The translations under genes and the position numbers were made by a program. Below, one piece after another: positions 1-64,000 of a stretch of DNA of 64,000 nt. The DNA lies in sequence record NC_020079.1; one strand, given 5' to 3'. Under the pieces are notes generated by a model. It was given only the letters and a program-made list of their open reading frames with translations, searched no databases and had not been told where the DNA came from. Source of the DNA: Escherichia phage phAPEC8. How positions within the stretch are numbered: the stretch's first letter is position 1; each line of letters starts with the position of its first letter.

Positions 1-726
1 GAATCTTTCTTTCAACGTGAATGGTTACATAAAATATCTTATAAAGATGTTCCTAACAATCTTAAACTAATGCGAGCATGGGATAAAGCTGTTTCAGTTC
101 CTACAGAAACCTACCGTTATCCAGACTATACAACATCTGTCAAAATGGGTAAAGACCAAGATGGTAATATCTACATCTTTGGCGACTATGATTATGATGC
201 TGTGGATGAGAAAAGTAAAATTTTCGGAAGGTTTAGAAGACTACCTGGGGAAAGGGATAATCTGATTCTTAACCAATGCAAGATTGATGGACCAGAAGTT
301 ACAGTAGTGCTTCCTAAAGACCCATCTGGTGCTGGGACAATAGAATATACAGAGTCTGCAAAAAAACTTATTCTAGAAGGTTTTGTTGTTAAACCAGATG
401 CTATGCCAGGTAACAAGAAAAAGCTTCAGCGTTTTATGCCTTTTAGTAGTGCGTGTCAAAACGGTTTTGTTTATATTGTTGAAGATTCTTTCCCTAATGT
501 GGAAACTCTAACCCACTTTTATAAAGAATTGGAGTCTTTCAATGGTGAAAGATCTACAGCCACTATTAAAGATGACATTCCCGATGCTGCTGCTTCTTGT
601 TTTAATACTCTGTCAAAAGAAAATACTTTCAAGGCAGTAGCTATCCCTGCAACAACAAATGCTCCTACAGGATACAGTAGAATGAACAGTGGATTTCACC
701 AACCGTATAGTGTCCGTAAAAGATAA
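1..726 (+). CDS. terminase large subunit, C-terminal portion (5' end upstream of window)
   Basis: Reading frame of ORF 70..726 is open back to nt 1 with no in-frame stop; sits immediately upstream of the portal/head module. Assigned by synteny only, no motif verified. Confidence 0.4.
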   Translation, partial: ESFFQREWLHKISYKDVPNNLKLMRAWDKAVSVPTETYRYPDYTTSVKMGKDQDGNIYIFGDYDYDAVDEKSKIFGRFRRLPGERDNLILNQCKIDGPEVTVVLPKDPSGAGTIEYTESAKKLILEGFVVKPDAMPGNKKKLQRFMPFSSACQNGFVYIVEDSFPNVETLTHFYKELESFNGERSTATIKDDIPDAAASCFNTLSKENTFKAVAIPATTNAPTGYSRMNSGFHQPYSVRKR

Positions 727-729
727 TTG

Positions 730-758
730 TTGACAAAAGTCACTTTAAAGTGTATTAT
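730..758 (+). promoter_or_regulatory. sigma70-like promoter, TTGACA-N17-TATTAT with TG extended -10
   Basis: TTGACA at 730-735, 17-nt spacer, TGnTATTAT ending 758; lies in the gap between the terminase stop (726) and the portal start (828). Confidence 0.45.
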
Positions 759-827
759 AACTAGATAGGTGAGGTTGTATATAATACAGCCTTGCCTTAA
801 CGATTTTATACCTGACTGGAGGAACAA

Positions 828-2393
828 GTGTCAACAGGAAAAAGAACGTACACTAAAAAGTCAGAATACTGGGACAAAGGTGCTGCAAATAAAGCTGCTC
901 TCTCTCCAACAAAAGAGGCAGAGAAAGAGAAAACGTTACTCCTGTCACCTGAAATAGGAACGATCGGATTAAACTCAATCAAAGCATTTACGAATTTCAT
1001 GCAACCTTATGAGACTCGTTTCCCAGAATGTATTCGCACTTTTAAAGAGATGGGTGAAGACCCTGATGTAGCTACTGCTCTTGACGCTACATATATCTTT
1101 GTAGATAGAGCATTCTTTGATTTCAAGATAAAATACAATGTAAACTCGGCAAAGTCAAGAAAAGCTGCCAAGTTTATTGATTACATGTTACGCAATATGC
1201 AAGCCCCTCTACGTCAATATGTTAGATCACTTTTGACATATAAGCAATATGGTTTTGCATTCGCAGAGAAAGTTTATGAGTTGGATGAAGATCCTAAAAG
1301 TCCTTACTTTGGGTATTGGCGATTGACCAAATTGGCTTTTAGACCACAAGACACTCTTCACATGGCTCAACCTTTTACATATTCGGCAGACGGACGTTCT
1401 ATTCTATCTGTTAACCAGAATATCACCAATACGATGTTAGCTCCAGGTAATACAACTTTAGAAACTGGTATCAAAGAAATTCCTTTCAGTAAAGTTTTAT
1501 TTGTTGGTAGCAACATTACAGAGAATAACCCACTAGGAGTTAGTCCGCTTTTAGCTGTATATCGTAGCTGGCGTGAAAAATCTCTTATTCAGGAATTTGA
1601 GGTTATTGGGGTATCTAAAGATTTAGGCGGTATGCCAGTTCTCAAGGTTCCAAGTGACATTCTAAACAGGGCATCTTTAGATCCTGCTGGGGATGAAGCA
1701 CAATCTCTTCGAGTTCTCCAAGCCAACATCGCTAACCTGCACTCTGGTGAGCAAGCCTACATGGTATTGCCTTCAGACGTTTATGAAGGTACAGTGATGC
1801 GTCAATACGATCTTGTATTCCAAGGTGTTGATGGCACGGGTAAACAGTTTGACACTCAAGCGCTAATCAAACAACGCAAACTGGATATTTATAACCGTTT
1901 TGGTGCGGGTGTGTTGATTATGGGTGATGGTGATGCAGGAAGTTTTGCGCTTTCTGACAACAAACAAACACTATTGTCTCATTTTATTGAGCGAGATGTA
2001 GATATTGTTGTAGAAGCTATAAACTCTCAACTGATCCCTCAAACACTACGATTAAACAATATCTTCCTCTCTGATGAAGATATGCCTAAGTTTGTCAGTG
2101 GTGAAATGGGTGATCCTGATATTGAAGTAAATGCTAAAGCTATTCAGCAGTTGGTAGCCTCTGGTGCAATACCTTTAACCCCAGAAGTTATTAACGAGTT
2201 CCTTGAAAAAATTGGTTTTGAATATCGCATCCCTGATGATATTGTTGCCAACAAAGAGAAATTCTTTGAATTCATGGATAACTATATGCCTGACAAAACT
2301 TCACGATCAGGAGATGGTTTAGCTACAGCAGGAACTGGAACATCTGATAGCATTTCTGCTTTAGATCCTTCAGCACAAAACCTGTCGAATTAA
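828..2393 (+). CDS. portal protein (putative)
   Basis: 521-aa ORF with GTG start preceded by GGAGGA; position between terminase and head assembly genes and size fit a portal. No motif confirmation. Confidence 0.5.
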   Translation: MSTGKRTYTKKSEYWDKGAANKAALSPTKEAEKEKTLLLSPEIGTIGLNSIKAFTNFMQPYETRFPECIRTFKEMGEDPDVATALDATYIFVDRAFFDFKIKYNVNSAKSRKAAKFIDYMLRNMQAPLRQYVRSLLTYKQYGFAFAEKVYELDEDPKSPYFGYWRLTKLAFRPQDTLHMAQPFTYSADGRSILSVNQNITNTMLAPGNTTLETGIKEIPFSKVLFVGSNITENNPLGVSPLLAVYRSWREKSLIQEFEVIGVSKDLGGMPVLKVPSDILNRASLDPAGDEAQSLRVLQANIANLHSGEQAYMVLPSDVYEGTVMRQYDLVFQGVDGTGKQFDTQALIKQRKLDIYNRFGAGVLIMGDGDAGSFALSDNKQTLLSHFIERDVDIVVEAINSQLIPQTLRLNNIFLSDEDMPKFVSGEMGDPDIEVNAKAIQQLVASGAIPLTPEVINEFLEKIGFEYRIPDDIVANKEKFFEFMDNYMPDKTSRSGDGLATAGTGTSDSISALDPSAQNLSN

Positions 2394-2421
2394 AAATATT
2401 TAATATTTTTTAATTTTTCTA

Positions 2422-2450
2422 TTGACAAAACAACAAATATCCTGTAGACT
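2422..2450 (+). promoter_or_regulatory. sigma70-like promoter, TTGACA-N17-TAGACT with TG extended -10
   Basis: TTGACA 2422-2427, 17-nt spacer, TGTAGACT ending 2450; AT-rich intergenic region upstream of ORF 2487. Confidence 0.4.
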
Positions 2451-2486
2451 AAGATTTATGGGATATCTGTTTTTAAGAGGTTTCAA

Positions 2487-2966
2487 ATGGAACTCAATAA
2501 AGATACACTGTGGGAACTCTTCAAAACCTTCGCTGGTTTTAAAGAGAATTCTGAATCCCAACAAGATTCTATACCATCTCAAAAACCTGAAACTCTAGTC
2601 AAACAAAATAAATTTGATGAAGAAAAGATGCAGGTTATTGAGGTCTTGTATTGTCCACCTGAAGAAGACGATCTCCACGGAGAGCGCATGTCTGATTTGG
2701 AAATCAGGAAGATGGTTGACAACTTCAATGAGAATATTACCAACATTAGTGGTAATCTTGGTCACATGAAGAACACCGATAAGTTTTCTCCAATTAAAGC
2801 TTGGGTAAATGAAGTCGATTGTTACATTGGTGACGAACTCGTTGTGGAAGGAACTCCCCTCGTTAAAATCCAATTCAACGACCCTGAATTATATCAAGCT
2901 CGTAAAGACGGCGTTCTTAAAGGTTTGAGTATAGGCGCAATGGGCGTTAAAGTCAAGAAGGACTAA
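2487..2966 (+). CDS. head morphogenesis protein (function unresolved)
   Basis: 159-aa ORF between portal and scaffold-like gene, SD AAGAGG before ATG. Role (protease or assembly factor) not determinable from sequence alone. Confidence 0.35.
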   Translation: MELNKDTLWELFKTFAGFKENSESQQDSIPSQKPETLVKQNKFDEEKMQVIEVLYCPPEEDDLHGERMSDLEIRKMVDNFNENITNISGNLGHMKNTDKFSPIKAWVNEVDCYIGDELVVEGTPLVKIQFNDPELYQARKDGVLKGLSIGAMGVKVKKD

Positions 2967-2968
2967 TC

Positions 2969-4084
2969 GTGGCAAATACATATTTAACTAACGTAGACTT
3001 TTCAGGAAAAGCTACGGAAGAGTCACTAGGTGCTCATATTGCTTACACTTTTGATTTTCAAGGTGGAGCGGCATCTGGTTATAATACCCCCCTTTTATTT
3101 AAGTCAGACGGATCTCCAGACATAACTTTTGAAAAGTTAGAAGCTCTCACTAAAATGGGAGAAGATGTTACAGAGTTACGTAAAAGCTATATTCAACAAG
3201 TGATGGATCGCATTTCTGAAAAAGTGCGTGAAAAATTTGAAGCTGGTTGGGATTGGGTTTACGTTATTGATGCTGACTTCGATGCGAACGTTGCAATTTT
3301 CTGTTCAGATAACGGTATGTTCTCTGTTGGCTTTAAAGTTGACGGACTGAATGTTGAAGTTGAAGAGGTTGCTAAACCTGTTGTTCGTGTTACTGATTAT
3401 CAAGTTGTTGATGGTGATGTAATGATCTCCATTGATTTCTTTGAGGACGTTTTAGACGATGCTTTGAGTAATCTCGTTAAGAGTTCCTTGAAACAAAGTC
3501 AAGTTAAAGATTATTTAGTGAAAGCTCACGCTAAAGCTAATACAAACTCTGTGGATGCAGAGGCTAACCCCGCAGGTGATAAATCTGCAAACACAACTGG
3601 AATCAATAAAGGAGAAACCCCTTTGGAAAATATCAACAAAGAAGAATTCCTGAAATCTGCTGAATTCCAAGAACTGATGAAAGCACAGATTGCTGAAGCT
3701 GTAGAAAAAGCAGCAGCAGATGCACGTGCAGCCGCAGAACTTGAAGCACAGGAAAAAATCGCTAAGGCAGAACAGGAAGCAGAAGAACTTCGTAAAGCTG
3801 AACAAGCTCGTATCGAAGAAGAATATACAACTGTTGTTAAATCCTATTCTTTCGTAGAAGAAGACAAAGTTGAAGCTCTCGTTAAATATCTGGTAGACAA
3901 TAAAGATATCGCTGAAACTATCGTCAAAGCATTCGAAAAAGCACGTGCAGAAGTGGACGCAGTTAAGAAAGAATTTGGAACAGAACGTGGTGTTGACGTG
4001 ATCAATACTCAACCTGTAGCTAAATCTTCTTCTGAACTGATTAGTCAGAAAGCTGCTGAACTTAAAAAAGCCCAGAAACAATAA
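2969..4084 (+). CDS. scaffolding-like protein with Ala/Glu/Lys-rich coiled-coil C-terminal half
   Basis: 371 aa; C-terminal half is low-complexity, e.g. AEAVEKAAADARAAAELEAQEKIAKAEQEAEELRKAEQ, typical of scaffold proteins; located just upstream of decoration-like and major capsid genes. Confidence 0.45.
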   Translation: MANTYLTNVDFSGKATEESLGAHIAYTFDFQGGAASGYNTPLLFKSDGSPDITFEKLEALTKMGEDVTELRKSYIQQVMDRISEKVREKFEAGWDWVYVIDADFDANVAIFCSDNGMFSVGFKVDGLNVEVEEVAKPVVRVTDYQVVDGDVMISIDFFEDVLDDALSNLVKSSLKQSQVKDYLVKAHAKANTNSVDAEANPAGDKSANTTGINKGETPLENINKEEFLKSAEFQELMKAQIAEAVEKAAADARAAAELEAQEKIAKAEQEAEELRKAEQARIEEEYTTVVKSYSFVEEDKVEALVKYLVDNKDIAETIVKAFEKARAEVDAVKKEFGTERGVDVINTQPVAKSSSELISQKAAELKKAQKQ

Positions 4085-4103
4085 TCTTAGGAGATTAAAT
4101 TAA

Positions 4104-4502
4104 ATGGCTAAAGGAATTACTTTATCTAACTCTCGCCAGGAATTCGGACACCTGGTTCTGGGTGGAGTGTTTAGCTCTGACCTTGGACACTGTGTACGTG
4201 AAGTTAACCTGGTTAAAACAGCAACCATGAAAATTGGTTCTATCCTGAAAGCTGACAACACTGAAGCTGCTAAAGCTGAAGCTGCCGATGCTGCTAAAGT
4301 TCTGATTTGGACTGATGCTCTGTTCGGTATTGACGATGTAGCAGTAGGTGACACTTTCACCGCAGTTGTTGGCGTACGTGATCTTACTCTGAACCGCTTT
4401 GCAGTATACTACAAAGATGGCTCCCTGGTAGATGACGCTGGCGTAGCAGCACTGGAAACACATGATCTGAAACTGACCGAAAAAGTCGTTTTCACTTCTT
4501 AA
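4104..4502 (+). CDS. head decoration-like protein (gpD position)
   Basis: 132-aa ORF directly upstream of the major capsid gene; its initiation region TAGGAGATTAAATTAA-ATG is near-identical to that of the capsid gene, suggesting co-abundant expression. Confidence 0.4.
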   Translation: MAKGITLSNSRQEFGHLVLGGVFSSDLGHCVREVNLVKTATMKIGSILKADNTEAAKAEAADAAKVLIWTDALFGIDDVAVGDTFTAVVGVRDLTLNRFAVYYKDGSLVDDAGVAALETHDLKLTEKVVFTS

Positions 4503-4523
4503 TTTTAATAGGAGATTAATATA

Positions 4524-5525
4524 ATGCCAGCAGTAATTTTAGATCAGGTTGTAGATTTCAGCCCTATGATCGAACTTCAGGATTCCCCTGATACACTGAT
4601 TGCCAGCCTGAATCTGTTCAGTGTTGACTATCATTCAACTACCGCTATTGAAATCGGTAAAGAAAAAGCTGAAGATGCTCTGATCTCCGCTCGTGAGCGT
4701 GGTGGTGAGCGTAACTTCCTGACCATGAAAAATCCAGAACTGAAAGCGTTCCGCATTCCGTTCTTCCCTCTGGATAAAAACATCAAAGCTCAAGATATTC
4801 AATCTTTCCGTAGCTTTGCAATGGCAGGAATCAATGACTCTCTGCGCACAGACGCTGAAGTTGTTAACCGCTATATGTCCCAGATTCTGCGTGACGTAGC
4901 AAAAACCAAAGAGAAAATCTTTGCAGAAGCAGTTATGGGTCGTGCCTATAACGGCGTAGGTGGTGCAGCTAACTCTGCATACAACTGGTATACCGAATGG
5001 GGTGCTACCCAGAAATCTGTTGCTGTAGACTTTGCTTCTACCACTGTTTCTCCAGCAGCCACTATCGAACAAGAAGCTCGTGCTTACATCATCGATACTA
5101 AACAAGATGGCTCTACCGCTACCCGTATCGTAGCTCTGTGTTCTCGTGAATTTTTCGCATCTCTGGTTAACTCTCCGTTTGTTCGCCAGGCGTATCAGTA
5201 TTTCCAGGGAACTCCTAACCTTCTGCGTGACCGCCTTAGCGGTAACATGGATGTTCAGGTGTTCGAATGGAATGGTGTAACTTACATTGAAGATATCCAC
5301 GGTAACATCCCTGCTGGTGAAGCATATGTTCTGCCTATGGGTATCGAAGGTATGTTCCAGGCGCACTACGCTCCTGCGGATACTCCAGAACTGGCTAACA
5401 CCCAGGCTCGTGAACTGTATACCTTCATGATCAGCCAGCACCGCACTATTCAGCTTCAGTCTGAATTCTCGCTGCTCGCAGTTAACACCCGTCCAGAACT
5501 GGTAGTTAAACTGACTACGGCTTAA
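4524..5525 (+). CDS. major capsid protein, lambda gpE-like
   Basis: 333 aa; C-terminal region NTQARELYTFMISQ...ELVVKLTTA parallels the lambda gpE C-terminus (NTQARGLRTYG...EFVSVQLA, from memory); strong SD AGGAG; followed by an intrinsic terminator. Confidence 0.7.
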   Translation: MPAVILDQVVDFSPMIELQDSPDTLIASLNLFSVDYHSTTAIEIGKEKAEDALISARERGGERNFLTMKNPELKAFRIPFFPLDKNIKAQDIQSFRSFAMAGINDSLRTDAEVVNRYMSQILRDVAKTKEKIFAEAVMGRAYNGVGGAANSAYNWYTEWGATQKSVAVDFASTTVSPAATIEQEARAYIIDTKQDGSTATRIVALCSREFFASLVNSPFVRQAYQYFQGTPNLLRDRLSGNMDVQVFEWNGVTYIEDIHGNIPAGEAYVLPMGIEGMFQAHYAPADTPELANTQARELYTFMISQHRTIQLQSEFSLLAVNTRPELVVKLTTA

Positions 5526-5545
5526 TAGAACTCTGTTAATATTAG

Positions 5546-5579
5546 AGGCTCGTCCGTGATGGGCGAGCCTTTTCTGTTT
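5546..5579 (+). terminator. rho-independent terminator after major capsid gene
   Basis: Stem AGGCTCG(5546-5552)/CGAGCCT(5564-5570) with extra inner GC pairs, followed by TTTCTGTTT. Confidence 0.55.
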
Positions 5580-5609
5580 ACAATAAGAGTTTACAATGAG
5601 GAGATTGAT

Positions 5610-5954
5610 ATGTCAAACCCAGAATTGAAACGTTACTTTAGTTATCACGAAATGATTCGTGATTTCGAATCGCTTTCACCACTGATTGATGCTGATAAAA
5701 CATTAGTATCTGCGCCACCAATGTCTTTCTATCTGAAAGATGGTCGTATTGCATTAGGTGGAAACTTCATTCACTTCCTCACGCGTTTGAGAGAAGAAAC
5801 AGGTATTCTTGTGCATCCTTTTGCAAGTGAAGAACACATGGGTTACTATCTTGTGAGTTACGAAGACTATGCACCTGTAAAAATCAAAGAAGAAGTTTTA
5901 AAAGTAGAAGCGGTAGACACTCCAGCTAAAAAACGTTCCCTTCGTAAAAAATAA
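5610..5954 (+). CDS. hypothetical head-completion/connector protein
   Basis: Track ORF 5556..5954 begins inside the terminator hairpin; in-frame ATG at 5610 has SD GAGGAG (5598-5603) and gives a 114-aa product. Confidence 0.45.
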   Translation: MSNPELKRYFSYHEMIRDFESLSPLIDADKTLVSAPPMSFYLKDGRIALGGNFIHFLTRLREETGILVHPFASEEHMGYYLVSYEDYAPVKIKEEVLKVEAVDTPAKKRSLRKK

Positions 5955-5963
5955 GGTGGGCTT

Positions 5964-6512
5964 ATGCTGAATGCGGTAGAGTTGGCACCACTGATCCGAA
6001 TTCTTGTTTATAACCCTTCTCAAGAAGTATTGCCAGATGCAATGCTGATTCAGATCATCCAAACTTGGATTGATATTATAGGGAATGAAGATAAGGATAA
6101 GTGTGCAGTATTGTGGAACAGCTTGATTTCTGTTTTAGAGTATTTATGGAACAACGATGTTCTTAACAACAGTACTCAAACAGGGGGAGCTATGTCCCGC
6201 AGAGAAAAGATGGGTGAAGTCGAAGTTGAAGTTAAATTTAACAACGGTCAAATCACTTATAAGTCTCCGTGGGAAGATATCTATCATAACTATTTAAATG
6301 GTCTTATGGTCATTCCTGGGTGCACGGCAGGACGAGGAGCAACCAGTAAAGTTCTTATTGGTGGTGTTGATGCTCGTGAGATTGATCGAGTAAACAGCGA
6401 TCCTAACTCTGTAAATGGTCTTGGTAATGTTGCAAGTGTTGATCGTAATACACGCAACGTTAATTATTTGCGAAATTACGGACCTGTTTCTTTTTATCGT
6501 AGGGACAAATAA
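5964..6512 (+). CDS. hypothetical head-tail joining protein
   Basis: 182-aa ORF tightly packed in the head-to-tail gene block; SD AAGGTGG before ATG. Confidence 0.45.
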   Translation: MLNAVELAPLIRILVYNPSQEVLPDAMLIQIIQTWIDIIGNEDKDKCAVLWNSLISVLEYLWNNDVLNNSTQTGGAMSRREKMGEVEVEVKFNNGQITYKSPWEDIYHNYLNGLMVIPGCTAGRGATSKVLIGGVDAREIDRVNSDPNSVNGLGNVASVDRNTRNVNYLRNYGPVSFYRRDK

Positions 6513-7000
6513 TGGAAAGTGAGATCTTACCAGGGGACGATACAGATTGGGAAACCATTATCAAAAAGATGATGGACCTTGAACAAGTTCAAATCGAAGC
6601 TGGTTTTTTAACAAACAGAAGGCATCCTGAATCAGATCTCACTATTCCTGCAATAGCAGCTATTCAACAATATGGTAATGAAACAAATAACATACCTGCT
6701 CGCCCTTTTATAACAGATGGTGCTGTTATCTCACAGAACAATATCGCTAAAAAGATGAAGCAGGTGTTTGCAAATTACTTAATGCATAATGTTGGGTTAG
6801 CTGTTTTTGAGCCTATAGCGAGAGCCTCTAGAGAAGGAATAGCTCAAGCGATTGCAATGCAACGTTATCGTCCTTTATCTCCTGTGACAATTAAGATACG
6901 ACAAGATAAAGGCAACTATTCTAATCATATCTTAATAGATACGGCACACATGATAAATGCAATCGAAACAAAAATCACAAAAAGCAAGTCTAAAAAATAA
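6512..7000 (+). CDS. hypothetical head-tail joining protein
   Basis: 162-aa ORF; start overlaps the preceding stop (ATGG junction), typical translational coupling in structural operons. Confidence 0.45.
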   Translation: MESEILPGDDTDWETIIKKMMDLEQVQIEAGFLTNRRHPESDLTIPAIAAIQQYGNETNNIPARPFITDGAVISQNNIAKKMKQVFANYLMHNVGLAVFEPIARASREGIAQAIAMQRYRPLSPVTIKIRQDKGNYSNHILIDTAHMINAIETKITKSKSKK

Positions 7001-7001
7001 C

Positions 7002-7030
7002 TTGCATAAACTTTGTTTTTGATGTATACT
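7002..7030 (+). promoter_or_regulatory. sigma70-like promoter, TTGCAT-N17-TATACT with TG extended -10
   Basis: TTGCAT 7002-7007, 17-nt spacer, TGnTATACT ending 7030; followed by SD AAGGAG (7034-7039) and GTG at 7046. Confidence 0.35.
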
Positions 7031-7045
7031 AAAAAGGAGATACAA

Positions 7046-7462
7046 GTGTTACTAGATCAATTTACTCTCCTTGATCTAACTGAATACCAAGGTCGTAGAC
7101 GAGTCTACAAAGAGGCCGTTGGTTCAGTTATTGCTAACTTAGAAAGTAGTGTAGAATATGAACCATTTACTATTGAAGCTGCAAGCTTACAACCGATATC
7201 TGGTAAAACACTGAATGCACTACCTGAAGGTTACAGATCTAAGGCTCAATATAGTTTCTGGACTAAAACAGAAATGAAGGGGTTACAACAAGGAACAGAA
7301 CAGTTATCAGATCAGATATTGATAGATGGTAAATGGTATTCTGTTTATTCCCTTAAAGATTGGACCAGAACATCTTTCTTAGTCCATCATCACTGTGTTG
7401 CAATATTAGATGATCAAAACAACTCCTGGTCTTATGGAACAGAAGGAGGAAATTTTGGCTAA
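7046..7462 (+). CDS. hypothetical neck/tail-completion protein
   Basis: Track ORF 7013..7462; the in-frame GTG at 7046 has a near-perfect SD and lies downstream of the promoter-like element, so it is the preferred start. Confidence 0.45.
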   Translation: MLLDQFTLLDLTEYQGRRRVYKEAVGSVIANLESSVEYEPFTIEAASLQPISGKTLNALPEGYRSKAQYSFWTKTEMKGLQQGTEQLSDQILIDGKWYSVYSLKDWTRTSFLVHHHCVAILDDQNNSWSYGTEGGNFG

Positions 7463-8093
7463 TATTTACCAACAAATAGAAGCATACGAAAATGCCATCT
7501 ACTTAAATATAGGTGGCTTCCTTCAAGAATTAGTGGGGTTGCCAGTCTATGTTATGGATAAGCCATTCATTAAACCGGATACTCCTTACCTAGCACTACG
7601 TATTATCACTTCCAGCGATTCTGGAGGTTGGTCTTACCGAAGCTCTATTCAAAATGATATGTATTCCTACGAGATGGATAATACCTACGAGATTGAACTT
7701 GTAGCCTATCGTGGAAGACCTACCACTTTGATGAGCTATGTTCTGGCTGCTCTCCGTGGTGCAGAGGAATTAAAATACAAACATCTCTATTCTAAAGGTC
7801 TTGGTTTTTTAGGAGCCTCTAATATAGCTCAAGCCAATACAATTGTAGACGGAGATAAGACTGAATTAAGAGCGCGTATGGTTATGACGTTCAACACTCG
7901 TATGAGTATTGAAGATATTGCTACTACACCAATAGAAGCAATCAACATGCACATCCGTTCATTCAGAGATAGTTACAATGATCCTATCCCTTTAGATTTA
8001 ATTCTAAACAGGGTTTATGCAATTACTTTGGTTCCAGGCGAATACTCGTCAGTTAATCAAAATGGATCATTATTTAACAACCCTACCGAATAA
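7434..8093 (+). CDS. hypothetical neck/tail-completion protein
   Basis: Track ORF 7410..8093; start ambiguous (ATG 7410, ATG 7434 or TTG 7455 after GGAGGA); overlaps the 3' end of the upstream gene. Confidence 0.4.
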   Translation: MEQKEEILANIYQQIEAYENAIYLNIGGFLQELVGLPVYVMDKPFIKPDTPYLALRIITSSDSGGWSYRSSIQNDMYSYEMDNTYEIELVAYRGRPTTLMSYVLAALRGAEELKYKHLYSKGLGFLGASNIAQANTIVDGDKTELRARMVMTFNTRMSIEDIATTPIEAINMHIRSFRDSYNDPIPLDLILNRVYAITLVPGEYSSVNQNGSLFNNPTE

Positions 8094-8127
8094 ACTCATT
8101 GGAATTAAGTTTCTAACAGGAGCATAA

Positions 8128-9501
8128 ATGGCAACTTTTCGTGAAAAGGTAGCAACCGTAACTTTACTGTATGGTGCTACATCAATTCGTGAAACCCAGT
8201 TCGATATTCCCCTGATCCTTACAGGTCAGAACGTAACTGGCGAAGCGATTCAATATTACTCTTCTTCCGATGCACTTTTGGAAGCAGGTTATGGATTAAA
8301 TGATCCAGCGTATATTATGGCAGTCAAACTGTTTAACGGTTTGTTCCCACCAGATCAAGTCATGGTTGGTAAGCGTGAAGTTACAAACTTTACTCTAACT
8401 CCAATCGTAGAAGATAGTGCAACTTACACAATTACCATCAAAAATGGTACCAAGAAAAAAGAATTTAAATTCATTGCTGATGACACTGCAACTGCACAAG
8501 AGATTGTAGTTGGTCTGACTGAAATGATCAATGCAGATCTTGTTTATGGCCCACTGTTTACAGTAGCTAACAACGGTGCTGCAATGACTTTCACTCCAGT
8601 AGAAGGTAAGTTTGGTTCTATTGACAGCACAGGTTTCACTCAAGAAACTGTCTATGCTAATGCTATTACGGAAGATATTGCTGCTCTGCATGATATTGAT
8701 AGTAGCTGGTTCTGGACCCTTTCAGATTCCCATGAAACAGAAGATGTTCTAGCTTTGGCTGCATGGGTAGAAGAGAATGATAAAGTTTACTTCTTCTCTA
8801 GCTCTGAACCTGGAATTAAAACGAAAGCAGAAGATAACGTTCTGGAACGACTGAATGACCTCGGTTATAATAACACTTGCTTTGCTTTGTGGATGACCGA
8901 TGCAGATTCTGTATTCCCAGAAGCAGCAGTTGTTGGTGCAATCTGTTCTCGTCAACCTGGTTTAACTACTCTTCACGGTAAAACACTGGTAGGCGTAGAG
9001 ATCGAGAAACTGGATCAGACTTCGGAAAACAATATTGTTCAACAGAACGGTAACATCTATCGTAAAGAGCATGGAACTCTGTTCTATCGTGACGGATTGA
9101 TGGTTAGCGGTTTCTTTGTTGACTATGTTGTTCATGCTTTGTGGTTTAAAGCTCGCACAGAAGAATCACTGTTTACACTGTTTAAACAACAGTCTATGCT
9201 GGGTGGTGGTGTTCGTGCTACTTCAAATGGTCTGGCTTTGATTCGACAAGCTGTTCTGGCTAACCCGATCCAAGTAGGTATCCTCAACGGTTCCATCGCT
9301 AATGAAGTTGTTACTTCTGAAGAGACTGGTTTGCGTGTCGATCTGAAACCTATCGTTTATATTCCTTCTCGTGCCGATATGACTGATGCGCAAATCAATG
9401 CTCGTCTGGTCGATGGGATGAAGATTGAATATGTTTACGCTGGCTTCTTCCATTACGTTAAAGTTCAGGTTAACGTCCTGACTAACCGTACTGCAAACTA
9501 A
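8128..9501 (+). CDS. tail sheath protein (putative)
   Basis: 457-aa ORF immediately upstream of a 159-aa tube-like gene, chaperone pair and tape measure, the canonical contractile-tail order. No motif confirmation. Confidence 0.45.
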   Translation: MATFREKVATVTLLYGATSIRETQFDIPLILTGQNVTGEAIQYYSSSDALLEAGYGLNDPAYIMAVKLFNGLFPPDQVMVGKREVTNFTLTPIVEDSATYTITIKNGTKKKEFKFIADDTATAQEIVVGLTEMINADLVYGPLFTVANNGAAMTFTPVEGKFGSIDSTGFTQETVYANAITEDIAALHDIDSSWFWTLSDSHETEDVLALAAWVEENDKVYFFSSSEPGIKTKAEDNVLERLNDLGYNNTCFALWMTDADSVFPEAAVVGAICSRQPGLTTLHGKTLVGVEIEKLDQTSENNIVQQNGNIYRKEHGTLFYRDGLMVSGFFVDYVVHALWFKARTEESLFTLFKQQSMLGGGVRATSNGLALIRQAVLANPIQVGILNGSIANEVVTSEETGLRVDLKPIVYIPSRADMTDAQINARLVDGMKIEYVYAGFFHYVKVQVNVLTNRTAN

Positions 9502-9504
9502 TAC

Positions 9505-9525
9505 GGCGGGGGTTAAGCCCCCGTT
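9505..9525 (+). terminator. GC-rich stem-loop after sheath gene (weak terminator or stability element)
   Basis: CGGGGG/CCCCCG stem (9507-9512 / 9518-9523) with flanking wobble pairs; downstream U-tract is poor. Confidence 0.3.
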
Positions 9526-9547
9526 ATCAAAATAAAGAGGATCTATA

Positions 9548-10027
9548 ATGGATAAAATGCTTACTGGCGTAATGGCCTACGACCCATCTCAAGTTATCCT
9601 TTCATTAGGTGGTTGGGAACCGTGGGGTTTTGCGGCTGATACTAAAATCGTTATTGCTAAATCTAACGATATTATCAACCCTTATTCAGGGACTGATGGC
9701 GACGTTTCACTAGCTTTGAGTCGTAACCGTTTAGGAACACTCACAATGTCTTTGCAACGCACATCTCCAGCTAACGAAGTACTTGCAACATATGCACAAA
9801 CAATGTATTCTACTCGTCAAGTAGCGTTCAGTGTTTACTTGGAAGACCCACGTGGCTATTACATTAGCACGATTGGATGGATTCAAAGTCAGCCTGAAGA
9901 TACTATTGGCGAAATGATTACAGAGAACCAATGGGTTATTGGTCTTAAAGATGCAAGCCTTCTGCGTAATGAAGTTGGTGTAGGTTTGAGCACCCTTAAC
10001 TCAATCTCTGCTCTGACAATTCAATAA
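9548..10027 (+). CDS. tail tube protein (putative)
   Basis: 159-aa ORF between sheath-like gene and tail chaperone genes; strong SD AAAGAGG; followed by a terminator. Confidence 0.45.
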   Translation: MDKMLTGVMAYDPSQVILSLGGWEPWGFAADTKIVIAKSNDIINPYSGTDGDVSLALSRNRLGTLTMSLQRTSPANEVLATYAQTMYSTRQVAFSVYLEDPRGYYISTIGWIQSQPEDTIGEMITENQWVIGLKDASLLRNEVGVGLSTLNSISALTIQ

Positions 10028-10033
10028 TAAATA

Positions 10034-10060
10034 AAGGGCAGAAATGCCCTTTTTATCATT
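10034..10060 (+). terminator. rho-independent terminator after tube gene
   Basis: Stem AAGGGCA/TGCCCTT with GAAA loop followed by TTTTATCATT. Confidence 0.55.
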
Positions 10061-10072
10061 AGAGAGGAAAAT

Positions 10073-10555
10073 ATGTCACAAGAACAAGATAACACAATTC
10101 AAAAATATGCTCGACCAGAAGAAGTAGTTGAGATTCCGTTAGATGGAAACAGATCTGTTACTTTCCGTATTATGAAGTGGAGTCCATCTAAAGTGTTTGA
10201 CAGGATTCCAGAATTAGGTAGTGTTCTGGTTGTTCCTATGACTATGTATAGCACAGCAACAATGTCCGCAGACGAAGACCTTGAGTCACGTATTGCTATG
10301 GCACTGATCCAACTTTTTGCAGGTTTGGAAGAAAAGAATTTAACTGTCTTTTTGCGTAAAATTTTAGATGAGGTTTATACTCAAGACGGTTATAACGTTG
10401 CAGAAAATTTTGATGAATTATTTATGGCTCACCCAGAACTAGTGTTAGATCTTACGGCTAAAGTTCTGGAGGTAAACTACGGCCCTTTTTTCAAACGAGG
10501 TTTCGGAAAACTGTTCACACAGCTTCAGGCGATGACGAGTTTAGCAGCAAATTAA
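10073..10555 (+). CDS. tail assembly chaperone (G-like, zero-frame product)
   Basis: 160-aa ORF directly upstream of the tape measure gene; contains slippery heptamer T_TTT_TTC near its 3' end with an open -1 frame continuing downstream. Confidence 0.55.
   Translation: MSQEQDNTIQKYARPEEVVEIPLDGNRSVTFRIMKWSPSKVFDRIPELGSVLVVPMTMYSTATMSADEDLESRIAMALIQLFAGLEEKNLTVFLRKILDEVYTQDGYNVAENFDELFMAHPELVLDLTAKVLEVNYGPFFKRGFGKLFTQLQAMTSLAAN
10486..10492 (+). other. programmed -1 ribosomal frameshift slippery site (T_TTT_TTC)
   Basis: Heptamer in X_XXY_YYZ register relative to the 10073 frame (codons CCT TTT TTC AAA); the -1 frame is open from 10462 to the stop at 10819-10821. Confidence 0.5.
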
Positions 10556-10821
10556 CACCTGCGATTGAACATGCTATCGACACAGCAACGAAAACCCTTA
10601 CTTTGAAGTGGTATGAGGTTATTCTTTGCAAAGTCGTTAAAGATACCTCGGAAACACTGAAAACATTGGATAACTACGGTGTAGATTATCTTTTAAAACT
10701 ATATGAGTATTTAACATACGAAGAGTATGTTGAAGCCATGTATGTTAAAGACACTTCAATAAAGAGAAAACATCAAAACCAGACAAATAAAATGTCAGAT
10801 TTGTTTAAGAAACTTGTTTAA
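10489..10821 (+). CDS. tail assembly chaperone -1 frame extension (GT-like fusion, C-terminal part)
   Basis: After a -1 slip at 10486-10492 translation continues ...PFFQTRFRKTVHTASGDDEF... to 10821, giving a fusion of about 250 aa; track ORF 10603..10821 is the tail of this frame. Confidence 0.45.
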   Translation, partial: FQTRFRKTVHTASGDDEFSSKLTPAIEHAIDTATKTLTLKWYEVILCKVVKDTSETLKTLDNYGVDYLLKLYEYLTYEEYVEAMYVKDTSIKRKHQNQTNKMSDLFKKLV

Positions 10822-10841
10822 TCCAACACGAGGAACATACT

Positions 10842-12830
10842 TTGTTAGAAATTAACGCCTCCAAAATTAGTAACGTGGTTACGTTTAAGGTGGACAAGAA
10901 CAGTCTCAAGGAAGCAAAAGATGCCGTGTTGAGTGTTCAGAAGTTTGCAAATAAAATGCAACCCACTATGAACATGACCAAGTTTAGACAGCAAATGAAA
11001 GAGATTGAGCGTGAACTTAAGAAAGCTCAAACTCAAAGTCAAAAACCTATGCGAGCACCTACTCCCGCTGGAGCGGGTGCTCCTGTAGGAGGATCTGGTA
11101 GACCTAGAACTCCTAAAACCCCGCAAGGAAGAGAAGAAGAAAAAGCTCGTAAAGCTGCTGAACGCGAAGCTAAAGCAGCAGCACGTAGGGAAGATTTAGG
11201 TAATCTTCGTTTGCAGAACTTTAACTATCGAGCAAGAGCATTTAGTAAAGCTAGTCCTGGCGCTATGCAAGAAGCTAGAGACGTTATGGGTAAAGCTGTA
11301 GAACAATACAAAAAGGGTGAAATAACTCTTCAACGTATGAACCAAGCTCTTGCTCACCAGTTAGATGCCTTACGCAGATCTCATCGTGAAAAGAATGCTG
11401 AAATAGAAGACGAGGTTCGCGGTCGTCGCCGTATTCGTAGAGAGCTAGAAGCAGAAGCTAAAATGCGTATACGTATGCGAAATCGTGAACTTAGAGATAT
11501 AGAACGCAACCGTAAGCGTGAATTAGCTCAACAAAAACGTGATCGTGATCGTCGATATGGACAATTAAAAGAAGGTGCAGCAGGTCTTAATCCACGCATG
11601 ATTGCATCCTCTTTAATAGGTGCTGGGCTGTTTGCAGGTGGTTCTGTAGTTGGTAACACGTTGATGAATACTAACGAAAGAATTAAACTTGTAAGTCGTG
11701 GTGCTGAAAACGTTCAGACAAACGCCAACGCTATTTTGGCAATGACAGCTTGGGGTGAACAGAACGGTGTAGACTCTGCAAATATTATTAAGTCAATAGA
11801 TAATATTAAAGACGTTCGTGAACGTCTTGGTAATACAGTTTTAGCCTCAAAATGGAATGAGAAAGAAGGGAAGTGGAAAGGCGGTGATAATGGCATAAAT
11901 GACATTATGAACTTGTTTGGATGGAATCCAGAACAGCTTAAACCTTTACAGAACGATCCTTTAGCTTTTATTCAGGCTACTGTTAATGAAGGTGAGCGTC
12001 GAGGTATGAACTCTGCTCAAATCGGGCGACTTCTTGAAAACCTTGGTGATGACCTTATGCACTACCAACGTATGTTTAGTAAAAACGGCGAAGGGTATAA
12101 TGAAGTATTGAAAATGCTTCAAAGAACAGGTGCAACATTAACTCAAGAACAAATAGATGCTTCTAAAGAGTTTACTCGTTTTGCTGCAACAGTTCAGCTT
12201 GTAGGTCAAGGTATGCAGAACCATTTCTTAGAGGGTTTTGTAAAAGCTTTACCTAAAGATGATTCTTGGTTGGATAACGTTAAAGTGCTAGATCAGTTCG
12301 CCAAAGATTTAGGTGAAGAACTTGGTAAAACAACAGTTCAACTTGGTGGTTTTGCTAAAGAATTAGGAGATGGTTTCGGATCTTTTACCAATTGGCTTAA
12401 AGAAACATTCCCAGATACCTTCGGAGACAACACAGATCCTAATAAATCTTTGGCACAAAAAGCATACGAGGCAACGCAAAGTGGAGACAGCAATCCTGTA
12501 GCAGATTGGTTGTACAATTTAACAGGTATTGATACACAAGATATTGGTCGTATGTGGAGAGGAGAAGAAACAAGGACACGTGCTTTTGGATTTGGTAATC
12601 CTCTTGAAGATTTACGTGAATCAGCCTATACACCTAACGTAAGTTTGGCTCGTAATCAACCTGTTGTTGAGAATACGGTAGCAATACCAAGTGATCTTAT
12701 CAAAGTTACGATCAGCCCTTCTTCAGAGTTTGGAAATATTCTTGATGCAAGAATTCAAAATAGCGGAAATAGCATTTTCCAACGTTTGTCTCTTTCAACT
12801 CTAAGTGGACAATCTAACACTGGTGGTTAA
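10842..12830 (+). CDS. tail tape measure protein
   Basis: 662 aa; charged helical repeats (EEKARKAAEREAKAAARRED, RRRIRRELEAEAKMRIRMRNRELRD) and Gly-rich hydrophobic segment; located immediately after the frameshifted chaperone pair; followed by a strong terminator. Confidence 0.7.
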   Translation: MLEINASKISNVVTFKVDKNSLKEAKDAVLSVQKFANKMQPTMNMTKFRQQMKEIERELKKAQTQSQKPMRAPTPAGAGAPVGGSGRPRTPKTPQGREEEKARKAAEREAKAAARREDLGNLRLQNFNYRARAFSKASPGAMQEARDVMGKAVEQYKKGEITLQRMNQALAHQLDALRRSHREKNAEIEDEVRGRRRIRRELEAEAKMRIRMRNRELRDIERNRKRELAQQKRDRDRRYGQLKEGAAGLNPRMIASSLIGAGLFAGGSVVGNTLMNTNERIKLVSRGAENVQTNANAILAMTAWGEQNGVDSANIIKSIDNIKDVRERLGNTVLASKWNEKEGKWKGGDNGINDIMNLFGWNPEQLKPLQNDPLAFIQATVNEGERRGMNSAQIGRLLENLGDDLMHYQRMFSKNGEGYNEVLKMLQRTGATLTQEQIDASKEFTRFAATVQLVGQGMQNHFLEGFVKALPKDDSWLDNVKVLDQFAKDLGEELGKTTVQLGGFAKELGDGFGSFTNWLKETFPDTFGDNTDPNKSLAQKAYEATQSGDSNPVADWLYNLTGIDTQDIGRMWRGEETRTRAFGFGNPLEDLRESAYTPNVSLARNQPVVENTVAIPSDLIKVTISPSSEFGNILDARIQNSGNSIFQRLSLSTLSGQSNTGG

Positions 12831-12837
12831 TAAAATA

Positions 12838-12859
12838 CCTCGCTTCGGCGGGGTTTTTT
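12838..12859 (+). terminator. rho-independent terminator after tape measure gene
   Basis: Stem CCTCGC/GCGGGG with UUCG tetraloop (12838-12853) followed by T6 (12854-12859). Confidence 0.6.
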
Positions 12860-12867
12860 CGTTTCCC

Positions 12868-12897
12868 TTGACACGAAGTTTCTATATGTGTTACAAT
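12868..12897 (+). promoter_or_regulatory. sigma70-like promoter, TTGACA-N18-TACAAT with TG extended -10
   Basis: TTGACA 12868-12873, 18-nt spacer, TGtTACAAT ending 12897; sits between the terminator and the next gene start at 12957. Confidence 0.4.
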
Positions 12898-12956
12898 AAT
12901 CAATATGGGAAGATCTTGCATCTTCCTTTTGGCATTATCATTACTACGAGGTTATC

Positions 12957-13658
12957 ATGGCAGCAATGACTCCACAACAGTCGGTGAGAGCCGTCTATAA
13001 GGCAGAACAGGAAATCAACTCTACCGAGAATAAAAATACCTCGGCATCTACTGTAAAGGGTGATAATGGTTTCTGCATTTTAGCAAGTGTTTATAATAGT
13101 TCAAGTGATCAATATATTCAAAACTTTAAAGCAATTACTTTCGATTCAGTCCCTGAAATAGGTGTAACTCGTGAGGCAGATGTTACAAGTTTTCCAGTAG
13201 AATCAGGATCAGATGTAAGTGACCACGTTCAAATAAAAAACAACAGATTTAAACTTTCAGGTATAATTACCGAAACACCAATTCGGCTTATGCGAGATCA
13301 ACTATACAGCGCAGGTGTAAATGGGGCAAGGATTTCTCAAGCAATAGAATATCTAGATCAAATATTTGAGTCAAGACAACCAATAGTTCTTTTGACAGAA
13401 CACAGGACTTTTGAAAATGTTATTCTGAAAGGCTACTCTTATGATTATAAATCTGAATTTGCTATGCAATTTGATTTAGAGTTCGAACAAATTCGTCTAG
13501 TCTCTAAGGCCACTACTAATGCTATTGCTGTAAAAACAGCACCAAATAAGTCAACTGGTGGTGATGTGAAAGGTCAAGTCGCTTCTAATGGTCCTAAGTC
13601 AGATATTACAGTAAGAACTGCTGAAGCTACTAACACCCCAACAAACAACGGAGGTTAA
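12957..13658 (+). CDS. hypothetical tail/baseplate protein
   Basis: 233-aa ORF, first gene after the tape measure; SD GAGG before ATG. Confidence 0.45.
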   Translation: MAAMTPQQSVRAVYKAEQEINSTENKNTSASTVKGDNGFCILASVYNSSSDQYIQNFKAITFDSVPEIGVTREADVTSFPVESGSDVSDHVQIKNNRFKLSGIITETPIRLMRDQLYSAGVNGARISQAIEYLDQIFESRQPIVLLTEHRTFENVILKGYSYDYKSEFAMQFDLEFEQIRLVSKATTNAIAVKTAPNKSTGGDVKGQVASNGPKSDITVRTAEATNTPTNNGG

Positions 13659-13660
13659 TA

Positions 13661-14074
13661 GTGACAACTTATTCTAAAACAACAAGGTCTACAAGTAATA
13701 CAGGCTACAGTGCAGTTTATCTGGAGGACCATTCTACTTATTTTGCATGGTATCTGAAAACTGAAGAGTACCCTGATCAAACATATACAGTTACATTGGA
13801 TGGAGTTGATTATGACATTCGTTTAAGGTGGAACACTAGGGACGAGTCTTGGCAATGTCAGATCGGATTATCTGGAGATGATCCAAGTATAAGTTTCAAA
13901 GTTACAAATGGTTTAGATCTTCTTAAACCTTATAAATATCTTGAAAGTGTGCCAGATGGTCAATTGTATATAGTAGATACAGTTAAGATTAATGGTCGTC
14001 CTGGGTATACAACTACAGGTCGAGATAAACGTTTTGTATTGGTTTATATTGATAACAAACCTAATCAGGCGTAA
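13661..14074 (+). CDS. hypothetical tail/baseplate protein
   Basis: 137-aa ORF tightly packed downstream of the tape measure. Confidence 0.45.
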   Translation: MTTYSKTTRSTSNTGYSAVYLEDHSTYFAWYLKTEEYPDQTYTVTLDGVDYDIRLRWNTRDESWQCQIGLSGDDPSISFKVTNGLDLLKPYKYLESVPDGQLYIVDTVKINGRPGYTTTGRDKRFVLVYIDNKPNQA

Positions 14075-14083
14075 GGAGATAAT

Positions 14084-15094
14084 ATGGCAGAAAGAGAGTA
14101 TACAAAAGCTCCTGCCCCTAATTTAAACAGGGCATACAAATTATTAATTGGTTCTGCCACAAACACAATACAGAAGAGAACTAAGAACTCGGCATTTAAA
14201 TCTACAGTAGATTTGGATACCAAGTTAGGAACAACAGAAAAATCCTCTTCTAATTTGTATTTGTTGCAAGACCATCAAATAACCTTCAGTATTAAGAAAG
14301 ATAATAACAAAGATCCTAACCAAGCAGAGATTGTAGTTTATAACCTTTCGGATGATACTGTTAACTATATAAACCGTGGTATCCGAAATAACTTGGCTGT
14401 TGCTTTAGCGGTAGGATACGAAGGTGAAGAGTTGGTTATGGTCTTCAAAGGAACTATCCAGTGGGTTAGTGATACTTTTGACTCGGTAGACAGGAAAACC
14501 ACTTTACACTGTTTGGATGGCGGTATTAACATTGCAGAAGCAAGAACAAGCCGCAGTTATCCAAAAGGAACTAAAATCAAACGTGTTGTGACAGATTTGG
14601 TAAAGGATTTAGGAACTACAGAAGGTAATATACACGTAGATAATGATCAAACCTTATCCTCAGCAACAGCTATGTGTGGAAACACTTCACATTACCTAGA
14701 ACATATTTGTAAAAGTATTGATCACAATGTGTCAATACAAGATGGATCTGTTTATGTCACTCCTCGTTCACAAATGTCTAGTGCACGTAGCGCCTACATT
14801 AGCCCTGAAACTGGTCTGATAGGAAGTCCAGAACCATTCCACAACGATATAAAACCTACTAAAAAAGTTACCAAGTCATCTAAGAAGGCAAAGAAACCTA
14901 CAGATGGTGTTAAATTCAAATGCCAAATGAATGGTGCAATATTACCAGAAAAAACAATCTGGTTAAAAAGCCGAGATTATGATGGTCCATTTAAAGTTGT
15001 TTCTGTTTCTCACAATGGTGATAAAGAGGGTAAAGAGTGGGTTACTGAAGTGGAGTGTGTATCCGTGTCTGAAATAATGACTAAGGAGAAATAA
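14084..15094 (+). CDS. baseplate hub-like protein (putative)
   Basis: 336-aa ORF preceding the gpV-like spike gene; assignment by position only. Confidence 0.35.
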   Translation: MAEREYTKAPAPNLNRAYKLLIGSATNTIQKRTKNSAFKSTVDLDTKLGTTEKSSSNLYLLQDHQITFSIKKDNNKDPNQAEIVVYNLSDDTVNYINRGIRNNLAVALAVGYEGEELVMVFKGTIQWVSDTFDSVDRKTTLHCLDGGINIAEARTSRSYPKGTKIKRVVTDLVKDLGTTEGNIHVDNDQTLSSATAMCGNTSHYLEHICKSIDHNVSIQDGSVYVTPRSQMSSARSAYISPETGLIGSPEPFHNDIKPTKKVTKSSKKAKKPTDGVKFKCQMNGAILPEKTIWLKSRDYDGPFKVVSVSHNGDKEGKEWVTEVECVSVSEIMTKEK

Positions 15095-15828
15095 TGGATG
15101 CATTGAATTTTGTCACAGCAATGCGTGGCTTAATGACAGAACAATTAGCAGAAGTCCATACAGCCTTGCCAGTCCGTGTGACTGGCGTTAATTATGGTGC
15201 TAAAACTGTCACTTTAGAATCTATTGTTAAAAACACACGATCTAGTGAAGATGAAATAGATTACCCTACTTTTGAAGATGTTCCTTTTATGGTTAATGGC
15301 GGGGGGACAGGAAGAATCTCATTCCCTATTAAAGCTGGTGATTTAGGAACTGTTATATTTTCTGAAAGAGATCCTTCTAATGCACTGCAAACTAGTGGGG
15401 AAACCTCTTCATCATCCACTTTTATGCAGCCTTGTGGATTATACCCTATTTGTTTTATTCCCAAAATAGCTACAGGAACAGATTCAACAGAAGCTGTAGA
15501 TTCTGAAAAGGTAGTTATTTCTAATAACAAAAACACGTACGCTTCTTTCGACCCTACAGGTAATATTTCAATATGGAATAGTCAAGGGATGAAAATAGAT
15601 ATTACTACCTCTGGTATTACTATTACAGATGGCACAGGGACTTTGGATCTAAAAGGTGGTAATTTAACTTTCAAAGGCGGCGTAGCAGATATTAATGGTC
15701 TTAAAATAGATCAGAACGGTTTGATGACAGATGGTAATGGCATCGGATTCCATACTCACACGCACACGGTTCGTAACATTCAGAGCGGTAGCTCAAGTGC
15801 CGAGTCCTTAAAACCAACAGGAGCCTAA
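15094..15828 (+). CDS. baseplate spike protein, gpV/Mu gp45-like (putative)
   Basis: 244 aa; N-terminal pattern ALPVRVTGVNYGAKTVTL...GRISFPIKAGDLGTVIFSERDP resembles the OB-fold of gpV-type spikes; His-rich HTHTHT near the C-terminus. Confidence 0.5.
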   Translation: MDALNFVTAMRGLMTEQLAEVHTALPVRVTGVNYGAKTVTLESIVKNTRSSEDEIDYPTFEDVPFMVNGGGTGRISFPIKAGDLGTVIFSERDPSNALQTSGETSSSSTFMQPCGLYPICFIPKIATGTDSTEAVDSEKVVISNNKNTYASFDPTGNISIWNSQGMKIDITTSGITITDGTGTLDLKGGNLTFKGGVADINGLKIDQNGLMTDGNGIGFHTHTHTVRNIQSGSSSAESLKPTGA

Positions 15829-15829
15829 C

Positions 15830-16456
15830 ATGGGAATCCCTTTTGACTTAAAACTTGGACCAAACAACGACCTCATCATGGATGATGGGGATTTGGTCCT
15901 CACTACAACCAGAACAGAAATTGCAGCACAAACTCTTGGGATAACTCTGAACACGTATCGTGGGGAGTGGTTTTTAAATACTAACTTCGGTGTTCCTTAC
16001 TTACAAGAGATTATTGGTGTTGCTAGAAAGAAAGATATTGTAGACAGAATATTTTTAGCAGAGATTGCCAAAAACGTTTACATAGATACAATAAACAGTT
16101 ATAAATCTGCTTATGATATGGATCAACGTTATTACTCAATGACAGTTATGGTCACAGTTGGAGCAGATACAGTAACATCTATATTCAATACTCAACCTTC
16201 TGAAGAGTTTATTTACCCTGAAGCTGGTGAAGACAATGCAGCGATCATTTGTGAAGCTTACAGTATTGTTGAGAATTCGAATAGACTTTATCGCTTTATC
16301 AACTTTGTTGGTTTGCCACGTGATACCTACTCTACTTGGTGGAATGAATGGTCTACAGAGTCAGCAGTGGAAAGAATCATGGTTAACGAAAAAGGTGATG
16401 CATTAGCTACAAACAATAATTTCGGTATAACAGCTATGACAGGAGTAGAAGAGTAA
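15830..16456 (+). CDS. baseplate wedge protein, gp25/gpW-like (putative)
   Basis: 208 aa; N-terminal segment DLKLGPNNDL...TLGITLNTYRGEWFLNTNFGVPY resembles the GPW/gp25 signature. Confidence 0.4.
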   Translation: MGIPFDLKLGPNNDLIMDDGDLVLTTTRTEIAAQTLGITLNTYRGEWFLNTNFGVPYLQEIIGVARKKDIVDRIFLAEIAKNVYIDTINSYKSAYDMDQRYYSMTVMVTVGADTVTSIFNTQPSEEFIYPEAGEDNAAIICEAYSIVENSNRLYRFINFVGLPRDTYSTWWNEWSTESAVERIMVNEKGDALATNNNFGITAMTGVEE

Positions 16457-16929
16457 TGGCAGATTTAACTACGATCAAAATTTCTGATCTTACACAAACA
16501 ACCTCTGTGTCTGATACAGATTTCTTTGTAACAGATCAGGCTGGAATAACAAAGAAAACTTCTTTGAAAGTGCTGTTGAGTGGTGCAGGGGTAACTAGAA
16601 ACCGTTTAAATGCACGTGGAACAGTAACTAGCACCTTGGCATTAGATATTAGTTCAGCAGAATATTTTTCGGCAACTTTATCTTCTGCAACATGCACAAT
16701 TAGTTTTACTAATATTCCAGTAGCAACAAATGCAGTTTTAAACTTTACTTTAGCTTTGCGTCAAGGAAGTGGTGCAAATAAAGTTGTATGGCCTTCTTCT
16801 GTAAAATGGAGTTTTGGTCGTTCCCCAGTTTTGAGTTATCGTCAAGGTGCAACAGACACTTTTGAGTTTATCAGTTATGATAATGGTGCAACTTGGACAG
16901 GTAGCTTAGTTTTAGCAGGAGTTATTTAA
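16456..16929 (+). CDS. hypothetical baseplate protein
   Basis: 157-aa ORF; start overlaps the preceding stop (ATGG junction). Confidence 0.45.
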   Translation: MADLTTIKISDLTQTTSVSDTDFFVTDQAGITKKTSLKVLLSGAGVTRNRLNARGTVTSTLALDISSAEYFSATLSSATCTISFTNIPVATNAVLNFTLALRQGSGANKVVWPSSVKWSFGRSPVLSYRQGATDTFEFISYDNGATWTGSLVLAGVI

Positions 16930-19805
16930 TGTCAAGAGTTAAGCACAATATTGACAACACGTTTCAGTTGATTGAAGGGTTGGTTCAGTTTTTGGAAAGA
17001 AATACTGGGCTTACCATAGATCCTACGGTTCAGCATTACATTATCAACCCACAAAACGTATTGGCGAACAACAGACACTTTATTAACTGGACAGCGCAGG
17101 AAGGGCAACCAAACGGTGACGCTACTACCGAAGGTCAATCTGTGCTTATCACTGGTTTTGCCTATGCATATTTGGCTACAGGGGATAAAAAATATCTTGA
17201 ATCTGCCGAGAAGTATTGGCAAGCCTATATAGATCACTTCTTCGGGGGCCAACCTATTCCTGATCCTCCGGCTAAATATCGTCCCAACTGGATCATCAAT
17301 GGTAAAGAACCACGTTTAGCACATTACCCTCTCACAGATGATGGGTATCCTACGCACGGTGGGTTCAAAGGTAGCATGATGACTTGGATTAACGGAAGGA
17401 CTGTTATTCCTAAAGGTGCACCGCATTGGGGGGAATACTTAGATAAAGCTTGGTTTGCTTTCAATGGCAATCTTGGTTGGAACTCCGTTAACGCAACAGT
17501 TTATGCAACTAACCCAGATGGTTCAACCAACTGGAAAGAATATGGAGATCAGTGGGACGTTGAATGGATTATAGACCGTCTAGGACGTAAAGTTGATTGG
17601 GATGGTAACATTTTATCTACTGGTCATAGCTTTGCAGAATATGGAACAGTACAACTTAAAAATGCTTCTGTGAACGGGGACTATAAATTCAACTACGCTA
17701 CATGCAATCCTGTAGAACACGGTGGATATCTGCTTAAGCGTAATGAGATGTGGCATAACCGTCCTGTAAACGTTCCGGTAGAGTTAGGCTATCAAGATAA
17801 TGCTTCCGATGCTGAAACGTGGTGGTGTGATGCAAACTACTTGATGTATCAGATCACAGGAGAGAGAAAATACTGGCTTTGCTGGCAATCTTCTTTATTG
17901 TTGTGTCAAGACTACTCAAACATCGATATGTTTGATAAATTCTTCCGTAGATCTACGACAGCAATAATTCCTTTTACAGATGGTATCTCGTATGATTACT
18001 CATACCCATCTACAGCAATACCTAAATATTCTCGTGACGAATTAGGATACACAGTAATTCGCCAAGATGTTTCAGCACAAACAACTCTAGAACAACAGGC
18101 AGTTTGGTTCAGAGTAGATCAGAATTCAAAACTGCGTATTGAGTTTCAAGGTGTAGATGATGCAGGGGAAGGTGTTCTTTTCCGTCCAGAGCTAGAATTA
18201 AGCAAAACTAAGAGTGAAACAGACACAGTGACATATCGTTGTGGCTTACCTCTTGGTGCAGCTAATATGACTAAGATGGATATACCTTTATCTAGTTTTA
18301 TGCGCACCGAACCTCCTGGAGGTGGTGTATATATTATTGCTGAACCTAGAATTATTGTTGACTGGGGAAGCAATACTGTGATACAATATAAATATGCAAC
18401 TGGTATTGCTGGGACAAATAGTGATCAGATAGTTTCTGCTAATATGGATTCAGATGGTGGTTTTACTGTTGGGTTTTGGTTAACACCAACTAAAACAGCC
18501 AATTTAAAATCTATTACGTATCGTTCATACGCAGATGATTTTAACATCACTATTACGGATTCCGCAGGTTGGAGATGGTGGGCCATGTTAGAAAAAACAA
18601 ATTCTGCATGGGTTACTAAAGCTTTAAGTCCTGCTGATTTCAAATTAAGCACTTGGCAACCCAATCATAACGACACAGAGACAAAACCTTCGTCAATAAA
18701 CCTGACTGCTGTTGATCAGATCAACATTGCATTGGATTCTGAACCTGCAAATGGCTTGACAGGGGCAATCGATTTTTATTGTGTTAACGATATCCCATCT
18801 TTGTATTCTTCAGCCGCTGGTGATGATTACACAATGTATTTCAGGGTTACAGTTTCATCTGAAAATCCTTATACAGCAAAACTTGGAGATTGTACAATAC
18901 TGGACTATAAACTTGACAGTTTGAATTATACTCCAGGAATCATTCCATTTTCCAATATTAGTGATCCTAACACAGCATTATATGACGGTTGGCGTGGTAT
19001 TCCTTACCCAGGTTATCAATACCCATCCTTATATTGTTTTAAAGGGAGAGATATTGACTGGGTTCGTATGAACAACAGTATAGACTTTTTATATGATTCA
19101 CAAATGTGGTTTTATAATAAGTTTGCCCCTGTGATGCCTGGGCCAATGGCACAAGCTTATGTTTGGGATCGTTGGGATGCTCATAAATACGGAAACAAGA
19201 ATGAGTTCACAATGTATCATTGGAACGATAAAGCTTGGGATGGTTATGAAGCACGAGCATTCTTCTGTGCGTGTCATACAGTATACGAACTGAAGCAACG
19301 AGGAGCAGAAGTTCCTGAAAAACTTTTAACAGTTTGTAAAAACTGGATCAATTATCTGAAGTGGTTCCAGGATAACAACGAAGGAAGAACACCAACAATA
19401 TTTTATCCCAACGGAGAAGTGGCTGCGCCTGTAGATGACTTTACAAGTCACATGTCTGCGCTCTTTATGGCGGGATGTGCTATAATGGGGATGGCTGGAT
19501 ATGATTCAGAAATTCCTAACATTAAAATAGTAGCAGATCGCTGTTTTGAACTTATTCAGGAAAATTATATTGTTCTTGGTCCTAATCACGTTATGAATGG
19601 TTGTTGGAGTGCTGCTCCTAGACCAGACAGTGATAACGGAGTCTTCTTTGGCTTCCACGCCGGAGAGTTGTTACGTGGTTTTGGGTTGTATGCCTTATAC
19701 AAAAAACTTAATCCCCAAAATGCATTACCTGTTTTGGATTCGAGCAATATTCCTGCACTTACTGTTTTGACAATGGCAAACATTAGTGTGGACGTTACCG
19801 AGTAA
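16929..19805 (+). CDS. large tail-associated protein, possible glycan-degrading receptor-binding protein
   Basis: 958 aa; Trp/Tyr-rich segments (ITGFAYAYLATGDKKYLESAEKYWQAY, WWCDANYLMYQITGERKYW) reminiscent of alpha/alpha-barrel glycoside hydrolases; first of three consecutive large tail genes. Confidence 0.35.
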   Translation: MSRVKHNIDNTFQLIEGLVQFLERNTGLTIDPTVQHYIINPQNVLANNRHFINWTAQEGQPNGDATTEGQSVLITGFAYAYLATGDKKYLESAEKYWQAYIDHFFGGQPIPDPPAKYRPNWIINGKEPRLAHYPLTDDGYPTHGGFKGSMMTWINGRTVIPKGAPHWGEYLDKAWFAFNGNLGWNSVNATVYATNPDGSTNWKEYGDQWDVEWIIDRLGRKVDWDGNILSTGHSFAEYGTVQLKNASVNGDYKFNYATCNPVEHGGYLLKRNEMWHNRPVNVPVELGYQDNASDAETWWCDANYLMYQITGERKYWLCWQSSLLLCQDYSNIDMFDKFFRRSTTAIIPFTDGISYDYSYPSTAIPKYSRDELGYTVIRQDVSAQTTLEQQAVWFRVDQNSKLRIEFQGVDDAGEGVLFRPELELSKTKSETDTVTYRCGLPLGAANMTKMDIPLSSFMRTEPPGGGVYIIAEPRIIVDWGSNTVIQYKYATGIAGTNSDQIVSANMDSDGGFTVGFWLTPTKTANLKSITYRSYADDFNITITDSAGWRWWAMLEKTNSAWVTKALSPADFKLSTWQPNHNDTETKPSSINLTAVDQINIALDSEPANGLTGAIDFYCVNDIPSLYSSAAGDDYTMYFRVTVSSENPYTAKLGDCTILDYKLDSLNYTPGIIPFSNISDPNTALYDGWRGIPYPGYQYPSLYCFKGRDIDWVRMNNSIDFLYDSQMWFYNKFAPVMPGPMAQAYVWDRWDAHKYGNKNEFTMYHWNDKAWDGYEARAFFCACHTVYELKQRGAEVPEKLLTVCKNWINYLKWFQDNNEGRTPTIFYPNGEVAAPVDDFTSHMSALFMAGCAIMGMAGYDSEIPNIKIVADRCFELIQENYIVLGPNHVMNGCWSAAPRPDSDNGVFFGFHAGELLRGFGLYALYKKLNPQNALPVLDSSNIPALTVLTMANISVDVTE

Positions 19806-19813
19806 GGGGTAAA

Positions 19814-21967
19814 ATGAAACAAGCTATATTTACTGTCACGCGAGACAAGAGAGTAAATGCGAGTTCATTTAACTACACGACTGTTGATGGAACAGCAGTC
19901 GCTGGTAGAGATTATATTGCAAAATCGGGAACACTTGTGTTCCCTGATGATGCTGATTCTGCTACCATTGTGGTTGAAGTATTTGAACGACCAAAGAACT
20001 CAATAGATCTTAACTTCTCCCTCCAAGTTTCAGGGATTAGTCAAAATAATATGATGGTTGAAACAACCATCAATTGTATTATAACTACTATCCAAGAAAA
20101 TACTACTCCAATAACTTGGACTACAAAAGACGTTAAAATGTTCTCTCCTATGTATTGGACAATAGATTCTCAAGCAACGGAAAGTTGTTCTATTGTATCT
20201 CATGGAGACTCTTTTACTGCAAGATTTGTAAACAGAACAACAGCAGGTTTGGCAGGGGTTATCTGGAGCACAGTTGACAAATATGACCATAAAGGTGTTG
20301 GGTATTTACCCCACACAGATTTAAGTTCAGAGAAACTTTGGTTTAAAATGGAAATTAGTCAAAACATGCCAGGTTTTAAAGAAGAACCTTTGGTGCCGAC
20401 TTTGACTGTAACTCTCCTGGATAAAAGTGTTCATTATGTCAGTTTAGGATTCTACGCTTCAGATATTTCAGAAGATGGTAAAACAGCTACAATCAAGTTA
20501 GATTTTGGTAATATCTTTTCTGGCCCTAATAATGATATTCCTTTGGATATGAGTGCTGTAGATAATATTTTCTTCTCTTTGATTACAGCAAGGTATGAAG
20601 AAATAGAAGAGGTTGTACCTATTGACAGTCAAGAGGCTTGGTTTACTTTCACTCTTCTTGAACCTACTTCTGGTTACAGTATGATGAAAGTCAGCAACCT
20701 TGTCCAGCCTGAACATGATATTCGCATGTGCACATCTTATGATGATATGTATAACCTGACTCCAGAGAGAGTTATTTATAATACATATGCACTAGGTTAT
20801 CGTGGGATGATTAACCATTATAACGGAATGTCTCACTATTATGAGTTCTCATGGAATGGAACATCTTGGGCTTTAAATAAATCTGTTTTCCTGAATCCGG
20901 CTACAGAAGCTTGGCTTAACAGCTTTCATTCTATAGCAAACGAGAAGGGCTACACAATAATGAACTCTTTAAGTTTTGAATTGATGAGCACAGTTTGTCC
21001 TGTAGAATGGGTCCAGCATGATTGGAACGATGCTCTTGCAGCAACAGGGTATAAACCTCCTAGTTATGTGTTGTCTCCAACTATTGACGAAGGTATGGAA
21101 TATTTGCAAAATGTTATTAATAAAATAGCATCTATTTCTCAAGCTAACAATATTCCAGTCGTCATTCAAATTGGTGAACCTTGGTGGTGGTATAATACAG
21201 CAAGTAAAATGCCTTGCATATATGATTACACTACCAAACTGGCATTCAACACAGAAACAGGTTTATTTGCACAAGATGCAGGAACAATAGATAATTATAA
21301 AACAGGAACGCCGTTTGACGAATACTATGCATTTTTGTCTCGTAAACTAGGATTAAGAGTTACAAAGTTTGCAACAGATCCCAGAGCAACTTACCCAGGA
21401 GCCAAGGTAACATTGCTTCCGTTCTTGCCATCAATTATCGGCAACGGTTTGATGGAGAAAGTTAACTTTCCGTCTGATTACTACATTCCTGAAACTTTTG
21501 ATTTTTACTGTTCAGAGTGTTACGACTGGCTTCTGGAAGGTAAAATGATGAAAGCATTCGATGCAATTACCATACCACATGAAAAATTAGGTTTTGAATA
21601 TTCTGATATTCACTATCTTTCGGGTTTTGTTCCAGATGCTACTCTTGCACCTTTGTATGGCTTCGATCCTGAATCAAACTACCGAACGTATCTTTGGAAA
21701 ATGATTATAGGCAATATAGTATTGAACGCCAACAAGTTTGACGGACTTACACAATATATATGGGCCTATCCTCAAATAATGCACGATTCCATCACGGTAG
21801 TTAATTCTCAATCTCAAGTTTTCTATATGGGTAACGTGCCTTTGAACGTTTATTTACAGGATATCACTCTTAAACAGGTAAATGTTGAGATTGCCACCAT
21901 AAGTGGAATTACATTAGCCACTAAATCTGGAGAAGATTTGGTAACAACACAAAAATTTTATATATAG
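19814..21967 (+). CDS. tail fibre/spike protein with N-terminal Calx-beta-like segment (putative)
   Basis: 717 aa; N-terminus TTVDGTAVAGRDYIAKSGTLVFPDDADSATIVVEVFERP resembles a Calx-beta motif; lies within the receptor-binding gene block. Confidence 0.35.
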   Translation: MKQAIFTVTRDKRVNASSFNYTTVDGTAVAGRDYIAKSGTLVFPDDADSATIVVEVFERPKNSIDLNFSLQVSGISQNNMMVETTINCIITTIQENTTPITWTTKDVKMFSPMYWTIDSQATESCSIVSHGDSFTARFVNRTTAGLAGVIWSTVDKYDHKGVGYLPHTDLSSEKLWFKMEISQNMPGFKEEPLVPTLTVTLLDKSVHYVSLGFYASDISEDGKTATIKLDFGNIFSGPNNDIPLDMSAVDNIFFSLITARYEEIEEVVPIDSQEAWFTFTLLEPTSGYSMMKVSNLVQPEHDIRMCTSYDDMYNLTPERVIYNTYALGYRGMINHYNGMSHYYEFSWNGTSWALNKSVFLNPATEAWLNSFHSIANEKGYTIMNSLSFELMSTVCPVEWVQHDWNDALAATGYKPPSYVLSPTIDEGMEYLQNVINKIASISQANNIPVVIQIGEPWWWYNTASKMPCIYDYTTKLAFNTETGLFAQDAGTIDNYKTGTPFDEYYAFLSRKLGLRVTKFATDPRATYPGAKVTLLPFLPSIIGNGLMEKVNFPSDYYIPETFDFYCSECYDWLLEGKMMKAFDAITIPHEKLGFEYSDIHYLSGFVPDATLAPLYGFDPESNYRTYLWKMIIGNIVLNANKFDGLTQYIWAYPQIMHDSITVVNSQSQVFYMGNVPLNVYLQDITLKQVNVEIATISGITLATKSGEDLVTTQKFYI

Positions 21968-21975
21968 GAGTAAAA

Positions 21976-24741
21976 ATGTCAACTACAATTACTAATTTAC
22001 CCGAAACATCAAAAGTTAATGGTTCTGATTACCTGGTTTTAGATCAACCTGATAAGACTGTTAAAAGCACAGTTTCCAACTTTCTTACTGACACTGGGGT
22101 GGTTTTAGCCACCCAGCTAAAAGATACTTCTGGAGCTACCAAGTATCCAGAACTTCAAATGTCACGTTGGAGAGATGAAGGTGATCCTAGAGGATGGGGA
22201 GCAGTAGGTGACGGAGCAACAGACGATACTAATGCCATAACACAGCTTCTTGCTGCTATGCCTGATGGATGGATTGTTGATGGGCGTAATCTCACTTTCA
22301 AGGTTACAACACTACCAGATATAAGCAAGTTTAAAAACGCTGCTTTTGTTTACGAGCGTATTGTTGGACAACCCCTTACTTACGTATCTGAGGGTTTCTT
22401 TGATGGAAATCTGACAAAAATTACGGATACACCATTTTACAATGCTTGGACGCAAGATAAGACGTTTGTTTATGACAATGTTATATATGCACCATTTATG
22501 GCTGGCGAACGTCATGGTGTACAAAACCTCCATGTAGCGTGGGTTAAATCAGGAGATGATGGACAAACTTGGTCTATGCCAGAATGGTTAACTCCAATTC
22601 ATCCTGATTATAATGCCTCTTCAGCAAACAAAGTTAACTATCATTGTATGAGTATGGGTGTATGTGGTAATCGCTTATATGCGGTGATCGAAACCCGTTA
22701 CTTATCTAACATGCGATTGAAGAAAGCAGAACTTTGGTCACGTCCAATGCCTTATTATAGAAGGCCAACTGGAGGCATAACAATTAGTTCTGGGTCTACT
22801 ACAGCGACAATTGTTTTAGAAAAGCATGGTCTTAAAGTTGGAGATGCTGTTAACTTTTCCAATTCAGGTGCAACTGGCGTATCTGGAAATATGACTGTTG
22901 CATCTGTAATTAACAAGGATACATTTACTGTTACATTAGCGAGTGCTGCCACATCTAATATAGATAATACAGGAACTACTTGGCATTTTGGAACACGTTT
23001 CTGGGATAGCCCTTGGGAAATTACAGAATTACCAGATGTTGCCTATTCTACTAATGCAGATTTATGTGTTACAGAAACCCATAGTTTTACAGTTATAGAT
23101 GATGATAATTACACTTTTGCTGTTGGTTATCACAATGGTGATGTTTCCCCAAGAAGATTAGGTATTTTGTATTTCAATAATGCTTACTCTGACCCAAGTT
23201 CTTTTACTCGTAGAACAATTAGTCAAGAATATGCTGACAATGCAGCAGAACCCTGCATTAAATATTATGATGGAATTTTATATTTAACTACCAGGGGTAC
23301 TTCAACTTCTGCTGCTGGTTCTACATTAGCAATGAGTACCGACCTTGGAGAAAACTGGAACTACTTAAGATTCCCTAACAACGTTCATCATACAAACTTA
23401 CCATTTGCAAAAGTTGGTAACTACCTTTATATCTTTGGTACAGAACGTTCATTCGGAGAATGGGAAGGAGAAGAACTAGATAATAGATATAAAGGCACGT
23501 ATCCTCGAACGTTTATGTGCAAGATTAATGTATCTTCATGGCCTACATCTTTATCCGATGTTCAATGGTTTAATATCACTGATCAGATGTATCAAGGGCA
23601 TATTGTTAATTCTGCATGTGGTGTTGGTTCGGTATGTGTTAAAGATGGTTGGTTATATTATATCTTTGGAGGCGAAGATTTCTTATCTCCTTGGTCTATT
23701 GGGGATAATAGTAAAAAATTATGGTACAAGCATGATGGTCATCCAGCCGATTTATATAGTTATAGACTAAAGATTACCGAACATGATTTTGTATCACGTG
23801 ATTTCAAATATGGAGCTACGCCAAACCGTACATTGCCTGTATCTATGGGTACAGATGGGGTAAGGCATGTCTCAGCCCCTGTAACTTTTGATAATGATGT
23901 ACAAGTATACTCTTTAACAGTTACTGGCCTTGAGCATGATGGGACACAACAATCTGCCGTTAGAATAAAATTAGATGGTGATTATGGGGTTGTTGCAAAA
24001 AATGTCCCAATAAAAAATCCTTCTAAACAGCGACTAATCCTATGTGGAGGAGAAACTCCTTACGTTACTGATGGATCGCTATTACAACTATATGGTTCAA
24101 ACCATACGTATCCAAACAGAGCAGTTTTATATGCCCCAGGAGGAGCATATACCCAAAATAATTTCATGCCGTATTTAGATGGACAAGTTGCATTAGGCGG
24201 TGCGTCTAACAGATGGTCAGAAGTGTACGCATCTACAGGAACCATTAATACTTCAGATGGAACATTAAAAACTAAACCTACAGAGATTGAAGATATTTTA
24301 CTGAAAGCATGGGAAGATATTCATGTAATCTCTTACCAATGGCTTAGTGCTGTCGCGGAGAAAGGAGATTCTGCGCGTATTCATTTTGGTGTTATAGCTC
24401 AAGATGTAAGAGATATTCTGATTAATTATGGCTTAATGGATGAAAATAGCACTGATTGTAAGTATGCTTTTCTGTGTTATGATGAATACCCTGCTATGTA
24501 CGATAGTGTTGTTACGGGACAAAAAGAAATCCCTTTATTTGATGATGAAGGGAATGTTGTAATTGATGAAGAAGGTAATCCAGTAACAATCGTAGAAGAT
24601 GTTGTAGAAACTATCGAAATAATTCCAGCAGGATCGCGATGGGGTATCCGCGCTGACCAAATGTTTTTTATTGAGATGGCTTATCAACGTAAAAAGTTAA
24701 AAGCTCTTGAAGAAAGACTTGCAACCCTGGAAAGTAAATAA
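21976..24741 (+). CDS. endosialidase-like tailspike with C-terminal intramolecular chaperone (peptidase S74-type)
   Basis: 921 aa; WGAVGDGATDDTNAIT motif, Asp-box repeats (SGDDGQTW, STDLGENW), and a C-terminus (HFGVIAQDV...SRWGIRADQMFFIEMAYQRKKLKALEERLATLESK) typical of the self-cleaving chaperone domain of endosialidases and L-shaped fibres. Confidence 0.6.
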   Translation: MSTTITNLPETSKVNGSDYLVLDQPDKTVKSTVSNFLTDTGVVLATQLKDTSGATKYPELQMSRWRDEGDPRGWGAVGDGATDDTNAITQLLAAMPDGWIVDGRNLTFKVTTLPDISKFKNAAFVYERIVGQPLTYVSEGFFDGNLTKITDTPFYNAWTQDKTFVYDNVIYAPFMAGERHGVQNLHVAWVKSGDDGQTWSMPEWLTPIHPDYNASSANKVNYHCMSMGVCGNRLYAVIETRYLSNMRLKKAELWSRPMPYYRRPTGGITISSGSTTATIVLEKHGLKVGDAVNFSNSGATGVSGNMTVASVINKDTFTVTLASAATSNIDNTGTTWHFGTRFWDSPWEITELPDVAYSTNADLCVTETHSFTVIDDDNYTFAVGYHNGDVSPRRLGILYFNNAYSDPSSFTRRTISQEYADNAAEPCIKYYDGILYLTTRGTSTSAAGSTLAMSTDLGENWNYLRFPNNVHHTNLPFAKVGNYLYIFGTERSFGEWEGEELDNRYKGTYPRTFMCKINVSSWPTSLSDVQWFNITDQMYQGHIVNSACGVGSVCVKDGWLYYIFGGEDFLSPWSIGDNSKKLWYKHDGHPADLYSYRLKITEHDFVSRDFKYGATPNRTLPVSMGTDGVRHVSAPVTFDNDVQVYSLTVTGLEHDGTQQSAVRIKLDGDYGVVAKNVPIKNPSKQRLILCGGETPYVTDGSLLQLYGSNHTYPNRAVLYAPGGAYTQNNFMPYLDGQVALGGASNRWSEVYASTGTINTSDGTLKTKPTEIEDILLKAWEDIHVISYQWLSAVAEKGDSARIHFGVIAQDVRDILINYGLMDENSTDCKYAFLCYDEYPAMYDSVVTGQKEIPLFDDEGNVVIDEEGNPVTIVEDVVETIEIIPAGSRWGIRADQMFFIEMAYQRKKLKALEERLATLESK

Positions 24742-24789
24742 TACAGCTTAGGTGGTATTTCAATCTTTATATCCCACTTAGAGGTACTC

Positions 24790-25053
24790 ATGGCTAAAGA
24801 GAAAAATGGTTTTAAAAAATTTATTCGCGGAATGTTCTGCACTTACCCCGGCAACGGGGTAAGCTCTACGAAAGTCTGGAACGCTGTAGGCATGTCTGTT
24901 ATGACAGGCATGTTTATCTTTTTAGGAATAGAAAAAGAAATTCCTGAATGGATGGGCTGGGCTTTTGTTTTCATGATAACCCCTTCTCGCCTCATGAAAA
25001 ATCTTATTGATTTACGTTGGGGCAGATCACAATCTACCAAAGAGGATGACTAA
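24790..25053 (+). CDS. small two-TM membrane protein (holin-like topology)
   Basis: 87 aa; two hydrophobic helices (VWNAVGMSVMTGMFIFLGI, WMGWAFVFMITP) and a charged C-terminus; embedded between tailspike and baseplate genes. Confidence 0.4.
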   Translation: MAKEKNGFKKFIRGMFCTYPGNGVSSTKVWNAVGMSVMTGMFIFLGIEKEIPEWMGWAFVFMITPSRLMKNLIDLRWGRSQSTKEDD

Positions 25054-26540
25054 TGGACGAATATGGTTTGACAGATGCGGGATTTGTAATCCCGACTTTT
25101 GACGATGTTTTAAACAACTACATGACAGCAGTAAAAAACACATTTGGTGCAGATGCAGCCACTTCGGAAGACACTGTGATCGGGCAACTGTTTAGAATAA
25201 TTGCATACACAGATTACACATTGTGGGAAGGTATGCAAGGTGTTTATAATACTCAAACACTGGATGGTGCAGAAGGTATTTATCTTGACGAAATCTTTTC
25301 TAAACGCGGTTTCTATCGAGCAGGGGCAGCAGCAAGTACAGGTTATGCATATGTTAAGAGCAATAACAAAGCAGCTTGGACTTATGAGCTAGGCACGGAT
25401 ATTTACTTCAACTCTGATAGTGATATGAACTACTATGTTAGCACACCAACTATGTTGAATGCTAAGATTGCAGCTTATCAAATCTCTTGTGCTAATGCAA
25501 CTGCTACAGGTGTTCCAAATATTACTTTTTATGCACAAAGTGCGGTAGATGGAGGACTAAACAGTAAAACACTTGCACCTGGTTCTTCTACATTTATAAC
25601 CGATCTTGAAACTTTTATCAAGGCAAATTTAACAGAAGCTGATCGTAGTCTTGTATTTTCTGATTCAGGTAACTTATCAATTGGTTTTACTTCTTTAACT
25701 AGTGATACTCCAGTGGGACTGGTAACTCCTATTAAATTTTATGCTAGTGTTCCGGTTGGAACCAAGTGGAGTGAGATTCCGGTAGTTGCAGCAGAGAAAG
25801 GATACAACCCTGTTGGCGTGGAGTCTATTACAGGGATATCTTCTACCTTTACAGGTTATCTTGACAGTGGTAACTTTTATTCATTTTCTCCTGGTCGGGA
25901 TGTTGAGACAGACGCAGAATTCCGCTCTCGTTTCAATGACAACGTTGATGAAGCTAACGCAGGGACACGAGCAGCTATTGTGAAAGCTCTGCTACTTACA
26001 GATGGTGTTACTAAGGTGAAGATTTATGATAACCCTACATTACATGATCAAGAACATGCTCCGGCTATGACTTTCCAGACTATAGTTTATGGAGGAAGTG
26101 CTGAAGAAGTTGCTGAAGTTATTTACAAAACTAAACCAATCAACAGTTTGACACATGGAACAACCAACATAACTGTTACAACGGAAGACGGAGGACAAGA
26201 AATTATTCGTTTTTCTCCTGGTGCTTCTGCTACGTATTCCGTAAAACTTGTTTATCAAACTGTCAACGGAACAACTTTAAGTGGAACAGAAAAACAAAAC
26301 ATTGTAGAAGCTTTACAAAACCTGCAAGCTTACTTTGAATTAGGTTCTTCAGTAACGAACGATCAAATCAAAGGTGTTATTTATGCAGCACTTGCTTTTG
26401 GACGCTTGACTTCTCTTCGTGTTTATGTTAAACTTAATACTGAGGATGACAGTAAATATACAGAGAATAATATAGTTCCTGCTTATAATGTTGTCCCTTC
26501 TTTTGACCTTGATAACATTTCTTACGAGTATGGAGTGTAA
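25053..26540 (+). CDS. baseplate J-like protein (putative)
   Basis: 495-aa ORF followed by a 209-aa ORF, a fibre and a fibre-assembly gene, mirroring the P2 J-I-H-G order; N-terminal pattern loosely similar to gpJ. Confidence 0.4.
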   Translation: MDEYGLTDAGFVIPTFDDVLNNYMTAVKNTFGADAATSEDTVIGQLFRIIAYTDYTLWEGMQGVYNTQTLDGAEGIYLDEIFSKRGFYRAGAAASTGYAYVKSNNKAAWTYELGTDIYFNSDSDMNYYVSTPTMLNAKIAAYQISCANATATGVPNITFYAQSAVDGGLNSKTLAPGSSTFITDLETFIKANLTEADRSLVFSDSGNLSIGFTSLTSDTPVGLVTPIKFYASVPVGTKWSEIPVVAAEKGYNPVGVESITGISSTFTGYLDSGNFYSFSPGRDVETDAEFRSRFNDNVDEANAGTRAAIVKALLLTDGVTKVKIYDNPTLHDQEHAPAMTFQTIVYGGSAEEVAEVIYKTKPINSLTHGTTNITVTTEDGGQEIIRFSPGASATYSVKLVYQTVNGTTLSGTEKQNIVEALQNLQAYFELGSSVTNDQIKGVIYAALAFGRLTSLRVYVKLNTEDDSKYTENNIVPAYNVVPSFDLDNISYEYGV

Positions 26541-26542
26541 AA

Positions 26543-27172
26543 ATGGCAGTGAGTGTTGACCATGTAACAACTTGGGCCAGTATCAATGAAGACGTTAAAA
26601 ACCTTCTGATTGAAGATTTTAAATCTTCTCCTAACATTGTCAAGCTCCTCTACATCGTATCCAGTGAAAAGCAAAAGATAGATCAGGCAATGATCTATCT
26701 TGCTAAACACCGCTTGATCTCCACAGCCACAGGCAAATACCTAGATATCTTAGGAGAAGAAATGGGGATCGAACGTAATGGCTCTGATGATGAAGAGTAT
26801 AGAACAATATTAAAAATCAGGGCTTACCGCGTAGCCTCATCGGGGACTCGTGGTGACATAATTGATATCTTCGCCCGTTTCACAGGAACAGAGCGTGAAA
26901 CGCTTAATACTTACGTAGGTTTGAATAAAACCTTTGATGTGTTTTTCTACAACCTGTGTCTTCAATCTGATCAAGCTTTAGAGCAGTTGCTAAGTGTTTT
27001 CCCTATTATTAGTAGCTACCGTCTTGGAGCAAAAGCAGGATCAGCTTTTGGTTTTAGTTCTTATTATGCTACCAAACCGCCTCATGGTATTGGTGGTTTA
27101 GGTTCCCTGTACATGGAATCTACTGGGGATGAAACAGGACGCATGTGTACGCTTCTCAAGCAAATAGATTAA
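26543..27172 (+). CDS. baseplate I-like protein (putative)
   Basis: 209-aa ORF between the J-like gene and the tail fibre gene; synteny only. Confidence 0.3.
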   Translation: MAVSVDHVTTWASINEDVKNLLIEDFKSSPNIVKLLYIVSSEKQKIDQAMIYLAKHRLISTATGKYLDILGEEMGIERNGSDDEEYRTILKIRAYRVASSGTRGDIIDIFARFTGTERETLNTYVGLNKTFDVFFYNLCLQSDQALEQLLSVFPIISSYRLGAKAGSAFGFSSYYATKPPHGIGGLGSLYMESTGDETGRMCTLLKQID

Positions 27173-27181
27173 GGAGTTTAA

Positions 27182-28243
27182 ATGGCGAAGCCAATATATT
27201 ATCCTGACTGGGCTACACAAACTGTAACGCTCCCAGGAACTTTAAACACAAACAAAATTAGACCTAAAGAAACCATCCGCACAATTGGTATGGATTATGG
27301 TCAAATCATGACTTGCGAAGAGATGAACTGGATTCTTAATAATATCGGTTTATGGATTCGCTATTTGGTGGATGATTTTCTTCCAACTTTACCTAATACC
27401 TACTTGCCTTTAGTGGGAACTAAGATTACAATGGCAGGTGATGCTACTGGTGAGGCCACTTGGAACGGTAACAAAGAAGTTACTTTATCTATCCAAGTTC
27501 AAGATAACAGTCATAATCACTTGTCAGCAAACATTACAGATGCTACTAGTTCAACAGTAACACCAAACGTGTTGGTAAAACGTGATGCGGGTGGTGCTAT
27601 TTATGGTGGCGATGTTTATGTTAACGGTACTTCCACAACAGATCCTGCAACACTGTTCTTCAAAAACTTTGCAGGACAAACAAATGGTGAGATTTCTGCC
27701 GAGTATCAAAGCGGAGGTCAGCTTTACATCTATCGTAGAAATCCTAGCACAGGTAGTGTATCGGCAGGTGTTCGTTTATATGATGCAGGTTATGTTCTAA
27801 TAGATAATCCAAGATCGAACAGTGGACAAGATACTTCTAACGGAAATGCTTTAGTTCGTTTAGATTATCTGAACTCTCGTTTGACTTCCCTTCAGAACAC
27901 ATTGCAGACGAATATTAACACTGTTCAAAACAACTTGAATAATGTTAACAACAACCTCTCTTCTCGTATAAACAATGTAGAAAGTAATCATCAAAGTCAG
28001 ATTACAAATAACTACAACTATGCTAACGGAACCTTTGTAAGAGATATTCGTTATACTAGCCAAGGTGTGTATTATCCACCAGGGAACGAGGTTTCTTGGA
28101 CTTATATCTGTTCTTCTGGTTATGTTCTTTCTGGTATTATCGTACAGGAAACAGGACGTAGCTCTGCGGATAACATCGGTGGGGTTTACTTCAAACGCCT
28201 CCAGCGCAACGTTAACGGAAACTGGTACGATATTGGAGGCTAA
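27182..28243 (+). CDS. tail fibre protein (short)
   Basis: 353 aa; Asn/Ser/Thr-rich central region with heptad-like NNLNNVNNNLSSRINNVESN stretch; immediately followed by a tail-fibre-assembly gene. Confidence 0.5.
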   Translation: MAKPIYYPDWATQTVTLPGTLNTNKIRPKETIRTIGMDYGQIMTCEEMNWILNNIGLWIRYLVDDFLPTLPNTYLPLVGTKITMAGDATGEATWNGNKEVTLSIQVQDNSHNHLSANITDATSSTVTPNVLVKRDAGGAIYGGDVYVNGTSTTDPATLFFKNFAGQTNGEISAEYQSGGQLYIYRRNPSTGSVSAGVRLYDAGYVLIDNPRSNSGQDTSNGNALVRLDYLNSRLTSLQNTLQTNINTVQNNLNNVNNNLSSRINNVESNHQSQITNNYNYANGTFVRDIRYTSQGVYYPPGNEVSWTYICSSGYVLSGIIVQETGRSSADNIGGVYFKRLQRNVNGNWYDIGG

Positions 28244-28789
28244 ATGATATTTACAAACTTTAAAAAATATATTCCTGAAGACCCTGAACTAAAAGAATTG
28301 GTAGAAGCAGAGAACATTCTTTTTCTTCGTTGCGATCAAGGTTACGACTGGTATGATTTACGTAGCACAGAATTCAATAACGATAAAATGAAAGTCGTTT
28401 TTGATGATCAAAATCGTATTGTGTTTTGGAATACTGATCCTACACTACTTTGCCCTGAAGATCTTTCTATAGCACAAGTAGATTTTAATATAGATACTTT
28501 TGAGGATATTAGGAACAAGGTTCTGGATTTAGAAACCTTAACTCTTAAGGATAAAGAGTATTCCCGTGAAGAGTTGATGACACAAGCTAGTGCAAAAATT
28601 CGCTCTTTACAAGAAACAGCGGTAGCACTTATAACACCTTTACAGTATGCTAAAGATTTAGAAATGGCTACTGAAGACGAATTAGCTTATCTTAAAAATC
28701 TTCAAGTTTATGTAGTTAAACTAAATCGTGTTCCGCTTCAAAAAGACTATCCTTACGCTATAGATTGGCCTACATTACCGACAGAATAA
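28244..28789 (+). CDS. tail fibre assembly protein (Tfa/gpG-like)
   Basis: 181 aa; C-terminus AYLKNLQVYVVKLNRVPLQKDYPYAIDWPTLPTE matches the conserved Tfa ending (W..YR..LNRVD...P.I.WP..P). Confidence 0.6.
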   Translation: MIFTNFKKYIPEDPELKELVEAENILFLRCDQGYDWYDLRSTEFNNDKMKVVFDDQNRIVFWNTDPTLLCPEDLSIAQVDFNIDTFEDIRNKVLDLETLTLKDKEYSREELMTQASAKIRSLQETAVALITPLQYAKDLEMATEDELAYLKNLQVYVVKLNRVPLQKDYPYAIDWPTLPTE

Positions 28790-28798
28790 GGGATCACT

Positions 28799-29134
28799 AT
28801 GGAATTTCAAGAAGCATGGGGACTTGCAAAGGATGCAATAATCCCTTTAATCGGAGTCATCTGGTTCTTTTTCAAACAAAAAATGGATAAATTCGGCTCT
28901 GATCTTGAGGAAATGGAGGAGAAAAGTCGAGAGCTAGAGAAGAAGTTGGTCTTTGTTGAATCAACTTACGCAACTAAAGCCGAACTTACCCAGATGCTAA
29001 ATCAAATTAACTCTACATTAATGGCAAATAACAACACCCTTGAGCAAAAAATTGAAAAGATTATGGACCTCAAGAATGCGACTATCCAAATGATGCTAGA
29101 TGACATAGTTAAACGTACACAGAATAAGGGGTAA
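28799..29134 (+). CDS. small protein with N-terminal TM helix and coiled coil
   Basis: 111 aa; hydrophobic IIPLIGVIWFFF followed by charged helical region; function unknown. Confidence 0.4.
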   Translation: MEFQEAWGLAKDAIIPLIGVIWFFFKQKMDKFGSDLEEMEEKSRELEKKLVFVESTYATKAELTQMLNQINSTLMANNNTLEQKIEKIMDLKNATIQMMLDDIVKRTQNKG

Positions 29135-29137
29135 TTA

Positions 29138-32100
29138 ATGGCAACATTCCCAACATATCCAGCAACGTCTCTCGAACAGGGCGTAGACCTGGTTATTTTC
29201 TCATCTAACCAACTCCATGATGTTATTAATGGAAGTGCTACAGAGAGTATTGAAACAGAATCAGGGTTGATACCAACCCTGAGAAAAGCCCTTGTTGACA
29301 ACTTTTTCTTTAAAAGTCCATTAGATTGGGCGCAAGGCACAAACGAAACAGTTTTTAACCAACTTCGTTATTTCCAGAACGGGGTGTTGAGTGGTTATTA
29401 CTATGCGCCTAACGCTACACTGGTAAACCCAATTCCTATGCAAGGGACTCCAGTAGGAGATAACAACTGGGTATTGTGGGGACTGAAGACAGAACAACTA
29501 GCAACAGAAGTCACCCCTTGGGTATATTCTGGTGCAACTGGTTATGAAACAGTAATCAGTCCTCCCTACATCTTTGATAGTGCTATTGTTACGATCAATG
29601 GTGTTATTCAGGTTCTGGGAGAAGCTTTCCGCATAGAAGATAGTAAAATCATCTTATCTGAACCTTTGGGACACGATCCTGCAACAGGACTGCCAAACAA
29701 ACTTTTTGCCTATATTGGTAAAATCGTAGCTTCCGCAGATACAGATCCTAACTTAGAAAACCGTCTTGTCAGTTTAGAAACAAAAACTGAAGAACTGACA
29801 GAAAGCATGGATAAAGTACCTTTACAAACTATTGCTCGTAAATACGGTTTGTTGGATGATGAAGTAGCTTACGCAACAGCGGGTCAATCGTTAACAGGGA
29901 TTAAAGCTCTGTATGATCCAGTAGCACAATCTTCCTACACATTGCCTCCTAACATCACAGGGACTTTAACATCCTTGTCTGTTTCTGGAGTAATGACTTA
30001 TTCTGGCGGATCTGTAGATCTTTCTGCATTGGCTGTTGAACGTGGACAGTTTGTTCATTTGCCTACAAGCTTTGGTAATAACGTAACTCTGACAGCTAAA
30101 AATCAGACGATTGGACGTGGTGCTGGTCGTTATCGTTGGGCTGGGAGTTTACCAAAAAGTATTTTGGCCTCAGATACATTGGAGACAAGCGGTGGATTAG
30201 GTCCAAATGCATGGGTTCTGACCAATACAGAAGGACTGTTAACCCCTCGTGGTGGAACATACAACGATTTATTCGATGTTGTCTACTTATCAGAATTTGC
30301 TAACAACACAACAACATATACCACACCAGAAGCAGCTTTCCAAGCGGCACTGTTAGCAGCAAAAGCTTCGAAAAGCAAGATTCTCGATGCTTACGGTTGC
30401 GATATGACTTTCACGACAAGCTCTTTTGATATTCAAGGTATCACTTTGCGTGGGGGTGTGTTCCGTGGTCAACGCGACTATCGTGTGCAAAATGCTACAG
30501 TAGAAGGCACAACTTTCCGTAACTCTCGTGTTATGTATTGGGGTGGTGCTGTGCGCATGTTCGATTGTTTGTGGGACGGTGCTCCTCGCGCAGGTCAAGT
30601 TGGTAGCTTGGTATTCCAAGGCAACCCAATATCAGGTACTTTTGAAATTGATAACTGTACTTTTAAAAACGGGTTGTATGGCATCCTTCAACAAGGAACA
30701 GGGGAACCAGTAACACGTGGTGTCTTCCGTAACCTTACCTTCATGGACATGCAAGGTGATGCAATAGAACTGAACGTCATCAATAAACATTATGACGATG
30801 GTTGTGTGATTGAGAATATTTACCTGTCTAATATCGATGGGACTAACGCTCCTATTCCTCTGTCCAACTGGGGTATCGGTATCGGTGTAGCTGGTAAAGG
30901 ACCATATGGTTACGGAATCCCTGATGATCAATATTGCAAGAATATTACAATTCGTAACGTTTTTGCAAAACGTTGTCGTCAGATTGTCCACGTAGAAGTT
31001 GGTCGTAATATCTCTATCGAAAACATTCATGGCGATCCAGACCAGACCGTATCTGTTGGGACAGGTTTGGCAACTGGCGCAGTTGTAATGTATGGAAGTA
31101 AAGATTTTACGATTGACGGTGTTTACGGAGAGCCTAAAACAGACGGTAGCACACTTGCAAGTAATATCCGTATGATTTATTTGGAGTGGGGAACTAACGC
31201 AGTTCTGGACGAAGAGGGTAATCCGGTAGTTCCGGCACAGGGTAGACCTTCAAACCCATGCTTTAACTATTCTGTTCGTAATATTCACACCAAAACTGGG
31301 CGTGTTTTTGCAGGAGTTTCCGCTGGGCCAGGTTATGAAAACAGAGTTAGCTTTGAAAATATTCGTTGCGCTGCATTGCAGTTATTCGGTATAGCTTCTT
31401 GGCTTTCAATGTCTAACATCACCTGTAATATCTTCGATTGTGTTGGTCAACCTGAATCTGGTCCAGGGACATTTTATGATGGATTCTTCCGTAGAGAAAA
31501 ATCTGTTCTTGAAATGGTTAACGTGAACTGTTACCCAGATGGCAAGACGATGGTTACTGGTCGTCCACAGTGGAGCCGTTGCCGTTACTCGGATATTCAT
31601 CGTGTCAATTGTAATGTTGAAGCTAATATGTATACCAATATCGCAGGTGGTATTGGAGCTATTGTAGGGACAACGGGCAAAGTTTATTACTTAGAGCCTA
31701 ATCCTAGTCGAAACATTGATGGAATGCATTTCCCAACAGGGAAAGAGTTTGACAAAGGTGATATGATAGTCAAGGCGGATAATACGTTCTTCCTTGTAAC
31801 AACAAGTGGGGCATATATTCCAGATATCCCAGCTTTCGGTATTCGAGCTACACAGGCAGGAGATACCTTCCTGACACAGAACTTGACTCCTAACGGGACA
31901 GCAACAAATGCTTCTTGGTTGTATCATTACCCTCTGTCAGCAGGGACACGTATCCGTATTCCTGGCGCTGGTGTAGGTGGAGCAGATTTGGACACAGTTA
32001 TTACTCGTGCACCTTATCAAGATAATGATACGTGGACTAACCCAGTTAAAATAGACATTGCAGATCCAATTGTAACGCCTACAAGTGCTGGAGTTAGAAT

Positions 32101-32191
32101 TAAAACCATACCTAATGATTCCAGTAATGTTTCTGTAGGTAATACTGCGGTTATTCGCCCAACGCCAGTAGTAGATGTGCCAACAACCTAA
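29138..32191 (+). CDS. tailspike protein with right-handed beta-helix (pectate-lyase-like) domain
   Basis: 1017 aa; repeated beta-helix rungs (NCTFKNGLYGILQQG..., NLTFMDMQGDAIELNV..., NITIRNVFAKRC..., NISIENIHGD...) typical of polysaccharide depolymerase tailspikes. Confidence 0.6.
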   Translation: MATFPTYPATSLEQGVDLVIFSSNQLHDVINGSATESIETESGLIPTLRKALVDNFFFKSPLDWAQGTNETVFNQLRYFQNGVLSGYYYAPNATLVNPIPMQGTPVGDNNWVLWGLKTEQLATEVTPWVYSGATGYETVISPPYIFDSAIVTINGVIQVLGEAFRIEDSKIILSEPLGHDPATGLPNKLFAYIGKIVASADTDPNLENRLVSLETKTEELTESMDKVPLQTIARKYGLLDDEVAYATAGQSLTGIKALYDPVAQSSYTLPPNITGTLTSLSVSGVMTYSGGSVDLSALAVERGQFVHLPTSFGNNVTLTAKNQTIGRGAGRYRWAGSLPKSILASDTLETSGGLGPNAWVLTNTEGLLTPRGGTYNDLFDVVYLSEFANNTTTYTTPEAAFQAALLAAKASKSKILDAYGCDMTFTTSSFDIQGITLRGGVFRGQRDYRVQNATVEGTTFRNSRVMYWGGAVRMFDCLWDGAPRAGQVGSLVFQGNPISGTFEIDNCTFKNGLYGILQQGTGEPVTRGVFRNLTFMDMQGDAIELNVINKHYDDGCVIENIYLSNIDGTNAPIPLSNWGIGIGVAGKGPYGYGIPDDQYCKNITIRNVFAKRCRQIVHVEVGRNISIENIHGDPDQTVSVGTGLATGAVVMYGSKDFTIDGVYGEPKTDGSTLASNIRMIYLEWGTNAVLDEEGNPVVPAQGRPSNPCFNYSVRNIHTKTGRVFAGVSAGPGYENRVSFENIRCAALQLFGIASWLSMSNITCNIFDCVGQPESGPGTFYDGFFRREKSVLEMVNVNCYPDGKTMVTGRPQWSRCRYSDIHRVNCNVEANMYTNIAGGIGAIVGTTGKVYYLEPNPSRNIDGMHFPTGKEFDKGDMIVKADNTFFLVTTSGAYIPDIPAFGIRATQAGDTFLTQNLTPNGTATNASWLYHYPLSAGTRIRIPGAGVGGADLDTVITRAPYQDNDTWTNPVKIDIADPIVTPTSAGVRIKTIPNDSSNVSVGNTAVIRPTPVVDVPTT

Positions 32192-32197
32192 TGGAAT

Positions 32198-32217
32198 AGA
32201 GGGGGGATTCCCCCTCT
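32198..32217 (+). terminator. stem-loop after tailspike gene (probable terminator)
   Basis: 8-bp stem AGAGGGGG/CCCCCTCT with GATT loop; downstream tract pyrimidine-rich but not a clean U-run. Confidence 0.4.
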
Positions 32218-32253
32218 TCTTCCAATAGAATGGTCTAATGATAGGAGAGATAA

Positions 32254-34278
32254 ATGAATTTAACAAGACCTAATAGTGCGATAGCCGATCTGGTAGAAGC
32301 TACTTATCGAAAACGTCGCAGCTTTGAGGCAGGTTTTACATTACGTAATTCCCGTGAAGTTTTGCTGTTAGCAGCAGAAGGGAATTATTACCAATGGAAA
32401 GGAACTTTTCCTAAAGTTGTTCCAGCAAACTCTACGCCAGCCACCACAGGTGGTATTTCTTCCCTTGCATGGCAAAGTGTTGGGACCGCTGATGATATAG
32501 CAATTATCAATGCCAAGTTTACGGCAATGCAGCAACAGATTGATGATCTGTCGGAAACAATACCTGAAGCTGGTAAATCGGCTTATCAGATCGCACTTGA
32601 TAATGGTTTTGTTGGAACAGAAGCACAATGGCTTGCTTCTTTGAAAGGGGATACTGGTGCTCAACTTAATATTAAAGGATCATTAGCAAGCACTAGTGAA
32701 CTACCATCCACAGGTAACGTTGCAGGGGATGGTTATATCGTAGGTGATGTAATCTACGCTTGGGATGGTTCTGTTTGGAAACTTATTTCTTCTCTTGGGC
32801 CAGAAGGTAAATCAGCTTACGAGGTATGGTTGGCAGATGGTAATACAGGATCTGTTTATGATTTTCTTACCTCTATAAAAGGTGATAAAGGTGATGTTGG
32901 TCCTACAGGGCCACAGGGAGCACCTGGTGTTAACGCCAACGGTTTTGATTATCGTGGGGATTTGCCTTCTACAAGTAACTTACCACAACCTAACTCTGAA
33001 AACGTAAGCCAAGCTTATTCTATCAATGGTAATCTTTATGTCTCTAATGGGACAGCTTGGGTCAACATGGGTAATATTGTTGGTCCTCAAGGTCCACAAG
33101 GTGAGGCAGGTAAAGACGGTCTTGATGGAACAGATGGAGATGAAGGGAAATCTGCATATCAAAGTTGGCTGGATGCTGGTAATGAAGGGACAGAAGTAGA
33201 TTTTATTGCCTCACTTAAAGGTCCAAAAGGAGACAAGGGTGATCAAGGAGAGCGAGGTCCACAAGGTGAACTAGGTCCACAAGGACCAGTGGGTGCAACA
33301 GGATCAGGCTTAGAGATTATCGGGGTTCTGAACAGTGAAGCTGAACTTCCTCCTACTGGAGAAGTAGGTGATGCATATAAAATTAATAATGATTTGTATG
33401 TTTGGATTCAAGATGCTACGGAATGGATGAATGTTGGCAGTCTTGGAGGAACATCAATTACAGCTAAAGGTCATGTTCCGAACAGTGAAGCTCTCCCTGT
33501 TTATAATAACTATGGCGATGCCTACTTAACTGAAGACACCAGTAATCTTTACATCTATACCTACGATCAAGACACCAATTCCGCATCTTTTGTTGACATG
33601 GGAAGTATTAAAGGCGACAAAGGTGAAAAAGGGGATAAAGGGGATAAGGGTGATCCTGGAACAAATGGAACCAACGGTACTGATGGGACCAACGGTAAGG
33701 ACGGCGCACAGTGGTTTGTAGCAACAACTAATCCAGTCGCAGGAGACGGTGTTATCAATGATTACGCCTTCAATACTACCACTGGAGCAGTGTTTAAGAA
33801 AACAGATTCTTCTACGTGGACACTTATAGGAACTCTTCCTAGTATACCAGAAGCCCCTCAAGACGGCTTGACGTATGGTCGTTCTGATGGAAACTGGATC
33901 GAAATATCAGGATCAGATCCTACAGAAGCTATAACACCAACTAGAGTTACAGCAGGTTTCATGGAACTTGAAACAACTACTGCCAACTCTGGAGCATCTT
34001 GGACTCCTTCTGGAACTTCCAATATGTATGTTGTTACAGTAACTGATGCTCTGACAGTTGGAGCATGGCCTGGTGTCACTGGCTCTACAAAACCTAAAGC
34101 GTTTTCAGCAATGATTTATTTGATTCAAGATACAACGGGACACACGGTTACACTAGATGCGTCTTATGGAGCACTAAATGATACAGAAATAGCAACTACT
34201 GCTAACGCAGTAACAATTTTGCAATTAACGTATCCTGGTGTGGGTGATATCGTGGACATGGTTGTTGTAACACGATAA
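32254..34278 (+). CDS. collagen-like tail fibre protein with phage-fibre repeats
   Basis: 674 aa; three copies of K-SAY-x-(A/W)L-x-GFVGTE/GNTGS...(A/T)SLKG motif and several Gly-X-Y runs (GDKGEKGDKGDKGDPGTNGTNGTDGTNGKDG). Confidence 0.65.
   Translation: MNLTRPNSAIADLVEATYRKRRSFEAGFTLRNSREVLLLAAEGNYYQWKGTFPKVVPANSTPATTGGISSLAWQSVGTADDIAIINAKFTAMQQQIDDLSETIPEAGKSAYQIALDNGFVGTEAQWLASLKGDTGAQLNIKGSLASTSELPSTGNVAGDGYIVGDVIYAWDGSVWKLISSLGPEGKSAYEVWLADGNTGSVYDFLTSIKGDKGDVGPTGPQGAPGVNANGFDYRGDLPSTSNLPQPNSENVSQAYSINGNLYVSNGTAWVNMGNIVGPQGPQGEAGKDGLDGTDGDEGKSAYQSWLDAGNEGTEVDFIASLKGPKGDKGDQGERGPQGELGPQGPVGATGSGLEIIGVLNSEAELPPTGEVGDAYKINNDLYVWIQDATEWMNVGSLGGTSITAKGHVPNSEALPVYNNYGDAYLTEDTSNLYIYTYDQDTNSASFVDMGSIKGDKGEKGDKGDKGDPGTNGTNGTDGTNGKDGAQWFVATTNPVAGDGVINDYAFNTTTGAVFKKTDSSTWTLIGTLPSIPEAPQDGLTYGRSDGNWIEISGSDPTEAITPTRVTAGFMELETTTANSGASWTPSGTSNMYVVTVTDALTVGAWPGVTGSTKPKAFSAMIYLIQDTTGHTVTLDASYGALNDTEIATTANAVTILQLTYPGVGDIVDMVVVTR
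33613..33706 (+). repeat. collagen-like Gly-X-Y coding repeat tract
   Basis: Triplet-periodic GGN-NNN-NNN repeats encoding GDKGEKGDKGDKGDPGTNGTNGTDGTNGKDG within the fibre gene. Confidence 0.6.
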
Positions 34279-34281
34279 CAG

Positions 34282-34306
34282 AAGCCCCGAAAGGGGCTTT
34301 CTTTTT
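34282..34306 (+). terminator. rho-independent terminator after collagen-like fibre gene
   Basis: Stem AAGCCCC/GGGGCTT with GAAA loop followed by TCTTTTT. Confidence 0.6.
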
Positions 34307-34319
34307 ATGGAGGGTTTAA

Positions 34320-36995
34320 ATGTTTCCAATTCCAATATTTACTATTATGACCAGCACTGGTGTCGTTCCTCTGCCAGCAGGTATTGTTAAAAAAGTAATC
34401 ACTTTAGATTACCCAGATAATGCTGGTAATTCTAACAGCAGTTTAGCAATTTTGCTTAATGATGGTAGATTGTTTACTCAAGGCGCAAACCTTTTTGGTG
34501 AGATTGCAGATGGAACTCGTAGTGCACGATTCAATAATTTCCACTTAGCTTCTACTGTAGTAGCGGATGTGTTTACCGCAGATCGTTGTTTTGTTATTAA
34601 AACTAACAGTGGGGGATGGCAATATTCAGGATTGACAGCAGGATTGGTAGGATCTATAGCAGCAGGTGGTACGGACGCATGTGTAACTACTTGGACCAGC
34701 TTTCCATCTGTAATAACAGGGACTATCTCTTTAGCCAATCTTAAAGAGGTTAAGGGAGGATATAACAACACTCTCTGGTTAATGAATAGTGGTGTTCTTT
34801 ACGGATCTGGTCAAAACACAGTAGGCAGTTTAGGTGCAAGTACTACTAACGAAGTTTCTACTCCTCGTCAGATAACAAGTGCAGCAGTTGCTTTTGATGC
34901 AGGTTACAACCAATGCTCTTATGTCAACAATGTGGGAACCTTGCGTGTTTGTGGAGCTAGTAAAGGTTTAGCAGGTAATAATAACACAACAACAGCTTTT
35001 GTCAATGCCAAGATATCCGCTACTGAAACAGTGTATGTCAAAGATTACATCAATACAGTTTCCCAGACAATAGTTGTAGGAGATACCTCCGGTGGCACGG
35101 GTGCAGTAAACTACTTATATGTTAGATCTAATACAGAAACAACCTACACTAAACTGGATACCTTTGCAGCAGGTTTCTCAACATGGAAATTTCCACCAAG
35201 CCGCCACTCTTTTTTCGTTGGGATCAATAATTCCTTGTGGGCTATTGGTAAGAACTACACTGCAAACTTAGGTTTGGGGTATGATTCTGCGAGCGGAGAT
35301 CCACTTCAAGTGGGAAAACCAGTTAAACCTGAAGGAGTGGGTTCCTGGGATATAAACAAGCTCACAAGCGTTCATACGCTGAATATGGATGTTACTAACC
35401 AATTAGGTTATCAAGGAACCTTTTTCGTTTATAATGGAGATATGTATTATTCCGGTATTTGGAAAGATGGAAAAGCCTCGTATCTGTTCAATAGTGGTCT
35501 AAACTATAATAAATTCACACCAATAGCAAGCTCCGTGATTACGGGTGATATTCTGGCAACTGGCTTAACTACGGATTCTTTAGGAATTTGTATTGTAGGT
35601 GGAACTAAACAGTTGACACATTCTGTTAGCCCAGAAGGAGGTAAACTTTTCAATATTAAATATACTTCTTCTGCCCCTGCAAACATGACAATATCGTCTA
35701 CTGGTTTAATGACTTTCCATGCAGAAGGTGGTTTTGATGCAGGTATGACAGCCTTAAACGCTGAAGGAACAACTTTATCAGATACCTCTGGAGGATATGC
35801 TTCAACATTGAGTGTTTACACCCCTAGCTTATCTGCGATGGATGTAGGAACAACACAAACAATGGTAGCAGAAATAACGCCAACAGGAGCAGCAAGCTTA
35901 CCTGGCATGGTTGTTGAGTATTTCTCTAATGACCCTACGGTAGCAACAGTTGACCCCGTTACAGGCGTTATTACAGCGGTTGCTGATGGAGGTTGTCGTA
36001 TCGGTTGTAGAGCAACTTATCAAGGTGTGGTAACTGCCGAAGATAGTTCTTATCTCACAGTGAATGCTGTGGTGATTGTGATGGATTATGATTTGACGCA
36101 AGAAACTATTCCGGCGGATGTAAAGGTCAACAGGAGTAACCGTTATGCCAGGGCTTCTGGAGATATCCTTGTACCTACAGAGAGTTCTGCTCCCGTAGCA
36201 CCTTTAGAATATGTTGGTACAACTCCACAAGGTAGACGTGTTGTAGCAGCCAACCGTACACATATCTTTATCAACAATAACTTGACAACAGCTTCCCCGT
36301 GGTTGAAGACGAACTTGACAGTCACAGCATCAACAATCAACTCTCCGGTTGGAACTACGGCTAACACTTACAAGTTAACACCTTCTACAACTTCAGGACA
36401 ACATATTTTATCAGCAGTGAATACAGCTTCTGATATTACAGCAGGTAAGCACTGGGCGGCATCCGTATTCTTGAAGCCAGATGGGATCACTAAAGTGAAA
36501 CTCAAATTGACTTCAGGAGATGAGATTAACGAAGGGACTTATGATCTTGTAGCTGGAACATTTACAGGTGCAGATGCAAACATAATCGATATGGGGAATG
36601 GTTGGTATCGTGTAATTCTACACAAAGTGACAGTTGCCAAACAAGCATCTATAACCTATGAGATTATAGCTTTGAATGCAAGTGGATCAGACACTTTCGC
36701 AGGAGATGGTACGGCAGGTCTTATTGCTTGGGTTCCACAGCTTGAGATGGGGGATATGACAAATCCAGTTTGGGCGGGGACACCATTTGTTTGTTCTTAT
36801 GCACGAGACACTACCAGTGCTGTTACCTTCACTATTCCTAAGAATGGACATACTGGCGTGGACATTTACCACACTGATGGTACTGTGCAACGAGAGGTCT
36901 TCACTGGTACAGCTACAACTTGGATGTTGACGTTCACCGCCGCAAGTGCGGATTGGGGATCGAAGTTCATTACAGGTTTGAAATATTACGACTAA
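34320..36995 (+). CDS. tail fibre/adhesin protein with Ig-like (Big_2-type) domain
   Basis: 891 aa; segment VVEYFSNDPTVATVDPVTGVITAVADGGCRIGCRATYQGVVTAEDSSYLTVNAVV resembles a bacterial Ig-like group 2 domain; last gene of the plus-strand arm. Confidence 0.5.
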   Translation: MFPIPIFTIMTSTGVVPLPAGIVKKVITLDYPDNAGNSNSSLAILLNDGRLFTQGANLFGEIADGTRSARFNNFHLASTVVADVFTADRCFVIKTNSGGWQYSGLTAGLVGSIAAGGTDACVTTWTSFPSVITGTISLANLKEVKGGYNNTLWLMNSGVLYGSGQNTVGSLGASTTNEVSTPRQITSAAVAFDAGYNQCSYVNNVGTLRVCGASKGLAGNNNTTTAFVNAKISATETVYVKDYINTVSQTIVVGDTSGGTGAVNYLYVRSNTETTYTKLDTFAAGFSTWKFPPSRHSFFVGINNSLWAIGKNYTANLGLGYDSASGDPLQVGKPVKPEGVGSWDINKLTSVHTLNMDVTNQLGYQGTFFVYNGDMYYSGIWKDGKASYLFNSGLNYNKFTPIASSVITGDILATGLTTDSLGICIVGGTKQLTHSVSPEGGKLFNIKYTSSAPANMTISSTGLMTFHAEGGFDAGMTALNAEGTTLSDTSGGYASTLSVYTPSLSAMDVGTTQTMVAEITPTGAASLPGMVVEYFSNDPTVATVDPVTGVITAVADGGCRIGCRATYQGVVTAEDSSYLTVNAVVIVMDYDLTQETIPADVKVNRSNRYARASGDILVPTESSAPVAPLEYVGTTPQGRRVVAANRTHIFINNNLTTASPWLKTNLTVTASTINSPVGTTANTYKLTPSTTSGQHILSAVNTASDITAGKHWAASVFLKPDGITKVKLKLTSGDEINEGTYDLVAGTFTGADANIIDMGNGWYRVILHKVTVAKQASITYEIIALNASGSDTFAGDGTAGLIAWVPQLEMGDMTNPVWAGTPFVCSYARDTTSAVTFTIPKNGHTGVDIYHTDGTVQREVFTGTATTWMLTFTAASADWGSKFITGLKYYD

Positions 36996-36996
36996 T

Positions 36997-37031
36997 AAAA
37001 AAGGGAACCCGCAAAGGTTCCCTTTTCTTTT
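36997..37031. terminator. bidirectional intrinsic terminator at the convergence of plus and minus transcription arms
   Basis: A6 (36997-37002), stem GGGAACC/GGTTCCC (37003-37022), then TTTTCTTTT; flanked by U/A tracts on both sides so it can serve either strand. Confidence 0.65.
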
Positions 37032-37058
37032 ATAAAAACTCTTTATAAATCAATAAGA

Positions 37059-37946
37059 TTAGAATGGGATATCATCGTCGAAGTCCATTGGAGGTTCTTC
37101 TTGATTGCTTGGAGTTGGTTCTGGTTGTGGTTCAGGTTTCTTCTCTTCTTTCTTCTCTTCTTTCTTAGGTTGTTCTGCGGAACCACGAATGGCAGCAGCA
37201 ACTTTATCAGACAGAGCCAGAACTTTACGAGCAGAGTCAATCAGATCTTCTACAGATACAGTCTTAATGGTATGGTCTTTACAAGCATTGAGAATAGCGT
37301 GACCAACAGATGCCCCAAGATCATAATCATTAATATCAACGCCACGAGATTCAGCAATTTCAGATTTCAGCGTGACAGTTGCAGATTGAACAACCCCAGC
37401 GATATCGAAAGCATCGCCTTTAACACCATTACGAATCAGTTCCAGTGCACCATTTACTGCGTGACCAGTTTCCAGACCTACAGTATCACGTTTTTTATAG
37501 GACTGCTTAGGAGCAGCATCGTTGGAACCTTTATTGCCAGAAGATTTGTTAGACTTCTGAACACCATCGGTAGACAATACTGTAATACGAGATTTTTTAG
37601 TATTGTAGTAAGTCTTACCGCCTTTATTATCAACGCGATCAATATCAATACTTACTTCTACACCTTTTTCAATAGTGATCCAATTATCACCTTCTTTGAC
37701 TTGCAGGTTTTCATAACCTTCTTTCAGTTCAATGTCACCAAGAGAAATCCAAACACCTTTCTCATCTGGTTTAGCACCTTTCTCTTTCAGAACAAGAGAA
37801 GCTCGGTGAGTTGAAACAATCGTTTTCCCTTCCCAATGAAAAGTTTTAGGTTCAGCGAATTTATCCAGTTTAACGTAGTCTACGATACCAGTTGCATAAG
37901 TTACGGTTTTGCCTTTACGATCAGTTTCAGTATTAATTACGGACAT
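37059..37946 (-). CDS. ssb: single-stranded DNA-binding protein with E. coli SSB-type C-terminal tip
   Basis: 295 aa; C-terminus ...SNQEEPPMDFDDDIPF matches the acidic protein-interaction tip of E. coli SSB (PMDFDDDIPF, from memory); disordered Lys/Glu/Pro-rich linker precedes it. Confidence 0.6.
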   Translation of the reverse strand: MSVINTETDRKGKTVTYATGIVDYVKLDKFAEPKTFHWEGKTIVSTHRASLVLKEKGAKPDEKGVWISLGDIELKEGYENLQVKEGDNWITIEKGVEVSIDIDRVDNKGGKTYYNTKKSRITVLSTDGVQKSNKSSGNKGSNDAAPKQSYKKRDTVGLETGHAVNGALELIRNGVKGDAFDIAGVVQSATVTLKSEIAESRGVDINDYDLGASVGHAILNACKDHTIKTVSVEDLIDSARKVLALSDKVAAAIRGSAEQPKKEEKKEEKKPEPQPEPTPSNQEEPPMDFDDDIPF

Positions 37947-37962
37947 TATTATCTCCTCTACA

Positions 37963-38355
37963 TTACATTAATTTTGCACAGAAAGAGCGGAGTCTTTCCA
38001 TATCATCTTGCTCTAACAGGTATTTACCTTTACCTATTCCAACTCCAATTTCACCATTAGGAAAATGAACTATTTGCACTGGGAAACCTCCGAGTTTAAT
38101 TGTGGCAGCTTTGCCTTCTTCGTCTATAACGTTTCGGATTGTATCTTGCAGTGAAATGAATTCTTTGTTTGTAACAGTGGTTTCAATTATTTCAGATGTT
38201 TCGACACGAGCAGTTAGCTTCTTGTTTCCACCTTGAATAACCAAAATTTGAAAATAAAAAGAGTTGTCAAGACCTACAACATTTTTCTCAACTAGTGTCA
38301 AACTGGTATAGTTTCCATAAACAGTTTCAACAGCTATCTTAGAACGTTCAGTCAT
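37963..38355 (-). CDS. hypothetical protein
   Basis: 130-aa ORF between the SSB and nucleotidyltransferase genes; no recognisable motif. Confidence 0.45.
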   Translation of the reverse strand: MTERSKIAVETVYGNYTSLTLVEKNVVGLDNSFYFQILVIQGGNKKLTARVETSEIIETTVTNKEFISLQDTIRNVIDEEGKAATIKLGGFPVQIVHFPNGEIGVGIGKGKYLLEQDDMERLRSFCAKLM

Positions 38356-38400
38356 TGAATGCTATCCTATCATAAAATGTTTAATATTGTCAAGCTTTAA

Positions 38401-38994
38401 TTACCAAGGAATATCATCTTCTTCCAATCTGGTATCTACTTGAGGTGGACGTGGAACCTTAACCTCTTTCACAAAACGAAGATATGGGAAACGTGTAGCA
38501 ATTTTAATAACATGTTTGGCATCTTCTCTAACATCTTTGTGCAAGAAGCAGATCCCTGTTTCCAAGGTTGTTTCAAAATCTTTAGAATAATAACAGTCCT
38601 TCCCATCAAATGCAGCCTGGCAGATGGACAGATCGAACTCATTTAGAAAGGTTGTCATTACGCTTGGTTCCATAATCATAAGGTTGCAAAGCTGACCATC
38701 ACGTTCAAACTCAAAAACGTGTTTAAGACCAGTAACACCTTCATAATTGTCAGAAGCCTCTTTGTTCCCTAGTTTACGAATATTGGTTCCCATTAAAGCA
38801 GATGCAATTAATCCTTGTATTTGTTCTTCAGTCCGATGTGCAGGAAGGGATGTATAGAAATCCAGATCACGTCCAGCAATATCAAGAATACGCCAATCAC
38901 GAACAGCACCGCCAGCCAAGACAGAATTAGGATCAGCGATCTTTAATATGGTAAGAATTTCTTTGGCAATATTGATTTGTTTTGATTTAGTCAT
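38401..38994 (-). CDS. minimal Pol-beta-type nucleotidyltransferase (CCA-adding / poly(A) polymerase head-domain-like)
   Basis: 197 aa; N-terminal GGAVRDW...DLDF matches the GGAVRD + DxD catalytic signature of class II tRNA nucleotidyltransferases; no body/tail domains present. Confidence 0.5.
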   Translation of the reverse strand: MTKSKQINIAKEILTILKIADPNSVLAGGAVRDWRILDIAGRDLDFYTSLPAHRTEEQIQGLIASALMGTNIRKLGNKEASDNYEGVTGLKHVFEFERDGQLCNLMIMEPSVMTTFLNEFDLSICQAAFDGKDCYYSKDFETTLETGICFLHKDVREDAKHVIKIATRFPYLRFVKEVKVPRPPQVDTRLEEDDIPW

Positions 38995-39205
38995 TGATAC
39001 GCTCCACAGTTACTTTTACAACATCGTCCATATTAATCTCATCCCCCAAGACCTCAATAACACCTTCCTCATAAAGTCGAGCACATTCTTCCCACACTTC
39101 AGCTTCCGTCATTCCACCTGCAATCTTATTTGCAAGACCTTTAATAACATCTTCATTTTGTTCATCAACAAGAATTGAAACATTAAAGCTCACTAATTTA
39201 CGCAT
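38987..39205 (-). CDS. hypothetical small acidic protein
   Basis: 72-aa ORF; start overlaps the stop of the upstream gene. Confidence 0.4.
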   Translation of the reverse strand: MRKLVSFNVSILVDEQNEDVIKGLANKIAGGMTEAEVWEECARLYEEGVIEVLGDEINMDDVVKVTVERIND

Positions 39206-39215
39206 TGTTTTCTCC

Positions 39216-39368
39216 TTATACTTCTAAACGGAAAGTTTCTTTAGATACAAAATCGTATCCACCTTTTTCAAGCCAATCGTTGTAAACCTCATCGGCTTGA
39301 GACTCTATCATAAAATACCGAGTGGTAACTTCGTCTCCGACAATACGCACAATTTTATAGCAAATCAT
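39216..39368 (-). CDS. hypothetical small protein (50 aa, below ORF-track cutoff)
   Basis: Hand-translated ATG..TAA ORF (MICYKIVRIVGDEVTTRYFMIESQADEVYNDWLEKGGYDFVSKETFRLEV) filling an otherwise empty intergenic gap; weak SD. Confidence 0.3.
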   Translation of the reverse strand: MICYKIVRIVGDEVTTRYFMIESQADEVYNDWLEKGGYDFVSKETFRLEV

Positions 39369-39382
39369 GATACCATTTCCCA

Positions 39383-39574
39383 TTAATCTTCCTCCAGATC
39401 AATTTCATTATAACAATGTATACAGAAACCATCATTGTGCATATGTTGTTCATAAGACATATCTTTACCACAAGACCAACAACGGATATCCCCATCGTCC
39501 CATTCACGTTCTTCTTCACCTTCAAATTCATCTGGTAGGTAAGGCATACCAAAATAATCTAAATCGTAACTCAT
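39383..39574 (-). CDS. small acidic Cys-rich (zinc-ribbon-like) protein
   Basis: Track ORF 39383..39679 overlaps the polymerase 3' end; internal ATG at 39574 has SD AGGAG and gives a 63-aa product with CWSCG...CIHC. Confidence 0.4.
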   Translation of the reverse strand: MSYDLDYFGMPYLPDEFEGEEEREWDDGDIRCWSCGKDMSYEQHMHNDGFCIHCYNEIDLEED

Positions 39575-39587
39575 ATCTTCTCCTATA

Positions 39588-39605
39588 AAGGGGCAGAAGC
39601 CCCTT
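39588..39605 (-). other. GC-rich stem-loop between polymerase and small downstream gene
   Basis: Perfect 7-bp stem AAGGGGC/GCCCCTT with 4-nt loop; lacks a U-tract, so more likely a processing/stability element than a terminator. Confidence 0.35.
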
Positions 39606-39623
39606 ATAAAACAATACGTTAGA

Positions 39624-42221
39624 TCAATGACAGGATGCCCAGGAATTACCCACATCATATCCGGCAGTAAGCTGAACATTAAGATTGTAAAATTCTCCAG
39701 CCTTAGTAACAGCTAAGGCAGCAAGTTCACCTGCCCGACTATAGGCTGTAAACCATCCACCTTTGGGAGATTCATGAATGTTAGCCCAAATTTGTCCCGT
39801 CTCTTTTTCCTTATTATGCTTCCATTCTTCAACTTTAGCAAGGCATTCTTTATCAATTTTCTTTTGTTCTTCAGGATCGTCTACTTTCTTCCAACCTAAC
39901 GATTCAGGTGAAAACCATTTGAATTCTACAAGGTTACGAGAAACTTCAAGCTGGGCTTCATCGTGATATGCGATCATTTGTTGCACGAAGTCTTTATTCT
40001 TCCAGTCATCTTTAAAGAAGTCAACACTTAGTCCTTCTTCTTCGATCATGTCGTCATAAATAACCATTGCACGTTTAGCACAGATAACCCCACCACTTTG
40101 GAACAGAGAGTTAAGAATCGCGTGAGCAGAACGAGTAGGAACCTTACGACCGTCAATACCCAAAACATATTGTTTACCAGTCTTAACCCAGAAATCGTTT
40201 AAACGTTCTTTAAGACGCGCCAATGGGAATGCAGCTTCCCAGAAAGCATCGAACACCAATTGACCTGTAAACTTATCGCTACCAATTGTTTTAGCAACCT
40301 TGTCGGCTTGTGCACCATAGGTAATACCATACTTAACAGATTTAGCAGGACTACGTTCAAATTTACGTCCAATAGTTTCAGTGATACGTTTTGCCATCAT
40401 TGTGTGAACATCATTAGGTTTCTCTAACAGCAGAGCGTTACAATATTCGTGTGGCTCCGGCTCGTACCGCCAACAGTAGTGTGATTCAATTTTTGCTTCC
40501 AAAGAGTCGAAGTCGTAGCCGATCTGGAAGTATTTAGGAACCTCTACACCAAACAAGTTACGCATCTCCCATCCAAACAAAGATGTGACACGAGGAATAT
40601 TAGCTACAGATCTATGCTTCATACGAGAGGTTGCAGCATCACATGTAGCGGCTGGTGTAGGAATACGCCCATCCGCCCTTACTGCGGCTAAGAAACCTTT
40701 ATCGTATTCTTGATCTTCTTCGTCTTCTTCCCAATCAGCACCGCCACCTAAAATAGAGTTCCTACGATGCTTATACGTTAAGTATTCTACAATCTGTGTA
40801 GCATAAGGGAATTTCTCACCCAAAGCTTGCAGGTTAGGACAGATTTCTTTTTCCTGACCTTTGGTAAAACATGGGTTAGTCAATACTTTAAGACCGCGAC
40901 CTTTACCTTTTGCTATACGCTCTTGAATCTTCCTTTCCAAGGTTTCCGGTGTGCACTCCAGATGATCACAACGGTCCTGACAAAAATTAGAAGATAGAGT
41001 TTGCTCAACGTAAGCTCGAATACCTTTCTGAAGTTCTTCCTCGCTCTTTTTAATCTTGGTGCCAGATTTAAGAGTCAAGTCTTTATCTTTATATTCAGAC
41101 GGTACCCAACCTAATCCTACAAGCCAGTTTTTAATATGGGTTGTATCGTTCAATGTTGCAGGGATGTTAGGATCACACAGAGGCTCATCTGCTGCAACTG
41201 GCAGTTTCCACTCTTTCCCCAACATAACTAACCACCAATCGCCATCCCTCTCTTCCAAATGACCATCATGTTTCTTAGCAAAATTGATCATATGGTTAGT
41301 TGGCTCTAAGTTCTTTTTAATTTGCAACTTAGGTGGAATAAAAGCTTTAAGATAACCTTTTGTTGCTGGTTTAGGTGGCAAAATAGGCTCAACGAGTAAA
41401 CGAAGACGCTCCATTTCTGCATCCAAAAAAGCAAGGTTCTCTTCTGCTTGTTTCATGTTAAAAGCAAACCCACGGTGTTCCTGGCGTGTAATAATGTCTG
41501 CTACACGTTGTTCAAGTTCAAATGGACCTTCCCATTTATCATAATCACCCCATTCTTCCATAAGGTAATTATATACGCTCGTATTGGCTTTGTTGTCATA
41601 GATACAGTAATAAAGCATATCCGCAGCAAAAGTCTTAAATCGATCTTCTTCTGGAATCTCTTTACGGAAATCTATTTTTACATCACCACCTGCTTTTCGA
41701 GAAAGTGCTGCCAAGCTATGTCCTGATTTGCCCTCAATCTTTCGATCTGGGTTTAACACTTTACTCAAAATCAAGGAGTCAATAAGTTTTACCTTATTTT
41801 TGCCCCACGTATTATATTTAACACTGTAATCTAATCCATAAAACAGTTTTGTAGCCAACCAGTCGTAGTTGATACCGTTGTGAGCCACAGCCATTTCAAC
41901 CAGATATTCAGGCTTGTCTTTAAAATAACCTTCATGATTAATAAAATCTGGGAAATCTTTTAGTTGAAAATGTGTGTAATCTTGTGCCACATACTCTTTA
42001 AGAACATATGTGTATTTACCATCTGACTCTTCATAAGGACGCCCATCAAAGATGTATTTAGGGCCATCGTGGAAAGCTACTATTTCTCCTGTTTCATGGT
42101 TCTCTAAGACAATACAGTGCATTTGAAATGTGTCTTTGAGACGATAAGGACTAGCTAAATAATCAATAGTGTCATTATTCAACAATCCGTTTGCTTCAAT
42201 ATCCCATGTAAACTTACTCAC
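39624..42221 (-). CDS. DNA polymerase, family A (PolA/T7-like) with 3'-5' exonuclease domain
   Basis: 865 aa; Exo I motif WDIEANGL at N-terminus; motif B-like RSPAKSVKYGITYGAQ and motif C-like AYHDEAQLEV; GTG start overlapping the methyltransferase stop, with SD AAGGAGG. Confidence 0.8.
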   Translation of the reverse strand: MSKFTWDIEANGLLNNDTIDYLASPYRLKDTFQMHCIVLENHETGEIVAFHDGPKYIFDGRPYEESDGKYTYVLKEYVAQDYTHFQLKDFPDFINHEGYFKDKPEYLVEMAVAHNGINYDWLATKLFYGLDYSVKYNTWGKNKVKLIDSLILSKVLNPDRKIEGKSGHSLAALSRKAGGDVKIDFRKEIPEEDRFKTFAADMLYYCIYDNKANTSVYNYLMEEWGDYDKWEGPFELEQRVADIITRQEHRGFAFNMKQAEENLAFLDAEMERLRLLVEPILPPKPATKGYLKAFIPPKLQIKKNLEPTNHMINFAKKHDGHLEERDGDWWLVMLGKEWKLPVAADEPLCDPNIPATLNDTTHIKNWLVGLGWVPSEYKDKDLTLKSGTKIKKSEEELQKGIRAYVEQTLSSNFCQDRCDHLECTPETLERKIQERIAKGKGRGLKVLTNPCFTKGQEKEICPNLQALGEKFPYATQIVEYLTYKHRRNSILGGGADWEEDEEDQEYDKGFLAAVRADGRIPTPAATCDAATSRMKHRSVANIPRVTSLFGWEMRNLFGVEVPKYFQIGYDFDSLEAKIESHYCWRYEPEPHEYCNALLLEKPNDVHTMMAKRITETIGRKFERSPAKSVKYGITYGAQADKVAKTIGSDKFTGQLVFDAFWEAAFPLARLKERLNDFWVKTGKQYVLGIDGRKVPTRSAHAILNSLFQSGGVICAKRAMVIYDDMIEEEGLSVDFFKDDWKNKDFVQQMIAYHDEAQLEVSRNLVEFKWFSPESLGWKKVDDPEEQKKIDKECLAKVEEWKHNKEKETGQIWANIHESPKGGWFTAYSRAGELAALAVTKAGEFYNLNVQLTAGYDVGNSWASCH

Positions 42222-43015
42222 TATCCCTCCTTTCTAATGTTCTCCAGAACCCACTGAAGTTCTTTTAAACTTAAACTTCTTACTCCCGCAGTTTTACTAG
42301 CTTCAGCTTTAAGTAACGGGTAAGCCTCAATGATACGCGTTTTAAGATCAGAAGTCAAGGCTTTTAAAAAATAGGTAGATGCTTCAGATAAAGAATCCTC
42401 TTCTGATAACACTTTACCTGCACTTGCTCCCGCTCTCCTAACGGCTATGTCGTAGTCTTTACTGTTGCCTAATACGAATAGTCGATTTTCTCCTAAAACA
42501 ACGGGAGAACGCTTCTCGTTGCGTTTAATCCATATCTGGAATACACAAGGAACATCCCAAGGTTCTCCATGAAGAATAAAAGATCCTTTTGGACATTCTT
42601 CTTCGTAAAGAAGATGCATGTGGGGATTTAGTTTGTGTGCAAAAAAGATTTTTTGAAATGTGCGAGGCAAGATAAAACAAATACCACCTTCGTTATCCAG
42701 CATTTCAGCACAATGGTTAAAGAATTTAATGGCAAGACTAGCATTTTTTCCAAACGGAGGATTACCGACAAAAGCAGTTACACTGCCAACAGACTCAACA
42801 GATTGAGCTAAAAAATCTGCCTCAATACAATCTTCAAACTTAGGGTCAATATCAAAAGAAGTTATGTTTTTAAAACAAGAAGAGAAAGCTCCTTCTCCCG
42901 CAGATGGTTCTACGTAGTTAGCTTCCTCTCCAAAAATTTCTTTGATCTTATCACATAAGAACCCCGCATAAGCGGGGTTAGTGTAATATTGATCAAGTGT
43001 GTTCAACTTGCTCAA
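42221..43015 (-). CDS. SAM-dependent methyltransferase, N6-adenine/N4-cytosine DNA MTase-like (NPPF motif)
   Basis: 264 aa; motif I-like VEPSAGEGAF and motif IV VGNPPFG; translationally coupled to the DNA polymerase gene. Confidence 0.55.
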   Translation of the reverse strand: MSKLNTLDQYYTNPAYAGFLCDKIKEIFGEEANYVEPSAGEGAFSSCFKNITSFDIDPKFEDCIEADFLAQSVESVGSVTAFVGNPPFGKNASLAIKFFNHCAEMLDNEGGICFILPRTFQKIFFAHKLNPHMHLLYEEECPKGSFILHGEPWDVPCVFQIWIKRNEKRSPVVLGENRLFVLGNSKDYDIAVRRAGASAGKVLSEEDSLSEASTYFLKALTSDLKTRIIEAYPLLKAEASKTAGVRSLSLKELQWVLENIRKEG

Positions 43016-43024
43016 TAGTCCTCC

Positions 43025-43456
43025 TTAGTTGTTAGCGAACTCAATAGTGAGGTCAACTTTACCATCGTCAGAAATAACCATGTTTTTGGTATTTTTAAAG
43101 ATGATATCTACTTTACCTTCACTTACACGACAGAATGCAACACCATCTGCAACTTTATCGATATAATATTTGTAAGAAAGAATACCCACTTTACTACGAC
43201 CAGCACCTTTTGTGAAAGAAGGGCTTACATCGAAACGGAAACCTTTAGAAGAAACAACACGGTAAGAACGTCCAGTTGGAAGATGTTCAATAACAGAGAC
43301 ATTATTCTCAACAACTTTTACAGCAAACTCTTCAGGATGATCCTCAACAATCATATGTGGGATGGCAAATGCCAACGCTTGTTTGTGTTTAATAACACCA
43401 GCACCCAGAGCACCAGCAGCTTTAACTTTTGCATTCAGATCGATTGTCATACGCAT
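43025..43456 (-). CDS. hypothetical protein
   Basis: 143-aa ORF with SD GAGGAG and its own consensus promoter upstream. Confidence 0.5.
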   Translation of the reverse strand: MRMTIDLNAKVKAAGALGAGVIKHKQALAFAIPHMIVEDHPEEFAVKVVENNVSVIEHLPTGRSYRVVSSKGFRFDVSPSFTKGAGRSKVGILSYKYYIDKVADGVAFCRVSEGKVDIIFKNTKNMVISDDGKVDLTIEFANN

Positions 43457-43489
43457 TTTTACTTCTCCTCTTGTTTGGTTGATGAGACA

Positions 43490-43518
43490 AGTATAAGTCT
43501 CTTCCGTAAAGTTGTCAA
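43490..43518 (-). promoter_or_regulatory. sigma70 consensus-like promoter on minus strand (TTGACA-N17-TATACT)
   Basis: Minus-strand TTGACA (43513-43518), 17-nt spacer, TATACT (43490-43495); 34 nt upstream of the ATG at 43456. Confidence 0.5.
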
Positions 43519-43534
43519 CAGGTATTTTTAATAA

Positions 43535-43550
43535 AAGGGCCGAAGCCCTT
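43535..43550 (-). terminator. stem-loop at primase-helicase stop (probable terminator)
   Basis: Stem AAGGGC/GCCCTT with 4-nt loop overlapping the stop codon; minus-strand downstream sequence begins UUAUU. Confidence 0.4.
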
Positions 43551-45327
43551 AATAGTTGCTATCCGTAGGCAAATTAGCAGGATTGTTGAAATACTGCTCT
43601 TTGTCATGCAGAGTTGCAGTTCTAATGTCATAGTAAAACTGCCCTGCCGGACCAGTTTCTGAGAACTCACGGTTTTTTAGGATAAAGCAATGAGTCGTAT
43701 TGCGTTCTACAGGGTCTTCAGCGGCTTTATCTCGTTCCAAAGCCAAGGTAATACCAGCACCTTTAGCCAAGAAACTACTACCCATTGCATCGTCCTCTGT
43801 TAAGTGTTCATTGCCACCATTAGCCGATTTCTTAACGTGTGAGATGACAATAATAGTTATAGCATACTCTTTCATGATGCGCTTCAACCATGTTGCTAAC
43901 TCTTCCTGGGCTTGAACATCCATACCAGAAAGCAAATCAGAATAAGGGTCGATAACAAGAATTGTTACTCCAAAATAGATGATCATCTCCAAAACTTTTT
44001 CTTTGATAGACTCCACATCTGCTCCACGATCATCACACACATAAAAACGTGGTGATCCATCTTCTCTTTCGTAAAAATCTAGGATTTTTTCTTTATTCTC
44101 TTCCAAGATTTGAAATTTCTCTTCCGGTGTTTTCCTGTGTAGAGGAATATGCAGGAACGAGGACAACAGGTTACGAGAATATTTCTTATAAGTTGCTTCC
44201 AAGGACAGAATACCTAGGGTATGTTCTGGGTGCGCAACAATAATATGTTTGGTGATCTCGTTCACCATCAAAGTTTTACCGATACTGGTCTTTGCCAGGA
44301 TAACTGTAATCTCTTCCTCTACTAAACCACCACCCAGCATATTTGCAGCAACACGCATAAAAGGAGGCAAGGTAATCATCTTGGATTCCAAGCATTCTAA
44401 TGCAGCTTCATACAAGACATTAGAAGCATAAACACCTGCTGGGGTGTATAGACGAGCACTCCAAAAAGCTTTTACGAAATCTTTTGCACGACCTTCTTCC
44501 AGATACTGATTGGCATCCTTAAGATCCATCTGCATACGGTAGACTTTGTTACGAGGCAACACCTTAACAATATTTTCAAATGCCTCATTACCTGCTTTGT
44601 CATTATCCATGCAAACAATAATCTTCTTAAATTTTTCAAAGAAAGGATATTGTGCCTGAACTTGTTTATACATACTGGTTTCACCAGTTGTGCCACTAAC
44701 TACTGCTGGAAGTTCATATTTGTTGTCCAAGTTTTCAGACAGCATTTGATAAGCTGCCAGAGCATCGTGTTCACCACCTGTAATTACCACAGTATGAGAA
44801 CGGTCTGCAAAACGAATTTGTCCAAAAAGATCTACATCTTTACCTACTTGACCAATAGGTTTACTGAAATCTTTAGGATGAATACGACGCTTAAAACCAA
44901 CCAATTCTTTACCGATAGTAGTTGGATATAAACAACTTTCTACTACCATCTGATCCCCTTCCTGGCGGTATTCATAACGAACACCATAGAAAGATGAAAC
45001 TTTTTCTTTAATGCCTCGATAACCACGTGGGTTGGTTGATGTTTCTTGAACAATTTTACGATGAATCTGTTTATTAAATTCCGAACCCACAATCTCCTCC
45101 TCTTCTTCTAAAACTTCACCATTTTCTCGTAACCATTCTACGCTAGGAATAGTGTATTCACACGCAAAGCACTTAGCACCTTTATGCTCTCCATTAGAAT
45201 CTAATCCATAAACCATCAGGTTATTACGAGAGCGATCCTTGCCATTTTTCATGCAGCGCGGACAACCTGTATGTCCTTCCTTGCTAAGATCAACATCAAA
45301 TCCATATTTAGTTATAATGTGCGACAC
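43549..45327 (-). CDS. DNA primase-helicase (T7 gp4-like: zinc finger, TOPRIM, DnaB-type helicase)
   Basis: 592 aa; N-terminal CxxC...CxxC zinc ribbon (CPRCMKNG...CFACEY), TOPRIM motifs (ITGGEHDALAAY, CMDNDKAGNEAF), Walker A AKTSIGKT and Walker B ILVIDPYSDL. Confidence 0.8.
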   Translation of the reverse strand: MSHIITKYGFDVDLSKEGHTGCPRCMKNGKDRSRNNLMVYGLDSNGEHKGAKCFACEYTIPSVEWLRENGEVLEEEEEIVGSEFNKQIHRKIVQETSTNPRGYRGIKEKVSSFYGVRYEYRQEGDQMVVESCLYPTTIGKELVGFKRRIHPKDFSKPIGQVGKDVDLFGQIRFADRSHTVVITGGEHDALAAYQMLSENLDNKYELPAVVSGTTGETSMYKQVQAQYPFFEKFKKIIVCMDNDKAGNEAFENIVKVLPRNKVYRMQMDLKDANQYLEEGRAKDFVKAFWSARLYTPAGVYASNVLYEAALECLESKMITLPPFMRVAANMLGGGLVEEEITVILAKTSIGKTLMVNEITKHIIVAHPEHTLGILSLEATYKKYSRNLLSSFLHIPLHRKTPEEKFQILEENKEKILDFYEREDGSPRFYVCDDRGADVESIKEKVLEMIIYFGVTILVIDPYSDLLSGMDVQAQEELATWLKRIMKEYAITIIVISHVKKSANGGNEHLTEDDAMGSSFLAKGAGITLALERDKAAEDPVERNTTHCFILKNREFSETGPAGQFYYDIRTATLHDKEQYFNNPANLPTDSNY

Positions 45328-45339
45328 TTTGTTCTCCTG

Positions 45340-45618
45340 TTAAAATGGTTCGTTAGTCTCCATCATATATTCTGCTTCTAGTTCTTCCATATGCTTTCTA
45401 AATTGGAAAGCAATTTCTGCTACAGTTACATTTAAATCTTTTTCAAAAACTTCTGTAGAGCCTTCATAAAAACGAATACCGTCAATTAAAAGCCCTCCGT
45501 GGTAATCCCAATCACTTTCACGAGAAAGCGGGTTAGGCTCTTCATAATAGTAATCCACCTCCACGACTAAAGCTTTCCCGTTACGAGCGGTGTATTCAAA
45601 ATCAAAAGTGTTAATCAT
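45340..45618 (-). CDS. hypothetical protein
   Basis: 92-aa ORF between the primase-helicase and glycosyltransferase genes. Confidence 0.45.
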   Translation of the reverse strand: MINTFDFEYTARNGKALVVEVDYYYEEPNPLSRESDWDYHGGLLIDGIRFYEGSTEVFEKDLNVTVAEIAFQFRKHMEELEAEYMMETNEPF

Positions 45619-46562
45619 TATAGCTCCTCAAATAAAAGTCTACGACGCTCATTCAACACATCAATGTGATAATGAGTCCTGACATACTTAGCTAATGCTA
45701 ATCCTTTCTCCATGCAAACATCGGGAGCACTTAATAAGTATTCCGTAATATCTTTCCACTCGGAAGGTGTTTCAGCAAAGAATAACAAATCTTTAAACTC
45801 TTGTGTATGATAATTCTCACGAGGAGAACAGATCAAAGGTAAACCCTTAGCACCTGCCTCAAGAATTTTAAGATTGCTTTTTGCATTATTAAACACGTTA
45901 TCAATCAATGGCGCAAGACTGATTTGATGACCATCGTAAGATTCCATGTAGTTGGCATATGGTCTTACACCTTCATAAACACAAGTTGGTGCTACATTTT
46001 CTCTGATTACAGACCATTCACGACTACTTAAAACTTCAGAATCCCTACGAAAACCACATATTGTAAGATCTTTACCAAAATCGGGCAAGATAGCCAAGTC
46101 TTGTTTATGTGTTTCACTTCCAGCCCAGACTAATGGAGTTTTGGAGTAGCGATCACGGGTCAACACAAATTGACCTTCATCGTAAGGAAGTCCATTAGGG
46201 ATTATGTGCACATTATCATTGTATTGTGAAAGTTCAACTTGCAAAGCAGGTGTCGTAGTTGTAACGAGATCGCTGTGCTCTAAAAACCATTTTAAATGTT
46301 CACGAATACCTGATTCAAAAATACCTTCTAACATGTGTCCTTTTGGAATAACTAAAGAGTCATCCAAATCCATAACCATTTTAAAGCCTAGGTTTTTAAG
46401 GGCTAAAAAGCCCTCTTTACCTTTTGTTGGCACCCCGTTAAAAACGAAAACGTTGTGTTTAGGTTGTGAAGAGAACTGCCTTGAGTAAGGCAGCACTACT
46501 CTATGGAAATCGCAGACACTATAATTGATTCCGTTACGATTGTCAAGAATTATTTGTCCCAT
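45618..46562 (-). CDS. glycosyltransferase, GT-B fold (GT4-like), paralog 2
   Basis: 314 aa; shares extended identity with ORF 46570..47520 (e.g. FNNAKSNLKILEAGAKGLPLICS vs FNNCKSNLKILEAGAKGIPIVCS); K-x-LEAGA-x-G-x-P motif typical of retaining GT-B enzymes. Confidence 0.5.
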   Translation of the reverse strand: MGQIILDNRNGINYSVCDFHRVVLPYSRQFSSQPKHNVFVFNGVPTKGKEGFLALKNLGFKMVMDLDDSLVIPKGHMLEGIFESGIREHLKWFLEHSDLVTTTTPALQVELSQYNDNVHIIPNGLPYDEGQFVLTRDRYSKTPLVWAGSETHKQDLAILPDFGKDLTICGFRRDSEVLSSREWSVIRENVAPTCVYEGVRPYANYMESYDGHQISLAPLIDNVFNNAKSNLKILEAGAKGLPLICSPRENYHTQEFKDLLFFAETPSEWKDITEYLLSAPDVCMEKGLALAKYVRTHYHIDVLNERRRLLFEEL

Positions 46563-46569
46563 ACTTCAC

Positions 46570-47520
46570 CTACAAACTTTCAATAACCTGGCGTCGCAAC
46601 TCGTTTGCATCTGCCAGATTATAATGTGTTCGAACATGTTCAGCCAAGAACAAGCCACGATCTTCCCGATAGTTTGGATTGCGAAGAAGCTTAACAATTT
46701 CGTAATGCCATTCTGCTTTATTCTCTGCGTAAGCAACAGCGCGAGCATCTACAGGGTTAAAATAAGGTAATACCTTAGAACAAACAATTGGAATACCTTT
46801 TGCTCCAGCTTCCAGGATTTTGAGATTACTTTTACAATTATTAAAATCGTTATCTACCAAAGGAGCTATAGCAATAGCATGACTTTCGTAAACACTCATG
46901 TAATTATCTAAATCTTTTACAGCGGCTTTATATTTGGCATTTGGTAAATTTCTGCGAATCTTAATCCACTCTTGTCCTGTGATGCTTTGTGATGCTTCAT
47001 ATCCCGCAATAGTAAGAAGTTCATCATCGAAAGTATTAGAGACTAGTCGTAAATCGGGTTCGTGACTAGCACCGCCAGCCCATACAACAGGGGTACCGGA
47101 TGAACGATCATTTGACAAAGTGAATTGTCCGCTATCAAAAGGAAGTGCATTTCGGATCACAACAACATTCCTATTTAAGTGGCGGATCTTATATGCCAAA
47201 TATTCCGTAGTCACAATAACCACATCAGCAAGCTTAACCATAGCTACAATAGCATGAGTGTTTGACTCGTATAGACTTGCTAAATAATGTTCTGGATTGA
47301 GTTGGTAGAAATCATCTAAATCTACAACAATCTTAACACCTTGACGTTTCAAAGATAAAACGTATTCTGCACCTTTAGAGTGGATACGGTTAAACACAAC
47401 AACATCTTTCTTAGGTTGAATATTATTGTTGTTAAAGGGCATAACAATACGATGATAGTCACAACCGCTATGAGGTTTTGCATCAATTTTTAGTTTAGAC
47501 CATTTTTTTTTATTTGACAT
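46570..47520 (-). CDS. glycosyltransferase, GT-B fold (GT4-like), paralog 1
   Basis: 316 aa; tandem paralog of ORF 45618..46562 with the same conserved blocks (CDYHR, VDLDD, TPVVWAGG, KILEAGAKG). Confidence 0.5.
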   Translation of the reverse strand: MSNKKKWSKLKIDAKPHSGCDYHRIVMPFNNNNIQPKKDVVVFNRIHSKGAEYVLSLKRQGVKIVVDLDDFYQLNPEHYLASLYESNTHAIVAMVKLADVVIVTTEYLAYKIRHLNRNVVVIRNALPFDSGQFTLSNDRSSGTPVVWAGGASHEPDLRLVSNTFDDELLTIAGYEASQSITGQEWIKIRRNLPNAKYKAAVKDLDNYMSVYESHAIAIAPLVDNDFNNCKSNLKILEAGAKGIPIVCSKVLPYFNPVDARAVAYAENKAEWHYEIVKLLRNPNYREDRGLFLAEHVRTHYNLADANELRRQVIESL

Positions 47521-48193
47521 GTGCTAGTGCCTCCTCATAGGAAATTCGGATTTTCCCATTTTTAATATCCTCTAAAGATGCTTTATATTCTTCCCAGTTA
47601 ATCCCAATAGCAGCTTCTTTCTCTTCTTTTGTCAGATTAGCAAAAGGCATAGGATTGTTTCCAAAAACATCGTCTGGGTGGATATAAGCCATGATACGAA
47701 GTGGACAAGGTGTTGCCTGAATACCATGATTCAAACCAGCAGCTTGCAAACGGTGTCCCCATTCAGCATCTTCAAAACCATAACCGTGAGTGTAAGGACG
47801 GAAATAACCCATCTTCTCAACAACGGCACGAGAATACATTGCAAATTGACACATTGCAAGTTCCCAGAGAATAACTTCTCCTTTGCTTCCAACAACTTTA
47901 TCTTTGAAATACTCCGGCATACCAAAGAAATCCCATCCTCCAGAGACAGCTTGATCTACAAAGTATGTTTCCCATCCCTCCATGACTGGGTAGCAATCGT
48001 CGTCAAAAATAAACCAATAATCATAACCTTCTTCATAAAACTGGTGCATAAGTTCATTCCTGGCATAAGCTACACCTTTACGATCTGGATCGTTGAATAC
48101 TCGAAAATCTGCACGTGGATCTGTTACAAGGTAGTCTTTAAGTGGACGGACACCTACAGTGATAACACCCACTCCGATTTTAATATTTTCCAT
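47510..48193 (-). CDS. glycosyltransferase, GT-A fold-like (DxD motif)
   Basis: 227 aa; N-terminal IGVGVITVGVRP and acidic FIFDDDCYP motif resembling the DXD nucleotide-sugar-binding motif. Confidence 0.45.
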   Translation of the reverse strand: MENIKIGVGVITVGVRPLKDYLVTDPRADFRVFNDPDRKGVAYARNELMHQFYEEGYDYWFIFDDDCYPVMEGWETYFVDQAVSGGWDFFGMPEYFKDKVVGSKGEVILWELAMCQFAMYSRAVVEKMGYFRPYTHGYGFEDAEWGHRLQAAGLNHGIQATPCPLRIMAYIHPDDVFGNNPMPFANLTKEEKEAAIGINWEEYKASLEDIKNGKIRISYEEALAHVK

Positions 48194-48201
48194 TTTCTCT
48201 C

Positions 48202-48765
48202 CTAAATAGTTTTACTGTGATCATGACAGTGTAATAAATGATGTATAGACCGTTGAGGATTTGTTTGACCTAATCTGTAAATGTGAAACAGATACATTCC
48301 CCGCATCAATCCTAACCTCTTTCCTTTTTCATGTAAAGTGCGAGAGAAAATTAAGTCGAATTGGATAGATTTTTCTTCGAAAGGAATTTCATTCCACAAT
48401 GATTTTCTAAAAAGCAAAAAGAAACCTGCCAGAGGTGTTCCGAAAGGAACTTCTTCAACATTTACTTTATGATATTCTCTTGCAATCTTAGCATATTCTA
48501 TATGGTTTAGAATATCGGGATCATCGTTAATTTGGTTAGAGAAAAGCTGATAACCACTACCTAACCTGTTACAAGTTGCACCTATTACATCAAAAGGCGG
48601 GTTTGACATAACAAGCTCTTCAAGCATAGATGGTTGATCAGGTAGGAGGAACATTGTATCGGTATCTCTTAAACACACCCAACTATCATCTGGAAGAACG
48701 GCAATGGCTTCATTGATAGCCTTGCCGATATTTCCTGTCAGATAGGGAGTAATATAATAAATCAT
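48202..48765 (-). CDS. glycosyltransferase-like protein (GT-A-like N-terminus)
   Basis: 187 aa; N-terminal IYYITPYLTGNIGKAINEAI and CLRDTDTMF (DxD-like); weaker assignment than the three upstream GT genes. Confidence 0.35.
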   Translation of the reverse strand: MIYYITPYLTGNIGKAINEAIAVLPDDSWVCLRDTDTMFLLPDQPSMLEELVMSNPPFDVIGATCNRLGSGYQLFSNQINDDPDILNHIEYAKIAREYHKVNVEEVPFGTPLAGFFLLFRKSLWNEIPFEEKSIQFDLIFSRTLHEKGKRLGLMRGMYLFHIYRLGQTNPQRSIHHLLHCHDHSKTI

Positions 48766-48781
48766 TCTCCCCTCCGTTATA

Positions 48782-48973
48782 TTAACTGTCGGCTACAATC
48801 CCGCGTTTAATCATTTCCTGTTGGATTTGGATGACACGATCTCGTGCTTCCATGTATTCTTTAAAAGATTCTTGAAGATGGTCACGAGCTACGTCTCGTA
48901 GCTTAATCAGTTTGTCGTTTGTCACTTCTTGAAGAGAGATTTCGCCAGTTTCATTGGTCCCAAGCGTTTTCAT
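48782..48973 (-). CDS. hypothetical small protein
   Basis: 63-aa ORF, helical and charged. Confidence 0.4.
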   Translation of the reverse strand: MKTLGTNETGEISLQEVTNDKLIKLRDVARDHLQESFKEYMEARDRVIQIQQEMIKRGIVADS

Positions 48974-49181
48974 TTACAACCTCCTTAATAGCTACTGCAC
49001 AGTTCTTACAAATACATTGACCTTTGTTCTTAGAAATTTCAATGTAAGGTTCATTTTCGTTTTCTCCGCGTCGTGAGTCGTATATTACTGTATTGAAGCA
49101 GACAACGCAAATGTTTTTAATAACGACATATTTTTGCACTTTCTGTTTAGTGCGAAAATTGACTTCAATGACTTCTCCCAT
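48951..49181 (-). CDS. small Cys-rich zinc-ribbon-like protein
   Basis: Track ORF 48951..49229 trimmed to the internal ATG (MGEVIEVNF...) that abuts the upstream gene; contains CVVCF...CICKNC. Confidence 0.4.
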   Translation of the reverse strand: MGEVIEVNFRTKQKVQKYVVIKNICVVCFNTVIYDSRRGENENEPYIEISKNKGQCICKNCAVAIKEVVNENAWDQ

Positions 49182-49465
49182 CAATGAATCTCCCCTAAAA
49201 TGTTGTTTTGAGACATTACTGCGGAGCATTCTACAGCATCATGAGTCCTTGCAAAACGCTCCCACAACACAGCATCTACTTTAAGAACCATACAAGGATA
49301 AATACTGTCGTTGATCATGTCAATGCTATATTTATCTACATCCTTTTCATCTTCCATAAACAAAGTAGCGTATGCTTCTAAATGCTTACGGGTGTAGTAT
49401 ACATCCTCTTCAGTAAGACCGACAACCAGGTAACTTGCTACAACAACAGTATTATCTTCTTGCAT
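49181..49465 (-). CDS. hypothetical protein
   Basis: Track ORF 49181..49528 trimmed to the internal ATG (MQEDNTVVV...) immediately after the stop of the hydrolase gene. Confidence 0.4.
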   Translation of the reverse strand: MQEDNTVVVASYLVVGLTEEDVYYTRKHLEAYATLFMEDEKDVDKYSIDMINDSIYPCMVLKVDAVLWERFARTHDAVECSAVMSQNNILGEIH

Positions 49466-49466
49466 T

Positions 49467-49988
49467 TTAACTCCCCTTTGGTAGATAGAAACCATGCACT
49501 TTATCTCGATAAACAAGACGCATATCACGTTCCCAGTGTGTCCTTATATTCCGTTTCTTGAAGTATAGAGCACCTTTAGTAACATCTAAAACAGACCGCA
49601 ATTCAGGAAAATGTTTCTCTAAATAAAGTAAACGCTCCGCTATTGCTTTTGCTTCCTGCCACTTATCTTTCTCTGTTACGTTAAAAGTTTTCGCATATGA
49701 GAATTGCCCTTTCTGGAACAAGACTCCTCTGACTGTGTTAGGGAAGTAGGTATCATTTCTTCTGTTGATTACCACATTCCCAACGGCATTCATTCCTTTT
49801 TTACCCAGACCGCGACCTTCTGCGTAAATTGCACAAGCTAATAGAATTTTATCATTATATTGCTTTGTACATTTGTGAACTACTTTAGCGGTTTTTACGT
49901 TTGCAGCTTCGGCTTTCGCCACAACAGGTGTAAATGTAAAAGCAGTTAAGGATAGTAACGCAACTGTTACAAAGTTTTTTATCAGCAA
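49467..49988 (-). CDS. secreted cell wall hydrolase, SleB/Hydrolase_2-like (endolysin candidate)
   Basis: 173 aa; N-terminal signal peptide (LLSLTAFTFTPVVAKAEA) and core ACAIYAEGRGLGKKGMNAVGNVVINRRN...FPNTVRGVLFQKGQFS matching the SleB-type signature; TTG start with SD AGGAGG and its own promoter. Confidence 0.55.
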   Translation of the reverse strand: MLIKNFVTVALLSLTAFTFTPVVAKAEAANVKTAKVVHKCTKQYNDKILLACAIYAEGRGLGKKGMNAVGNVVINRRNDTYFPNTVRGVLFQKGQFSYAKTFNVTEKDKWQEAKAIAERLLYLEKHFPELRSVLDVTKGALYFKKRNIRTHWERDMRLVYRDKVHGFYLPKGS

Positions 49989-50020
49989 ATTTTGCCTCCT
50001 TTTTAAGTTAACGAACTTCT

Positions 50021-50049
50021 AGTATAACACGATAGAGGCTTTATTGCAA
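50021..50049 (-). promoter_or_regulatory. sigma70-like promoter on minus strand (TTGCAA-N17-TATACT)
   Basis: Minus-strand TTGCAA (50044-50049), 17-nt spacer, TATACT (50021-50026), 32 nt upstream of the TTG start at 49988. Confidence 0.45.
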
Positions 50050-50069
50050 GAGGGGGATTTCTCCCCCTC
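50050..50069 (-). terminator. stem-loop downstream of TerD-like gene (possible terminator, weak U-tract)
   Basis: Perfect stem GAGGGGGA/TCCCCCTC with TTTC loop; minus-strand downstream is UUGCAAUAAA. Confidence 0.3.
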
Positions 50070-50087
50070 AAAATCATTTGTTAATTA

Positions 50088-50690
50088 TTATGGACATTCA
50101 TACCATTCTTTTTTACCACCAAAGGCCATCACCACATCGCAAATATCCAGACCAGCTTTACCTACACCATATGCTTTCAGCTTCCATTCCCCATCTTCAC
50201 GAACCAGCGAAGCCACGTGGCAGATTGTGTTGCCAGCTACTTCAGGAGCCAGGAAGTCAAAATCCAGAATTTCCACATTGCGCTCGGAGTCGAAGATTTT
50301 AAGCATACCTTCAGAAGCATGACCAAAACGTTTCAGACCTGTATCATCATCAATGGTCAGAACAAAGGCAATCTCTTGTGCATCAGGAGAGATTTTAGCC
50401 AGAGTAATATCAATCTGCTCCATGCTGCCAGTTCCATCACGAACATCGTCACCAGCGAAGGTAGAACGTTCAGGATCAAACTTGTTAGCATAGCAAACCA
50501 GATGACGTGCAGACAGCATTTCAGGATTGCCAGCGGCATTATGACGACAAACCAGTGCACTTACATCCAGATCCAGTTTAGAATCAGATTTCCAAGAGAA
50601 TTCCAGGCGCAGTTCTTTCAGAGCCGGAGCAACTTTCTTCAGGGAAATTTTTTCGCTAGAACCTTTTTTCAGGGAAATTTTATCAGTCAT
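50088..50690 (-). CDS. TerD-family protein (tellurium-resistance TerD/TerZ/TerE-like)
   Basis: 200 aa; alignable block-by-block with E. coli TerD as recalled: ISLKKG..ISLKK, LDLDVSAL, AGDDVRDGTGS, IAFVLTIDD, FG...G, GEWKLKAYGVGKAGL. Confidence 0.8.
   Translation of the reverse strand: MTDKISLKKGSSEKISLKKVAPALKELRLEFSWKSDSKLDLDVSALVCRHNAAGNPEMLSARHLVCYANKFDPERSTFAGDDVRDGTGSMEQIDITLAKISPDAQEIAFVLTIDDDTGLKRFGHASEGMLKIFDSERNVEILDFDFLAPEVAGNTICHVASLVREDGEWKLKAYGVGKAGLDICDVVMAFGGKKEWYECP
50638..50681 (-). repeat. 14-bp direct repeat (TTCAGGGAAATTTT x2, 30-bp period) at the 5' end of the TerD-like gene
   Basis: Two identical copies at 50638-50651 and 50668-50681 encode the duplicated KISLKK peptide at the TerD N-terminus; a similar sequence opens the vWA gene. 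Confidence 0.5.
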
Positions 50691-50705
50691 CTTTTGTCTC
50701 CTCTA

Positions 50706-50975
50706 TTATTTAAGTGTAATACCAGTTACAGTCAATTCTACTTCCAAAAGCTTAGATGTGTTTTGGATTGATACTAATTGTGCATGATGGTTTAGTTCTA
50801 CAGCAGAATAATCATTTTCCCCATCATCTACTTTTAAATAAACAATGATTTCACTAAGGTCTAAACCATTTTCGTCAAATGCATTTTCATAGACGAAAGT
50901 ATCTCCTACATCCAAATCTTTAATGGTAAGGCATCGTTTATTTACTTTTTGCTCATCAATTTCGAAGTTTAACAC
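50706..50975 (-). CDS. small protein, paralog B of a duplicated family preceding Ter-type genes
   Basis: 89 aa; GTG start with SD AGGAGG overlapping the upstream gene end; paralogous to ORF 51997..52275 (shared DLDVG.TF...Y, ...VE(V/L)(D/E)L(E/T)VT(N/G)ITLK). Confidence 0.45.
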   Translation of the reverse strand: MLNFEIDEQKVNKRCLTIKDLDVGDTFVYENAFDENGLDLSEIIVYLKVDDGENDYSAVELNHHAQLVSIQNTSKLLEVELTVTGITLK

Positions 50976-51204
50976 TTCTTCCTCCTAATGTTATCTCCGG
51001 TTTGTATATACGAAGAATTATAGCATTTTCATTTTCTTTGTCAACCCATTCTTCATAATCGGGCCATACATGAATCTCTACTCTACTTACAATATCTTCC
51101 ATCCGCACAATCCCAATGAAATACTCTTTGAGACTGCGCATAATGAAAGCTTCTCTCTCGCGCCAATAATTTTCTACGACTTGAGAGGCAAGCTCGTCGA
51201 TCAT
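50956..51204 (-). CDS. hypothetical small protein
   Basis: 82-aa ORF between the vWA and paralog B genes; start overlaps the vWA stop. Confidence 0.4.
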   Translation of the reverse strand: MIDELASQVVENYWREREAFIMRSLKEYFIGIVRMEDIVSRVEIHVWPDYEEWVDKENENAIILRIYKPEITLGGRSVKLRN

Positions 51205-51995
51205 TTTTTAGCACCTACTTTAACAACCCACTCTCCGAACTCTTCAGATAAGAGTTTGTCATAAAGCTCTGAATCTGTCAAGTCTAAATCTTTAATGCCA
51301 ATGAAACCAACATTATCATAAGCATTTGCCAGTTCTTTCAGGAAGCCAAACTTCTCATTACCAACGCCAACCATGAACCAATAAATAGGTTTATTCTTAT
51401 TCTCTTCGATAAGACGACGAACAGCACTAGGATCACCATTCTCACCATCCGTTTGGAAGAATACAACACCAGGGGTAACGTCAGCACCTGGTTCAGATAC
51501 AGCTACAACCTTTTCACGCTCTACAGATACTGTTTCAGTTTTACCAAGCAGACGATTAAAGAAGCCTTTCTTTGGAGCCTCCTCTTGTACCACTTGTTTA
51601 GTGGTAATATATTTGGTAACAGTGCCAAAATACTCGTCGTAGATATCTGCCATTACAGGGGCGTAGTTTGTTCCACCTCCGATACGAACATTACGCATAC
51701 ATTTACCAACATAATCATCGTAAACGTCTGCTGTTGCTGGGGTAAGCTCTTGAGAACTCGTATTAAAGGCCCACATATCAATTTGTTCATTATCGTCGAA
51801 CAGCATACCAAAAGGAAGCAGTTTACCTACAAAATCACTCACTACCCCACTAGCATATAGACCATGCATACTACCAGAAATATCTAGAGCACATGCTACA
51901 CGAAGAACAATCTTACCTTCATTCAGGTTCTTATTCTTTTTCAGAGAGAAAGCAAGGTTTTCTTGACGTTTTTTCAGGCTGATTTTCTCGGACAT
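51201..51995 (-). CDS. von Willebrand factor A domain protein (TerY-like context) with TerD-like N-terminal peptide
   Basis: 264 aa; MIDAS motif DISGSM, GGTNYAP and TDGENGD; N-terminus MSEKISLKK...FSLKK echoes the TerD N-terminal repeat. Confidence 0.65.
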   Translation of the reverse strand: MSEKISLKKRQENLAFSLKKNKNLNEGKIVLRVACALDISGSMHGLYASGVVSDFVGKLLPFGMLFDDNEQIDMWAFNTSSQELTPATADVYDDYVGKCMRNVRIGGGTNYAPVMADIYDEYFGTVTKYITTKQVVQEEAPKKGFFNRLLGKTETVSVEREKVVAVSEPGADVTPGVVFFQTDGENGDPSAVRRLIEENKNKPIYWFMVGVGNEKFGFLKELANAYDNVGFIGIKDLDLTDSELYDKLLSEEFGEWVVKVGAKK

Positions 51996-51996
51996 A

Positions 51997-52275
51997 TTAT
52001 TTCTCCTTCTTAAGTGTAATGTTGGTAACTTCTAAATCTACTTCCACCATCTTTGTATCTGGTGGGATGCAATGAGTATAGCCTCGTTGTGCTAGTGATC
52101 CATTAATACAGATCGCACTGTTTGTGGAATTTTTAATGAACACCAAGTTACGGTAGGTATCCAACCCTGCGTCTTCATAGGCATCATAATACATGAATGT
52201 GGCCCCTACGTCAAGATCTTCGAAAGCAATAGGTAAATCCTGACTTTTTTCTTCTTGAATATTGAATCTAAACAC
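51997..52275 (-). CDS. small protein, paralog A of a duplicated family preceding Ter-type genes
   Basis: Track ORF 51997..52341 trimmed to a GTG with SD GAGGAGG that overlaps the upstream gene end, the same arrangement as paralog B. Confidence 0.4.
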   Translation of the reverse strand: MFRFNIQEEKSQDLPIAFEDLDVGATFMYYDAYEDAGLDTYRNLVFIKNSTNSAICINGSLAQRGYTHCIPPDTKMVEVDLEVTNITLKKEK

Positions 52276-52831
52276 GCATACCTCCTCTACCAATTTTGAA
52301 GCCCAAATCGTAAGCTTCCTTAGTGATCTTTTGTAACTCACTTATAGGAAGTGTTACAAGAGGATCATCTTCTTCAATTTCCATCTTGTCATCTTCTGTT
52401 TCAATGAGAGTATTATGCACTTTGTGATAAGGGTTGTCAACACGTTTAAACTTATTCTTTTCTGTGCTGAAAAAACAATCTGGATCTTCTTCACCATCAC
52501 CCCAACCTTGGTTAGGATCTCCGTCAGATTGTTCTGTAGGGATTTCACCTGTAAAGTACTCTTCCAGCACCATAGCGATACCGTCCCTTGGATTTGAGGA
52601 ATGCATCAAATCACAAACCTTACTCCAATCCATAGCCCATTCAAATCGTTCACGAACACCATTTTCATCCTCCTTTCCAGAGAAAACACAACCATAACTA
52701 TCATAGTTGCCATACATCTCTTCAATAACAACACCGTCCTTCAAAAGAAAGAGATAACAAGGTGATCCGTCGAAAGAAGTAGAAAGGGCAGCTTTGCCCG
52801 ATTCTTTGCACAAAAAGCTAAAACAACCCAT
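52268..52831 (-). CDS. hypothetical acidic protein
   Basis: 187 aa; Asp/Glu-rich central region (EQSDGDPNQGWGDGEEDPDCFF, ETEDDKMEIEEDDP). Confidence 0.45.
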   Translation of the reverse strand: MGCFSFLCKESGKAALSTSFDGSPCYLFLLKDGVVIEEMYGNYDSYGCVFSGKEDENGVRERFEWAMDWSKVCDLMHSSNPRDGIAMVLEEYFTGEIPTEQSDGDPNQGWGDGEEDPDCFFSTEKNKFKRVDNPYHKVHNTLIETEDDKMEIEEDDPLVTLPISELQKITKEAYDLGFKIGRGGMRV

Positions 52832-53229
52832 TACAAACCCTCCTTCAGATTATCAAGAGCTACAGTGGTTTCACAAAATTCTCCATAAGCTTTATGATGT
52901 TCCAGAAAAGCTTCGGGTCCACCCCAGTCATTATCTTGTGTATTCCAGCCATCAATAAAAGCATCTTCAATGATTGTGATCAGTTCCTGTCGAGTCAACG
53001 TAATGGTATCAGGTTTCTGCGTAGTTTCCACACGGAACCCTGGTTCTTCATAAAAACCTTTAGTTACAATGGATTCTAACTCTTCTGCATCACAGAGGAA
53101 GTAGCCACAAAGATAACACCCACCGTCATCATCTTTCATTACTTCATAAACTTCACCACTTGCTAACTTGATGAAAAGAGTAGGGTCTGTTACTGTAAGT
53201 TTTAAAAGAATACCTGTTGGATTATACAT
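52831..53229 (-). CDS. hypothetical protein
   Basis: 132-aa ORF; ATG overlaps the 3' end of the small acidic ORF upstream. Confidence 0.45.
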   Translation of the reverse strand: MYNPTGILLKLTVTDPTLFIKLASGEVYEVMKDDDGGCYLCGYFLCDAEELESIVTKGFYEEPGFRVETTQKPDTITLTRQELITIIEDAFIDGWNTQDNDWGGPEAFLEHHKAYGEFCETTVALDNLKEGL

Positions 53230-53395
53230 CTTCTTCCTCCTCTAAGATATGGAACCCGTAATTACAATAATCCTGAAAGGTTTCGTGTGCAAGATCTTCT
53301 ATATCTTCTTGAGACATATCATCTTCAATTTCGATATCTACAACCTCATTGCATCCACACCAAGCCGTTTCAATATTCACTCGTAATATTTTCAT
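53222..53395 (-). CDS. small highly acidic protein (57 aa, below ORF-track cutoff)
   Basis: Hand-translated ORF MKILRVNIETAWCGCNEVVDIEIEDDMSQEDIEDLAHETFQDYCNYGFHILEEEEDV; preceded by GGAGGAGGAGGAG; its ATG shares a nucleotide with the upstream stop (TAATG). Confidence 0.4.
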   Translation of the reverse strand: MKILRVNIETAWCGCNEVVDIEIEDDMSQEDIEDLAHETFQDYCNYGFHILEEEEDV

Positions 53396-53595
53396 TACTC
53401 CTCCTCCTCCTCATTGAAGTCAATATCTGCAAGGAGTTCGAATTTACGGAAGTTACGACAACCTTCATAAATATAACAATCACGACAAACTGCTAGAACA
53501 CTTGGGGGATATATGCCTCCCATCGGTGCGAATCGTTTTTCGTCATCATAACGGACACCAATGTCTTCATCAATTATATAGATACGGATTCTCAT
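53395..53595 (-). CDS. small acidic Cys-containing protein
   Basis: 66 aa ending in NEEEEE; start overlaps the upstream gene stop. Confidence 0.4.
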   Translation of the reverse strand: MRIRIYIIDEDIGVRYDDEKRFAPMGGIYPPSVLAVCRDCYIYEGCRNFRKFELLADIDFNEEEEE

Positions 53596-54704
53596 TTACC
53601 AAGCCCTCGTTTCACAGCAGCTACCATCCCGTCTTCCAGAGATTGAACTTCATTAATATAATCAACACGAGCAGCACGGGCTTCCGTATTGATGCGGTTA
53701 GTTTCTTCCAACATCTTAACCAAGTTTTCCTGATCGTGACGCAGAGTTTCAATATCCAACACTTGACGGTTAGCCAGTGCTGCTGCTTCGATCTGATTCT
53801 GTGTGGCAAGATCGCTACCCAGTTTAATTGCCAGGTTAAATTCATCAAGAACGTTATTCTGCGTCTCTGCTGCTTTCATTTGACGTAAGCTCTCGATATA
53901 CATTGAGAAGTTAGCAGAGTAAGCAGGAATAACATTATTTACTATGTTACGCGCAGATCGCATTAAGCTTGCAGAAACTTTTTGCATACCTTGTACACGC
54001 GGTCCCATTTGGACACACAGTAGGCGCAATGCTTTTAAATCTGCAATACGAATCTCCAGAAGATCCAAAGTATCTCGGATCACTTGTCGCTGTTCTACTG
54101 CATCTTCTGGAAGAGCAGCCAAAGCTTGTTCTTCTTTTTCATAGGTTGCTGTTAGAAGCTGCATATCTCGGTTCAAACTTGCAGCATATTGTCCAATAGC
54201 TTGATGTAGCTTTTCAAGATATACCAAGGAATCTTCTTCTTTGCGAATATCCATTTGAAGGTTCTTTACCAACTCTTCAATACGGTTATTAACATTATCA
54301 AACTCCCCAAACAGATCTTCTTTCATACCCATAACTTTTTTAATGAGTTTAGTAATACCCTTGCTTTGTTTAATAGAGTTTGGATCAAGTTGTTTTGCCT
54401 GTTTAATCAAAGCTGTGAGTCGTTCACTCATCTGATCGCCTTGATTACTACGTTGATGTTTTAATACCTCGGCATTCAAGGAACGCAAGGTTGTTCCTGC
54501 CTCTGCCCCAATCTCTTCAATCTCTTGTCGGGTCATAGAAGGCAAAACTGGAACTTCTTGCGGTGCCGCTGGTGCATAAACAGGACTGGCATCTAACACG
54601 CTTGGAGCGAATACAGATTTACTTGCATCGGTTGTTGCAGCAAATACGCTCATTTCAGGCTTCTTCTGACCACCAGTAGCTGCTTTTAAAAATGGACTTG
54701 TCAT
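53592..54704 (-). CDS. coiled-coil protein, TelA-like (toxic anion resistance family) candidate
   Basis: 370 aa, predominantly helical/coiled-coil; TelA assignment rests on size, composition and proximity to TerD/TerC/vWA genes, not on a verified signature. Confidence 0.35.
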   Translation of the reverse strand: MTSPFLKAATGGQKKPEMSVFAATTDASKSVFAPSVLDASPVYAPAAPQEVPVLPSMTRQEIEEIGAEAGTTLRSLNAEVLKHQRSNQGDQMSERLTALIKQAKQLDPNSIKQSKGITKLIKKVMGMKEDLFGEFDNVNNRIEELVKNLQMDIRKEEDSLVYLEKLHQAIGQYAASLNRDMQLLTATYEKEEQALAALPEDAVEQRQVIRDTLDLLEIRIADLKALRLLCVQMGPRVQGMQKVSASLMRSARNIVNNVIPAYSANFSMYIESLRQMKAAETQNNVLDEFNLAIKLGSDLATQNQIEAAALANRQVLDIETLRHDQENLVKMLEETNRINTEARAARVDYINEVQSLEDGMVAAVKRGLGK

Positions 54705-55291
54705 TCTTCATTCTCCTCTTCTGCATCTCTTATATATGGTGAAACACCGTACTCTTTAGCTACTTTAACCCAATCGTCCCATTTATACAACCATAATTTT
54801 CCTTCGGTCCCTTCTTTATCTGATTTCAACCACATATTAGGTTGCTTACCTGGGTACATGCGATTAGGTTTACGATTATAACCTCTAACACATCTTGTCG
54901 CAAACCCATCTACCAGAACAAGAACATATTTATATTCGTGGTTCAACGGCTCTTTGGAAGTGGCTTTAGGATTAGCCCCTAATTCTGCTGCCAGTTTTTG
55001 CCAATGAGCACCGTGCCTACTAAACTTACCCATACAACCATCAATAGCATGAGCAATTTCGTGCTTCATTGTGTCCACGATCATATCTCTTGTGGAGTTC
55101 TTATGCAAGTGCCAATTTACAACAACAATTTTATCTCGGTAGTTGCACCAACCGAAAGAGTTATTCACTTTGTTTCTAACACAAGCTTTATATCCTGCTT
55201 CACGTAACATGTTGTAGTAAACAGGAAAATCTTCTTTTATTTCCTGCATCACTTCCCACCACAAGAGTTGCAAGTCTCTCTCGGTATGCAT
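54701..55291 (-). CDS. SprT-like zinc metalloprotease domain protein
   Basis: 196 aa; HEIAHAIDG (HExxH) followed 8 residues later by HGAHW, the SprT-family pair of motifs. Confidence 0.6.
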   Translation of the reverse strand: MHTERDLQLLWWEVMQEIKEDFPVYYNMLREAGYKACVRNKVNNSFGWCNYRDKIVVVNWHLHKNSTRDMIVDTMKHEIAHAIDGCMGKFSRHGAHWQKLAAELGANPKATSKEPLNHEYKYVLVLVDGFATRCVRGYNRKPNRMYPGKQPNMWLKSDKEGTEGKLWLYKWDDWVKVAKEYGVSPYIRDAEEENEE

Positions 55292-55294
55292 AAC

Positions 55295-55888
55295 TTACAC
55301 CTTAAAAGCGAAATGCGTGGTCGTGGCTTCAAAATCAGGGCCAGATAAACTTGCACTGAAATCTGAAATATTTGTAATTAAAAAGCTTTTATGCATACCT
55401 AACACAGCCACGCTTTCAATATCTTCTACTAACATTTCAATCATGTTAGAAACATGGCTGAACGTATAGTTTTGTTTTTTGATGGTGTAGAAAGAAAGAC
55501 TCCCACCTGCTGTATAAGATACCTCTTCAAAATCTTTAATCGTATATTGTGTACCATCAGTAAAGAAAATGGTAGCTTTATTAGTAGCACGTTTCTTGTT
55601 TTTTGGTCCTTTTTTACGTTTACTGCGAGTAGGCAAACCGTTTGGGAACACCGTAGCTACAAATTCTTCAGGGGAAACCTCCTTACCGAAATCATAATCG
55701 TAAGAAACAGCGTCTATACACTCGTCGTCTTCATTTTTAAAATAATGAAAATAGGGCCAATTTGAGAGATTATCGAGCATCTTATGCGCATCCACAACAG
55801 AGAACGTATCCCTCAAAGCACGTGTGATTTGCAAAGCATTAGGCAAACTTTTAACACCTGTAATGGAAGTACGAATAGAAATTGTCAT
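55295..55888 (-). CDS. hypothetical protein
   Basis: 197-aa ORF with a basic central patch (RSKRKKGPKNKKRATNK). Confidence 0.45.
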   Translation of the reverse strand: MTISIRTSITGVKSLPNALQITRALRDTFSVVDAHKMLDNLSNWPYFHYFKNEDDECIDAVSYDYDFGKEVSPEEFVATVFPNGLPTRSKRKKGPKNKKRATNKATIFFTDGTQYTIKDFEEVSYTAGGSLSFYTIKKQNYTFSHVSNMIEMLVEDIESVAVLGMHKSFLITNISDFSASLSGPDFEATTTHFAFKV

Positions 55889-55902
55889 TGTTTTTCTCCT
55901 TA

Positions 55903-56355
55903 TTAACGTCGCTTGCTACGAGATGAACTCTTTTTACTTAAAGGGCTATTGTAAGATTTACGAGTTGTATAGCTACTATTTGTTTTAAAAGTTTGTCTCG
56001 GCTTTTCATAAGTTTTTATCTCTTGTTTAGGCTTACCATAAAAATTAGTTTTCGGTTTAGGTGTATTATAATGCTTATTAATAATCGTTCTGTTATCGTT
56101 ATAATCCCCACTGCTACGATTACTACCACCACTCATCATATGCCCTAACAACATACCTGTAGCAAACTCACCAACACCGCTACTACTAGAACCGCCACCA
56201 TTGTTGATAATAGTTGTATCTCCGTCAGATCCTTGTTGAGCGTATTGTTGAGGAGGTTGTTGGTATTGTGCAGGATTTGTTTCATCCTCGCAAGCTGTTA
56301 AAAAGATACAACCAATTAAAATCAGGGCTAGTTTTTTCATATTTGCTTTCCTCAT
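55903..56355 (-). CDS. lipoprotein (signal peptide + lipobox LTAC), Gly/Ser/Gln-rich
   Basis: Track ORF 55903..56415 trimmed to MRKANMKKLALILIGCIFLTAC; classic n-h-c signal region with lipobox Cys; alternative start at 56340. Confidence 0.5.
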   Translation of the reverse strand: MRKANMKKLALILIGCIFLTACEDETNPAQYQQPPQQYAQQGSDGDTTIINNGGGSSSSGVGEFATGMLLGHMMSGGSNRSSGDYNDNRTIINKHYNTPKPKTNFYGKPKQEIKTYEKPRQTFKTNSSYTTRKSYNSPLSKKSSSRSKRR

Positions 56356-56527
56356 TTTGACTATTAATACATCTGTGTTTGAAATCTCCAGAGAAGCAAT
56401 AAAGTTGCTCTCCATCTCGGTATAAACTCACTTTACTGCCGTTGATTACGCTTGTCAATACAAAAATTACAACAAACAACCCTATTGCAAAACAAATATT
56501 TTCAAACACAACCAACAAGTATTTCAT
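56282..56527 (-). CDS. small membrane protein overlapping the lipoprotein gene start
   Basis: 81-aa ORF with N-terminal TM helix (LLVVFENICFAIGLFVVIFVL); its 3' part overlaps the lipoprotein gene in another frame, so true extent is uncertain. Confidence 0.3.
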   Translation of the reverse strand: MKYLLVVFENICFAIGLFVVIFVLTSVINGSKVSLYRDGEQLYCFSGDFKHRCINSQNEESKYEKTSPDFNWLYLFNSLRG

Positions 56528-56874
56528 TTTAAAAATACCTCATCATCAGTCTCATTATCCCAGAAGAACAAATCCCAACCATTCGGATCATTCCATTTGG
56601 CTGCTGGAGAAGTCCATATTTGTTCGATATCAATATTCAAAACTTCACCGTTTCGTTTTGAAACAGCTTTAGTTAATTCCCAACGAGATACAGGCTCTAC
56701 TTCCCCTGAACCACTCCCACAACAAGCTACCACGTTAGGAGGCAAATTAATTGGATCTTTGGTCACGATCATAACGCTTACCCCAGGGTAAACTTTTGAA
56801 AGATAATCTAAAACGTAATCCACATCACCAGATAAATCCCAAACAAGTTCTTGAATTTCATCAAAATTATTCAT
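56524..56874 (-). CDS. hypothetical protein
   Basis: 116-aa acidic ORF immediately downstream of the TerC-like gene. Confidence 0.45.
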   Translation of the reverse strand: MNNFDEIQELVWDLSGDVDYVLDYLSKVYPGVSVMIVTKDPINLPPNVVACCGSGSGEVEPVSRWELTKAVSKRNGEVLNIDIEQIWTSPAAKWNDPNGWDLFFWDNETDDEVFLK

Positions 56875-56916
56875 AAGTCTCTCCTATAAAATAGCCTCCC
56901 GAAGGAGGCTCATCTA

Positions 56917-57891
56917 TTAAACAGCAGCTTCTTCTTTTTCAGGGAAGATAAAGCTTGCAATAACACCAAGAGCTAATGTGCCTAGAACAATCATCAGACT
57001 TACGTTAGGGGAAATATCATGCGGGAGGAATGACCACTTGGCATGAAGTGTTTCACCGAACGGGTGATACATAAGTTTAGCACCGACAAATACCAGAACC
57101 ACAGCAACAGCTTTCTCTAAGTGAACCAGATATTTCACAGCCACACTTAACACAAAGAAAAGTGCACGTAAACCAAGAACAGCCATCAGCATTGCAGAAT
57201 AAACTAGCAGAGGTTCTTGTGTCACACCGATCACAGCCGGAACTGAATCAAAAGAGAAGACAATATCTGTAAGCTCAATAACAAACACACAAAGAAGAGC
57301 AGGAGTTGCATATTTAATACCATTCTTAATGGTGATGAACTTTTCACCATCTAGTGCATTGTGCACAGGCAGAACTTTACCTACTAAACGAACAGCCCAA
57401 TGCTTAGAGTAATCAATATCCTCTTCTTCGTCACCACCTTTGATGATAGCCACGGCAGACCAAGCTACAATCAAACCGAACAACACTTGGACCGACCAAT
57501 GAAGGTTAAACAAAGCGGTCCCTGCTGCAACAAAAATACCTCGGAAGACAATGGCTCCTGCAATCCCCCAAAGTAAAATCTTATGTTGGAGATGTGTGCT
57601 CTTAATTCCAAAGCTTGCAAAAATTGCCATGAACACCATCAAGTTATCTACAGAAAGACTCTTTTCCAACACATAGCCACTTAGGAAAAGCGCGGCAAAC
57701 TCTTTACCATGTTCTACCCAAATGAATGCGTAATATCCTAAAGCTAAAGCAATCCAAAAAACAGACCAAAGCAAAGCAGATTTAATTCCAATTTCTTTAT
57801 TCTCTTTATGACCAAAGAAATCGATACCAATAGACAATGCTAAAATACCAACCAAAACAACTACATCAATAATGGGGAAACCAAGTTGCAT
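56917..57891 (-). CDS. TerC-family integral membrane protein
   Basis: 324 aa, multi-pass hydrophobic; contains EKSLSVDNLMVF and ELTDIVFSFDSVPAVIG, matching the two conserved TerC blocks (SxDN and ExxDxxFxxDSxPA). Confidence 0.6.
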   Translation of the reverse strand: MQLGFPIIDVVVLVGILALSIGIDFFGHKENKEIGIKSALLWSVFWIALALGYYAFIWVEHGKEFAALFLSGYVLEKSLSVDNLMVFMAIFASFGIKSTHLQHKILLWGIAGAIVFRGIFVAAGTALFNLHWSVQVLFGLIVAWSAVAIIKGGDEEEDIDYSKHWAVRLVGKVLPVHNALDGEKFITIKNGIKYATPALLCVFVIELTDIVFSFDSVPAVIGVTQEPLLVYSAMLMAVLGLRALFFVLSVAVKYLVHLEKAVAVVLVFVGAKLMYHPFGETLHAKWSFLPHDISPNVSLMIVLGTLALGVIASFIFPEKEEAAV

Positions 57892-57910
57892 TATTTTCTC
57901 CTTTCTCTTT

Positions 57911-57929
57911 GCGGGGAACCACTCCCCGC
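57911..57929 (-). promoter_or_regulatory. 5'-UTR stem-loop upstream of the TerC-like gene
   Basis: Stem GCGGGGA/TCCCCGC with 5-nt loop, 20 nt upstream of the ATG at 57891 and downstream of a promoter-like element; no U-tract. Confidence 0.3.
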
Positions 57930-57941
57930 CTCATGTGATAC

Positions 57942-57969
57942 ATCTTACTCTATTCTAAAACTTTGTCAA
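57942..57969 (-). promoter_or_regulatory. possible sigma70-like promoter (TTGACA-N16-TAAGAT) upstream of the TerC-like gene
   Basis: Consensus -35 TTGACA (57964-57969) with a weak -10 TAAGAT (57942-57947). Confidence 0.3.
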
Positions 57970-57972
57970 CAC

Positions 57973-58194
57973 TTATTTTGAAGAACTTGAGGAAAAGATC
58001 CCACGTAGTACAGCCATGATAAATGCCACACACACCACAGTCCAGAAGGTGACAGGAACAGTGATATCTGTGTGACCCATCATTTCAACAACGTAGTTAT
58101 AAGCCAGCAGCAGAAGCCATGCTGGAATCATACTAATCAGAAAAGCAATAACAAACACAATAATCACTGCAAGAATACCTGCTAAAACGCCCAT
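57973..58194 (-). CDS. small hydrophobic membrane protein (3 predicted TM segments)
   Basis: 73 aa, almost entirely hydrophobic (ILAVIIVFVIAFLISMI, WLLLLAYNYVV, VTFWTVVCVAFIMAVL). Confidence 0.45.
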   Translation of the reverse strand: MGVLAGILAVIIVFVIAFLISMIPAWLLLLAYNYVVEMMGHTDITVPVTFWTVVCVAFIMAVLRGIFSSSSSK

Positions 58195-58207
58195 AATATT
58201 TCTCCTC

Positions 58208-58681
58208 TTAAAGTTTATAAATAGTCACATCGTGACCTGTTTTTACTAAAGTTTCTTCAATCATCACTTGGATGATAGCCCAATTACCTCCAGCATGTCC
58301 AGCGCCAATCATAGGTAAGCCGATCTTACATTTTTGGTCACGGAGAAGCAAATCGTTAGCCATAGCTATTAGTGCATCGTAAAGTGCATCATAGTCCAAC
58401 TGACGACCTTTAGCATTGTATCCGTAACGGTATTGCCCGTATAGATTATATACCAAAGGGTCTGATTGTTCGTCTGGCACTCCTAAACTAAAACAACCTA
58501 GTTTACTTTGATCACCAGCCATTGTGTCTAAGTCTGCTGCATATGCGTAAGGAAATGCTCGTTTGATTTGTGGGGCAATACCTGCCCCCATATTACACAT
58601 ACAGTTGCAACAATGAGCAATAACAGTTACTTCACCTGCTTTAGCGGCATCAATAAGATTACCTGTTTTCATTTTAAGCAT
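58208..58681 (-). CDS. macro domain protein, TARG1/DarG-like (ADP-ribose-processing hydrolase)
   Basis: Track ORF 58208..58786 trimmed to the ATG with SD AAGGAG just after the upstream stop; motifs VIAHCCNCMCNMGAGIA and GLPMIGAGHAGGNW...VTIYKL parallel human TARG1 (AHCISEDCRMGAGIA, MPRIGCGLDRLQW...ITVYTL, from memory). Confidence 0.65.
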   Translation of the reverse strand: MLKMKTGNLIDAAKAGEVTVIAHCCNCMCNMGAGIAPQIKRAFPYAYAADLDTMAGDQSKLGCFSLGVPDEQSDPLVYNLYGQYRYGYNAKGRQLDYDALYDALIAMANDLLLRDQKCKIGLPMIGAGHAGGNWAIIQVMIEETLVKTGHDVTIYKL

Positions 58682-58694
58682 TTTTAGCTCCTTA

Positions 58695-59522
58695 TTACAG
58701 AATGTGTTGTTTTGTGTAACGATCCAAGAATTCAAAGTTTTCAGCATACTTTGAAATTCGGTTGTAACCTTCTCCCAAGCATCCAAAGAAAAGTTGCTCT
58801 ACATAGTAATGTGGCAATTGGCTAAGAATGATTTTGAAGTCTTCATGATTTTGGCCCATAAGATACTTAATAGGACGAACAAGACACTGTGCATCACGTT
58901 CTTCATTAATCATTTTAACAAACGCTTCCGGTGTATTAATGTAGTTAAAATTCAGTTTAGCTTCGGTATCTGCTTGATTACCTTCATATTTTGCAAAATA
59001 CAGGAAGTAAACATCATTTTTAACTTGATTTTCATTAAGGATCTCAATCAGTTTGTCTTCATGCGTTCCAGTGATATTTACATCATCAATGAATACAAGC
59101 TTCTTATCACCCCAGAATTCTTTGTTACAGTAGAATGTATCCCCATCAATAAGTTTCTTACGACTAGCTTTATCCAAGAAACCATAATCGTTGATATAGC
59201 TAACTTTACGATGAATAATGTCCAGTTCTGCTGAACGACCTTGATCATATTGTGATTGCAACATATTAAAGTAATTAATAAAATGATCTGTCATCATTGT
59301 TGCAGCATTATGCACATGGTTGTAAGGAGAAGGAATGATAACAAATTGTTCCCCAATATGTTTCATTGCCACTTGAGCAAAAAACTGAAGTGCCAATTCT
59401 TTACCCATACGACGCGCGGCTTGGTTACTACCAAATTTCAATTTTGAATAATCTTGGATATCAAAAGTAGCAGTTTCCAGGTCATCAAATTTATTTGCAA
59501 AAATTTGAGTTTGATTACGCAT
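58695..59522 (-). CDS. type I phosphoribosyltransferase-fold protein (PRPP-binding loop)
   Basis: 275 aa; KKLVFIDDVNITGTHEDK matches the PRPP-binding motif (hydrophobic-DD-x-x-TG-x-T) of type I PRTases and PRPP synthetase homologues. Confidence 0.5.
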   Translation of the reverse strand: MRNQTQIFANKFDDLETATFDIQDYSKLKFGSNQAARRMGKELALQFFAQVAMKHIGEQFVIIPSPYNHVHNAATMMTDHFINYFNMLQSQYDQGRSAELDIIHRKVSYINDYGFLDKASRKKLIDGDTFYCNKEFWGDKKLVFIDDVNITGTHEDKLIEILNENQVKNDVYFLYFAKYEGNQADTEAKLNFNYINTPEAFVKMINEERDAQCLVRPIKYLMGQNHEDFKIILSQLPHYYVEQLFFGCLGEGYNRISKYAENFEFLDRYTKQHIL

Positions 59523-60171
59523 TTACAATTTCTCCTCTTTTAAGTTTCTCTAGTAAGTCGTTAGGGTTCTTAATATGACAGAAGTTAAATCCTAAGTCAA
59601 CACATTTTCCATCATATTCTTCACTATCGCCTACGTGCAATACTTCGTGCCCTAACAGAGGGATCGGAGAATACGTGAGCGTGCGAGCAAAGAATCGCGG
59701 ATCTGGTTTACAAAGTAAAGCTTCATCCGAGAAATGGGTGAACTCAAAACAATTCCAACTATCAAACTTACAAGCACGACGCAGGATATCCCCTGATATA
59801 AAGTTGGTATTGCTCTTAATACTCAAATCATAACGTCCCGAAAGATACAGCAAGTACATCGGCAGATCCACGGCTACGTGTGGTGGAAACTTAAGGAACC
59901 ACTGTTCACACTCGAAACGAAGCTTTGCAGACTTCCAAGGTGTTATCCCAAGTTCAGAACCAAGTCTTTCCCAGGCGTATGCTGCACACTCGGCTTTGCC
60001 TTGAAGTGCTGCATTATCCAGTTCCTTTTTGATCTTCTTATAAGCTGCTCTTGCTTCCACTTCCGTAATATCTCCATATTTTGCGATAGTCCAGGCTCGC
60101 ATGTCTGCGTAATTGGAGTTTGCTGTGATCAGTGTGTTCCATACATCAAAAGAGATATGTTTAATAGTCAT
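59515..60171 (-). CDS. HAD-superfamily hydrolase-like protein (putative phosphatase)
   Basis: 218 aa; N-terminal ISFDVWNTLI (motif I-like, Dx(W)xT) and C-terminal LHVGDSEEYD (motif IV GDxxxD); second Asp of motif I is replaced, so assignment is tentative. Confidence 0.4.
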   Translation of the reverse strand: MTIKHISFDVWNTLITANSNYADMRAWTIAKYGDITEVEARAAYKKIKKELDNAALQGKAECAAYAWERLGSELGITPWKSAKLRFECEQWFLKFPPHVAVDLPMYLLYLSGRYDLSIKSNTNFISGDILRRACKFDSWNCFEFTHFSDEALLCKPDPRFFARTLTYSPIPLLGHEVLHVGDSEEYDGKCVDLGFNFCHIKNPNDLLEKLKRGEIVNA

Positions 60172-60172
60172 A

Positions 60173-60778
60173 TTAAGCCCACCATGCGTCTAAGTTAAGA
60201 TTACTGTCCACTACCACTTGTTCTATGTGGTAGCCTTTTATCTGTATCCCACTGTTCAAGAGCATATCATACGCTTCATTGAAACGCAACTTATCTTCTG
60301 CGGAATATAAGCGAGCATTATAAAATCGGTAATCAATTTCTTCAGCATTAGAAGAAATACGGAAGAAGTTTGTTTCTACTTCGGGATCACTTGCTGAAGT
60401 CTTAATGTGAACTTCTCCGTAATTTTCTTTACTTAGATCCATGAAAAGAACACAGGCAACATGTTTAAACATTCGTTCCAGTTTGTAACGAACAACATTG
60501 AAACCTGCATTCTCAAGTTTTTCTACACACTGCAACATTAAAGTAGTGTCGAGATCGCTTTGATACTTTGTTAACATACGATCACGTTGAGACTTTGTAT
60601 CCCGATGTAAATCAATTGTTGTGCATTTGGCACCAATAATCTTAGCTGCTTTCATCAACTCTTCAGAACTAACGTTAGATAAAGTAAGATGAAAGTGGGC
60701 TTTCCACACTTTTTTAGCAGGGACACCAAAAGATTTATCCCCACTATTCGGCATGTTGACTACTACACTATGTTGCAT
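60173..60778 (-). CDS. hypothetical protein (one HxTx motif, possible 2H-phosphoesterase relative)
   Basis: 201 aa; contains HFHLTL but a clean second HxT/Sx motif is missing. Confidence 0.4.
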   Translation of the reverse strand: MQHSVVVNMPNSGDKSFGVPAKKVWKAHFHLTLSNVSSEELMKAAKIIGAKCTTIDLHRDTKSQRDRMLTKYQSDLDTTLMLQCVEKLENAGFNVVRYKLERMFKHVACVLFMDLSKENYGEVHIKTSASDPEVETNFFRISSNAEEIDYRFYNARLYSAEDKLRFNEAYDMLLNSGIQIKGYHIEQVVVDSNLNLDAWWA

Positions 60779-60793
60779 TACTTATCTCCTCAC

Positions 60794-60985
60794 TTAAAAT
60801 GGAAGTCTTTGAAGTTCATCTCCTCCGATATCAAGTAATTTAGCAACATCTCGATCAGAAAGCAACTCTTTTCTTTGTAAAATATCCACAAGGGTTGCAA
60901 GAATGTCCTTAACGTCCCGATCACTGTTCTTCAAAAGTTCTCCTGCCGTCCCTACTCTATCTCCTACAGCAAAATATGTAACCAT
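60794..60985 (-). CDS. hypothetical small protein
   Basis: 63-aa ORF between nrdG and the downstream metabolic genes. Confidence 0.4.
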   Translation of the reverse strand: MVTYFAVGDRVGTAGELLKNSDRDVKDILATLVDILQRKELLSDRDVAKLLDIGGDELQRLPF

Positions 60986-60997
60986 GAAACCTCCTAG

Positions 60998-61468
60998 TTA
61001 ATCTGATTGCCAACCACTTGCCGTTTTGGTCCATAATCTTTGATTATCTGACCCTCTGAAAGGTTTTGTAGTTGGATTGTTTATTTCATACTTTCCGTCT
61101 ACAATAATGTCAACAAGATTTTTAATATACAAAGGCACTTCCTCAAAAGTATACCCTGTATACACCATTATATCTTTGCTTGACCCATAAACGTCTCTAA
61201 CCTTTTCTATAAGGTTTTTAACATTGTAAATATTCTGTGGATCTAATGGCTCTCCTCCTAAAATTGTTAAACCTTTTACAAACGGTCTTGACAAATCTTT
61301 TAAAACTTGCTCTACATTTTCGTGAGTAAACGGTTTCCCATAAGAATAAGACCAGGCTTTTTGGTTAAAACAGCCACGACAACCGTGGCTACAACCACTA
61401 ACCCAGAGGGAGCACCTAACTCCCTCACCATTAATAAGATCTACAGGTTCGTATCCTGCAAAATTCAA
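60998..61468 (-). CDS. nrdG: anaerobic ribonucleotide reductase activating protein (radical SAM)
   Basis: 156 aa; VDLINGEGVRCSLWVSGCSHGCRGCFN parallels E. coli NrdG (VDIVNGPGTRCTLFVSGCVHECPGCYN, from memory); start overlaps the nrdD stop. Confidence 0.85.
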   Translation of the reverse strand: MNFAGYEPVDLINGEGVRCSLWVSGCSHGCRGCFNQKAWSYSYGKPFTHENVEQVLKDLSRPFVKGLTILGGEPLDPQNIYNVKNLIEKVRDVYGSSKDIMVYTGYTFEEVPLYIKNLVDIIVDGKYEINNPTTKPFRGSDNQRLWTKTASGWQSD

Positions 61469-63279
61469 AAATGTTTCTCCCTTTGCAAAACTTCCTGCAT
61501 TTTACCTTTGTTGTAAGGCCGTGAATTAGGGGCAGAAAGATACCCTGATACACGTCTAACTACAGAAATAGTTTCTTCTTCATGGTTGCCACAATCAGGA
61601 CACTCAAACCCTTTAGCCGTTGCCTTAAATTCTCCATGAAAACCACACTTAAAGCATTGATCCACGGGCTGATTAATACCAAAATAGTGAATATGTTCAT
61701 AAGCGTAGTCTACTAAAGTCTCCAAAGCTTCTAAGTTATTCTTTAAGTTTGGTGTTTCGACATAACTTATGTTACCACCATTACTAATCTGTGCAAAACC
61801 TGCTTCATAATCCCATTTTTCAAAAGGATTTGTTACCAACCACACAGGTTGATGAAAAGAGTTAGTAAGATAATCTCTTTCTACCAAACCTGGGTATTTT
61901 TCATTTAAAGCTGTTGCAAACTTATAGCACAAGGATTCTGCTGGAGTTCCATAGAGACTAAACGCCAAATTAGATCGTTCTTTAAACACAGCACACACAT
62001 CTTTCATATGTTGCAGAATGTTTTTACCAAGTTCCTTTTTATCTTTTTCTTCTGGATAAAGGATTTCCAAAGCTTCGGCAAGACCTACATAACCAATACT
62101 AATAGAAGCATAACCACCTTCAAACAAAACACCAATTTCATCGTTGGCATTTAAACGCGCTAAAGCCCCTTCCATGAAAAGAATAGGGTTTTCAGATGCT
62201 TTGGTATGTCTGATACGGTTTACACGTAGCATGTGAGCATCGTAGGCTATCTCCATATGTTTATTAAGAAGATCGGTGAAAGATTCTCCTTTACTTCTCG
62301 CTTCCGCAGCGATCAGAGGTAAGTTGATAGAAACTACTCCAAGGTTGAATCGTCCATCGTATTTTTCTCCTTGTTCTGTGGCATAGTACGACAAAAAGGA
62401 ACGACAACCCATACTCGTAACAGTGCCATCTGCTGATCCCGTAACTTCTTTGTTCAAAGGAACAGAAATAAAATCTGGATAAATACGATCAGCACAACAT
62501 GCCAAAGCTTGTTGCTTAAGGTCATAGTTAGGATCACTAGGTTTCATGTTAACACCTTCTTGTAAAAAGAAAATAACTTTAGGGAATACAGGCGTTACAT
62601 GATCTTTGCCTAGACCATTACTATGCACTTTAAGATAGTTAGCTGTGATCATTCTGCCAAAAACAGAGGTATCCAGACCCATACTGATTGTAATAAAAGG
62701 AGATTGTCCATTAACACTCATTAAAGTATTAACCTGATACAAGAGAGTTTGCATAGCATCATATACATCTTGTTCGGTCATTTCTAGGGCTTCTTTCCTT
62801 GCATAACAACCGTAGCGACGTTTGGTTATCTCCATGTTTTTAAGGAAACTAGCTTCAACATAAGGACTAAGACCTTTATCAATGTGCGCACACGTCTGAC
62901 CTCCATACTGACTGGAGGCAACAGCTTGGATGATTTGAGTTAGCACTGTGGTAGCTACTCCAATAGATTTTGGTTTTTCTATCTGTGCGGCACCGATTTT
63001 AAAACCATTTTCTAACATATCTTGATAATTAACAAGACAACAGTTTGTAAGAGGAGAGAGCAGATAATCCAAGTCGTGAATATGTCCAAAACCTTCTGTA
63101 TGCCACTCTGACAAGTTTTTTGGCAGTATCTGTGTCATTGCCATATGTTTGCTTAAAATCCCCGCCAAGAGATCCCTATGCGTGTTAACGAGGTGGGAAG
63201 GTTTGTTTGCATTCTCTCTAGTGTATGTTTCTGAAGTACGATCTAAAAAAGAAAAAACATCTTGGTACAAATCTTTCAT
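61465..63279 (-). CDS. nrdD: anaerobic ribonucleoside-triphosphate reductase (glycyl-radical enzyme)
   Basis: 604 aa; C-terminal zinc ribbon CFKCGFHG...CPDCGN followed by glycyl-radical motif RRVSGYL; gene pair order nrdD-nrdG. Confidence 0.85.
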   Translation of the reverse strand: MKDLYQDVFSFLDRTSETYTRENANKPSHLVNTHRDLLAGILSKHMAMTQILPKNLSEWHTEGFGHIHDLDYLLSPLTNCCLVNYQDMLENGFKIGAAQIEKPKSIGVATTVLTQIIQAVASSQYGGQTCAHIDKGLSPYVEASFLKNMEITKRRYGCYARKEALEMTEQDVYDAMQTLLYQVNTLMSVNGQSPFITISMGLDTSVFGRMITANYLKVHSNGLGKDHVTPVFPKVIFFLQEGVNMKPSDPNYDLKQQALACCADRIYPDFISVPLNKEVTGSADGTVTSMGCRSFLSYYATEQGEKYDGRFNLGVVSINLPLIAAEARSKGESFTDLLNKHMEIAYDAHMLRVNRIRHTKASENPILFMEGALARLNANDEIGVLFEGGYASISIGYVGLAEALEILYPEEKDKKELGKNILQHMKDVCAVFKERSNLAFSLYGTPAESLCYKFATALNEKYPGLVERDYLTNSFHQPVWLVTNPFEKWDYEAGFAQISNGGNISYVETPNLKNNLEALETLVDYAYEHIHYFGINQPVDQCFKCGFHGEFKATAKGFECPDCGNHEEETISVVRRVSGYLSAPNSRPYNKGKMQEVLQREKHF

Positions 63280-63350
63280 TATTAATCCTTATTTTGTGAG
63301 TAGAACTATTATTCTACCTCTTCCAACCGAAAAAAGCTTTGAGGAAAATC

Positions 63351-63374
63351 AAAAAAGGCGCAAAGTGCGCCTTT
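63351..63374 (-). terminator. rho-independent terminator upstream of nrdD
   Basis: Stem GGCGCA/TGCGCC (63357-63371); on the minus strand it is followed by U6 (plus-strand A6 at 63351-63356). Confidence 0.6.
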
Positions 63375-63379
63375 AAGTT

Positions 63380-64000
63380 TTATCGTTTGGAGAGGAATTG
63401 TCTTCCCATGATCTTACCGTTCTTTACAGCGGTCCCATCGTGTCCATTATAATCCCAAGTTCCATCAATGTTACGCAAGAAGCTATCACGAACAGTGTAG
63501 GCTTTACCGTTCTCTACTTTACTTTCTTCAACAATGATTGCCATAACAAGCTTATTTTCAATTTCGGTAGTAACCGATTCTTTAATACCCTCTGTAACTT
63601 CACGATCATATTGGATATAAACTCGCTCCTCGGTTACTTGCACATCAACCACATTTTTAAATGTGTATGTCTGTTGTGTAGTGTAGAGGACACGAACGAC
63701 ACTCTTCTTACCTACCGGAGGCTTCTTACGAGGCTTACGGTAACGTGGTTTAGGGTTGTTAGTTGGAAGCCAACCAACAATATCCCGATCATATCCAACA
63801 TGACCCCAAGTGAAATGCGTAGCCGATCCACTATCCGTAGTTCCGTCACGAAAGAGAACTTCTACGTGACCACCACAAGGGCGGTGTCCACCATTATTAT
63901 AGTTGTATTTTGCCGTGCGCGGGAGAATGAAGTATTCTTTAATCGCCCACTCTTCCAGATTGTCGATATTCCAAGTGAATACTGTTCCCTTAGCAACATC
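63380..64000 (-). CDS. partial ORF (N-terminus beyond window), possible M15-like peptidoglycan peptidase domain
   Basis: Track ORF 63380..63652 is the 3' end of a frame that stays open to nt 64000; in-window part includes NYNNGGHRPCGGHVEV, loosely resembling the GGHVE ending of L-Ala-D-Glu peptidase endolysins. Confidence 0.3.
   Translation of the reverse strand, partial: DVAKGTVFTWNIDNLEEWAIKEYFILPRTAKYNYNNGGHRPCGGHVEVLFRDGTTDSGSATHFTWGHVGYDRDIVGWLPTNNPKPRYRKPRKKPPVGKKSVVRVLYTTQQTYTFKNVVDVQVTEERVYIQYDREVTEGIKESVTTEIENKLVMAIIVEESKVENGKAYTVRDSFLRNIDGTWDYNGHDGTAVKNGKIMGRQFLSKR

Follow-up and report, generated by a model that had tools for sequence, protein, structure and literature searches.

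In phage lambda, the constitutive sigma-70 promoter pR' stands before the late structural genes and is closely followed by a terminator-like hairpin (tR'), with antitermination by Q. For rV5, a member of the Vequintavirinae, Kropinski et al. (2013) listed 33 promoters of the TTGACA-N15-18-TATAAT type genome-wide, 11 of which have an extended -10 and two of which, P036 and P051, lie within the late gene block (PMC3606486). They inferred that polymerase reprogramming of the T4 kind may not take place, and reported no homologues of gp33, gp45 or gp55 (PMC3606486). In T5, the host holoenzyme E-sigma70 serves each of the three temporal gene classes; the promoters were mapped by primer extension, and the polymerase-binding protein gpT5.026 has been implicated, via the discriminator region (PMC7472727). 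The promoter-early stem-loops (PeSLs) of T4-type phages combine a strong sigma-70-like promoter with an A+T-rich upstream tract, a stem-loop overlapping or adjoining the -10 and a 3' Shine-Dalgarno sequence; they are repeated and mutually similar over ~100 bp, border early ORFans of hyperplastic regions, and bring about recombination (PMC2839356, PMC4122927). Given the prediction in rV5 and the experiment in T5, host-type promoters before structural genes are therefore ordinary. A sequence-only reading of the DNA studied here had called them unexpected for late structural genes, a view already at odds with the 2013 conclusion for rV5 (PMC3606486) and with the T5 classes (PMC7472727).

The window is the whole stretch of DNA that was analysed, 64,000 nt of Escherichia phage phAPEC8 (NC_020079.1). 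It belongs to Phapecoctavirus (phAPEC8-like E. coli myoviruses) and shares 99.6% identity with phage UP17. The genes between the tRNA cluster and position 36995 are arranged head to tail on the same strand, and the map of the structural genes was borrowed from related records; gene content suggests that these genes are temporally 'late'. The block beginning at 2487 encodes a 159-aa product, a 371-aa protein (a putative scaffold in other records), the decoration protein and the capsid protein. A virion structural gene, also of 159 aa, lies downstream of the sheath gene, and its homologue in phage 05F01 is annotated as 'potential tail tube'. The baseplate and tail-fibre block (24 kb) is preceded by the 12868 element.

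Six promoter-like elements, four on the plus strand and two similar ones on the minus strand, are present exactly where the sequence-only reading had placed them, and all six are intergenic and oriented like the next gene (Table 1). The four plus-strand elements stand ahead of structural gene blocks, as had been claimed, and carry TTGACA or TTGCAT with a 17-18-nt spacer. The -35 hexamer is an exact TTGACA at 730, 2422, 12868 and 43490, and agrees with it at 4/6 positions at 50021 and at 3/6 at 7002, which is why the 7002 element scores only 8/12; the description 'near-consensus' thus fits 730, 2422 and 12868 (10-11/12) but not 7002. All six -10 hexamers read TAnnnT at a spacing of 17 or 18 bp. 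The motif TGnTAxxxT, which had been attributed to all four plus-strand elements, holds for its TAnnnT part (4/4) and was overstated for the TG: the canonical extended -10 (T-15 G-14 n-13), optional in the sigma-70 class, occurs in two of the six elements, 12868 and 50021, only the former being on the plus strand, while at 730, 2422 and 7002 the TG abuts the -10 hexamer (-14/-13) and at 43490 there is none. Because its -10 ends 5 nt before a GGAG ribosome-binding site, the 7002 element is the least certain of the four plus-strand elements, and a transcript from it would be practically leaderless. In the 37 kb morphogenesis module, these four sites are the sole promoter candidates and occupy its four A+T-rich gaps; the remaining gaps contain only hairpins or ribosome-binding sites. 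The four elements lie between conserved core genes and have the hexamers alone in common.

Table 1. Promoter-like elements, hairpins and gene-map intervals of the window, with element scores as matches out of 12
Feature	Position	Strand	Details
P-portal promoter-like element	730..758	+	TTGACA-17-TATTAT, 11/12; in terL-portal gap
Promoter-like element, upstream tract 100% A+T	2422..2450	+	TTGACA-17-TAGACT, 10/12
Weak-consensus element before neck, sheath and tube block	7002..7030	+	TTGCAT-17-TATACT, 8/12
Promoter-like element with canonical TGn	12868..12897	+	TTGACA-18-TACAAT, 11/12
Promoter-like element after primase/helicase terminator, without TG	43490..43518	-	TTGACA-17-TATACT, 11/12
Promoter-like element with TGn before cell-wall hydrolase gene	50021..50049	-	TTGCAA-17-TATACT, 9/12
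14-bp stem-loop, starting 9 nt after -10 of 730 element	767..797	+	-20.8 kcal/mol, z -4.35
12-bp hairpin and T-run enclosing -10 of 2422 promoter	2437..2474	+	-13.7 kcal/mol
Strong terminator-like hairpin after major capsid gene	5544..5572	+	13 pairs, 7 G-C
Hairpin after tail sheath gene, no promoter downstream; possible attenuator	9505..9535	+	
Terminator-like hairpin after 159-aa structural gene, no promoter downstream; possible attenuator	10033..10052	+	
Intrinsic terminator after tape-measure gene	12837..12854	+	CCTCGCTTCGGCGGGG then TTTTTT; -15.4 kcal/mol, z -3.86
8-bp stem-loop, starting 10 nt after -10 of 12868 element	12907..12927	+	weak, -8.7 kcal/mol
Hairpin immediately preceding 50021 element	50050-50069	- (strand of element)	conserved in Paula and phiWec188
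terL-portal gap	terL end 726, portal GTG 828	+	101 nt; holds 730 element
Block downstream of 2422 element	2487-5525	+	via decoration protein to major capsid protein

The elements could be chance matches in A+T-rich intergenic DNA. A loose scan of 20 kb at 9/12 gave no overall excess (50 found, 55 expected), the 7002 element reaches merely 8/12, and two sites scoring 10/12 look spurious, one at 12929-12958 overlapping a start codon and one in antisense at 781..754 lying inside a hairpin. However, the 23 co-oriented intergenic gaps (2471 nt) contain 9 matches scoring 10/12 or better, where composition-matched shuffles predict 0.59 (0 of 2000 shuffles), and only 1 antisense match of this quality, a strand bias of 9 to 1. 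The structural half alone has 3 matches against 0.16 expected (3 of 5000 shuffles). In addition, the hexamers are invariant over 5-7 diverged lineages. The gap shuffles and the hexamer conservation already contradict an origin by chance, which is thus very improbable.

Comparison of five lineages (relatives 67-81% identical) shows that the -35 hexamers are 88-100% conserved and that A-11 and T-7 of each -10 are invariant, whereas the spacers and flanks, at 40-81% conservation, are drifting. Such a footprint is typical for sigma-70 promoters, and supports the view that the elements look and evolve like them. At the terL-portal site, 7 distinct lineages share an unchanged TTGACAAAA, and all 7 have TAnnnT 17-18 nt downstream. 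At the 2422 site, the -35 is 100% and the -10 96% conserved in 5 lineages; at the 7002 site, all 5 lineages keep ACTTGCA and TGTATACTAA unchanged; and at the 12868 site, TTGACA is retained in 4/5 lineages and TGnTAnnAT in 4/5. The canonical TGn is the majority state in the orthologous terL-portal and 12868 sites of relatives (5/7 and 4/5 lineages, respectively). On the minus strand, Paula and phiWec188, which represent two further genera or lineages, retain the hairpin, TTGCAA and TGTGTTAnAnT of the 50021 site; the 43490 site is not conserved in these two phages, where the locus is rearranged. A common 'AA' discriminator of the four structural promoters was rejected, as relatives do not conserve it. 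An IMG/VR scan with the portal protein returned six close relatives only and reached no distant families. None of the 60 public Phapecoctavirus records inspected annotates a promoter between terL and the portal gene.

Based on positions, excess over chance, conservation and folds, we infer promoter activity, start sites and hairpin roles. It is likely that the elements are working promoters for the host housekeeping polymerase (E-sigma70), dividing the 37 kb morphogenesis module into units. The use of host sigma-70 polymerase, as the sequence-only reading had proposed, is well supported by the conservation, by the lack of other candidates in the module and by the failure to detect a phage polymerase or sigma factor (see below). 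The promoter at 730 (P730) would serve the portal gene, P2422 the block that begins at 2487 and ends with the major capsid gene, P7002 the neck, sheath and tube genes as far as the tape measure, and P12868 the baseplate and fibre genes. P12868 has a terminator upstream, and P2422 one around its -10. These promoters may add transcripts, and the hairpins may attenuate or stabilise them, and together they would determine the amounts of low-copy and high-copy virion proteins relative to each other.

The hairpins differ in their relation to the promoters. Those of P730 and P12868 start 9-10 nt after the -10 and are therefore expected at the 5' end of the new mRNA. The stem-loop at 767..797, annotated as a terminator in the ASO2A record, would stand at the extreme 5' end of the predicted portal mRNA; in relatives the equivalent place is also occupied by a hairpin, with at least 4 unrelated stem sequences, and because several of these phages carry a U-rich tract 3' of it, transcripts from its own promoter could be terminated. 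Similarly, the stem-loop at 12907..12927 would be the 5'-terminal hairpin of its predicted transcript, with a fold no better than that of shuffles. The hairpin at 2437..2474 wraps the -10 of P2422 and can therefore fold only in RNA that reads through from the portal gene; in phage 05F01, its U-G and G-U pairs are replaced by U-A and A-U, and its role would be that of a terminator, or an attenuator, that overlaps the promoter. The hairpin after the capsid gene encloses the start codon of the next gene. The 7002 and 43490 elements have no hairpin, and an Rfam scan of the whole window gave no family at gathering score.

An alternative is that the structural genes are transcribed mainly by read-through past leaky hairpins from promoters in the tRNA, lysis and terL regions, so that the elements would be minor or serve only PeSL-type recombination. 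The single-strand, head-to-tail order of the genes, the further sigma-70-like sites upstream of the window and the poor U-tracts of several hairpins are consistent with this. It is nevertheless unlikely: it leaves hexamer-specific conservation with drifting spacers unaccounted for, clear terminators occur at 5544, 10033 and 12837, and the four elements, without similarity beyond the hexamers, would be poor recombination substrates.

No phage RNA polymerase or sigma factor was detected, with ~24,000 of the ~46,000 proteome residues judged by the product names in the records. A Pfam scan of the concatenated minus-strand proteins of the window matched TerD, TelA, vWA-TerF, PRTase, SprT, glycosyltransferases and a cell-wall hydrolase, and no transcription-related family. 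No gp55-type sigma factor appears in the record annotations, and no Q-like gene or Q-binding element was identified, the Q homologue being sought through these annotations only. The Srd-like gp11 of rV5 gave no tblastn match in the window or the rest of the genome of Mt1B1_P17, a weak test. The T4-late motif TATAAATA occurs 2 times in 37 kb (2.8 expected), never within 150 nt upstream of a gene start, and the rV5-type TGGTAAAAT / TGnTAWAAT is not enriched upstream of structural genes and is likewise absent within 150 nt of a gene start. Since roughly half of the proteome was judged by names, a divergent sigma factor or polymerase-binding protein may exist among the hypothetical proteins. In Mt1B1_P17, a 99%-identical phage, 33 candidate promoters of the same grammar were found genome-wide; as this grammar precedes putative early, replication and structural genes, one holoenzyme is apparently used throughout, as in T5. 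No transcriptomes of Phapecoctavirus, Stephanstirmvirinae or Vequintavirinae were found in the literature.

Promoters so near to consensus should be active as soon as infection begins, and so do not explain 'late' timing. Delayed or high late expression would not require a new promoter class, and might instead reflect template copy number, promoter competition or a putative polymerase-binding protein. It is conceivable, though somewhat doubtful, that a phage factor modifies the host polymerase (covalently, as a binding protein or as a sigma appropriator), instead of leaving it unmodified as the sequence-only reading had suggested, or that an early repressor acts, and that this times the sigma-70-type promoters. 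The T5 classes are all transcribed by E-sigma70 with the early/late distinction lying in the discriminator (PMC7472727), and in the present phages the putative early cassettes differ from the structural promoters, whose spacers are 17-18 nt, in sharing a 16-nt spacer and the discriminator (G/T)TAT(C/T)AC; most phage proteins have no assigned function, which leaves room for such a factor. On the other hand, the minus-strand Pfam scan, the gp11 search and the record annotations yielded no candidate, the group differences are based on 4 versus 13-17 sites, and relatives differ in the discriminator of the structural promoters. The control point might also be the hairpins that begin 9-12 nt after the -10, acting as promoter-proximal attenuators or as 5'-end stability elements for a phage factor. 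These are conserved in structure and not in sequence, at the portal promoter and at ~13 repeated early-region cassettes. Such control is quite improbable; if it were real, temporal order would be obtained from near-consensus sigma-70 promoters without a new sigma factor, and PeSL-like promoter/stem-loop cassettes would be extended to a phage lineage unrelated to T4.

Host promoters acting within the morphogenesis module, the preferred reading, reveal no new mechanism. They provide a testable map of the transcription units with which phAPEC8-like phages, common candidates for therapy, would express their morphogenesis module. They also point to another large group of coliphages, in addition to T5, whose gene classes all seem to rely on sigma-70-type promoters, and so offer a second system for studying what sets the timing.

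Among the described systems, rV5 and phAPEC8 are both large myoviruses of E. coli, and their structural genes are related (similarity to rV5 and PVP-SE1 proteins is cited in the phi92 record), but rV5 belongs to a different subfamily; its MEME motif TggTAaAAtA, found upstream of late genes (PMC3606486), is not enriched here, and no homologue of its gp11 was found. As in T5, virion genes stand behind sigma-70 consensus elements and no phage polymerase or sigma factor was found; however, the phages are unrelated, no factor of the gpT5.026 type is known here, and the promoters here are predicted from sequence. T4-type late promoters, with TATAAATA at the -10, no -35 and a gp55-type sigma factor, do not correspond to the elements described here. 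The promoter-then-hairpin order resembles that at lambda pR', but there are several promoters here instead of one, and the hairpins begin at about +3 instead of about +190. The PeSL composite of a promoter, an adjacent or overlapping stem-loop and a Shine-Dalgarno sequence is found at 730, 2422 and 12868 and not at 7002 or 43490, and the stem-loop over the -10 at 2422 agrees with the PeSL description. Unlike PeSLs, the elements of the structural module are not mutually similar over ~100 bp and do not lie in hyperplastic ORFan regions. A closer analogue of PeSLs is the repeated putative early-region cassette, one copy of which lies in the window at ~57900-57969 and the others outside it; of its repeated motif TCACRTAGGGCGG, four exact copies occur in the Mt1B1_P17 putative early region, and the window contains a single near-match.

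All six elements that the sequence-only reading had described as near-consensus σ70 promoters with a TG-extended −10 were found at the claimed coordinates. The description does not hold equally for all of them: element 7002 is a weak match, whose −35 hexamer agrees with TTGACA at only 3 positions, and a canonical extended −10 (TGn) is found only at 12868 and 50021. At 730, 2422 and 7002 the TG abuts the −10 hexamer, and at 43490 there is no TG.

Features of the window (match, agreement with both consensus hexamers)
Feature	Coordinates	Strand	Detail
Morphogenesis genes	1-36995	+	annotated relatives, ORF map
terL, 3′ end	to 726	+	
P730	730	+	TTGACA-17-TATTAT; 11/12; no canonical TGn
Portal	828-2393	+	GTG start at 828
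P2422	2422	+	TTGACA-17-TAGACT; 10/12; no canonical TGn
159-aa product, 371-aa protein, decoration protein	after portal, in this order	+	
Major capsid	4524-5525	+	
Strong terminator-like hairpin, 13 pairs	5544-5572	+	after major capsid gene; no promoter after
Neck proteins	between major capsid and sheath	+	
P7002	7002	+	TTGCAT-17-TATACT; 8/12; no canonical TGn
Sheath	8128-9501	+	
Hairpin	9505-9535	+	after sheath gene; no promoter after
159-aa virion structural protein	9548-10027	+	homologue 'potential tail tube' in phage 05F01
Hairpin	10033-10052	+	after putative tube gene; no promoter after
Tape measure	10842-12830	+	TTG start
P12868	12868	+	TTGACA-18-TACAAT; 11/12; canonical TGn
Baseplate and fibres	to 36995	+	
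Hairpins	32192-32233, 34272-34299		after two fibre genes; no promoter after
Bidirectional terminator	36981-37024		convergent junction of two strand blocks
DNA polymerase, primase/helicase, glycosyltransferases, cell-wall hydrolase, Ter-like cluster	37059-64000	−	
Element 43490	43518..43490	−	TTGACA-17-TATACT; 11/12; no canonical TGn
Element 50021	50049..50021	−	TTGCAA-17-TATACT; 9/12; canonical TGn
TerD	50088-50690	−	
vWA-TerF-like	51201-51995	−	
TelA	53592-54704	−	
SprT-like	54701-55291	−	
ComF-like PRTase	58695-59522	−	

The gene map was built from annotated relatives and our own ORF map, and a change in the sign of the GC skew at ~36 kb agrees with its two strand blocks. The 371-aa protein is hypothetical in two fully read records and a 'putative scaffold' in others. 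GTG starts the portal gene and a neck gene (7046), with ATG or another codon there in some diverged relatives, and TTG starts the genes at 10603 and 10842. The minus-strand Ter-like stress cluster (50088-59522) is tellurite-resistance-like by Pfam, and both proteins encoded at 45618-47520 carry glycosyltransferase domains. In a database search, 66 phage records covered at least 80% of the first 13 kb of the window, led by Escherichia phage vB_EcoM_UP17 (99.6% identity) and followed by many Phapecoctavirus genomes (phAPEC8-like, Stephanstirmvirinae). Records named as Campylobacter, Acinetobacter or Klebsiella phages also match this E. coli phage group over 1-13000: Acinetobacter ABPW7, Klebsiella ZCKP1 and Campylobacter B15 share ~99% identity with the window, and the remaining Campylobacter-labelled records (e.g. 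A150) are ~76% identical and belong to the phi92-like group. Either host labels in the phAPEC8-like group are unreliable or these phages derive from contaminating E. coli.

The promoter signal resides in placement, not in overall number. At a loose 9/12 threshold, the first 20 kb contained 50 sites against 55 expected, showing no general excess. Co-oriented intergenic gaps that are 30 nt or longer number 23 in the window (2471 nt in total). Their sense strand holds nine matches of at least 10/12, whereas shuffling the bases of these gaps yields a mean of 0.59, and nine was reached in 0 of 2000 shuffles; their antisense strand has a single match. In the structural half by itself, three such matches stand against 0.16 expected (reached in 3 of 5000 shuffles). 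The 37 kb structural module has four A+T-rich gaps, and the plus-strand elements fall in exactly these; each of its other gaps carries a hairpin, a ribosome-binding site or both, and nothing else.

The four gaps were aligned with those of phiWec190 (81% identity over the region), phi92 (76%) and the Klebsiella phages FKP3 (74%) and 05F01 (67%), with the window as reference for scoring. The −35 hexamers are conserved at 88-100%, and A-11 and T-7 (−10 positions 2 and 6) do not vary at any of the four sites; conservation is 40-81% in the spacers and 46-75% in the remainder of each block. Such fixed hexamers with drifting spacers form the footprint that would be expected from selection on σ70 promoters. 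Six further IMG/VR loci brought the number of distinct lineages available for the terL-portal gap to seven, all of which keep TTGACAAAA with TAnnnT 17-18 nt 3′ of it; five have a canonical TGn (TGtTAAAGT, TGgTAAAGT, TGtTAATAT). Element 7002, though weakly scoring, has ACTTGCA and TGTATACTAA invariant in five of five lineages. On the minus strand, element 50021 and its preceding hairpin are kept in phage Paula (Justusliebigvirus) and phiWec188; compared with the same phages, the 43490 site is not conserved and its locus is rearranged.

Three of the four plus-strand promoters are closely associated with hairpins. P730 is bounded by the terL stop codon and, 9 nt past its −10, by the start of a 14-bp stem-loop (767-797; −20.8 kcal/mol, z −4.35). 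A hairpin occupies this position in every relative, and at least four of the stems are unrelated in sequence; thus, its structure rather than its sequence is conserved. With a transcription start at the usual distance, this hairpin would lie within a few nucleotides of the portal mRNA's 5′ end, and in E. coli 5′-terminal stem-loops shield mRNA from RNase E and RppH-dependent decay. The same structure could serve the terL message as a 3′-end cap, and since some relatives have a good U-tract after it, it might act as an attenuator. At P2422, a 12-bp hairpin with a T-run (2437-2474) wraps the −10 and can therefore fold only in RNA coming from the portal gene; transcripts begun at P2422 would be without its 5′ arm. 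This double constraint accounts for the near-invariance of the gap from the −35 through the ribosome-binding site; in 05F01, two wobble pairs of the hairpin are turned Watson-Crick. A classic terminator (12837-12854; −15.4 kcal/mol, z −3.86) lies ahead of P12868, and a small stem-loop starts 10 nt past the −10 of this promoter. The 5544-5572 hairpin encloses the start codon of the next gene (GTG 5556 or ATG 5559), so its folding could also limit translation of that gene. In such a chain, promoters would add transcripts and hairpins would attenuate or stabilise them, which may set the stoichiometry of virion proteins.

Similar sites occur elsewhere. A perfect 12/12 consensus (TTGACA-16-TATAAT with TGn) at 51017-51044 (−), inside the 3′ end of ORF 50956-51204 and 42 nt ahead of gene 50706-50975 and TerD, is likely an internal promoter. 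Locus L001, ~2.7 kb before the window begins, holds another terminator-then-promoter module (264-334; hairpin 264-282, then TTGACT-17-TAAGAT with TGn) ahead of a block of small genes, spanin and terL, which indicates that the transcription unit entering the window starts there. The rest of the genome was viewed in the 99%-identical phage Mt1B1_P17, where this grammar (TTGACA, 16-18 bp, TAnnnT, often TGn, A+T-rich upstream) recurs ahead of metabolism genes, the tRNA cluster (two TGn promoters) and small ORFan genes, the last presumably early. Approximately 13 repeated cassettes (record 1245-12502, minus strand) lie ahead of tiny ORFan genes, each with TTGACA, a 16-nt spacer, TAnnnT, a (G/T)TAT(C/T)AC discriminator and a GGCGG..CCGCC hairpin starting 8-12 nt past the −10; they resemble the promoter-early stem-loop (PeSL) cassettes of T4-type phages. 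The window holds a single diverged copy at 57900-57969 (−), upstream of gene 56917-57891.

Four possibilities, in our order of plausibility, may reconcile near-consensus promoters with late timing. Most plausibly, expression is not strictly delayed, and its level increases as template copies accumulate after replication. Second, the very dense putative early promoters may compete for polymerase and later be shut off; the structural promoters lack the 16-bp spacer, discriminator and hairpin of the early cassettes, a discriminator difference that recalls the one between T5 early and late promoters. A hypothetical polymerase-binding protein is third, and promoter-proximal hairpins acting as attenuators are fourth.

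As to the polymerase, neither the T4 late promoter-like motif TATAAATA nor the rV5 'late' motif TGGTAAAAT occurs upstream of any structural gene, and neither count exceeds expectation. No RNA polymerase, sigma factor, anti-sigma factor or transcription regulator appears in the annotated records, one of which names functions throughout. Among the minus-strand proteins of the window, a Pfam scan returned nothing transcription-related, and the Srd-like gp11 of rV5 gave no tblastn match in the window and the rest of Mt1B1_P17 (a weak test). These negatives weigh little because most proteins are uncharacterised and the proteome was scanned in part. The proposed use of host σ70 polymerase is reasonable, given the conserved hexamers, the lack of an annotated phage polymerase and the rV5 and T5 precedents.

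Based on these results, the elements are real and conserved, and their σ70 interpretation is largely correct. No promoter is annotated at the terL-portal site in any of 60 listed Phapecoctavirus records, or anywhere in the window's first 50 kb in the ASO2A record; the elements are thus new, although their kind is already known. The constitutive σ70 promoter pR′ stands ahead of the late genes of lambda. In rV5, 33 σ70-consensus promoters, 11 with an extended −10, are spread genome-wide, including the late block; homologues of gp33, gp45 and gp55 were not found, and T4-style polymerase modification 'might not occur' according to its authors (PMC3606486). In T5, Eσ70 transcribes all three temporal classes; primer extension has located the late promoters PJ5 and PG25, and the discriminator region is where early promoters chiefly differ from late ones (PMC7472727). 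With these precedents, such promoters can no longer be called unexpected for late structural genes; they are ordinary for the phAPEC8-like group and anticipated in the literature. The promoter and stem-loop composites of the window also resemble T4-type PeSL cassettes, whose stem-loop frequently overlaps the −10 (PMC2839356), but those of the structural module lack the defining PeSL feature of ORFan-flanking cassettes that are repeated and resemble one another.

Follow-up and report, generated by a model that had tools for sequence, protein, structure and literature searches.

The window, the 64-kb stretch of the Escherichia phage phAPEC8 genome that we analysed, shares 99.9% identity with Escherichia phage vB_EcoM_UP17 and some 60 further Phapecoctavirus genomes (phAPEC8-like phages of the Stephanstirmvirinae) and 81% identity with phage phi92. 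The genes here run in the order terminase, portal (Portal_Mu), XkdF-type protease, scaffold, a 132-amino-acid (aa) ORF, a 333-aa ORF, head-completion and neck genes, and tail sheath. The prohead protease gene (positions 2487 to 2966, plus strand; Pfam Peptidase_S78_2, E = 1.4e-11) is the first of a protease-scaffold-decoration-capsid block that has the same gene order in relatives. A putative scaffold gene follows on the plus strand at 2969 to 4084; it matches phrog_2970, is called a potential scaffold protein in phi92 and others, and has a codon adaptation index (CAI) of 0.424, rank 6 of 68. The TAA stop codon of this gene (4082 to 4084) lies 19 nucleotides (nt) upstream of the ATG of the 132-aa ORF (4104 to 4502, plus strand), and a gap of 21 nt separates the latter from the 333-aa ORF (4524 to 5525, plus strand). 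Both ORFs are thus on the same strand with very short gaps, and neither a promoter nor a terminator intervenes. Nineteen nt past the stop of the 333-aa ORF, at 5544 to 5582 on the plus strand, is a terminator-like hairpin with a 13-bp stem, seven pairs of which are G-C, followed by a T-run; terminators are annotated at the equivalent place in phages FBKp34 and phiTE. This hairpin probably forms the 3′ end of an abundant late head transcript. On the plus strand from 2969 to 5525 we found no terminator-like site save a weak 5-bp stem inside the 333-aa ORF. The synteny, with protease and scaffold genes upstream and the capsid gene directly downstream of the decoration gene, is kept in 13 relatives from GenBank and about 30 from IMG/VR.

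The 132-aa ORF encodes the head decoration protein, and the 333-aa ORF encodes the major capsid protein (MCP). The MCP is of the lambda gpE/HK97 fold, belongs to Pfam Phage_cap_E (E = 1e-36), and has counterparts in phi92 gp124 (PDB 21uy) and the phiTE MCP (PDB 9cul). The 132-aa protein, of the trimeric beta-tulip type, matches the "head decoration" family phrog_2680 (E = 1.9e-43) and, over its full length, the phi92 gp123 chain 21uy_E (E = 1.8e-71). It also matches the phiTE "head stabilization/decoration protein" DEC (PDB 9cul and 9mjn), with E = 6.8e-8 for the single sequence and E = 2.4e-48 for a profile. We modeled the protein with AlphaFold2 (pLDDT 84, pTM 0.78) and searched the model with Foldseek. 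The DEC chains of the mature phiTE capsid were recovered with E = 8e-11 and TM scores of 0.70 to 0.75, the decoration proteins of Bas63 and Sf14 with E = 1e-5 to 1e-6, and the YSD1 decoration protein and lambda gpD weakly (E = 0.047, TM 0.44 to 0.51). Pfam returned no family for the protein at E ≤ 0.1, including the lambda gpD family HDPD (PF02924). The link to lambda gpD is at the level of the predicted fold only. The first-pass annotation had argued for a decoration protein from the ribosome-binding context that this gene shares with the capsid gene. The assignment is correct, but what establishes it is phrog_2680, phi92 gp123, and the match of the AlphaFold model to phiTE DEC, not the Shine-Dalgarno (SD) argument.

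Both assignments were already known: they stand in dozens of GenBank records, and orthologues are part of solved capsid structures. Virion proteomics, stoichiometry and capsid cryo-EM, which the first-pass annotation had proposed as checks, are available for orthologues and homologues. The PVP-SE1 homologue ties the 132-aa ORF to rV5 gp61, and rV5 gp61 (decoration) and gp60 (capsid) were detected in virions at peptide coverages of 85% and 83%, respectively (PMC3606486), so that orthologues of the protein are indeed present in purified virions. The phiTE capsid is a T=13 shell with 13 MCP and 13 DEC per asymmetric unit; DEC, a trimeric beta-tulip protein, occupies its 3-fold and quasi-3-fold axes, and mass spectrometry of the virion ranks MCP, DEC, sheath, and tube in decreasing abundance (PMC11972413). 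Entries 9cul and 9mjn together hold 793 DEC chains and 788 MCP chains, and 21uy, in which phi92 gp123 is present, has three gp123 chains and one gp124 chain. By analogy with these homologues, the decoration protein of the window would sit on the mature capsid as trimers, at about 1:1 with the MCP. Our literature search found no publication describing PDB 21uy and no virion proteomics for a Phapecoctavirus.

The regions in front of the two genes are nearly identical, as the first-pass annotation had observed, and the strings match as it quoted them: aataatcTTAGGAGATTAAATTAA upstream of the ATG at 4104 and ttttaaTAGGAGATTAATATA upstream of the ATG at 4524. An exact 11-mer, TAGGAGATTAA, is present at 4088 to 4098 and at 4509 to 4519, 5 to 6 nt upstream of the ATGs. 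It begins 1 base 5′ of the SD core and extends 5 nt beyond it, and a direct-repeat search scored the pair as an ungapped 16-nt direct repeat with 14 of 16 positions identical. The decoration-gene start region, TAGGAGATTAAATTAA (4088 to 4103, plus strand), consists of an AGGAG core at 4089 to 4093 and a 10-nt pure A/T spacer that directly abuts the ATG. The capsid-gene start region, TAGGAGATTAATATA (4509 to 4523, plus strand), begins 6 nt past the decoration-gene stop codon and has its AGGAG core at 4510 to 4514, with a 9-nt pure A/T spacer, again abutting the ATG. Each of the two intergenic spacers therefore reads as a TAA stop, a few A/T bases, AGGAG, and a pure A/T stretch. Both sites stand out for an A/T content that few start regions of the window exceed (0.80 and 0.85) and for lying in true noncoding spacers. 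The ATGs themselves are the true starts; the solved phi92 chains of gp123 and gp124 align from residue 1. In most respects the sites resemble the canonical E. coli SD region, with a 5-nt AGGAG, an ATG, an A/U-rich and weakly structured context, and gaps short enough to allow coupling, but their 9- to 10-nt spacing is near the upper limit of what is usual. There is no third copy of TAGGAGATTAA on either strand of the window. The shorter AGGAGATT is also found 5′ of the next gene after the capsid gene, at 5599 to 5606.

We then asked how unusual this likeness is. Dinucleotide shuffles give an expectation of 0.03 copies of TAGGAGATTAA in the window, a statistic that makes the likeness look rarer than it is, since the sequence at translation start sites is constrained. 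We discarded this null and replaced it with an all-pairs survey and a conditional simulation. Start regions were taken for 68 to 69 genes of the window, with start positions taken over from the annotation of UP17; in the variable tail-fibre region, a few genes were dropped or re-called. Among the 2278 pairs that 68 start regions form, seven share at least an 11-mer and three share a 12-mer, which places the decoration/capsid pair within the top 0.3% of the window's start-region pairs without making it unique. Adjacent genes make up two of these seven top pairs. When AGGAG was fixed in both members of a simulated pair, a shared run of at least 11 nt arose with a probability of 4.5% under the A/T-rich composition of the pair itself and 0.4% under the general composition of start regions. 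Since the pair was picked by eye among about 70 genes, its likeness offers little support for more than shared constraint. The common sequence is ordinary and no more than mildly unusual, and it does not prove the gene assignments.

The first-pass annotation also described this SD context as strong. Complementarity to 16S rRNA at a functional distance is present at both sites (10 and 9 nt before the ATG), and the duplex energy of AGGAG with the 16S 3′ tail is −7.3 kcal/mol at both genes. Across the window the median is −8.4 kcal/mol (range, −3.7 to −13.3), and 40 of 69 genes have a site stronger than AGGAG, so the two sites fall below what is typical of this genome. Many of the genes that pair better are small and nonstructural. 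SD strength is uncorrelated with codon adaptation (Spearman rho = −0.03), and two further genes with very abundant products, sheath and tube, begin from quite different sites, aacAGGAGcataa and aaaGAGGAtctata. Opening the RNA from −20 to +15 is predicted to cost 4.4 kcal/mol at the capsid gene, which ranks 8 of 69, and 10.0 kcal/mol at the decoration gene (rank 47); on this thermodynamic estimate, the capsid site would be the stronger one in isolation. An identical core hence does not imply an identical predicted initiation rate. Both start regions are predicted to fold into weak A-U hairpins with the SD partly in the loop. That of the capsid gene is less structured than 200 of 200 shuffles (z = +2.2), and that of the decoration gene does not differ from its shuffles (z = −0.34). 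We considered a structured RNA element at the two sites and, with such weak folding, propose none; an Rfam scan of 2300 to 6200 at E ≤ 1 returned no match.

Codon usage is better evidence of matched high expression than SD likeness. With CAIs of 0.583 and 0.574, the decoration and capsid genes rank first and second among 68 genes whose median is 0.26; scaffold and sheath trail at 0.42. The CAI weights are those of Sharp & Li 1987 for E. coli, and measures that need no reference set agree with the CAI. The decoration gene has an effective number of codons of 36.1 and the capsid gene one of 36.3 (median, 44.9). On the first axis of a principal-component analysis of relative synonymous codon usage, which takes up 24% of the variance and is loaded by CGT, CTG, TCT, GCT, and GGT, the two genes are adjacent at the optimised extreme. 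The idea that the two genes are matched for high expression is accordingly borne out by their near-equal codon bias, and it gains nothing from the SD sequence that they share.

Known systems give the same picture. In phi92 (a Justusliebigvirus), gp123 and gp124 are orthologous to the two proteins, with 87 to 88% identity for the decoration protein and 90% for the capsid protein. Gene order and the 21-nt gap are as in the window, both start regions share AGGAGATTTA, and the GenBank record lists "rbs motif: AGGAG" on both genes and names gp123 a "potential decoration protein". The phi92 sites differ in having ATTTA in place of the window's ATTAA and in spacers that are each shorter by 1 nt. In phiTE (a Certrevirus), a homologous DEC gene immediately precedes a homologous gpE-type MCP gene that is followed by a terminator, although this DEC is 149 aa long, with an insertion and a C-terminal extension. 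The phiTE start regions, tctGGAGAACCTGACAA-ATG and aacAGGAGATATTTAA-ATG, have GGAGA alone in common. Phage lambda likewise has its decoration gene directly 5′ of a Phage_cap_E capsid gene and after protease and scaffold genes. Lambda gpD is a trimeric beta-tulip protein present at about 1:1 with gpE, yet it has no detectable sequence similarity to the 132-aa protein, the D and E start regions are unlike (TAAGGGATGTTT-ATG versus GGGATTTTTTT-ATG), and there is a hairpin between the genes. Because the sites of phiTE and lambda are unlike, likeness of start regions is neither required for nor diagnostic of a 1:1 decoration protein. Unlike sites in front of the same gene pair are also found in PVP-SE1 and Av-05. 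Together with the differing opening costs, this removes the shared SD as proof of matched translation.

We gathered 28 distinct pairs of decoration and capsid start regions from GenBank and IMG/VR relatives. In six Stephanstirmvirinae of 75 to 86% nucleotide identity, AGGAGATT is unchanged before both genes. The longest run shared within one phage is 8 to 11 nt in most of the core Stephanstirmvirinae and 6 nt in one of them (L018). The longest of all, 14 nt, belongs to Aeromonas phage 2L372D and its kin. In FBKp34, Av-05, PVP-SE1, GAP31-like phages, CR8, phiTE, and several uncultured lineages, the shared run is 3 to 7 nt, essentially the SD core; outside the core Stephanstirmvirinae, conservation of the motif does not reach beyond the SD core. 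In four distant GC-rich relatives (L050 to L053), the protein encoded upstream is larger and of another kind and the start regions are unlike, which makes these genomes uninformative.

We think it likely that these are two ordinary, independently acting SD start regions in the short A/T-rich spacers of a late head operon. This operon would comprise the protease, scaffold, decoration protein, major capsid protein, and terminator. The decoration protein presumably coats the gpE-type capsid protein 1:1, so that both would be needed in very large, roughly equal amounts, and both start regions may therefore have arrived at one simple design: a stop codon, some A/T bases, AGGAG, and a 9- to 10-nt A/U-only spacer that would hold the site open. 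The 11-nt identity would then be a by-product of shared constraint in a two-letter alphabet and of inheritance within the subfamily, with no function of its own. Output is probably governed more by the shared transcript, by termination-reinitiation coupling, and by extreme codon optimisation. Across gaps of 19 and 21 nt, ribosomes that terminate at the upstream stop codons could unfold the RNA and might then start again on the following cistron. Against simple convergence, two twinned cases among about a dozen deep lineages are more than a naive chance model gives. We take this as a modest hint that decoration and capsid start regions grow alike more often than random pairs do. Convergence accounts for much of the hint, because both genes are the most highly expressed and both spacers are free and A/T-rich.

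The alternative is that the two regions are twins, kept alike by selection or by short-patch copying as a hard-wired 1:1 device; we regard this as unlikely. Such a device would have arisen at least twice, in the core Stephanstirmvirinae (AGGAGATT[A/T]A) and in the Aeromonas Plateaulakevirus (TCGGAGTTAAAATA), and elsewhere it would have been lost or never adopted. Selection by itself, which would preserve the likeness so that equal ribosome loading yields 1:1 synthesis for a T=13 shell, seems to us rather improbable. The 1:1 stoichiometry of the phiTE homologue and the near-equal codon bias of the two genes are what this explanation would predict, and so is the Aeromonas pair, an independent twin pair of different sequence: its shared 14-mer is unlike the motif of the window, and of the 2926 start-region pairs in 50 kb of that genome, it is among the two most alike. 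Most deep lineages that carry the same gene pair are nonetheless untwinned, including phiTE, whose ratio was measured as 13:13, and lambda is untwinned as well. The opening costs of the two sites, moreover, differ by 5.6 kcal/mol. For the 28 unique pairs, similarity within a phage exceeds that across phages (7.04 versus 6.20, permutation p = 0.001), but this test is confounded by clade structure, and its signal is carried wholly by two clades, so we do not treat it as proof. The fourth spacer base, which separates ATTAA from ATTTA, is A at both sites in the clade of the window and in L019, and T at both sites in phi92, Tr1, and FKP3, states that would fit co-selection; in one relative, L017, the two sites are discordant. 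On a neighbour-joining tree this amounts to two concordant lineages and one discordant lineage, and the concordance is not significant, given that each site has just two likely states and the events number three or four.

Copying, in which micro-duplication or short-patch gene conversion replaced one intergenic cassette with a copy of the other, would make the likeness a matter of homology, with or without benefit to the phage. The Aeromonas pair argues for it most directly. Its two regions, AATAAT-CGGAGTTAAAATA-ATG and AATAATTCGGAGTTAAAATAA-ATG, are identical at 21 of 22 positions with one indel, across nearly the whole spacer and including a C outside the SD (TCGGAGTTAAAATA), which would be hard to reach by convergence. 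A related genome, L047, has a capsid start region of the Aeromonas type and an unrelated decoration start region; compared with 2L372D, it looks as if one site was overwritten or converged upon in one lineage, a pattern that fits overwriting of the decoration site. In the window itself the identity does run from 1 base before the SD core to 5 nt past it, but it spans just 11 nt, fades immediately on both flanks, and is too short for ordinary homologous recombination. The decoration region AGGAGATT(A/T)AA is found in the Vequintavirinae Av-05 and PVP-SE1 as well, where the capsid regions differ; for this reason we consider the decoration start region old and not recently copied. Copying as the origin of the likeness is accordingly quite improbable in our view.

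A shared operator, at which a trans-acting repressor or activator or a GGAG-cutting endoribonuclease like T4 RegB would co-regulate both cistrons, is very hard to credit: the 11-mer is exclusive to the two sites and AGGAGATT also precedes the next gene, but two copies of the 11-mer and three AGGAGATT start regions do not amount to a repeated cis-element that is over-represented and conserved beyond the SD core, the motif is not kept outside the core subfamily, its conserved part is the SD core and A/T alone, the decoration start region has no significant structure, nothing in Rfam matches, and we found no candidate factor.

Two ordinary start regions thus remain our preferred reading, and beyond a tidy annotation it has little consequence, as the genes and their structures were already known. 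The lesson is methodological. Similar SD contexts say little about function or stoichiometry, because the sites of most genes in this phage are at least as strong and because the 1:1 partners of phiTE and lambda have unlike ones; better guides are codon bias and homology to solved virions. If the two start regions did prove to be true twins, a device used more than once to balance synthesis, they would be a neat and easily testable case of stoichiometry encoded in intercistronic sequence, and could guide the design of synthetic operons.

A strong terminator-like hairpin lies within 5544-5612, 19 nt 3′ of the stop codon of the major capsid gene (4524-5525, +), with a 13-bp stem containing 7 G-C pairs and a T-run. 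For the ORF that follows the capsid gene, the longest or annotated start (GTG 5556 or ATG 5559) falls within the stem, and the PHROG match starts at residue 19. ATG 5610 is therefore probably the true start. This codon is preceded by gAGGAGATTgat; if it is used, AGGAGATT is present in three start regions in succession.

Look-alike start regions are also found in Aeromonas phage 2L372D, a relative with the same decoration/capsid gene pair. Its two start regions (1570-1600 and 1975-2005 in L009, a stretch of relatives' DNA, as is L055, which also carries them) are identical at 21/22 positions and share the 14-mer TCGGAGTTAAAATA. The pair ranks in the top 2 when all 2926 start-region pairs in 50 kb of that genome are compared. 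Its sequence is unrelated to the motif of the window. A further adjacent pair among the most alike start regions of the window belongs to the tail-fibre region: the neighbouring genes 28799-29134 and 29138-32191 share the 12-mer ACAGAATAAGGG, which takes in the stop codon of the upstream gene, in their start regions (28777-28798 and 29116-29137). In the start region (53396-53417) of a small gene (53222-53395, -), a tandem GAGGAGGAGGAGGAG purine run provides several overlapping SD registers.

The head module has only two sizeable intergenic gaps, terminase/portal and portal/protease, and each holds one sigma-70-like promoter: TTGACA-17-TATTAT at 730-758 (11/12 match) and TTGACA-17-TAGACT at 2422-2450 (10/12 match), respectively. 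The total count of such hits across the region does not exceed shuffle expectation. ORF 2487-2966 has a Pfam match to Peptidase_S78_2 (XkdF prohead protease). Its product is named "DNA methyltransferase" (phrog_1530) in many RefSeq and PHROG-derived records, and its match to phrog_1530 is confined to the profile's C-terminal half. The label is probably a propagated misannotation.

Compared with UP17 (Escherichia phage vB_EcoM_UP17, 99.9% identical), indels or replacements occur at about 15830-16460, 21970-25050, 39200-39620, 45330-47500, and 52830-53600; these are typical host-range cassette swaps. One of them is the tailspike ORF 21976-24741, which encodes 921 aa, versus 688 aa in UP17. GenBank records >99% identical to 2400-5600 bear the labels Campylobacter phage B15, Acinetobacter phage ABPW7, Klebsiella phage ZCKP1, and Dompiswa phage TSP7_1; some of the hosts named are questionable for a coliphage genus.

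Three non-structural genes, 50088-50690 (-), 37059-37946 (-), and 43025-43456 (-), almost match the capsid genes in codon optimization (CAI, 0.50-0.54). They encode a TerD-domain protein, a protein whose C-terminal tail is SSB-like, and one of unknown function; all three are presumably early or middle products made at very high levels.

What the first reader, a model, noticed from the sequence alone, without database searches (positions are those of the whole stretch)
10073..10821. Conserved -1 programmed frameshift in the tail assembly chaperone pair
Seen in sequence: slippery heptamer T_TTT_TTC at 10486-10492 in the correct register, with the -1 frame open through to 10821, directly upstream of the tape measure gene. 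Established knowledge: this G/GT-type recoding is near-universal in long-tailed phages. It means ORF 10603..10821 is not an independent gene.
Basis: partly seen in the sequence, partly recalled or inferred. Interest (0 to 1): 0.4.

Follow-up and report, generated by a model that had tools for sequence, protein, structure and literature searches.

The report
Tail chaperone -1 frameshift site
This E. coli phage makes a short and a long version of its tail-assembly helper protein from one gene by letting some ribosomes slip back one base at TTTTTTC: an ordinary, well-known phage trick that public annotations of this phage group have missed.

Summary
The window is a Phapecoctavirus (phAPEC8-like E. 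coli myovirus). ORF 10073-10555 is a tail assembly chaperone (Pfam Phage_TAC_15, E 1e-23). It lies between the tail tube gene and the tape measure gene. T_TTT_TTC sits at 10486-10492 in X_XXY_YYZ register (Phe139-Phe140). The -1 frame is open from 10462 to 10821 and ends 20 nt before the tape measure start.

Comparison makes chance untenable. The window and all 54 related loci (29 distinct sequence contexts, two subfamilies, down to about 23% protein identity) keep the same heptamer at the homologous Phe-Phe. All keep an open -1 frame of 80-92 codons past the chaperone stop. The -1-frame peptide is conserved from the first residues after the slip (invariant Arg-Phe).

ORF 10603-10821 has no Shine-Dalgarno sequence and no conserved start codon. 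In two relatives no start exists before the conserved region ends, so it is not an independent gene.

New here: a GGAGG 13 nt upstream, at the spacing of a dnaX-type stimulator, present in most but not all relatives, and no conserved 3' structure. RNA polymerase slippage at T6 would give the same protein and is not excluded.

This is a new member of a known kind. None of 18 public records inspected annotates the fusion.

The parts
10073..10555 (+). Zero-frame tail assembly chaperone gene (short form, 'G'-like; 160 aa, 18.2 kDa), ATG start with a Shine-Dalgarno sequence
   Evidence: Pfam PF21822 Phage_TAC_15, E 1.3e-23, residues 29-143. phrog_3840 'tail assembly chaperone', E 2.8e-55. Anti-SD duplex -6.4 kcal/mol upstream of the ATG. 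Mass.
10468..10473 (+). Internal Shine-Dalgarno-like GGAGGT, 12-13 nt 5' of the heptamer: candidate 5' stimulator of the -1 shift (inferred)
   Evidence: Anti-SD duplex -10.7 kcal/mol; only 0.17% of 12-mers in the phage's structural genes are as strong, and it is the only such site in the chaperone gene. It is built from the rarer codons CTG and GAG (GAG is 26% of Glu codons). 15 of 27 distinct relatives' contexts score -9.9 or lower; 6 lack it. The stimulatory spacing for -1 shifts is 9-14 nt (PMC5009743).
10483..10492 (+). Slip site C_CCT_TTT_TTC: the conserved heptamer T_TTT_TTC (10486-10492), preceded in this subfamily by an overlapping C_CCT_TTT (10483-10489)
   Evidence: Sequence and register. 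Invariant in the window and all 54 related loci. Both motifs are in the high-efficiency class in E. coli (PMC4066793).
10492..10821 (+). -1 frame extension ('T' part, 109 aa) read after the slip; it includes the mechanical ORF 10603-10821
   Evidence: The -1 frame is open 10462-10821. The -1-frame peptide is conserved from Arg-Phe-Arg immediately after the slip. The AlphaFold2 model has a disordered linker at 144-159 and a helical domain at 160-249. phrog_16039 and phrog_10409 ('unknown function') match only the C-terminal part.
10073..10821 (+). Predicted fusion product (long form, 'GT'-like): codons 1-140 in the zero frame joined to 10492-10818 in the -1 frame; 249 aa, 28.8 kDa
   Evidence: Fusion built; mass. 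Two-piece tblastn matches in two frames in 134 phage records at 80% coverage or more.
10842..12830 (+). Tape measure gene (662 aa, TTG start), the presumed client of the chaperone pair
   Evidence: phrog_16051 'tail length tape measure protein', E = 0, over the full length. Annotated as tape measure in relatives.

Best explanation
A programmed -1 ribosomal frameshift in the tail assembly chaperone gene of a Phapecoctavirus.

Most ribosomes translate 10073-10555 and release the 160-aa short chaperone. A minority do something else when tRNA-Phe molecules occupy UUU (P site) and UUC (A site) of U_UUU_UUC at 10486-10492. Both tRNAs slip back one base and re-pair with UUU UUU, and reading continues with CAA at 10492 to the stop at 10821. 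The result is a 249-aa long form that shares its first 140 residues with the short form. A slip one codon earlier, on C_CCU_UUU, would give the identical protein.

An internal GGAGG 13 nt upstream probably pairs with 16S rRNA of the elongating ribosome and raises the shift rate, as in E. coli dnaX. No 3' hairpin or pseudoknot is involved, as in lambda G/GT and P2 E/E+E'.

By analogy with lambda gpG/gpGT, both forms coat the tape measure protein encoded just downstream, and the T domain of the long form recruits tail tube subunits. Neither form ends up in the virion.

Shown here: the sequence anatomy, its conservation, and the lack of an independent start for the T ORF. Inferred: that the shift happens on the ribosome, its efficiency, the role of the GGAGG, and the assembly function.
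For: - Anatomy: the heptamer is in register, the -1 frame is open 10462-10821, and the +1 frame is closed.
- Identity and synteny: Pfam Phage_TAC_15 E 1.3e-23. The Pfam match ends at residue 143, three residues past the slip. The gene order is sheath, tube, chaperone, tape measure.
- Conservation: the window and all 54 related loci (29 distinct contexts, Stephanstirmvirinae plus Vequintavirinae, identity to the query down to 23%) keep NNT_TTT_TTC at the homologous Phe-Phe. All loci not cut by a contig end keep 80-92 open -1 codons past the zero-frame stop. The preceding codon encodes Pro, Cys or Ser but always ends in T, while neighbouring synonymous sites vary.
- The -1 frame is translated from the slip onward: R143 and F144 are invariant, R145 nearly so, and A168 is invariant. 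All are encoded upstream of the first possible start of the T ORF.
- No independent initiation: there is no Shine-Dalgarno sequence at TTG 10603 (+0.1 kcal/mol, against -5.8 to -10.2 for real genes). There is no conserved start, and none exists before T residue 80-84 in Hena1 and KB57. The phi92 annotators marked a ribosome-binding site for gp132 and gp134 but not for gp133.
- Motif competence in the host: U_UUC is the second-best tetramer and H_HHU_UUY is among the most efficient heptamer classes in E. coli (PMC4066793).
- Precedents: the same heptamer is proposed for SPP1 17.5/17.5* (PMC6316719), and TTTTTTG is used by P2 E/E+E' (PMC3091744).
- 5' stimulator: the GGAGG scores -10.7 kcal/mol, in the top 0.17% of the background. 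It lies 13 nt upstream, within the 9-14 nt stimulatory range, and is made with the minority codons CTG and GAG.
- Fold model: a G domain, a disordered linker immediately after the slip, and a helical T domain.
Against: - No protein, ribosome-profiling or reporter data exist for this phage group in the literature searched.
- The GGAGG is absent or weak in 6 of 27 distinct contexts (Certrevirus-like phages, KB57, FBKp34, ChuuTotoro), so it cannot be essential to the family. Part of its conservation follows from the conserved Leu-Glu-Val peptide.
- No 3' stimulatory structure was found. Fold z-scores of eight downstream stretches range from -2.1 to +1.3, with seven of the eight between -0.8 and +1.3. 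RNAalifold finds no meaningful consensus structure in either subfamily. The efficiency may therefore be low.
- The conserved nucleotides inside the heptamer also encode the conserved Phe-Phe, so part of the invariance is protein-level. Only the three synonymous sites are free evidence.
- An extra U inserted by RNA polymerase in the T6 run would give the same protein.
Confidence: 0.88

Rival explanations
1. Transcriptional slippage. RNA polymerase occasionally adds one extra U while copying the T6 run (10486-10491). A subpopulation of mRNAs then carries U7 and encodes the 249-aa fusion in a single frame, which is read by standard translation.
For: The slip site is a homopolymer run. One inserted U gives GGC CCU UUU UUU CAA, the same protein sequence as the ribosomal shift (derived). 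No 3' RNA structure is present, which slippage would not need. Runs of U or A are recognised slippage substrates (PMC5009743).
Against: Productive bacterial slippage is described for runs of about 9 A or T (PMC5009743); here the run is exactly 6 in the window and all 54 related loci. It is never lengthened to 7, although a synonymous TTC-to-TTT change would do that. The run always starts at codon position 3, the tandem-slippage register, even though the preceding residue changes among Pro, Cys and Ser. A GGAGG at the 9-14 nt spacing makes sense only for a ribosomal mechanism. U_UUU_UUC is a measured ribosomal -1 motif in E. coli.
Confidence: 0.07
2. Two independent genes. ORF 10603-10821, or a longer version of it, is translated from its own start codon as a separate small protein, as annotated in many public records (for example phAPEC8_00161, phi92 gp133, phrog_16039).
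For: A mechanical ORF with a TTG start exists. Many genome records annotate a separate 'hypothetical protein' there, and PHROGs holds it as its own family.
Against: There is no Shine-Dalgarno sequence (+0.1 kcal/mol). The start position and codon are not conserved. In Hena1 and KB57 the first ATG, GTG or TTG lies at T residue 80-84, downstream of the conserved Ser-Leu-x-Trp segment. Conserved residues, including invariant R143, F144 and A168, lie upstream of every candidate start. The -1 frame is kept open across a 85-139 nt overlap with the chaperone gene in all 13 loci measured, which an independent gene would not need.
Confidence: 0.03
3. Chance or relic. The heptamer and the open -1 frame are coincidental or the remnant of a decayed gene, and only the 160-aa chaperone is functional.
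For: In a single genome an in-register heptamer in a 31-codon overlap is not very rare (about 0.13 expected for any X_XXY_YYZ).
Against: The heptamer, the overlap and an 80-92-codon open frame persist in the window and all 54 related loci, across protein divergence down to 23% identity. The T part shows amino-acid-level conservation.
Confidence: 0.01

Closest known systems
Phage lambda gpG / gpGT (-1 frameshift at G_GGA_AAG; Xu, Hendrix and Duda 2004, conserved frameshift in dsDNA phage tail assembly genes)
   Same: There are two overlapping ORFs between the major tail (tube) gene and the tape measure gene. [quoted passage not shown] The site is a heptanucleotide tandem-slippage site, and no 3' structure is needed. 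The predicted function is chaperoning the tape measure protein and recruiting tube subunits (PMC5009743 Figure 4 legend).
   Different: The heptamer differs (T_TTT_TTC). The host virus has a contractile tail. There is no detectable sequence similarity to gpG or gpT; the family is Pfam Phage_TAC_15. A candidate upstream Shine-Dalgarno-like stimulator is present.
Phage P2 E / E+E' (myovirus; -1 shift at TTTTTTG; Christie et al. 2002)
   Same: It is a contractile-tailed phage with a T6-based slippery heptamer and no downstream hairpin, and the site is conserved among relatives despite low protein identity (PMC3091744).
   Different: The last base is G in P2 and C here, so the A-site codon is Leu UUG in P2 and Phe UUC here. 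The P2 proteins are smaller (91 and 142 aa, against 160 and 249 aa). They belong to unrelated sequence families.
Bacillus phage SPP1 gp17.5 / gp17.5* (putative -1 shift at UUUUUUC)
   Same: The heptamer is identical, and the proteins are the functional analogues of gpG/gpGT (PMC6316719).
   Different: SPP1 is a siphovirus of a Gram-positive host. Its frameshift is also a bioinformatic prediction only.
Tail assembly chaperone locus of Vandenendeviridae (Pseudomonas phage Adele) and Andersonviridae (Moogle-like), with a conserved GTTTTT motif (PMC12846349, December 2025)
   Same: These are sister clades of Vequintavirinae and Stephanstirmvirinae with the same tail module. The downstream ORF is routinely mis-annotated as a separate hypothetical protein. 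[quoted passage not shown]
   Different: That paper did not analyse Stephanstirmvirinae or Vequintavirinae. Its motif is given as GTTTTT, whereas Stephanstirmvirinae have CCC before the T run. It does not report an upstream Shine-Dalgarno-like element.
E. coli dnaX (-1 shift at A_AAA_AAG with a 5' Shine-Dalgarno-like stimulator and a 3' hairpin)
   Same: An internal Shine-Dalgarno-like sequence lies 9-14 nt 5' of a tandem-slippage heptamer (PMC5009743).
   Different: dnaX also uses a strong 3' stem-loop and reaches about 50% efficiency. Here no 3' structure is found, and the upstream element is not universal in the family.

Membership tests
G/GT-type tail assembly chaperone pair with programmed -1 frameshift (Xu et al. 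2004) | Located between the major tail/tube gene and the tape measure gene, on the same strand | tested here: met
   Tube gene 9548-10027 (phrog_280), chaperone 10073-10555, T frame to 10821, tape measure 10842-12830 (phrog_16051, E = 0). Relatives show the same order.
G/GT-type tail assembly chaperone pair with programmed -1 frameshift (Xu et al. 2004) | The upstream ORF is a tail assembly chaperone | tested here: met
   Pfam PF21822 Phage_TAC_15, 84.3 bits against a cut-off of 22, E 1.3e-23. phrog_3840, E 2.8e-55. Structural confirmation was inconclusive.
G/GT-type tail assembly chaperone pair with programmed -1 frameshift (Xu et al. 2004) | The second ORF is in the -1 frame, overlaps the 3' end of the first and lacks its own initiation signals | tested here: met
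   There is a 94-nt overlap and the -1 frame is open 10462-10821. No Shine-Dalgarno sequence and no conserved start.
G/GT-type tail assembly chaperone pair with programmed -1 frameshift (Xu et al. 2004) | An in-register slippery sequence (X_XXY_YYZ) lies in the overlap and is conserved among relatives | tested here: met
   T_TTT_TTC at 10486-10492, invariant in the window and all 54 related loci.
G/GT-type tail assembly chaperone pair with programmed -1 frameshift (Xu et al. 2004) | Both the short and the frameshifted long protein are made, the long form being the minor one | not testable with these tools
   This needs proteomics, a western blot or a reporter assay. No such data were found for this phage group.
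G/GT-type tail assembly chaperone pair with programmed -1 frameshift (Xu et al. 2004) | Both forms are required for tail assembly and absent from virions; G binds the tape measure protein and T binds the tube protein | not testable with these tools
   Inferred only by analogy with lambda (PMC5009743). In CB7 the notes of sheath, tube and tape measure carry 'MS/MS confirmed', while those of CB7_19 and CB7_20 do not. That is consistent with the feature but weak.
dnaX-type 5' Shine-Dalgarno-stimulated -1 frameshift | An anti-SD-complementary sequence lies 9-14 nt 5' of the shift site | tested here: met
   GGAGG at 10468-10472, 13 nt before 10486; duplex -10.7 kcal/mol, top 0.17% of the background.
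dnaX-type 5' Shine-Dalgarno-stimulated -1 frameshift | The stimulator is conserved wherever the frameshift is conserved | tested here: not met
   It is strong in 15 of 27 distinct contexts, intermediate in 6, and absent in 6. It is therefore an accessory feature of some lineages, not a family trait.
dnaX-type 5' Shine-Dalgarno-stimulated -1 frameshift | A 3' stem-loop stimulator | tested here: not met
   No stable or conserved structure lies downstream.
Programmed transcriptional slippage | A homopolymer run long enough for productive RNA polymerase realignment (about 9 A or T in the bacterial examples) | tested here: not met
   The run is exactly T6 in the window and all 54 related loci. The reference length comes from PMC5009743.

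The most novel reading that the evidence does not exclude
The frameshift in this clade is tuned lineage by lineage through an optional 5' Shine-Dalgarno-like stimulator. It is strong in Phapecoctavirus, Justusliebigvirus, Vequintavirus and Seunavirus, and lost in Certrevirus, Mydovirus and FBKp34-like phages. In Stephanstirmvirinae an overlapping second heptamer (C_CCU_UUU_UUC) adds to it. On this reading the ratio of short to long chaperone differs systematically between otherwise homologous tail modules. Alternatively, part of the long form arises from RNA polymerase slippage on a run of only six T. Either outcome would make this a natural series for studying how the G:GT ratio is set.
Probability: 0.2. 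Interest if true: 0.4.

Novelty: new member of a known kind. Interest (0 to 1): 0.22.

Why it matters
The main value is for annotation. None of the 18 GenBank and RefSeq records inspected joins the two reading frames. They cover Phapecoctavirus, Justusliebigvirus (including phi92), Vequintavirus and other Stephanstirmvirinae and Vequintavirinae genera.

All 50 database proteins that matched the fusion profile are short forms of 154-175 aa. The T part is either left as unannotated 'intergenic' DNA or called a separate hypothetical protein, and PHROGs keeps it as a family of unknown function.

These phages are widely isolated for therapy and biocontrol of E. coli, Klebsiella, Salmonella and Pectobacterium. 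A correct gene model assigns a function to a 'hypothetical' ORF and flags a site that genome engineering must not disturb.

Scientifically it extends the G/GT rule to two more subfamilies of large contractile-tailed phages. It also offers a conserved U_UUU_UUC site with a variable upstream Shine-Dalgarno-like element as a natural comparison set.

Tried and rejected
- 3' stimulatory RNA structure. Single-sequence folds of the 68-108 nt after the heptamer, in the window and six relatives, gave z-scores from -2.1 to +1.3, with seven of eight between -0.8 and +1.3. RNAalifold on 10 Stephanstirmvirinae and 13 Vequintavirinae sequences gave no meaningful consensus. Rejected.
- The conserved GGTTT(C) 5-8 nt after the heptamer as an RNA element. 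Its spacing differs between subfamilies, and it encodes conserved residues in both frames (Gly-Phe in the zero frame, Arg-Phe in the -1 frame). It is therefore best explained by dual coding.
- Search for natural in-frame fusions or annotated slippage products. All 50 hits to the fusion profile were short forms.
- Other slippery sites. AAATTTT at 10405 lies upstream of the -1 stop at 10459 and is therefore unproductive. The +1 frame closes after 4 codons.
- Literature. No paper in the searched library describes this frameshift for phAPEC8-like or rV5-like phages. Vladimirov et al. 2022 could not be read.

Full report
**What the window is.** Bases 9500-13000 are 99.0-99.3% identical over their full length to the 25 best-matching Escherichia phage genomes of the genus Phapecoctavirus (subfamily Stephanstirmvirinae, phAPEC8-like myoviruses of about 150 kb). 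The local gene order is:
- tail sheath, 8128-9501 (phrog_205; Pfam DUF3383);
- tail tube, 9548-10027 (phrog_280);
- ORF1, 10073-10555;
- a mechanical ORF, 10603-10821;
- tape measure protein, 10842-12830 (phrog_16051, E = 0).

ORF1 is a tail assembly chaperone. It matches Pfam PF21822 Phage_TAC_15 with E 1.3e-23 (84 bits against a cut-off of 22) and phrog_3840 with E 2.8e-55.

**Checking the observation.** The sequence reads GGC CCT TTT TTC AAA in the ORF1 frame, so TTTTTTC at 10486-10492 is in X_XXY_YYZ register. The -1 frame has a stop at 10459 and is then open to the stop at 10819-10821. That gives a 94-nt overlap with ORF1 and 88 codons beyond its stop, while the +1 frame closes after 4 codons. 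An overlapping C_CCT_TTT at 10483-10489 would yield the same protein. A slip produces a 249-aa, 28.8-kDa protein that shares 140 residues with the 160-aa, 18.2-kDa short form.

Within this single window, chance is not negligible. In-register heptamers of any kind occur at 0.0044 per codon, about 0.13 expected in the 31-codon overlap. In-register TTTTTTC is rarer, about 0.005 expected.

**Comparative evidence.** tblastn with the fusion found 357 phage records. In 134 of them at least 80% of the query was covered by a single place, and in every such row listed the place consisted of two pieces, as expected for two reading frames. I fetched 15 annotated loci from and hits (three near-identical to the window, twelve divergent) and 39 IMG/VR loci. 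Three more loci came in later and were used only for the annotation count. The annotated loci span Phapecoctavirus, Justusliebigvirus, FBKp34-like phages, Vequintavirus, Seunavirus, Henunavirus, Mydovirus, Avunavirus, Certrevirus and unclassified Vequintavirinae. Identity to the window's fusion falls to 23%.

The window and all 54 loci (29 distinct contexts) carry NNT_TTT_TTC at the homologous Phe-Phe of a conserved Val-Asn-Tyr-x-x-Phe-Phe motif. Every locus not cut by a contig end keeps the -1 frame open for 80-92 codons past the zero-frame stop. The residue before the Phe-Phe changes (Pro, Cys, Ser), yet its codon is always CCT, TGT or AGT. The two Phe codons are always TTT then TTC. Flanking synonymous sites do vary (AAC/AAT, TAC/TAT, GGC/GGA/GGT). 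One of the two peptide patterns used for the IMG/VR scan contained FF, so presence of the dipeptide is partly ascertained. The nucleotide-level choices are not.

**The T frame is read from the slip site, not from its own start.** In the alignment of 19 fusions, R143 and F144 are invariant, R145 is nearly invariant and A168 is invariant. All are encoded before position 10603. The TTG at 10603 has no Shine-Dalgarno sequence: the anti-SD duplex is +0.1 kcal/mol, against -5.8 to -10.2 for eight real starts nearby. Candidate starts are not conserved among relatives. In Hena1 and KB57 none exists before T residue 80-84, beyond the conserved Ser-Leu-x-Trp segment. The phi92 record marks ribosome-binding sites for the chaperone and the tape measure genes but not for gp133.

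An AlphaFold2 model of the fusion (mean pLDDT 74) shows three parts: a folded N-terminal domain, a disordered stretch at 144-159 immediately after the slip, and a helical C-terminal domain at 160-249.

**Mechanism.** U_UUU_UUC allows both tRNA-Phe molecules to re-pair after a -1 move. In E. coli reporter assays U_UUC is the second most shift-prone tetramer, and H_HHU_UUY heptamers, which include both U_UUU_UUC and C_CCU_UUU, are among the most efficient (PMC4066793). The same heptamer is proposed for the SPP1 chaperone pair (PMC6316719), and TTTTTTG is used by P2 E/E+E' (PMC3091744).

I found no 3' stimulatory structure, either by single-sequence folding or by alignment folding. P2 also lacks one.

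I did find a GGAGG at 10468-10472, 13 nt before the heptamer:
- its anti-SD duplex is -10.7 kcal/mol;
- only 0.17% of 12-mers in the phage's structural genes are as strong;
- it is the only such site in the chaperone gene;
- it uses the minority codons CTG and GAG (GAG is 26% of Glu codons);
- the spacing falls in the 9-14 nt range reported for Shine-Dalgarno stimulation of -1 shifts (PMC5009743).

The element is strong in 15 of 27 distinct contexts and absent in 6. I therefore treat it as a likely accessory stimulator in this phage, not as a family trait.

**Rivals.** RNA polymerase slippage on the T6 run would insert a U and give exactly the same protein, so a junction peptide cannot separate the two mechanisms. 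Three points argue against it. The run is six long in all sequences and is never lengthened by the available synonymous change. Bacterial examples use about nine (PMC5009743). The Shine-Dalgarno-like element fits only a ribosomal event. I leave it at about 7%. Independent translation of ORF 10603-10821 and a chance or relic origin are contradicted by the start-site and conservation data above.

**Comparison with what is known, and novelty.** This is the G/GT-type chaperone frameshift described for lambda and generalised by Xu et al. (2004). All sequence-level membership features were tested and met. The two functional features, that both proteins are made and that both are needed for assembly, cannot be tested here.

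A December 2025 paper makes the same argument for the sister clades Vandenendeviridae and Andersonviridae, with a GTTTTT motif. It notes the same habitual mis-annotation but does not analyse Stephanstirmvirinae or Vequintavirinae (PMC12846349). I found no paper describing the frameshift for phAPEC8-like or rV5-like phages. None of 18 public records inspected joins the two frames. All 50 database proteins matching the fusion profile are short forms.

The finding is therefore a correct, well-supported new member of a known kind. Its practical value is for annotation, and the variable upstream Shine-Dalgarno-like element is of modest mechanistic interest.

Noticed in passing
window 10033-10052 and 12837-12854; promoter-like site 12868-12897: Intrinsic-terminator-like hairpins with T tails sit between the tube and chaperone genes and just after the tape measure gene. 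A near-consensus sigma-70-type promoter follows (TTGACA, 18 nt, TACAAT; 11 of 12 matches, with an extended TG). The chaperone and tape measure genes may therefore be expressed by read-through at a lower level than the tube gene. The ASO2A record annotates the same terminators.
   Followed up: partly
window 10842: The tape measure gene starts with TTG, preceded by GAGGAA. The 20-nt gap after the T-frame stop suggests translational coupling with the chaperone pair.
   Followed up: no
[not shown]
   Followed up: no
public records matched (e.g. MG065650.1, OP562383.1, MH252123.1, OR584014.1): Records labelled as Campylobacter, Acinetobacter or Klebsiella phages are 98-100% identical to the window in this region. 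Other Campylobacter-labelled records have exactly the same match statistics as E. coli Justusliebigvirus phages, and a Pseudomonas-labelled record (PsgM04F) is about 70% identical, like divergent Phapecoctavirus. The host labels look doubtful or reflect contamination.
   Followed up: no
L013 2300-3370 (Pectobacterium phage CB7): In Certrevirus two extra ORFs (117 nt and 951 nt) lie between the T-frame stop and the tape measure gene. In the other loci inspected, where the two genes are adjacent, the gap is about 10-150 nt.
   Followed up: no
window 12957-13658 and relatives (L001, L002, L006): Annotations of neighbouring tail genes are inconsistent. The 233-aa ORF after the tape measure gene is 'tail fiber protein' in RefSeq and 'tail tube initiator' in SKA64. 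The FBKp34 tape measure protein is annotated as a TolA-like cell envelope integrity protein.
   Followed up: no
window 7013-7462 and 7410-8093: Two + strand ORFs upstream of the sheath gene overlap by about 50 nt in different frames, and the first has a TTG start. They were not examined for recoding or mis-called starts.
   Followed up: no
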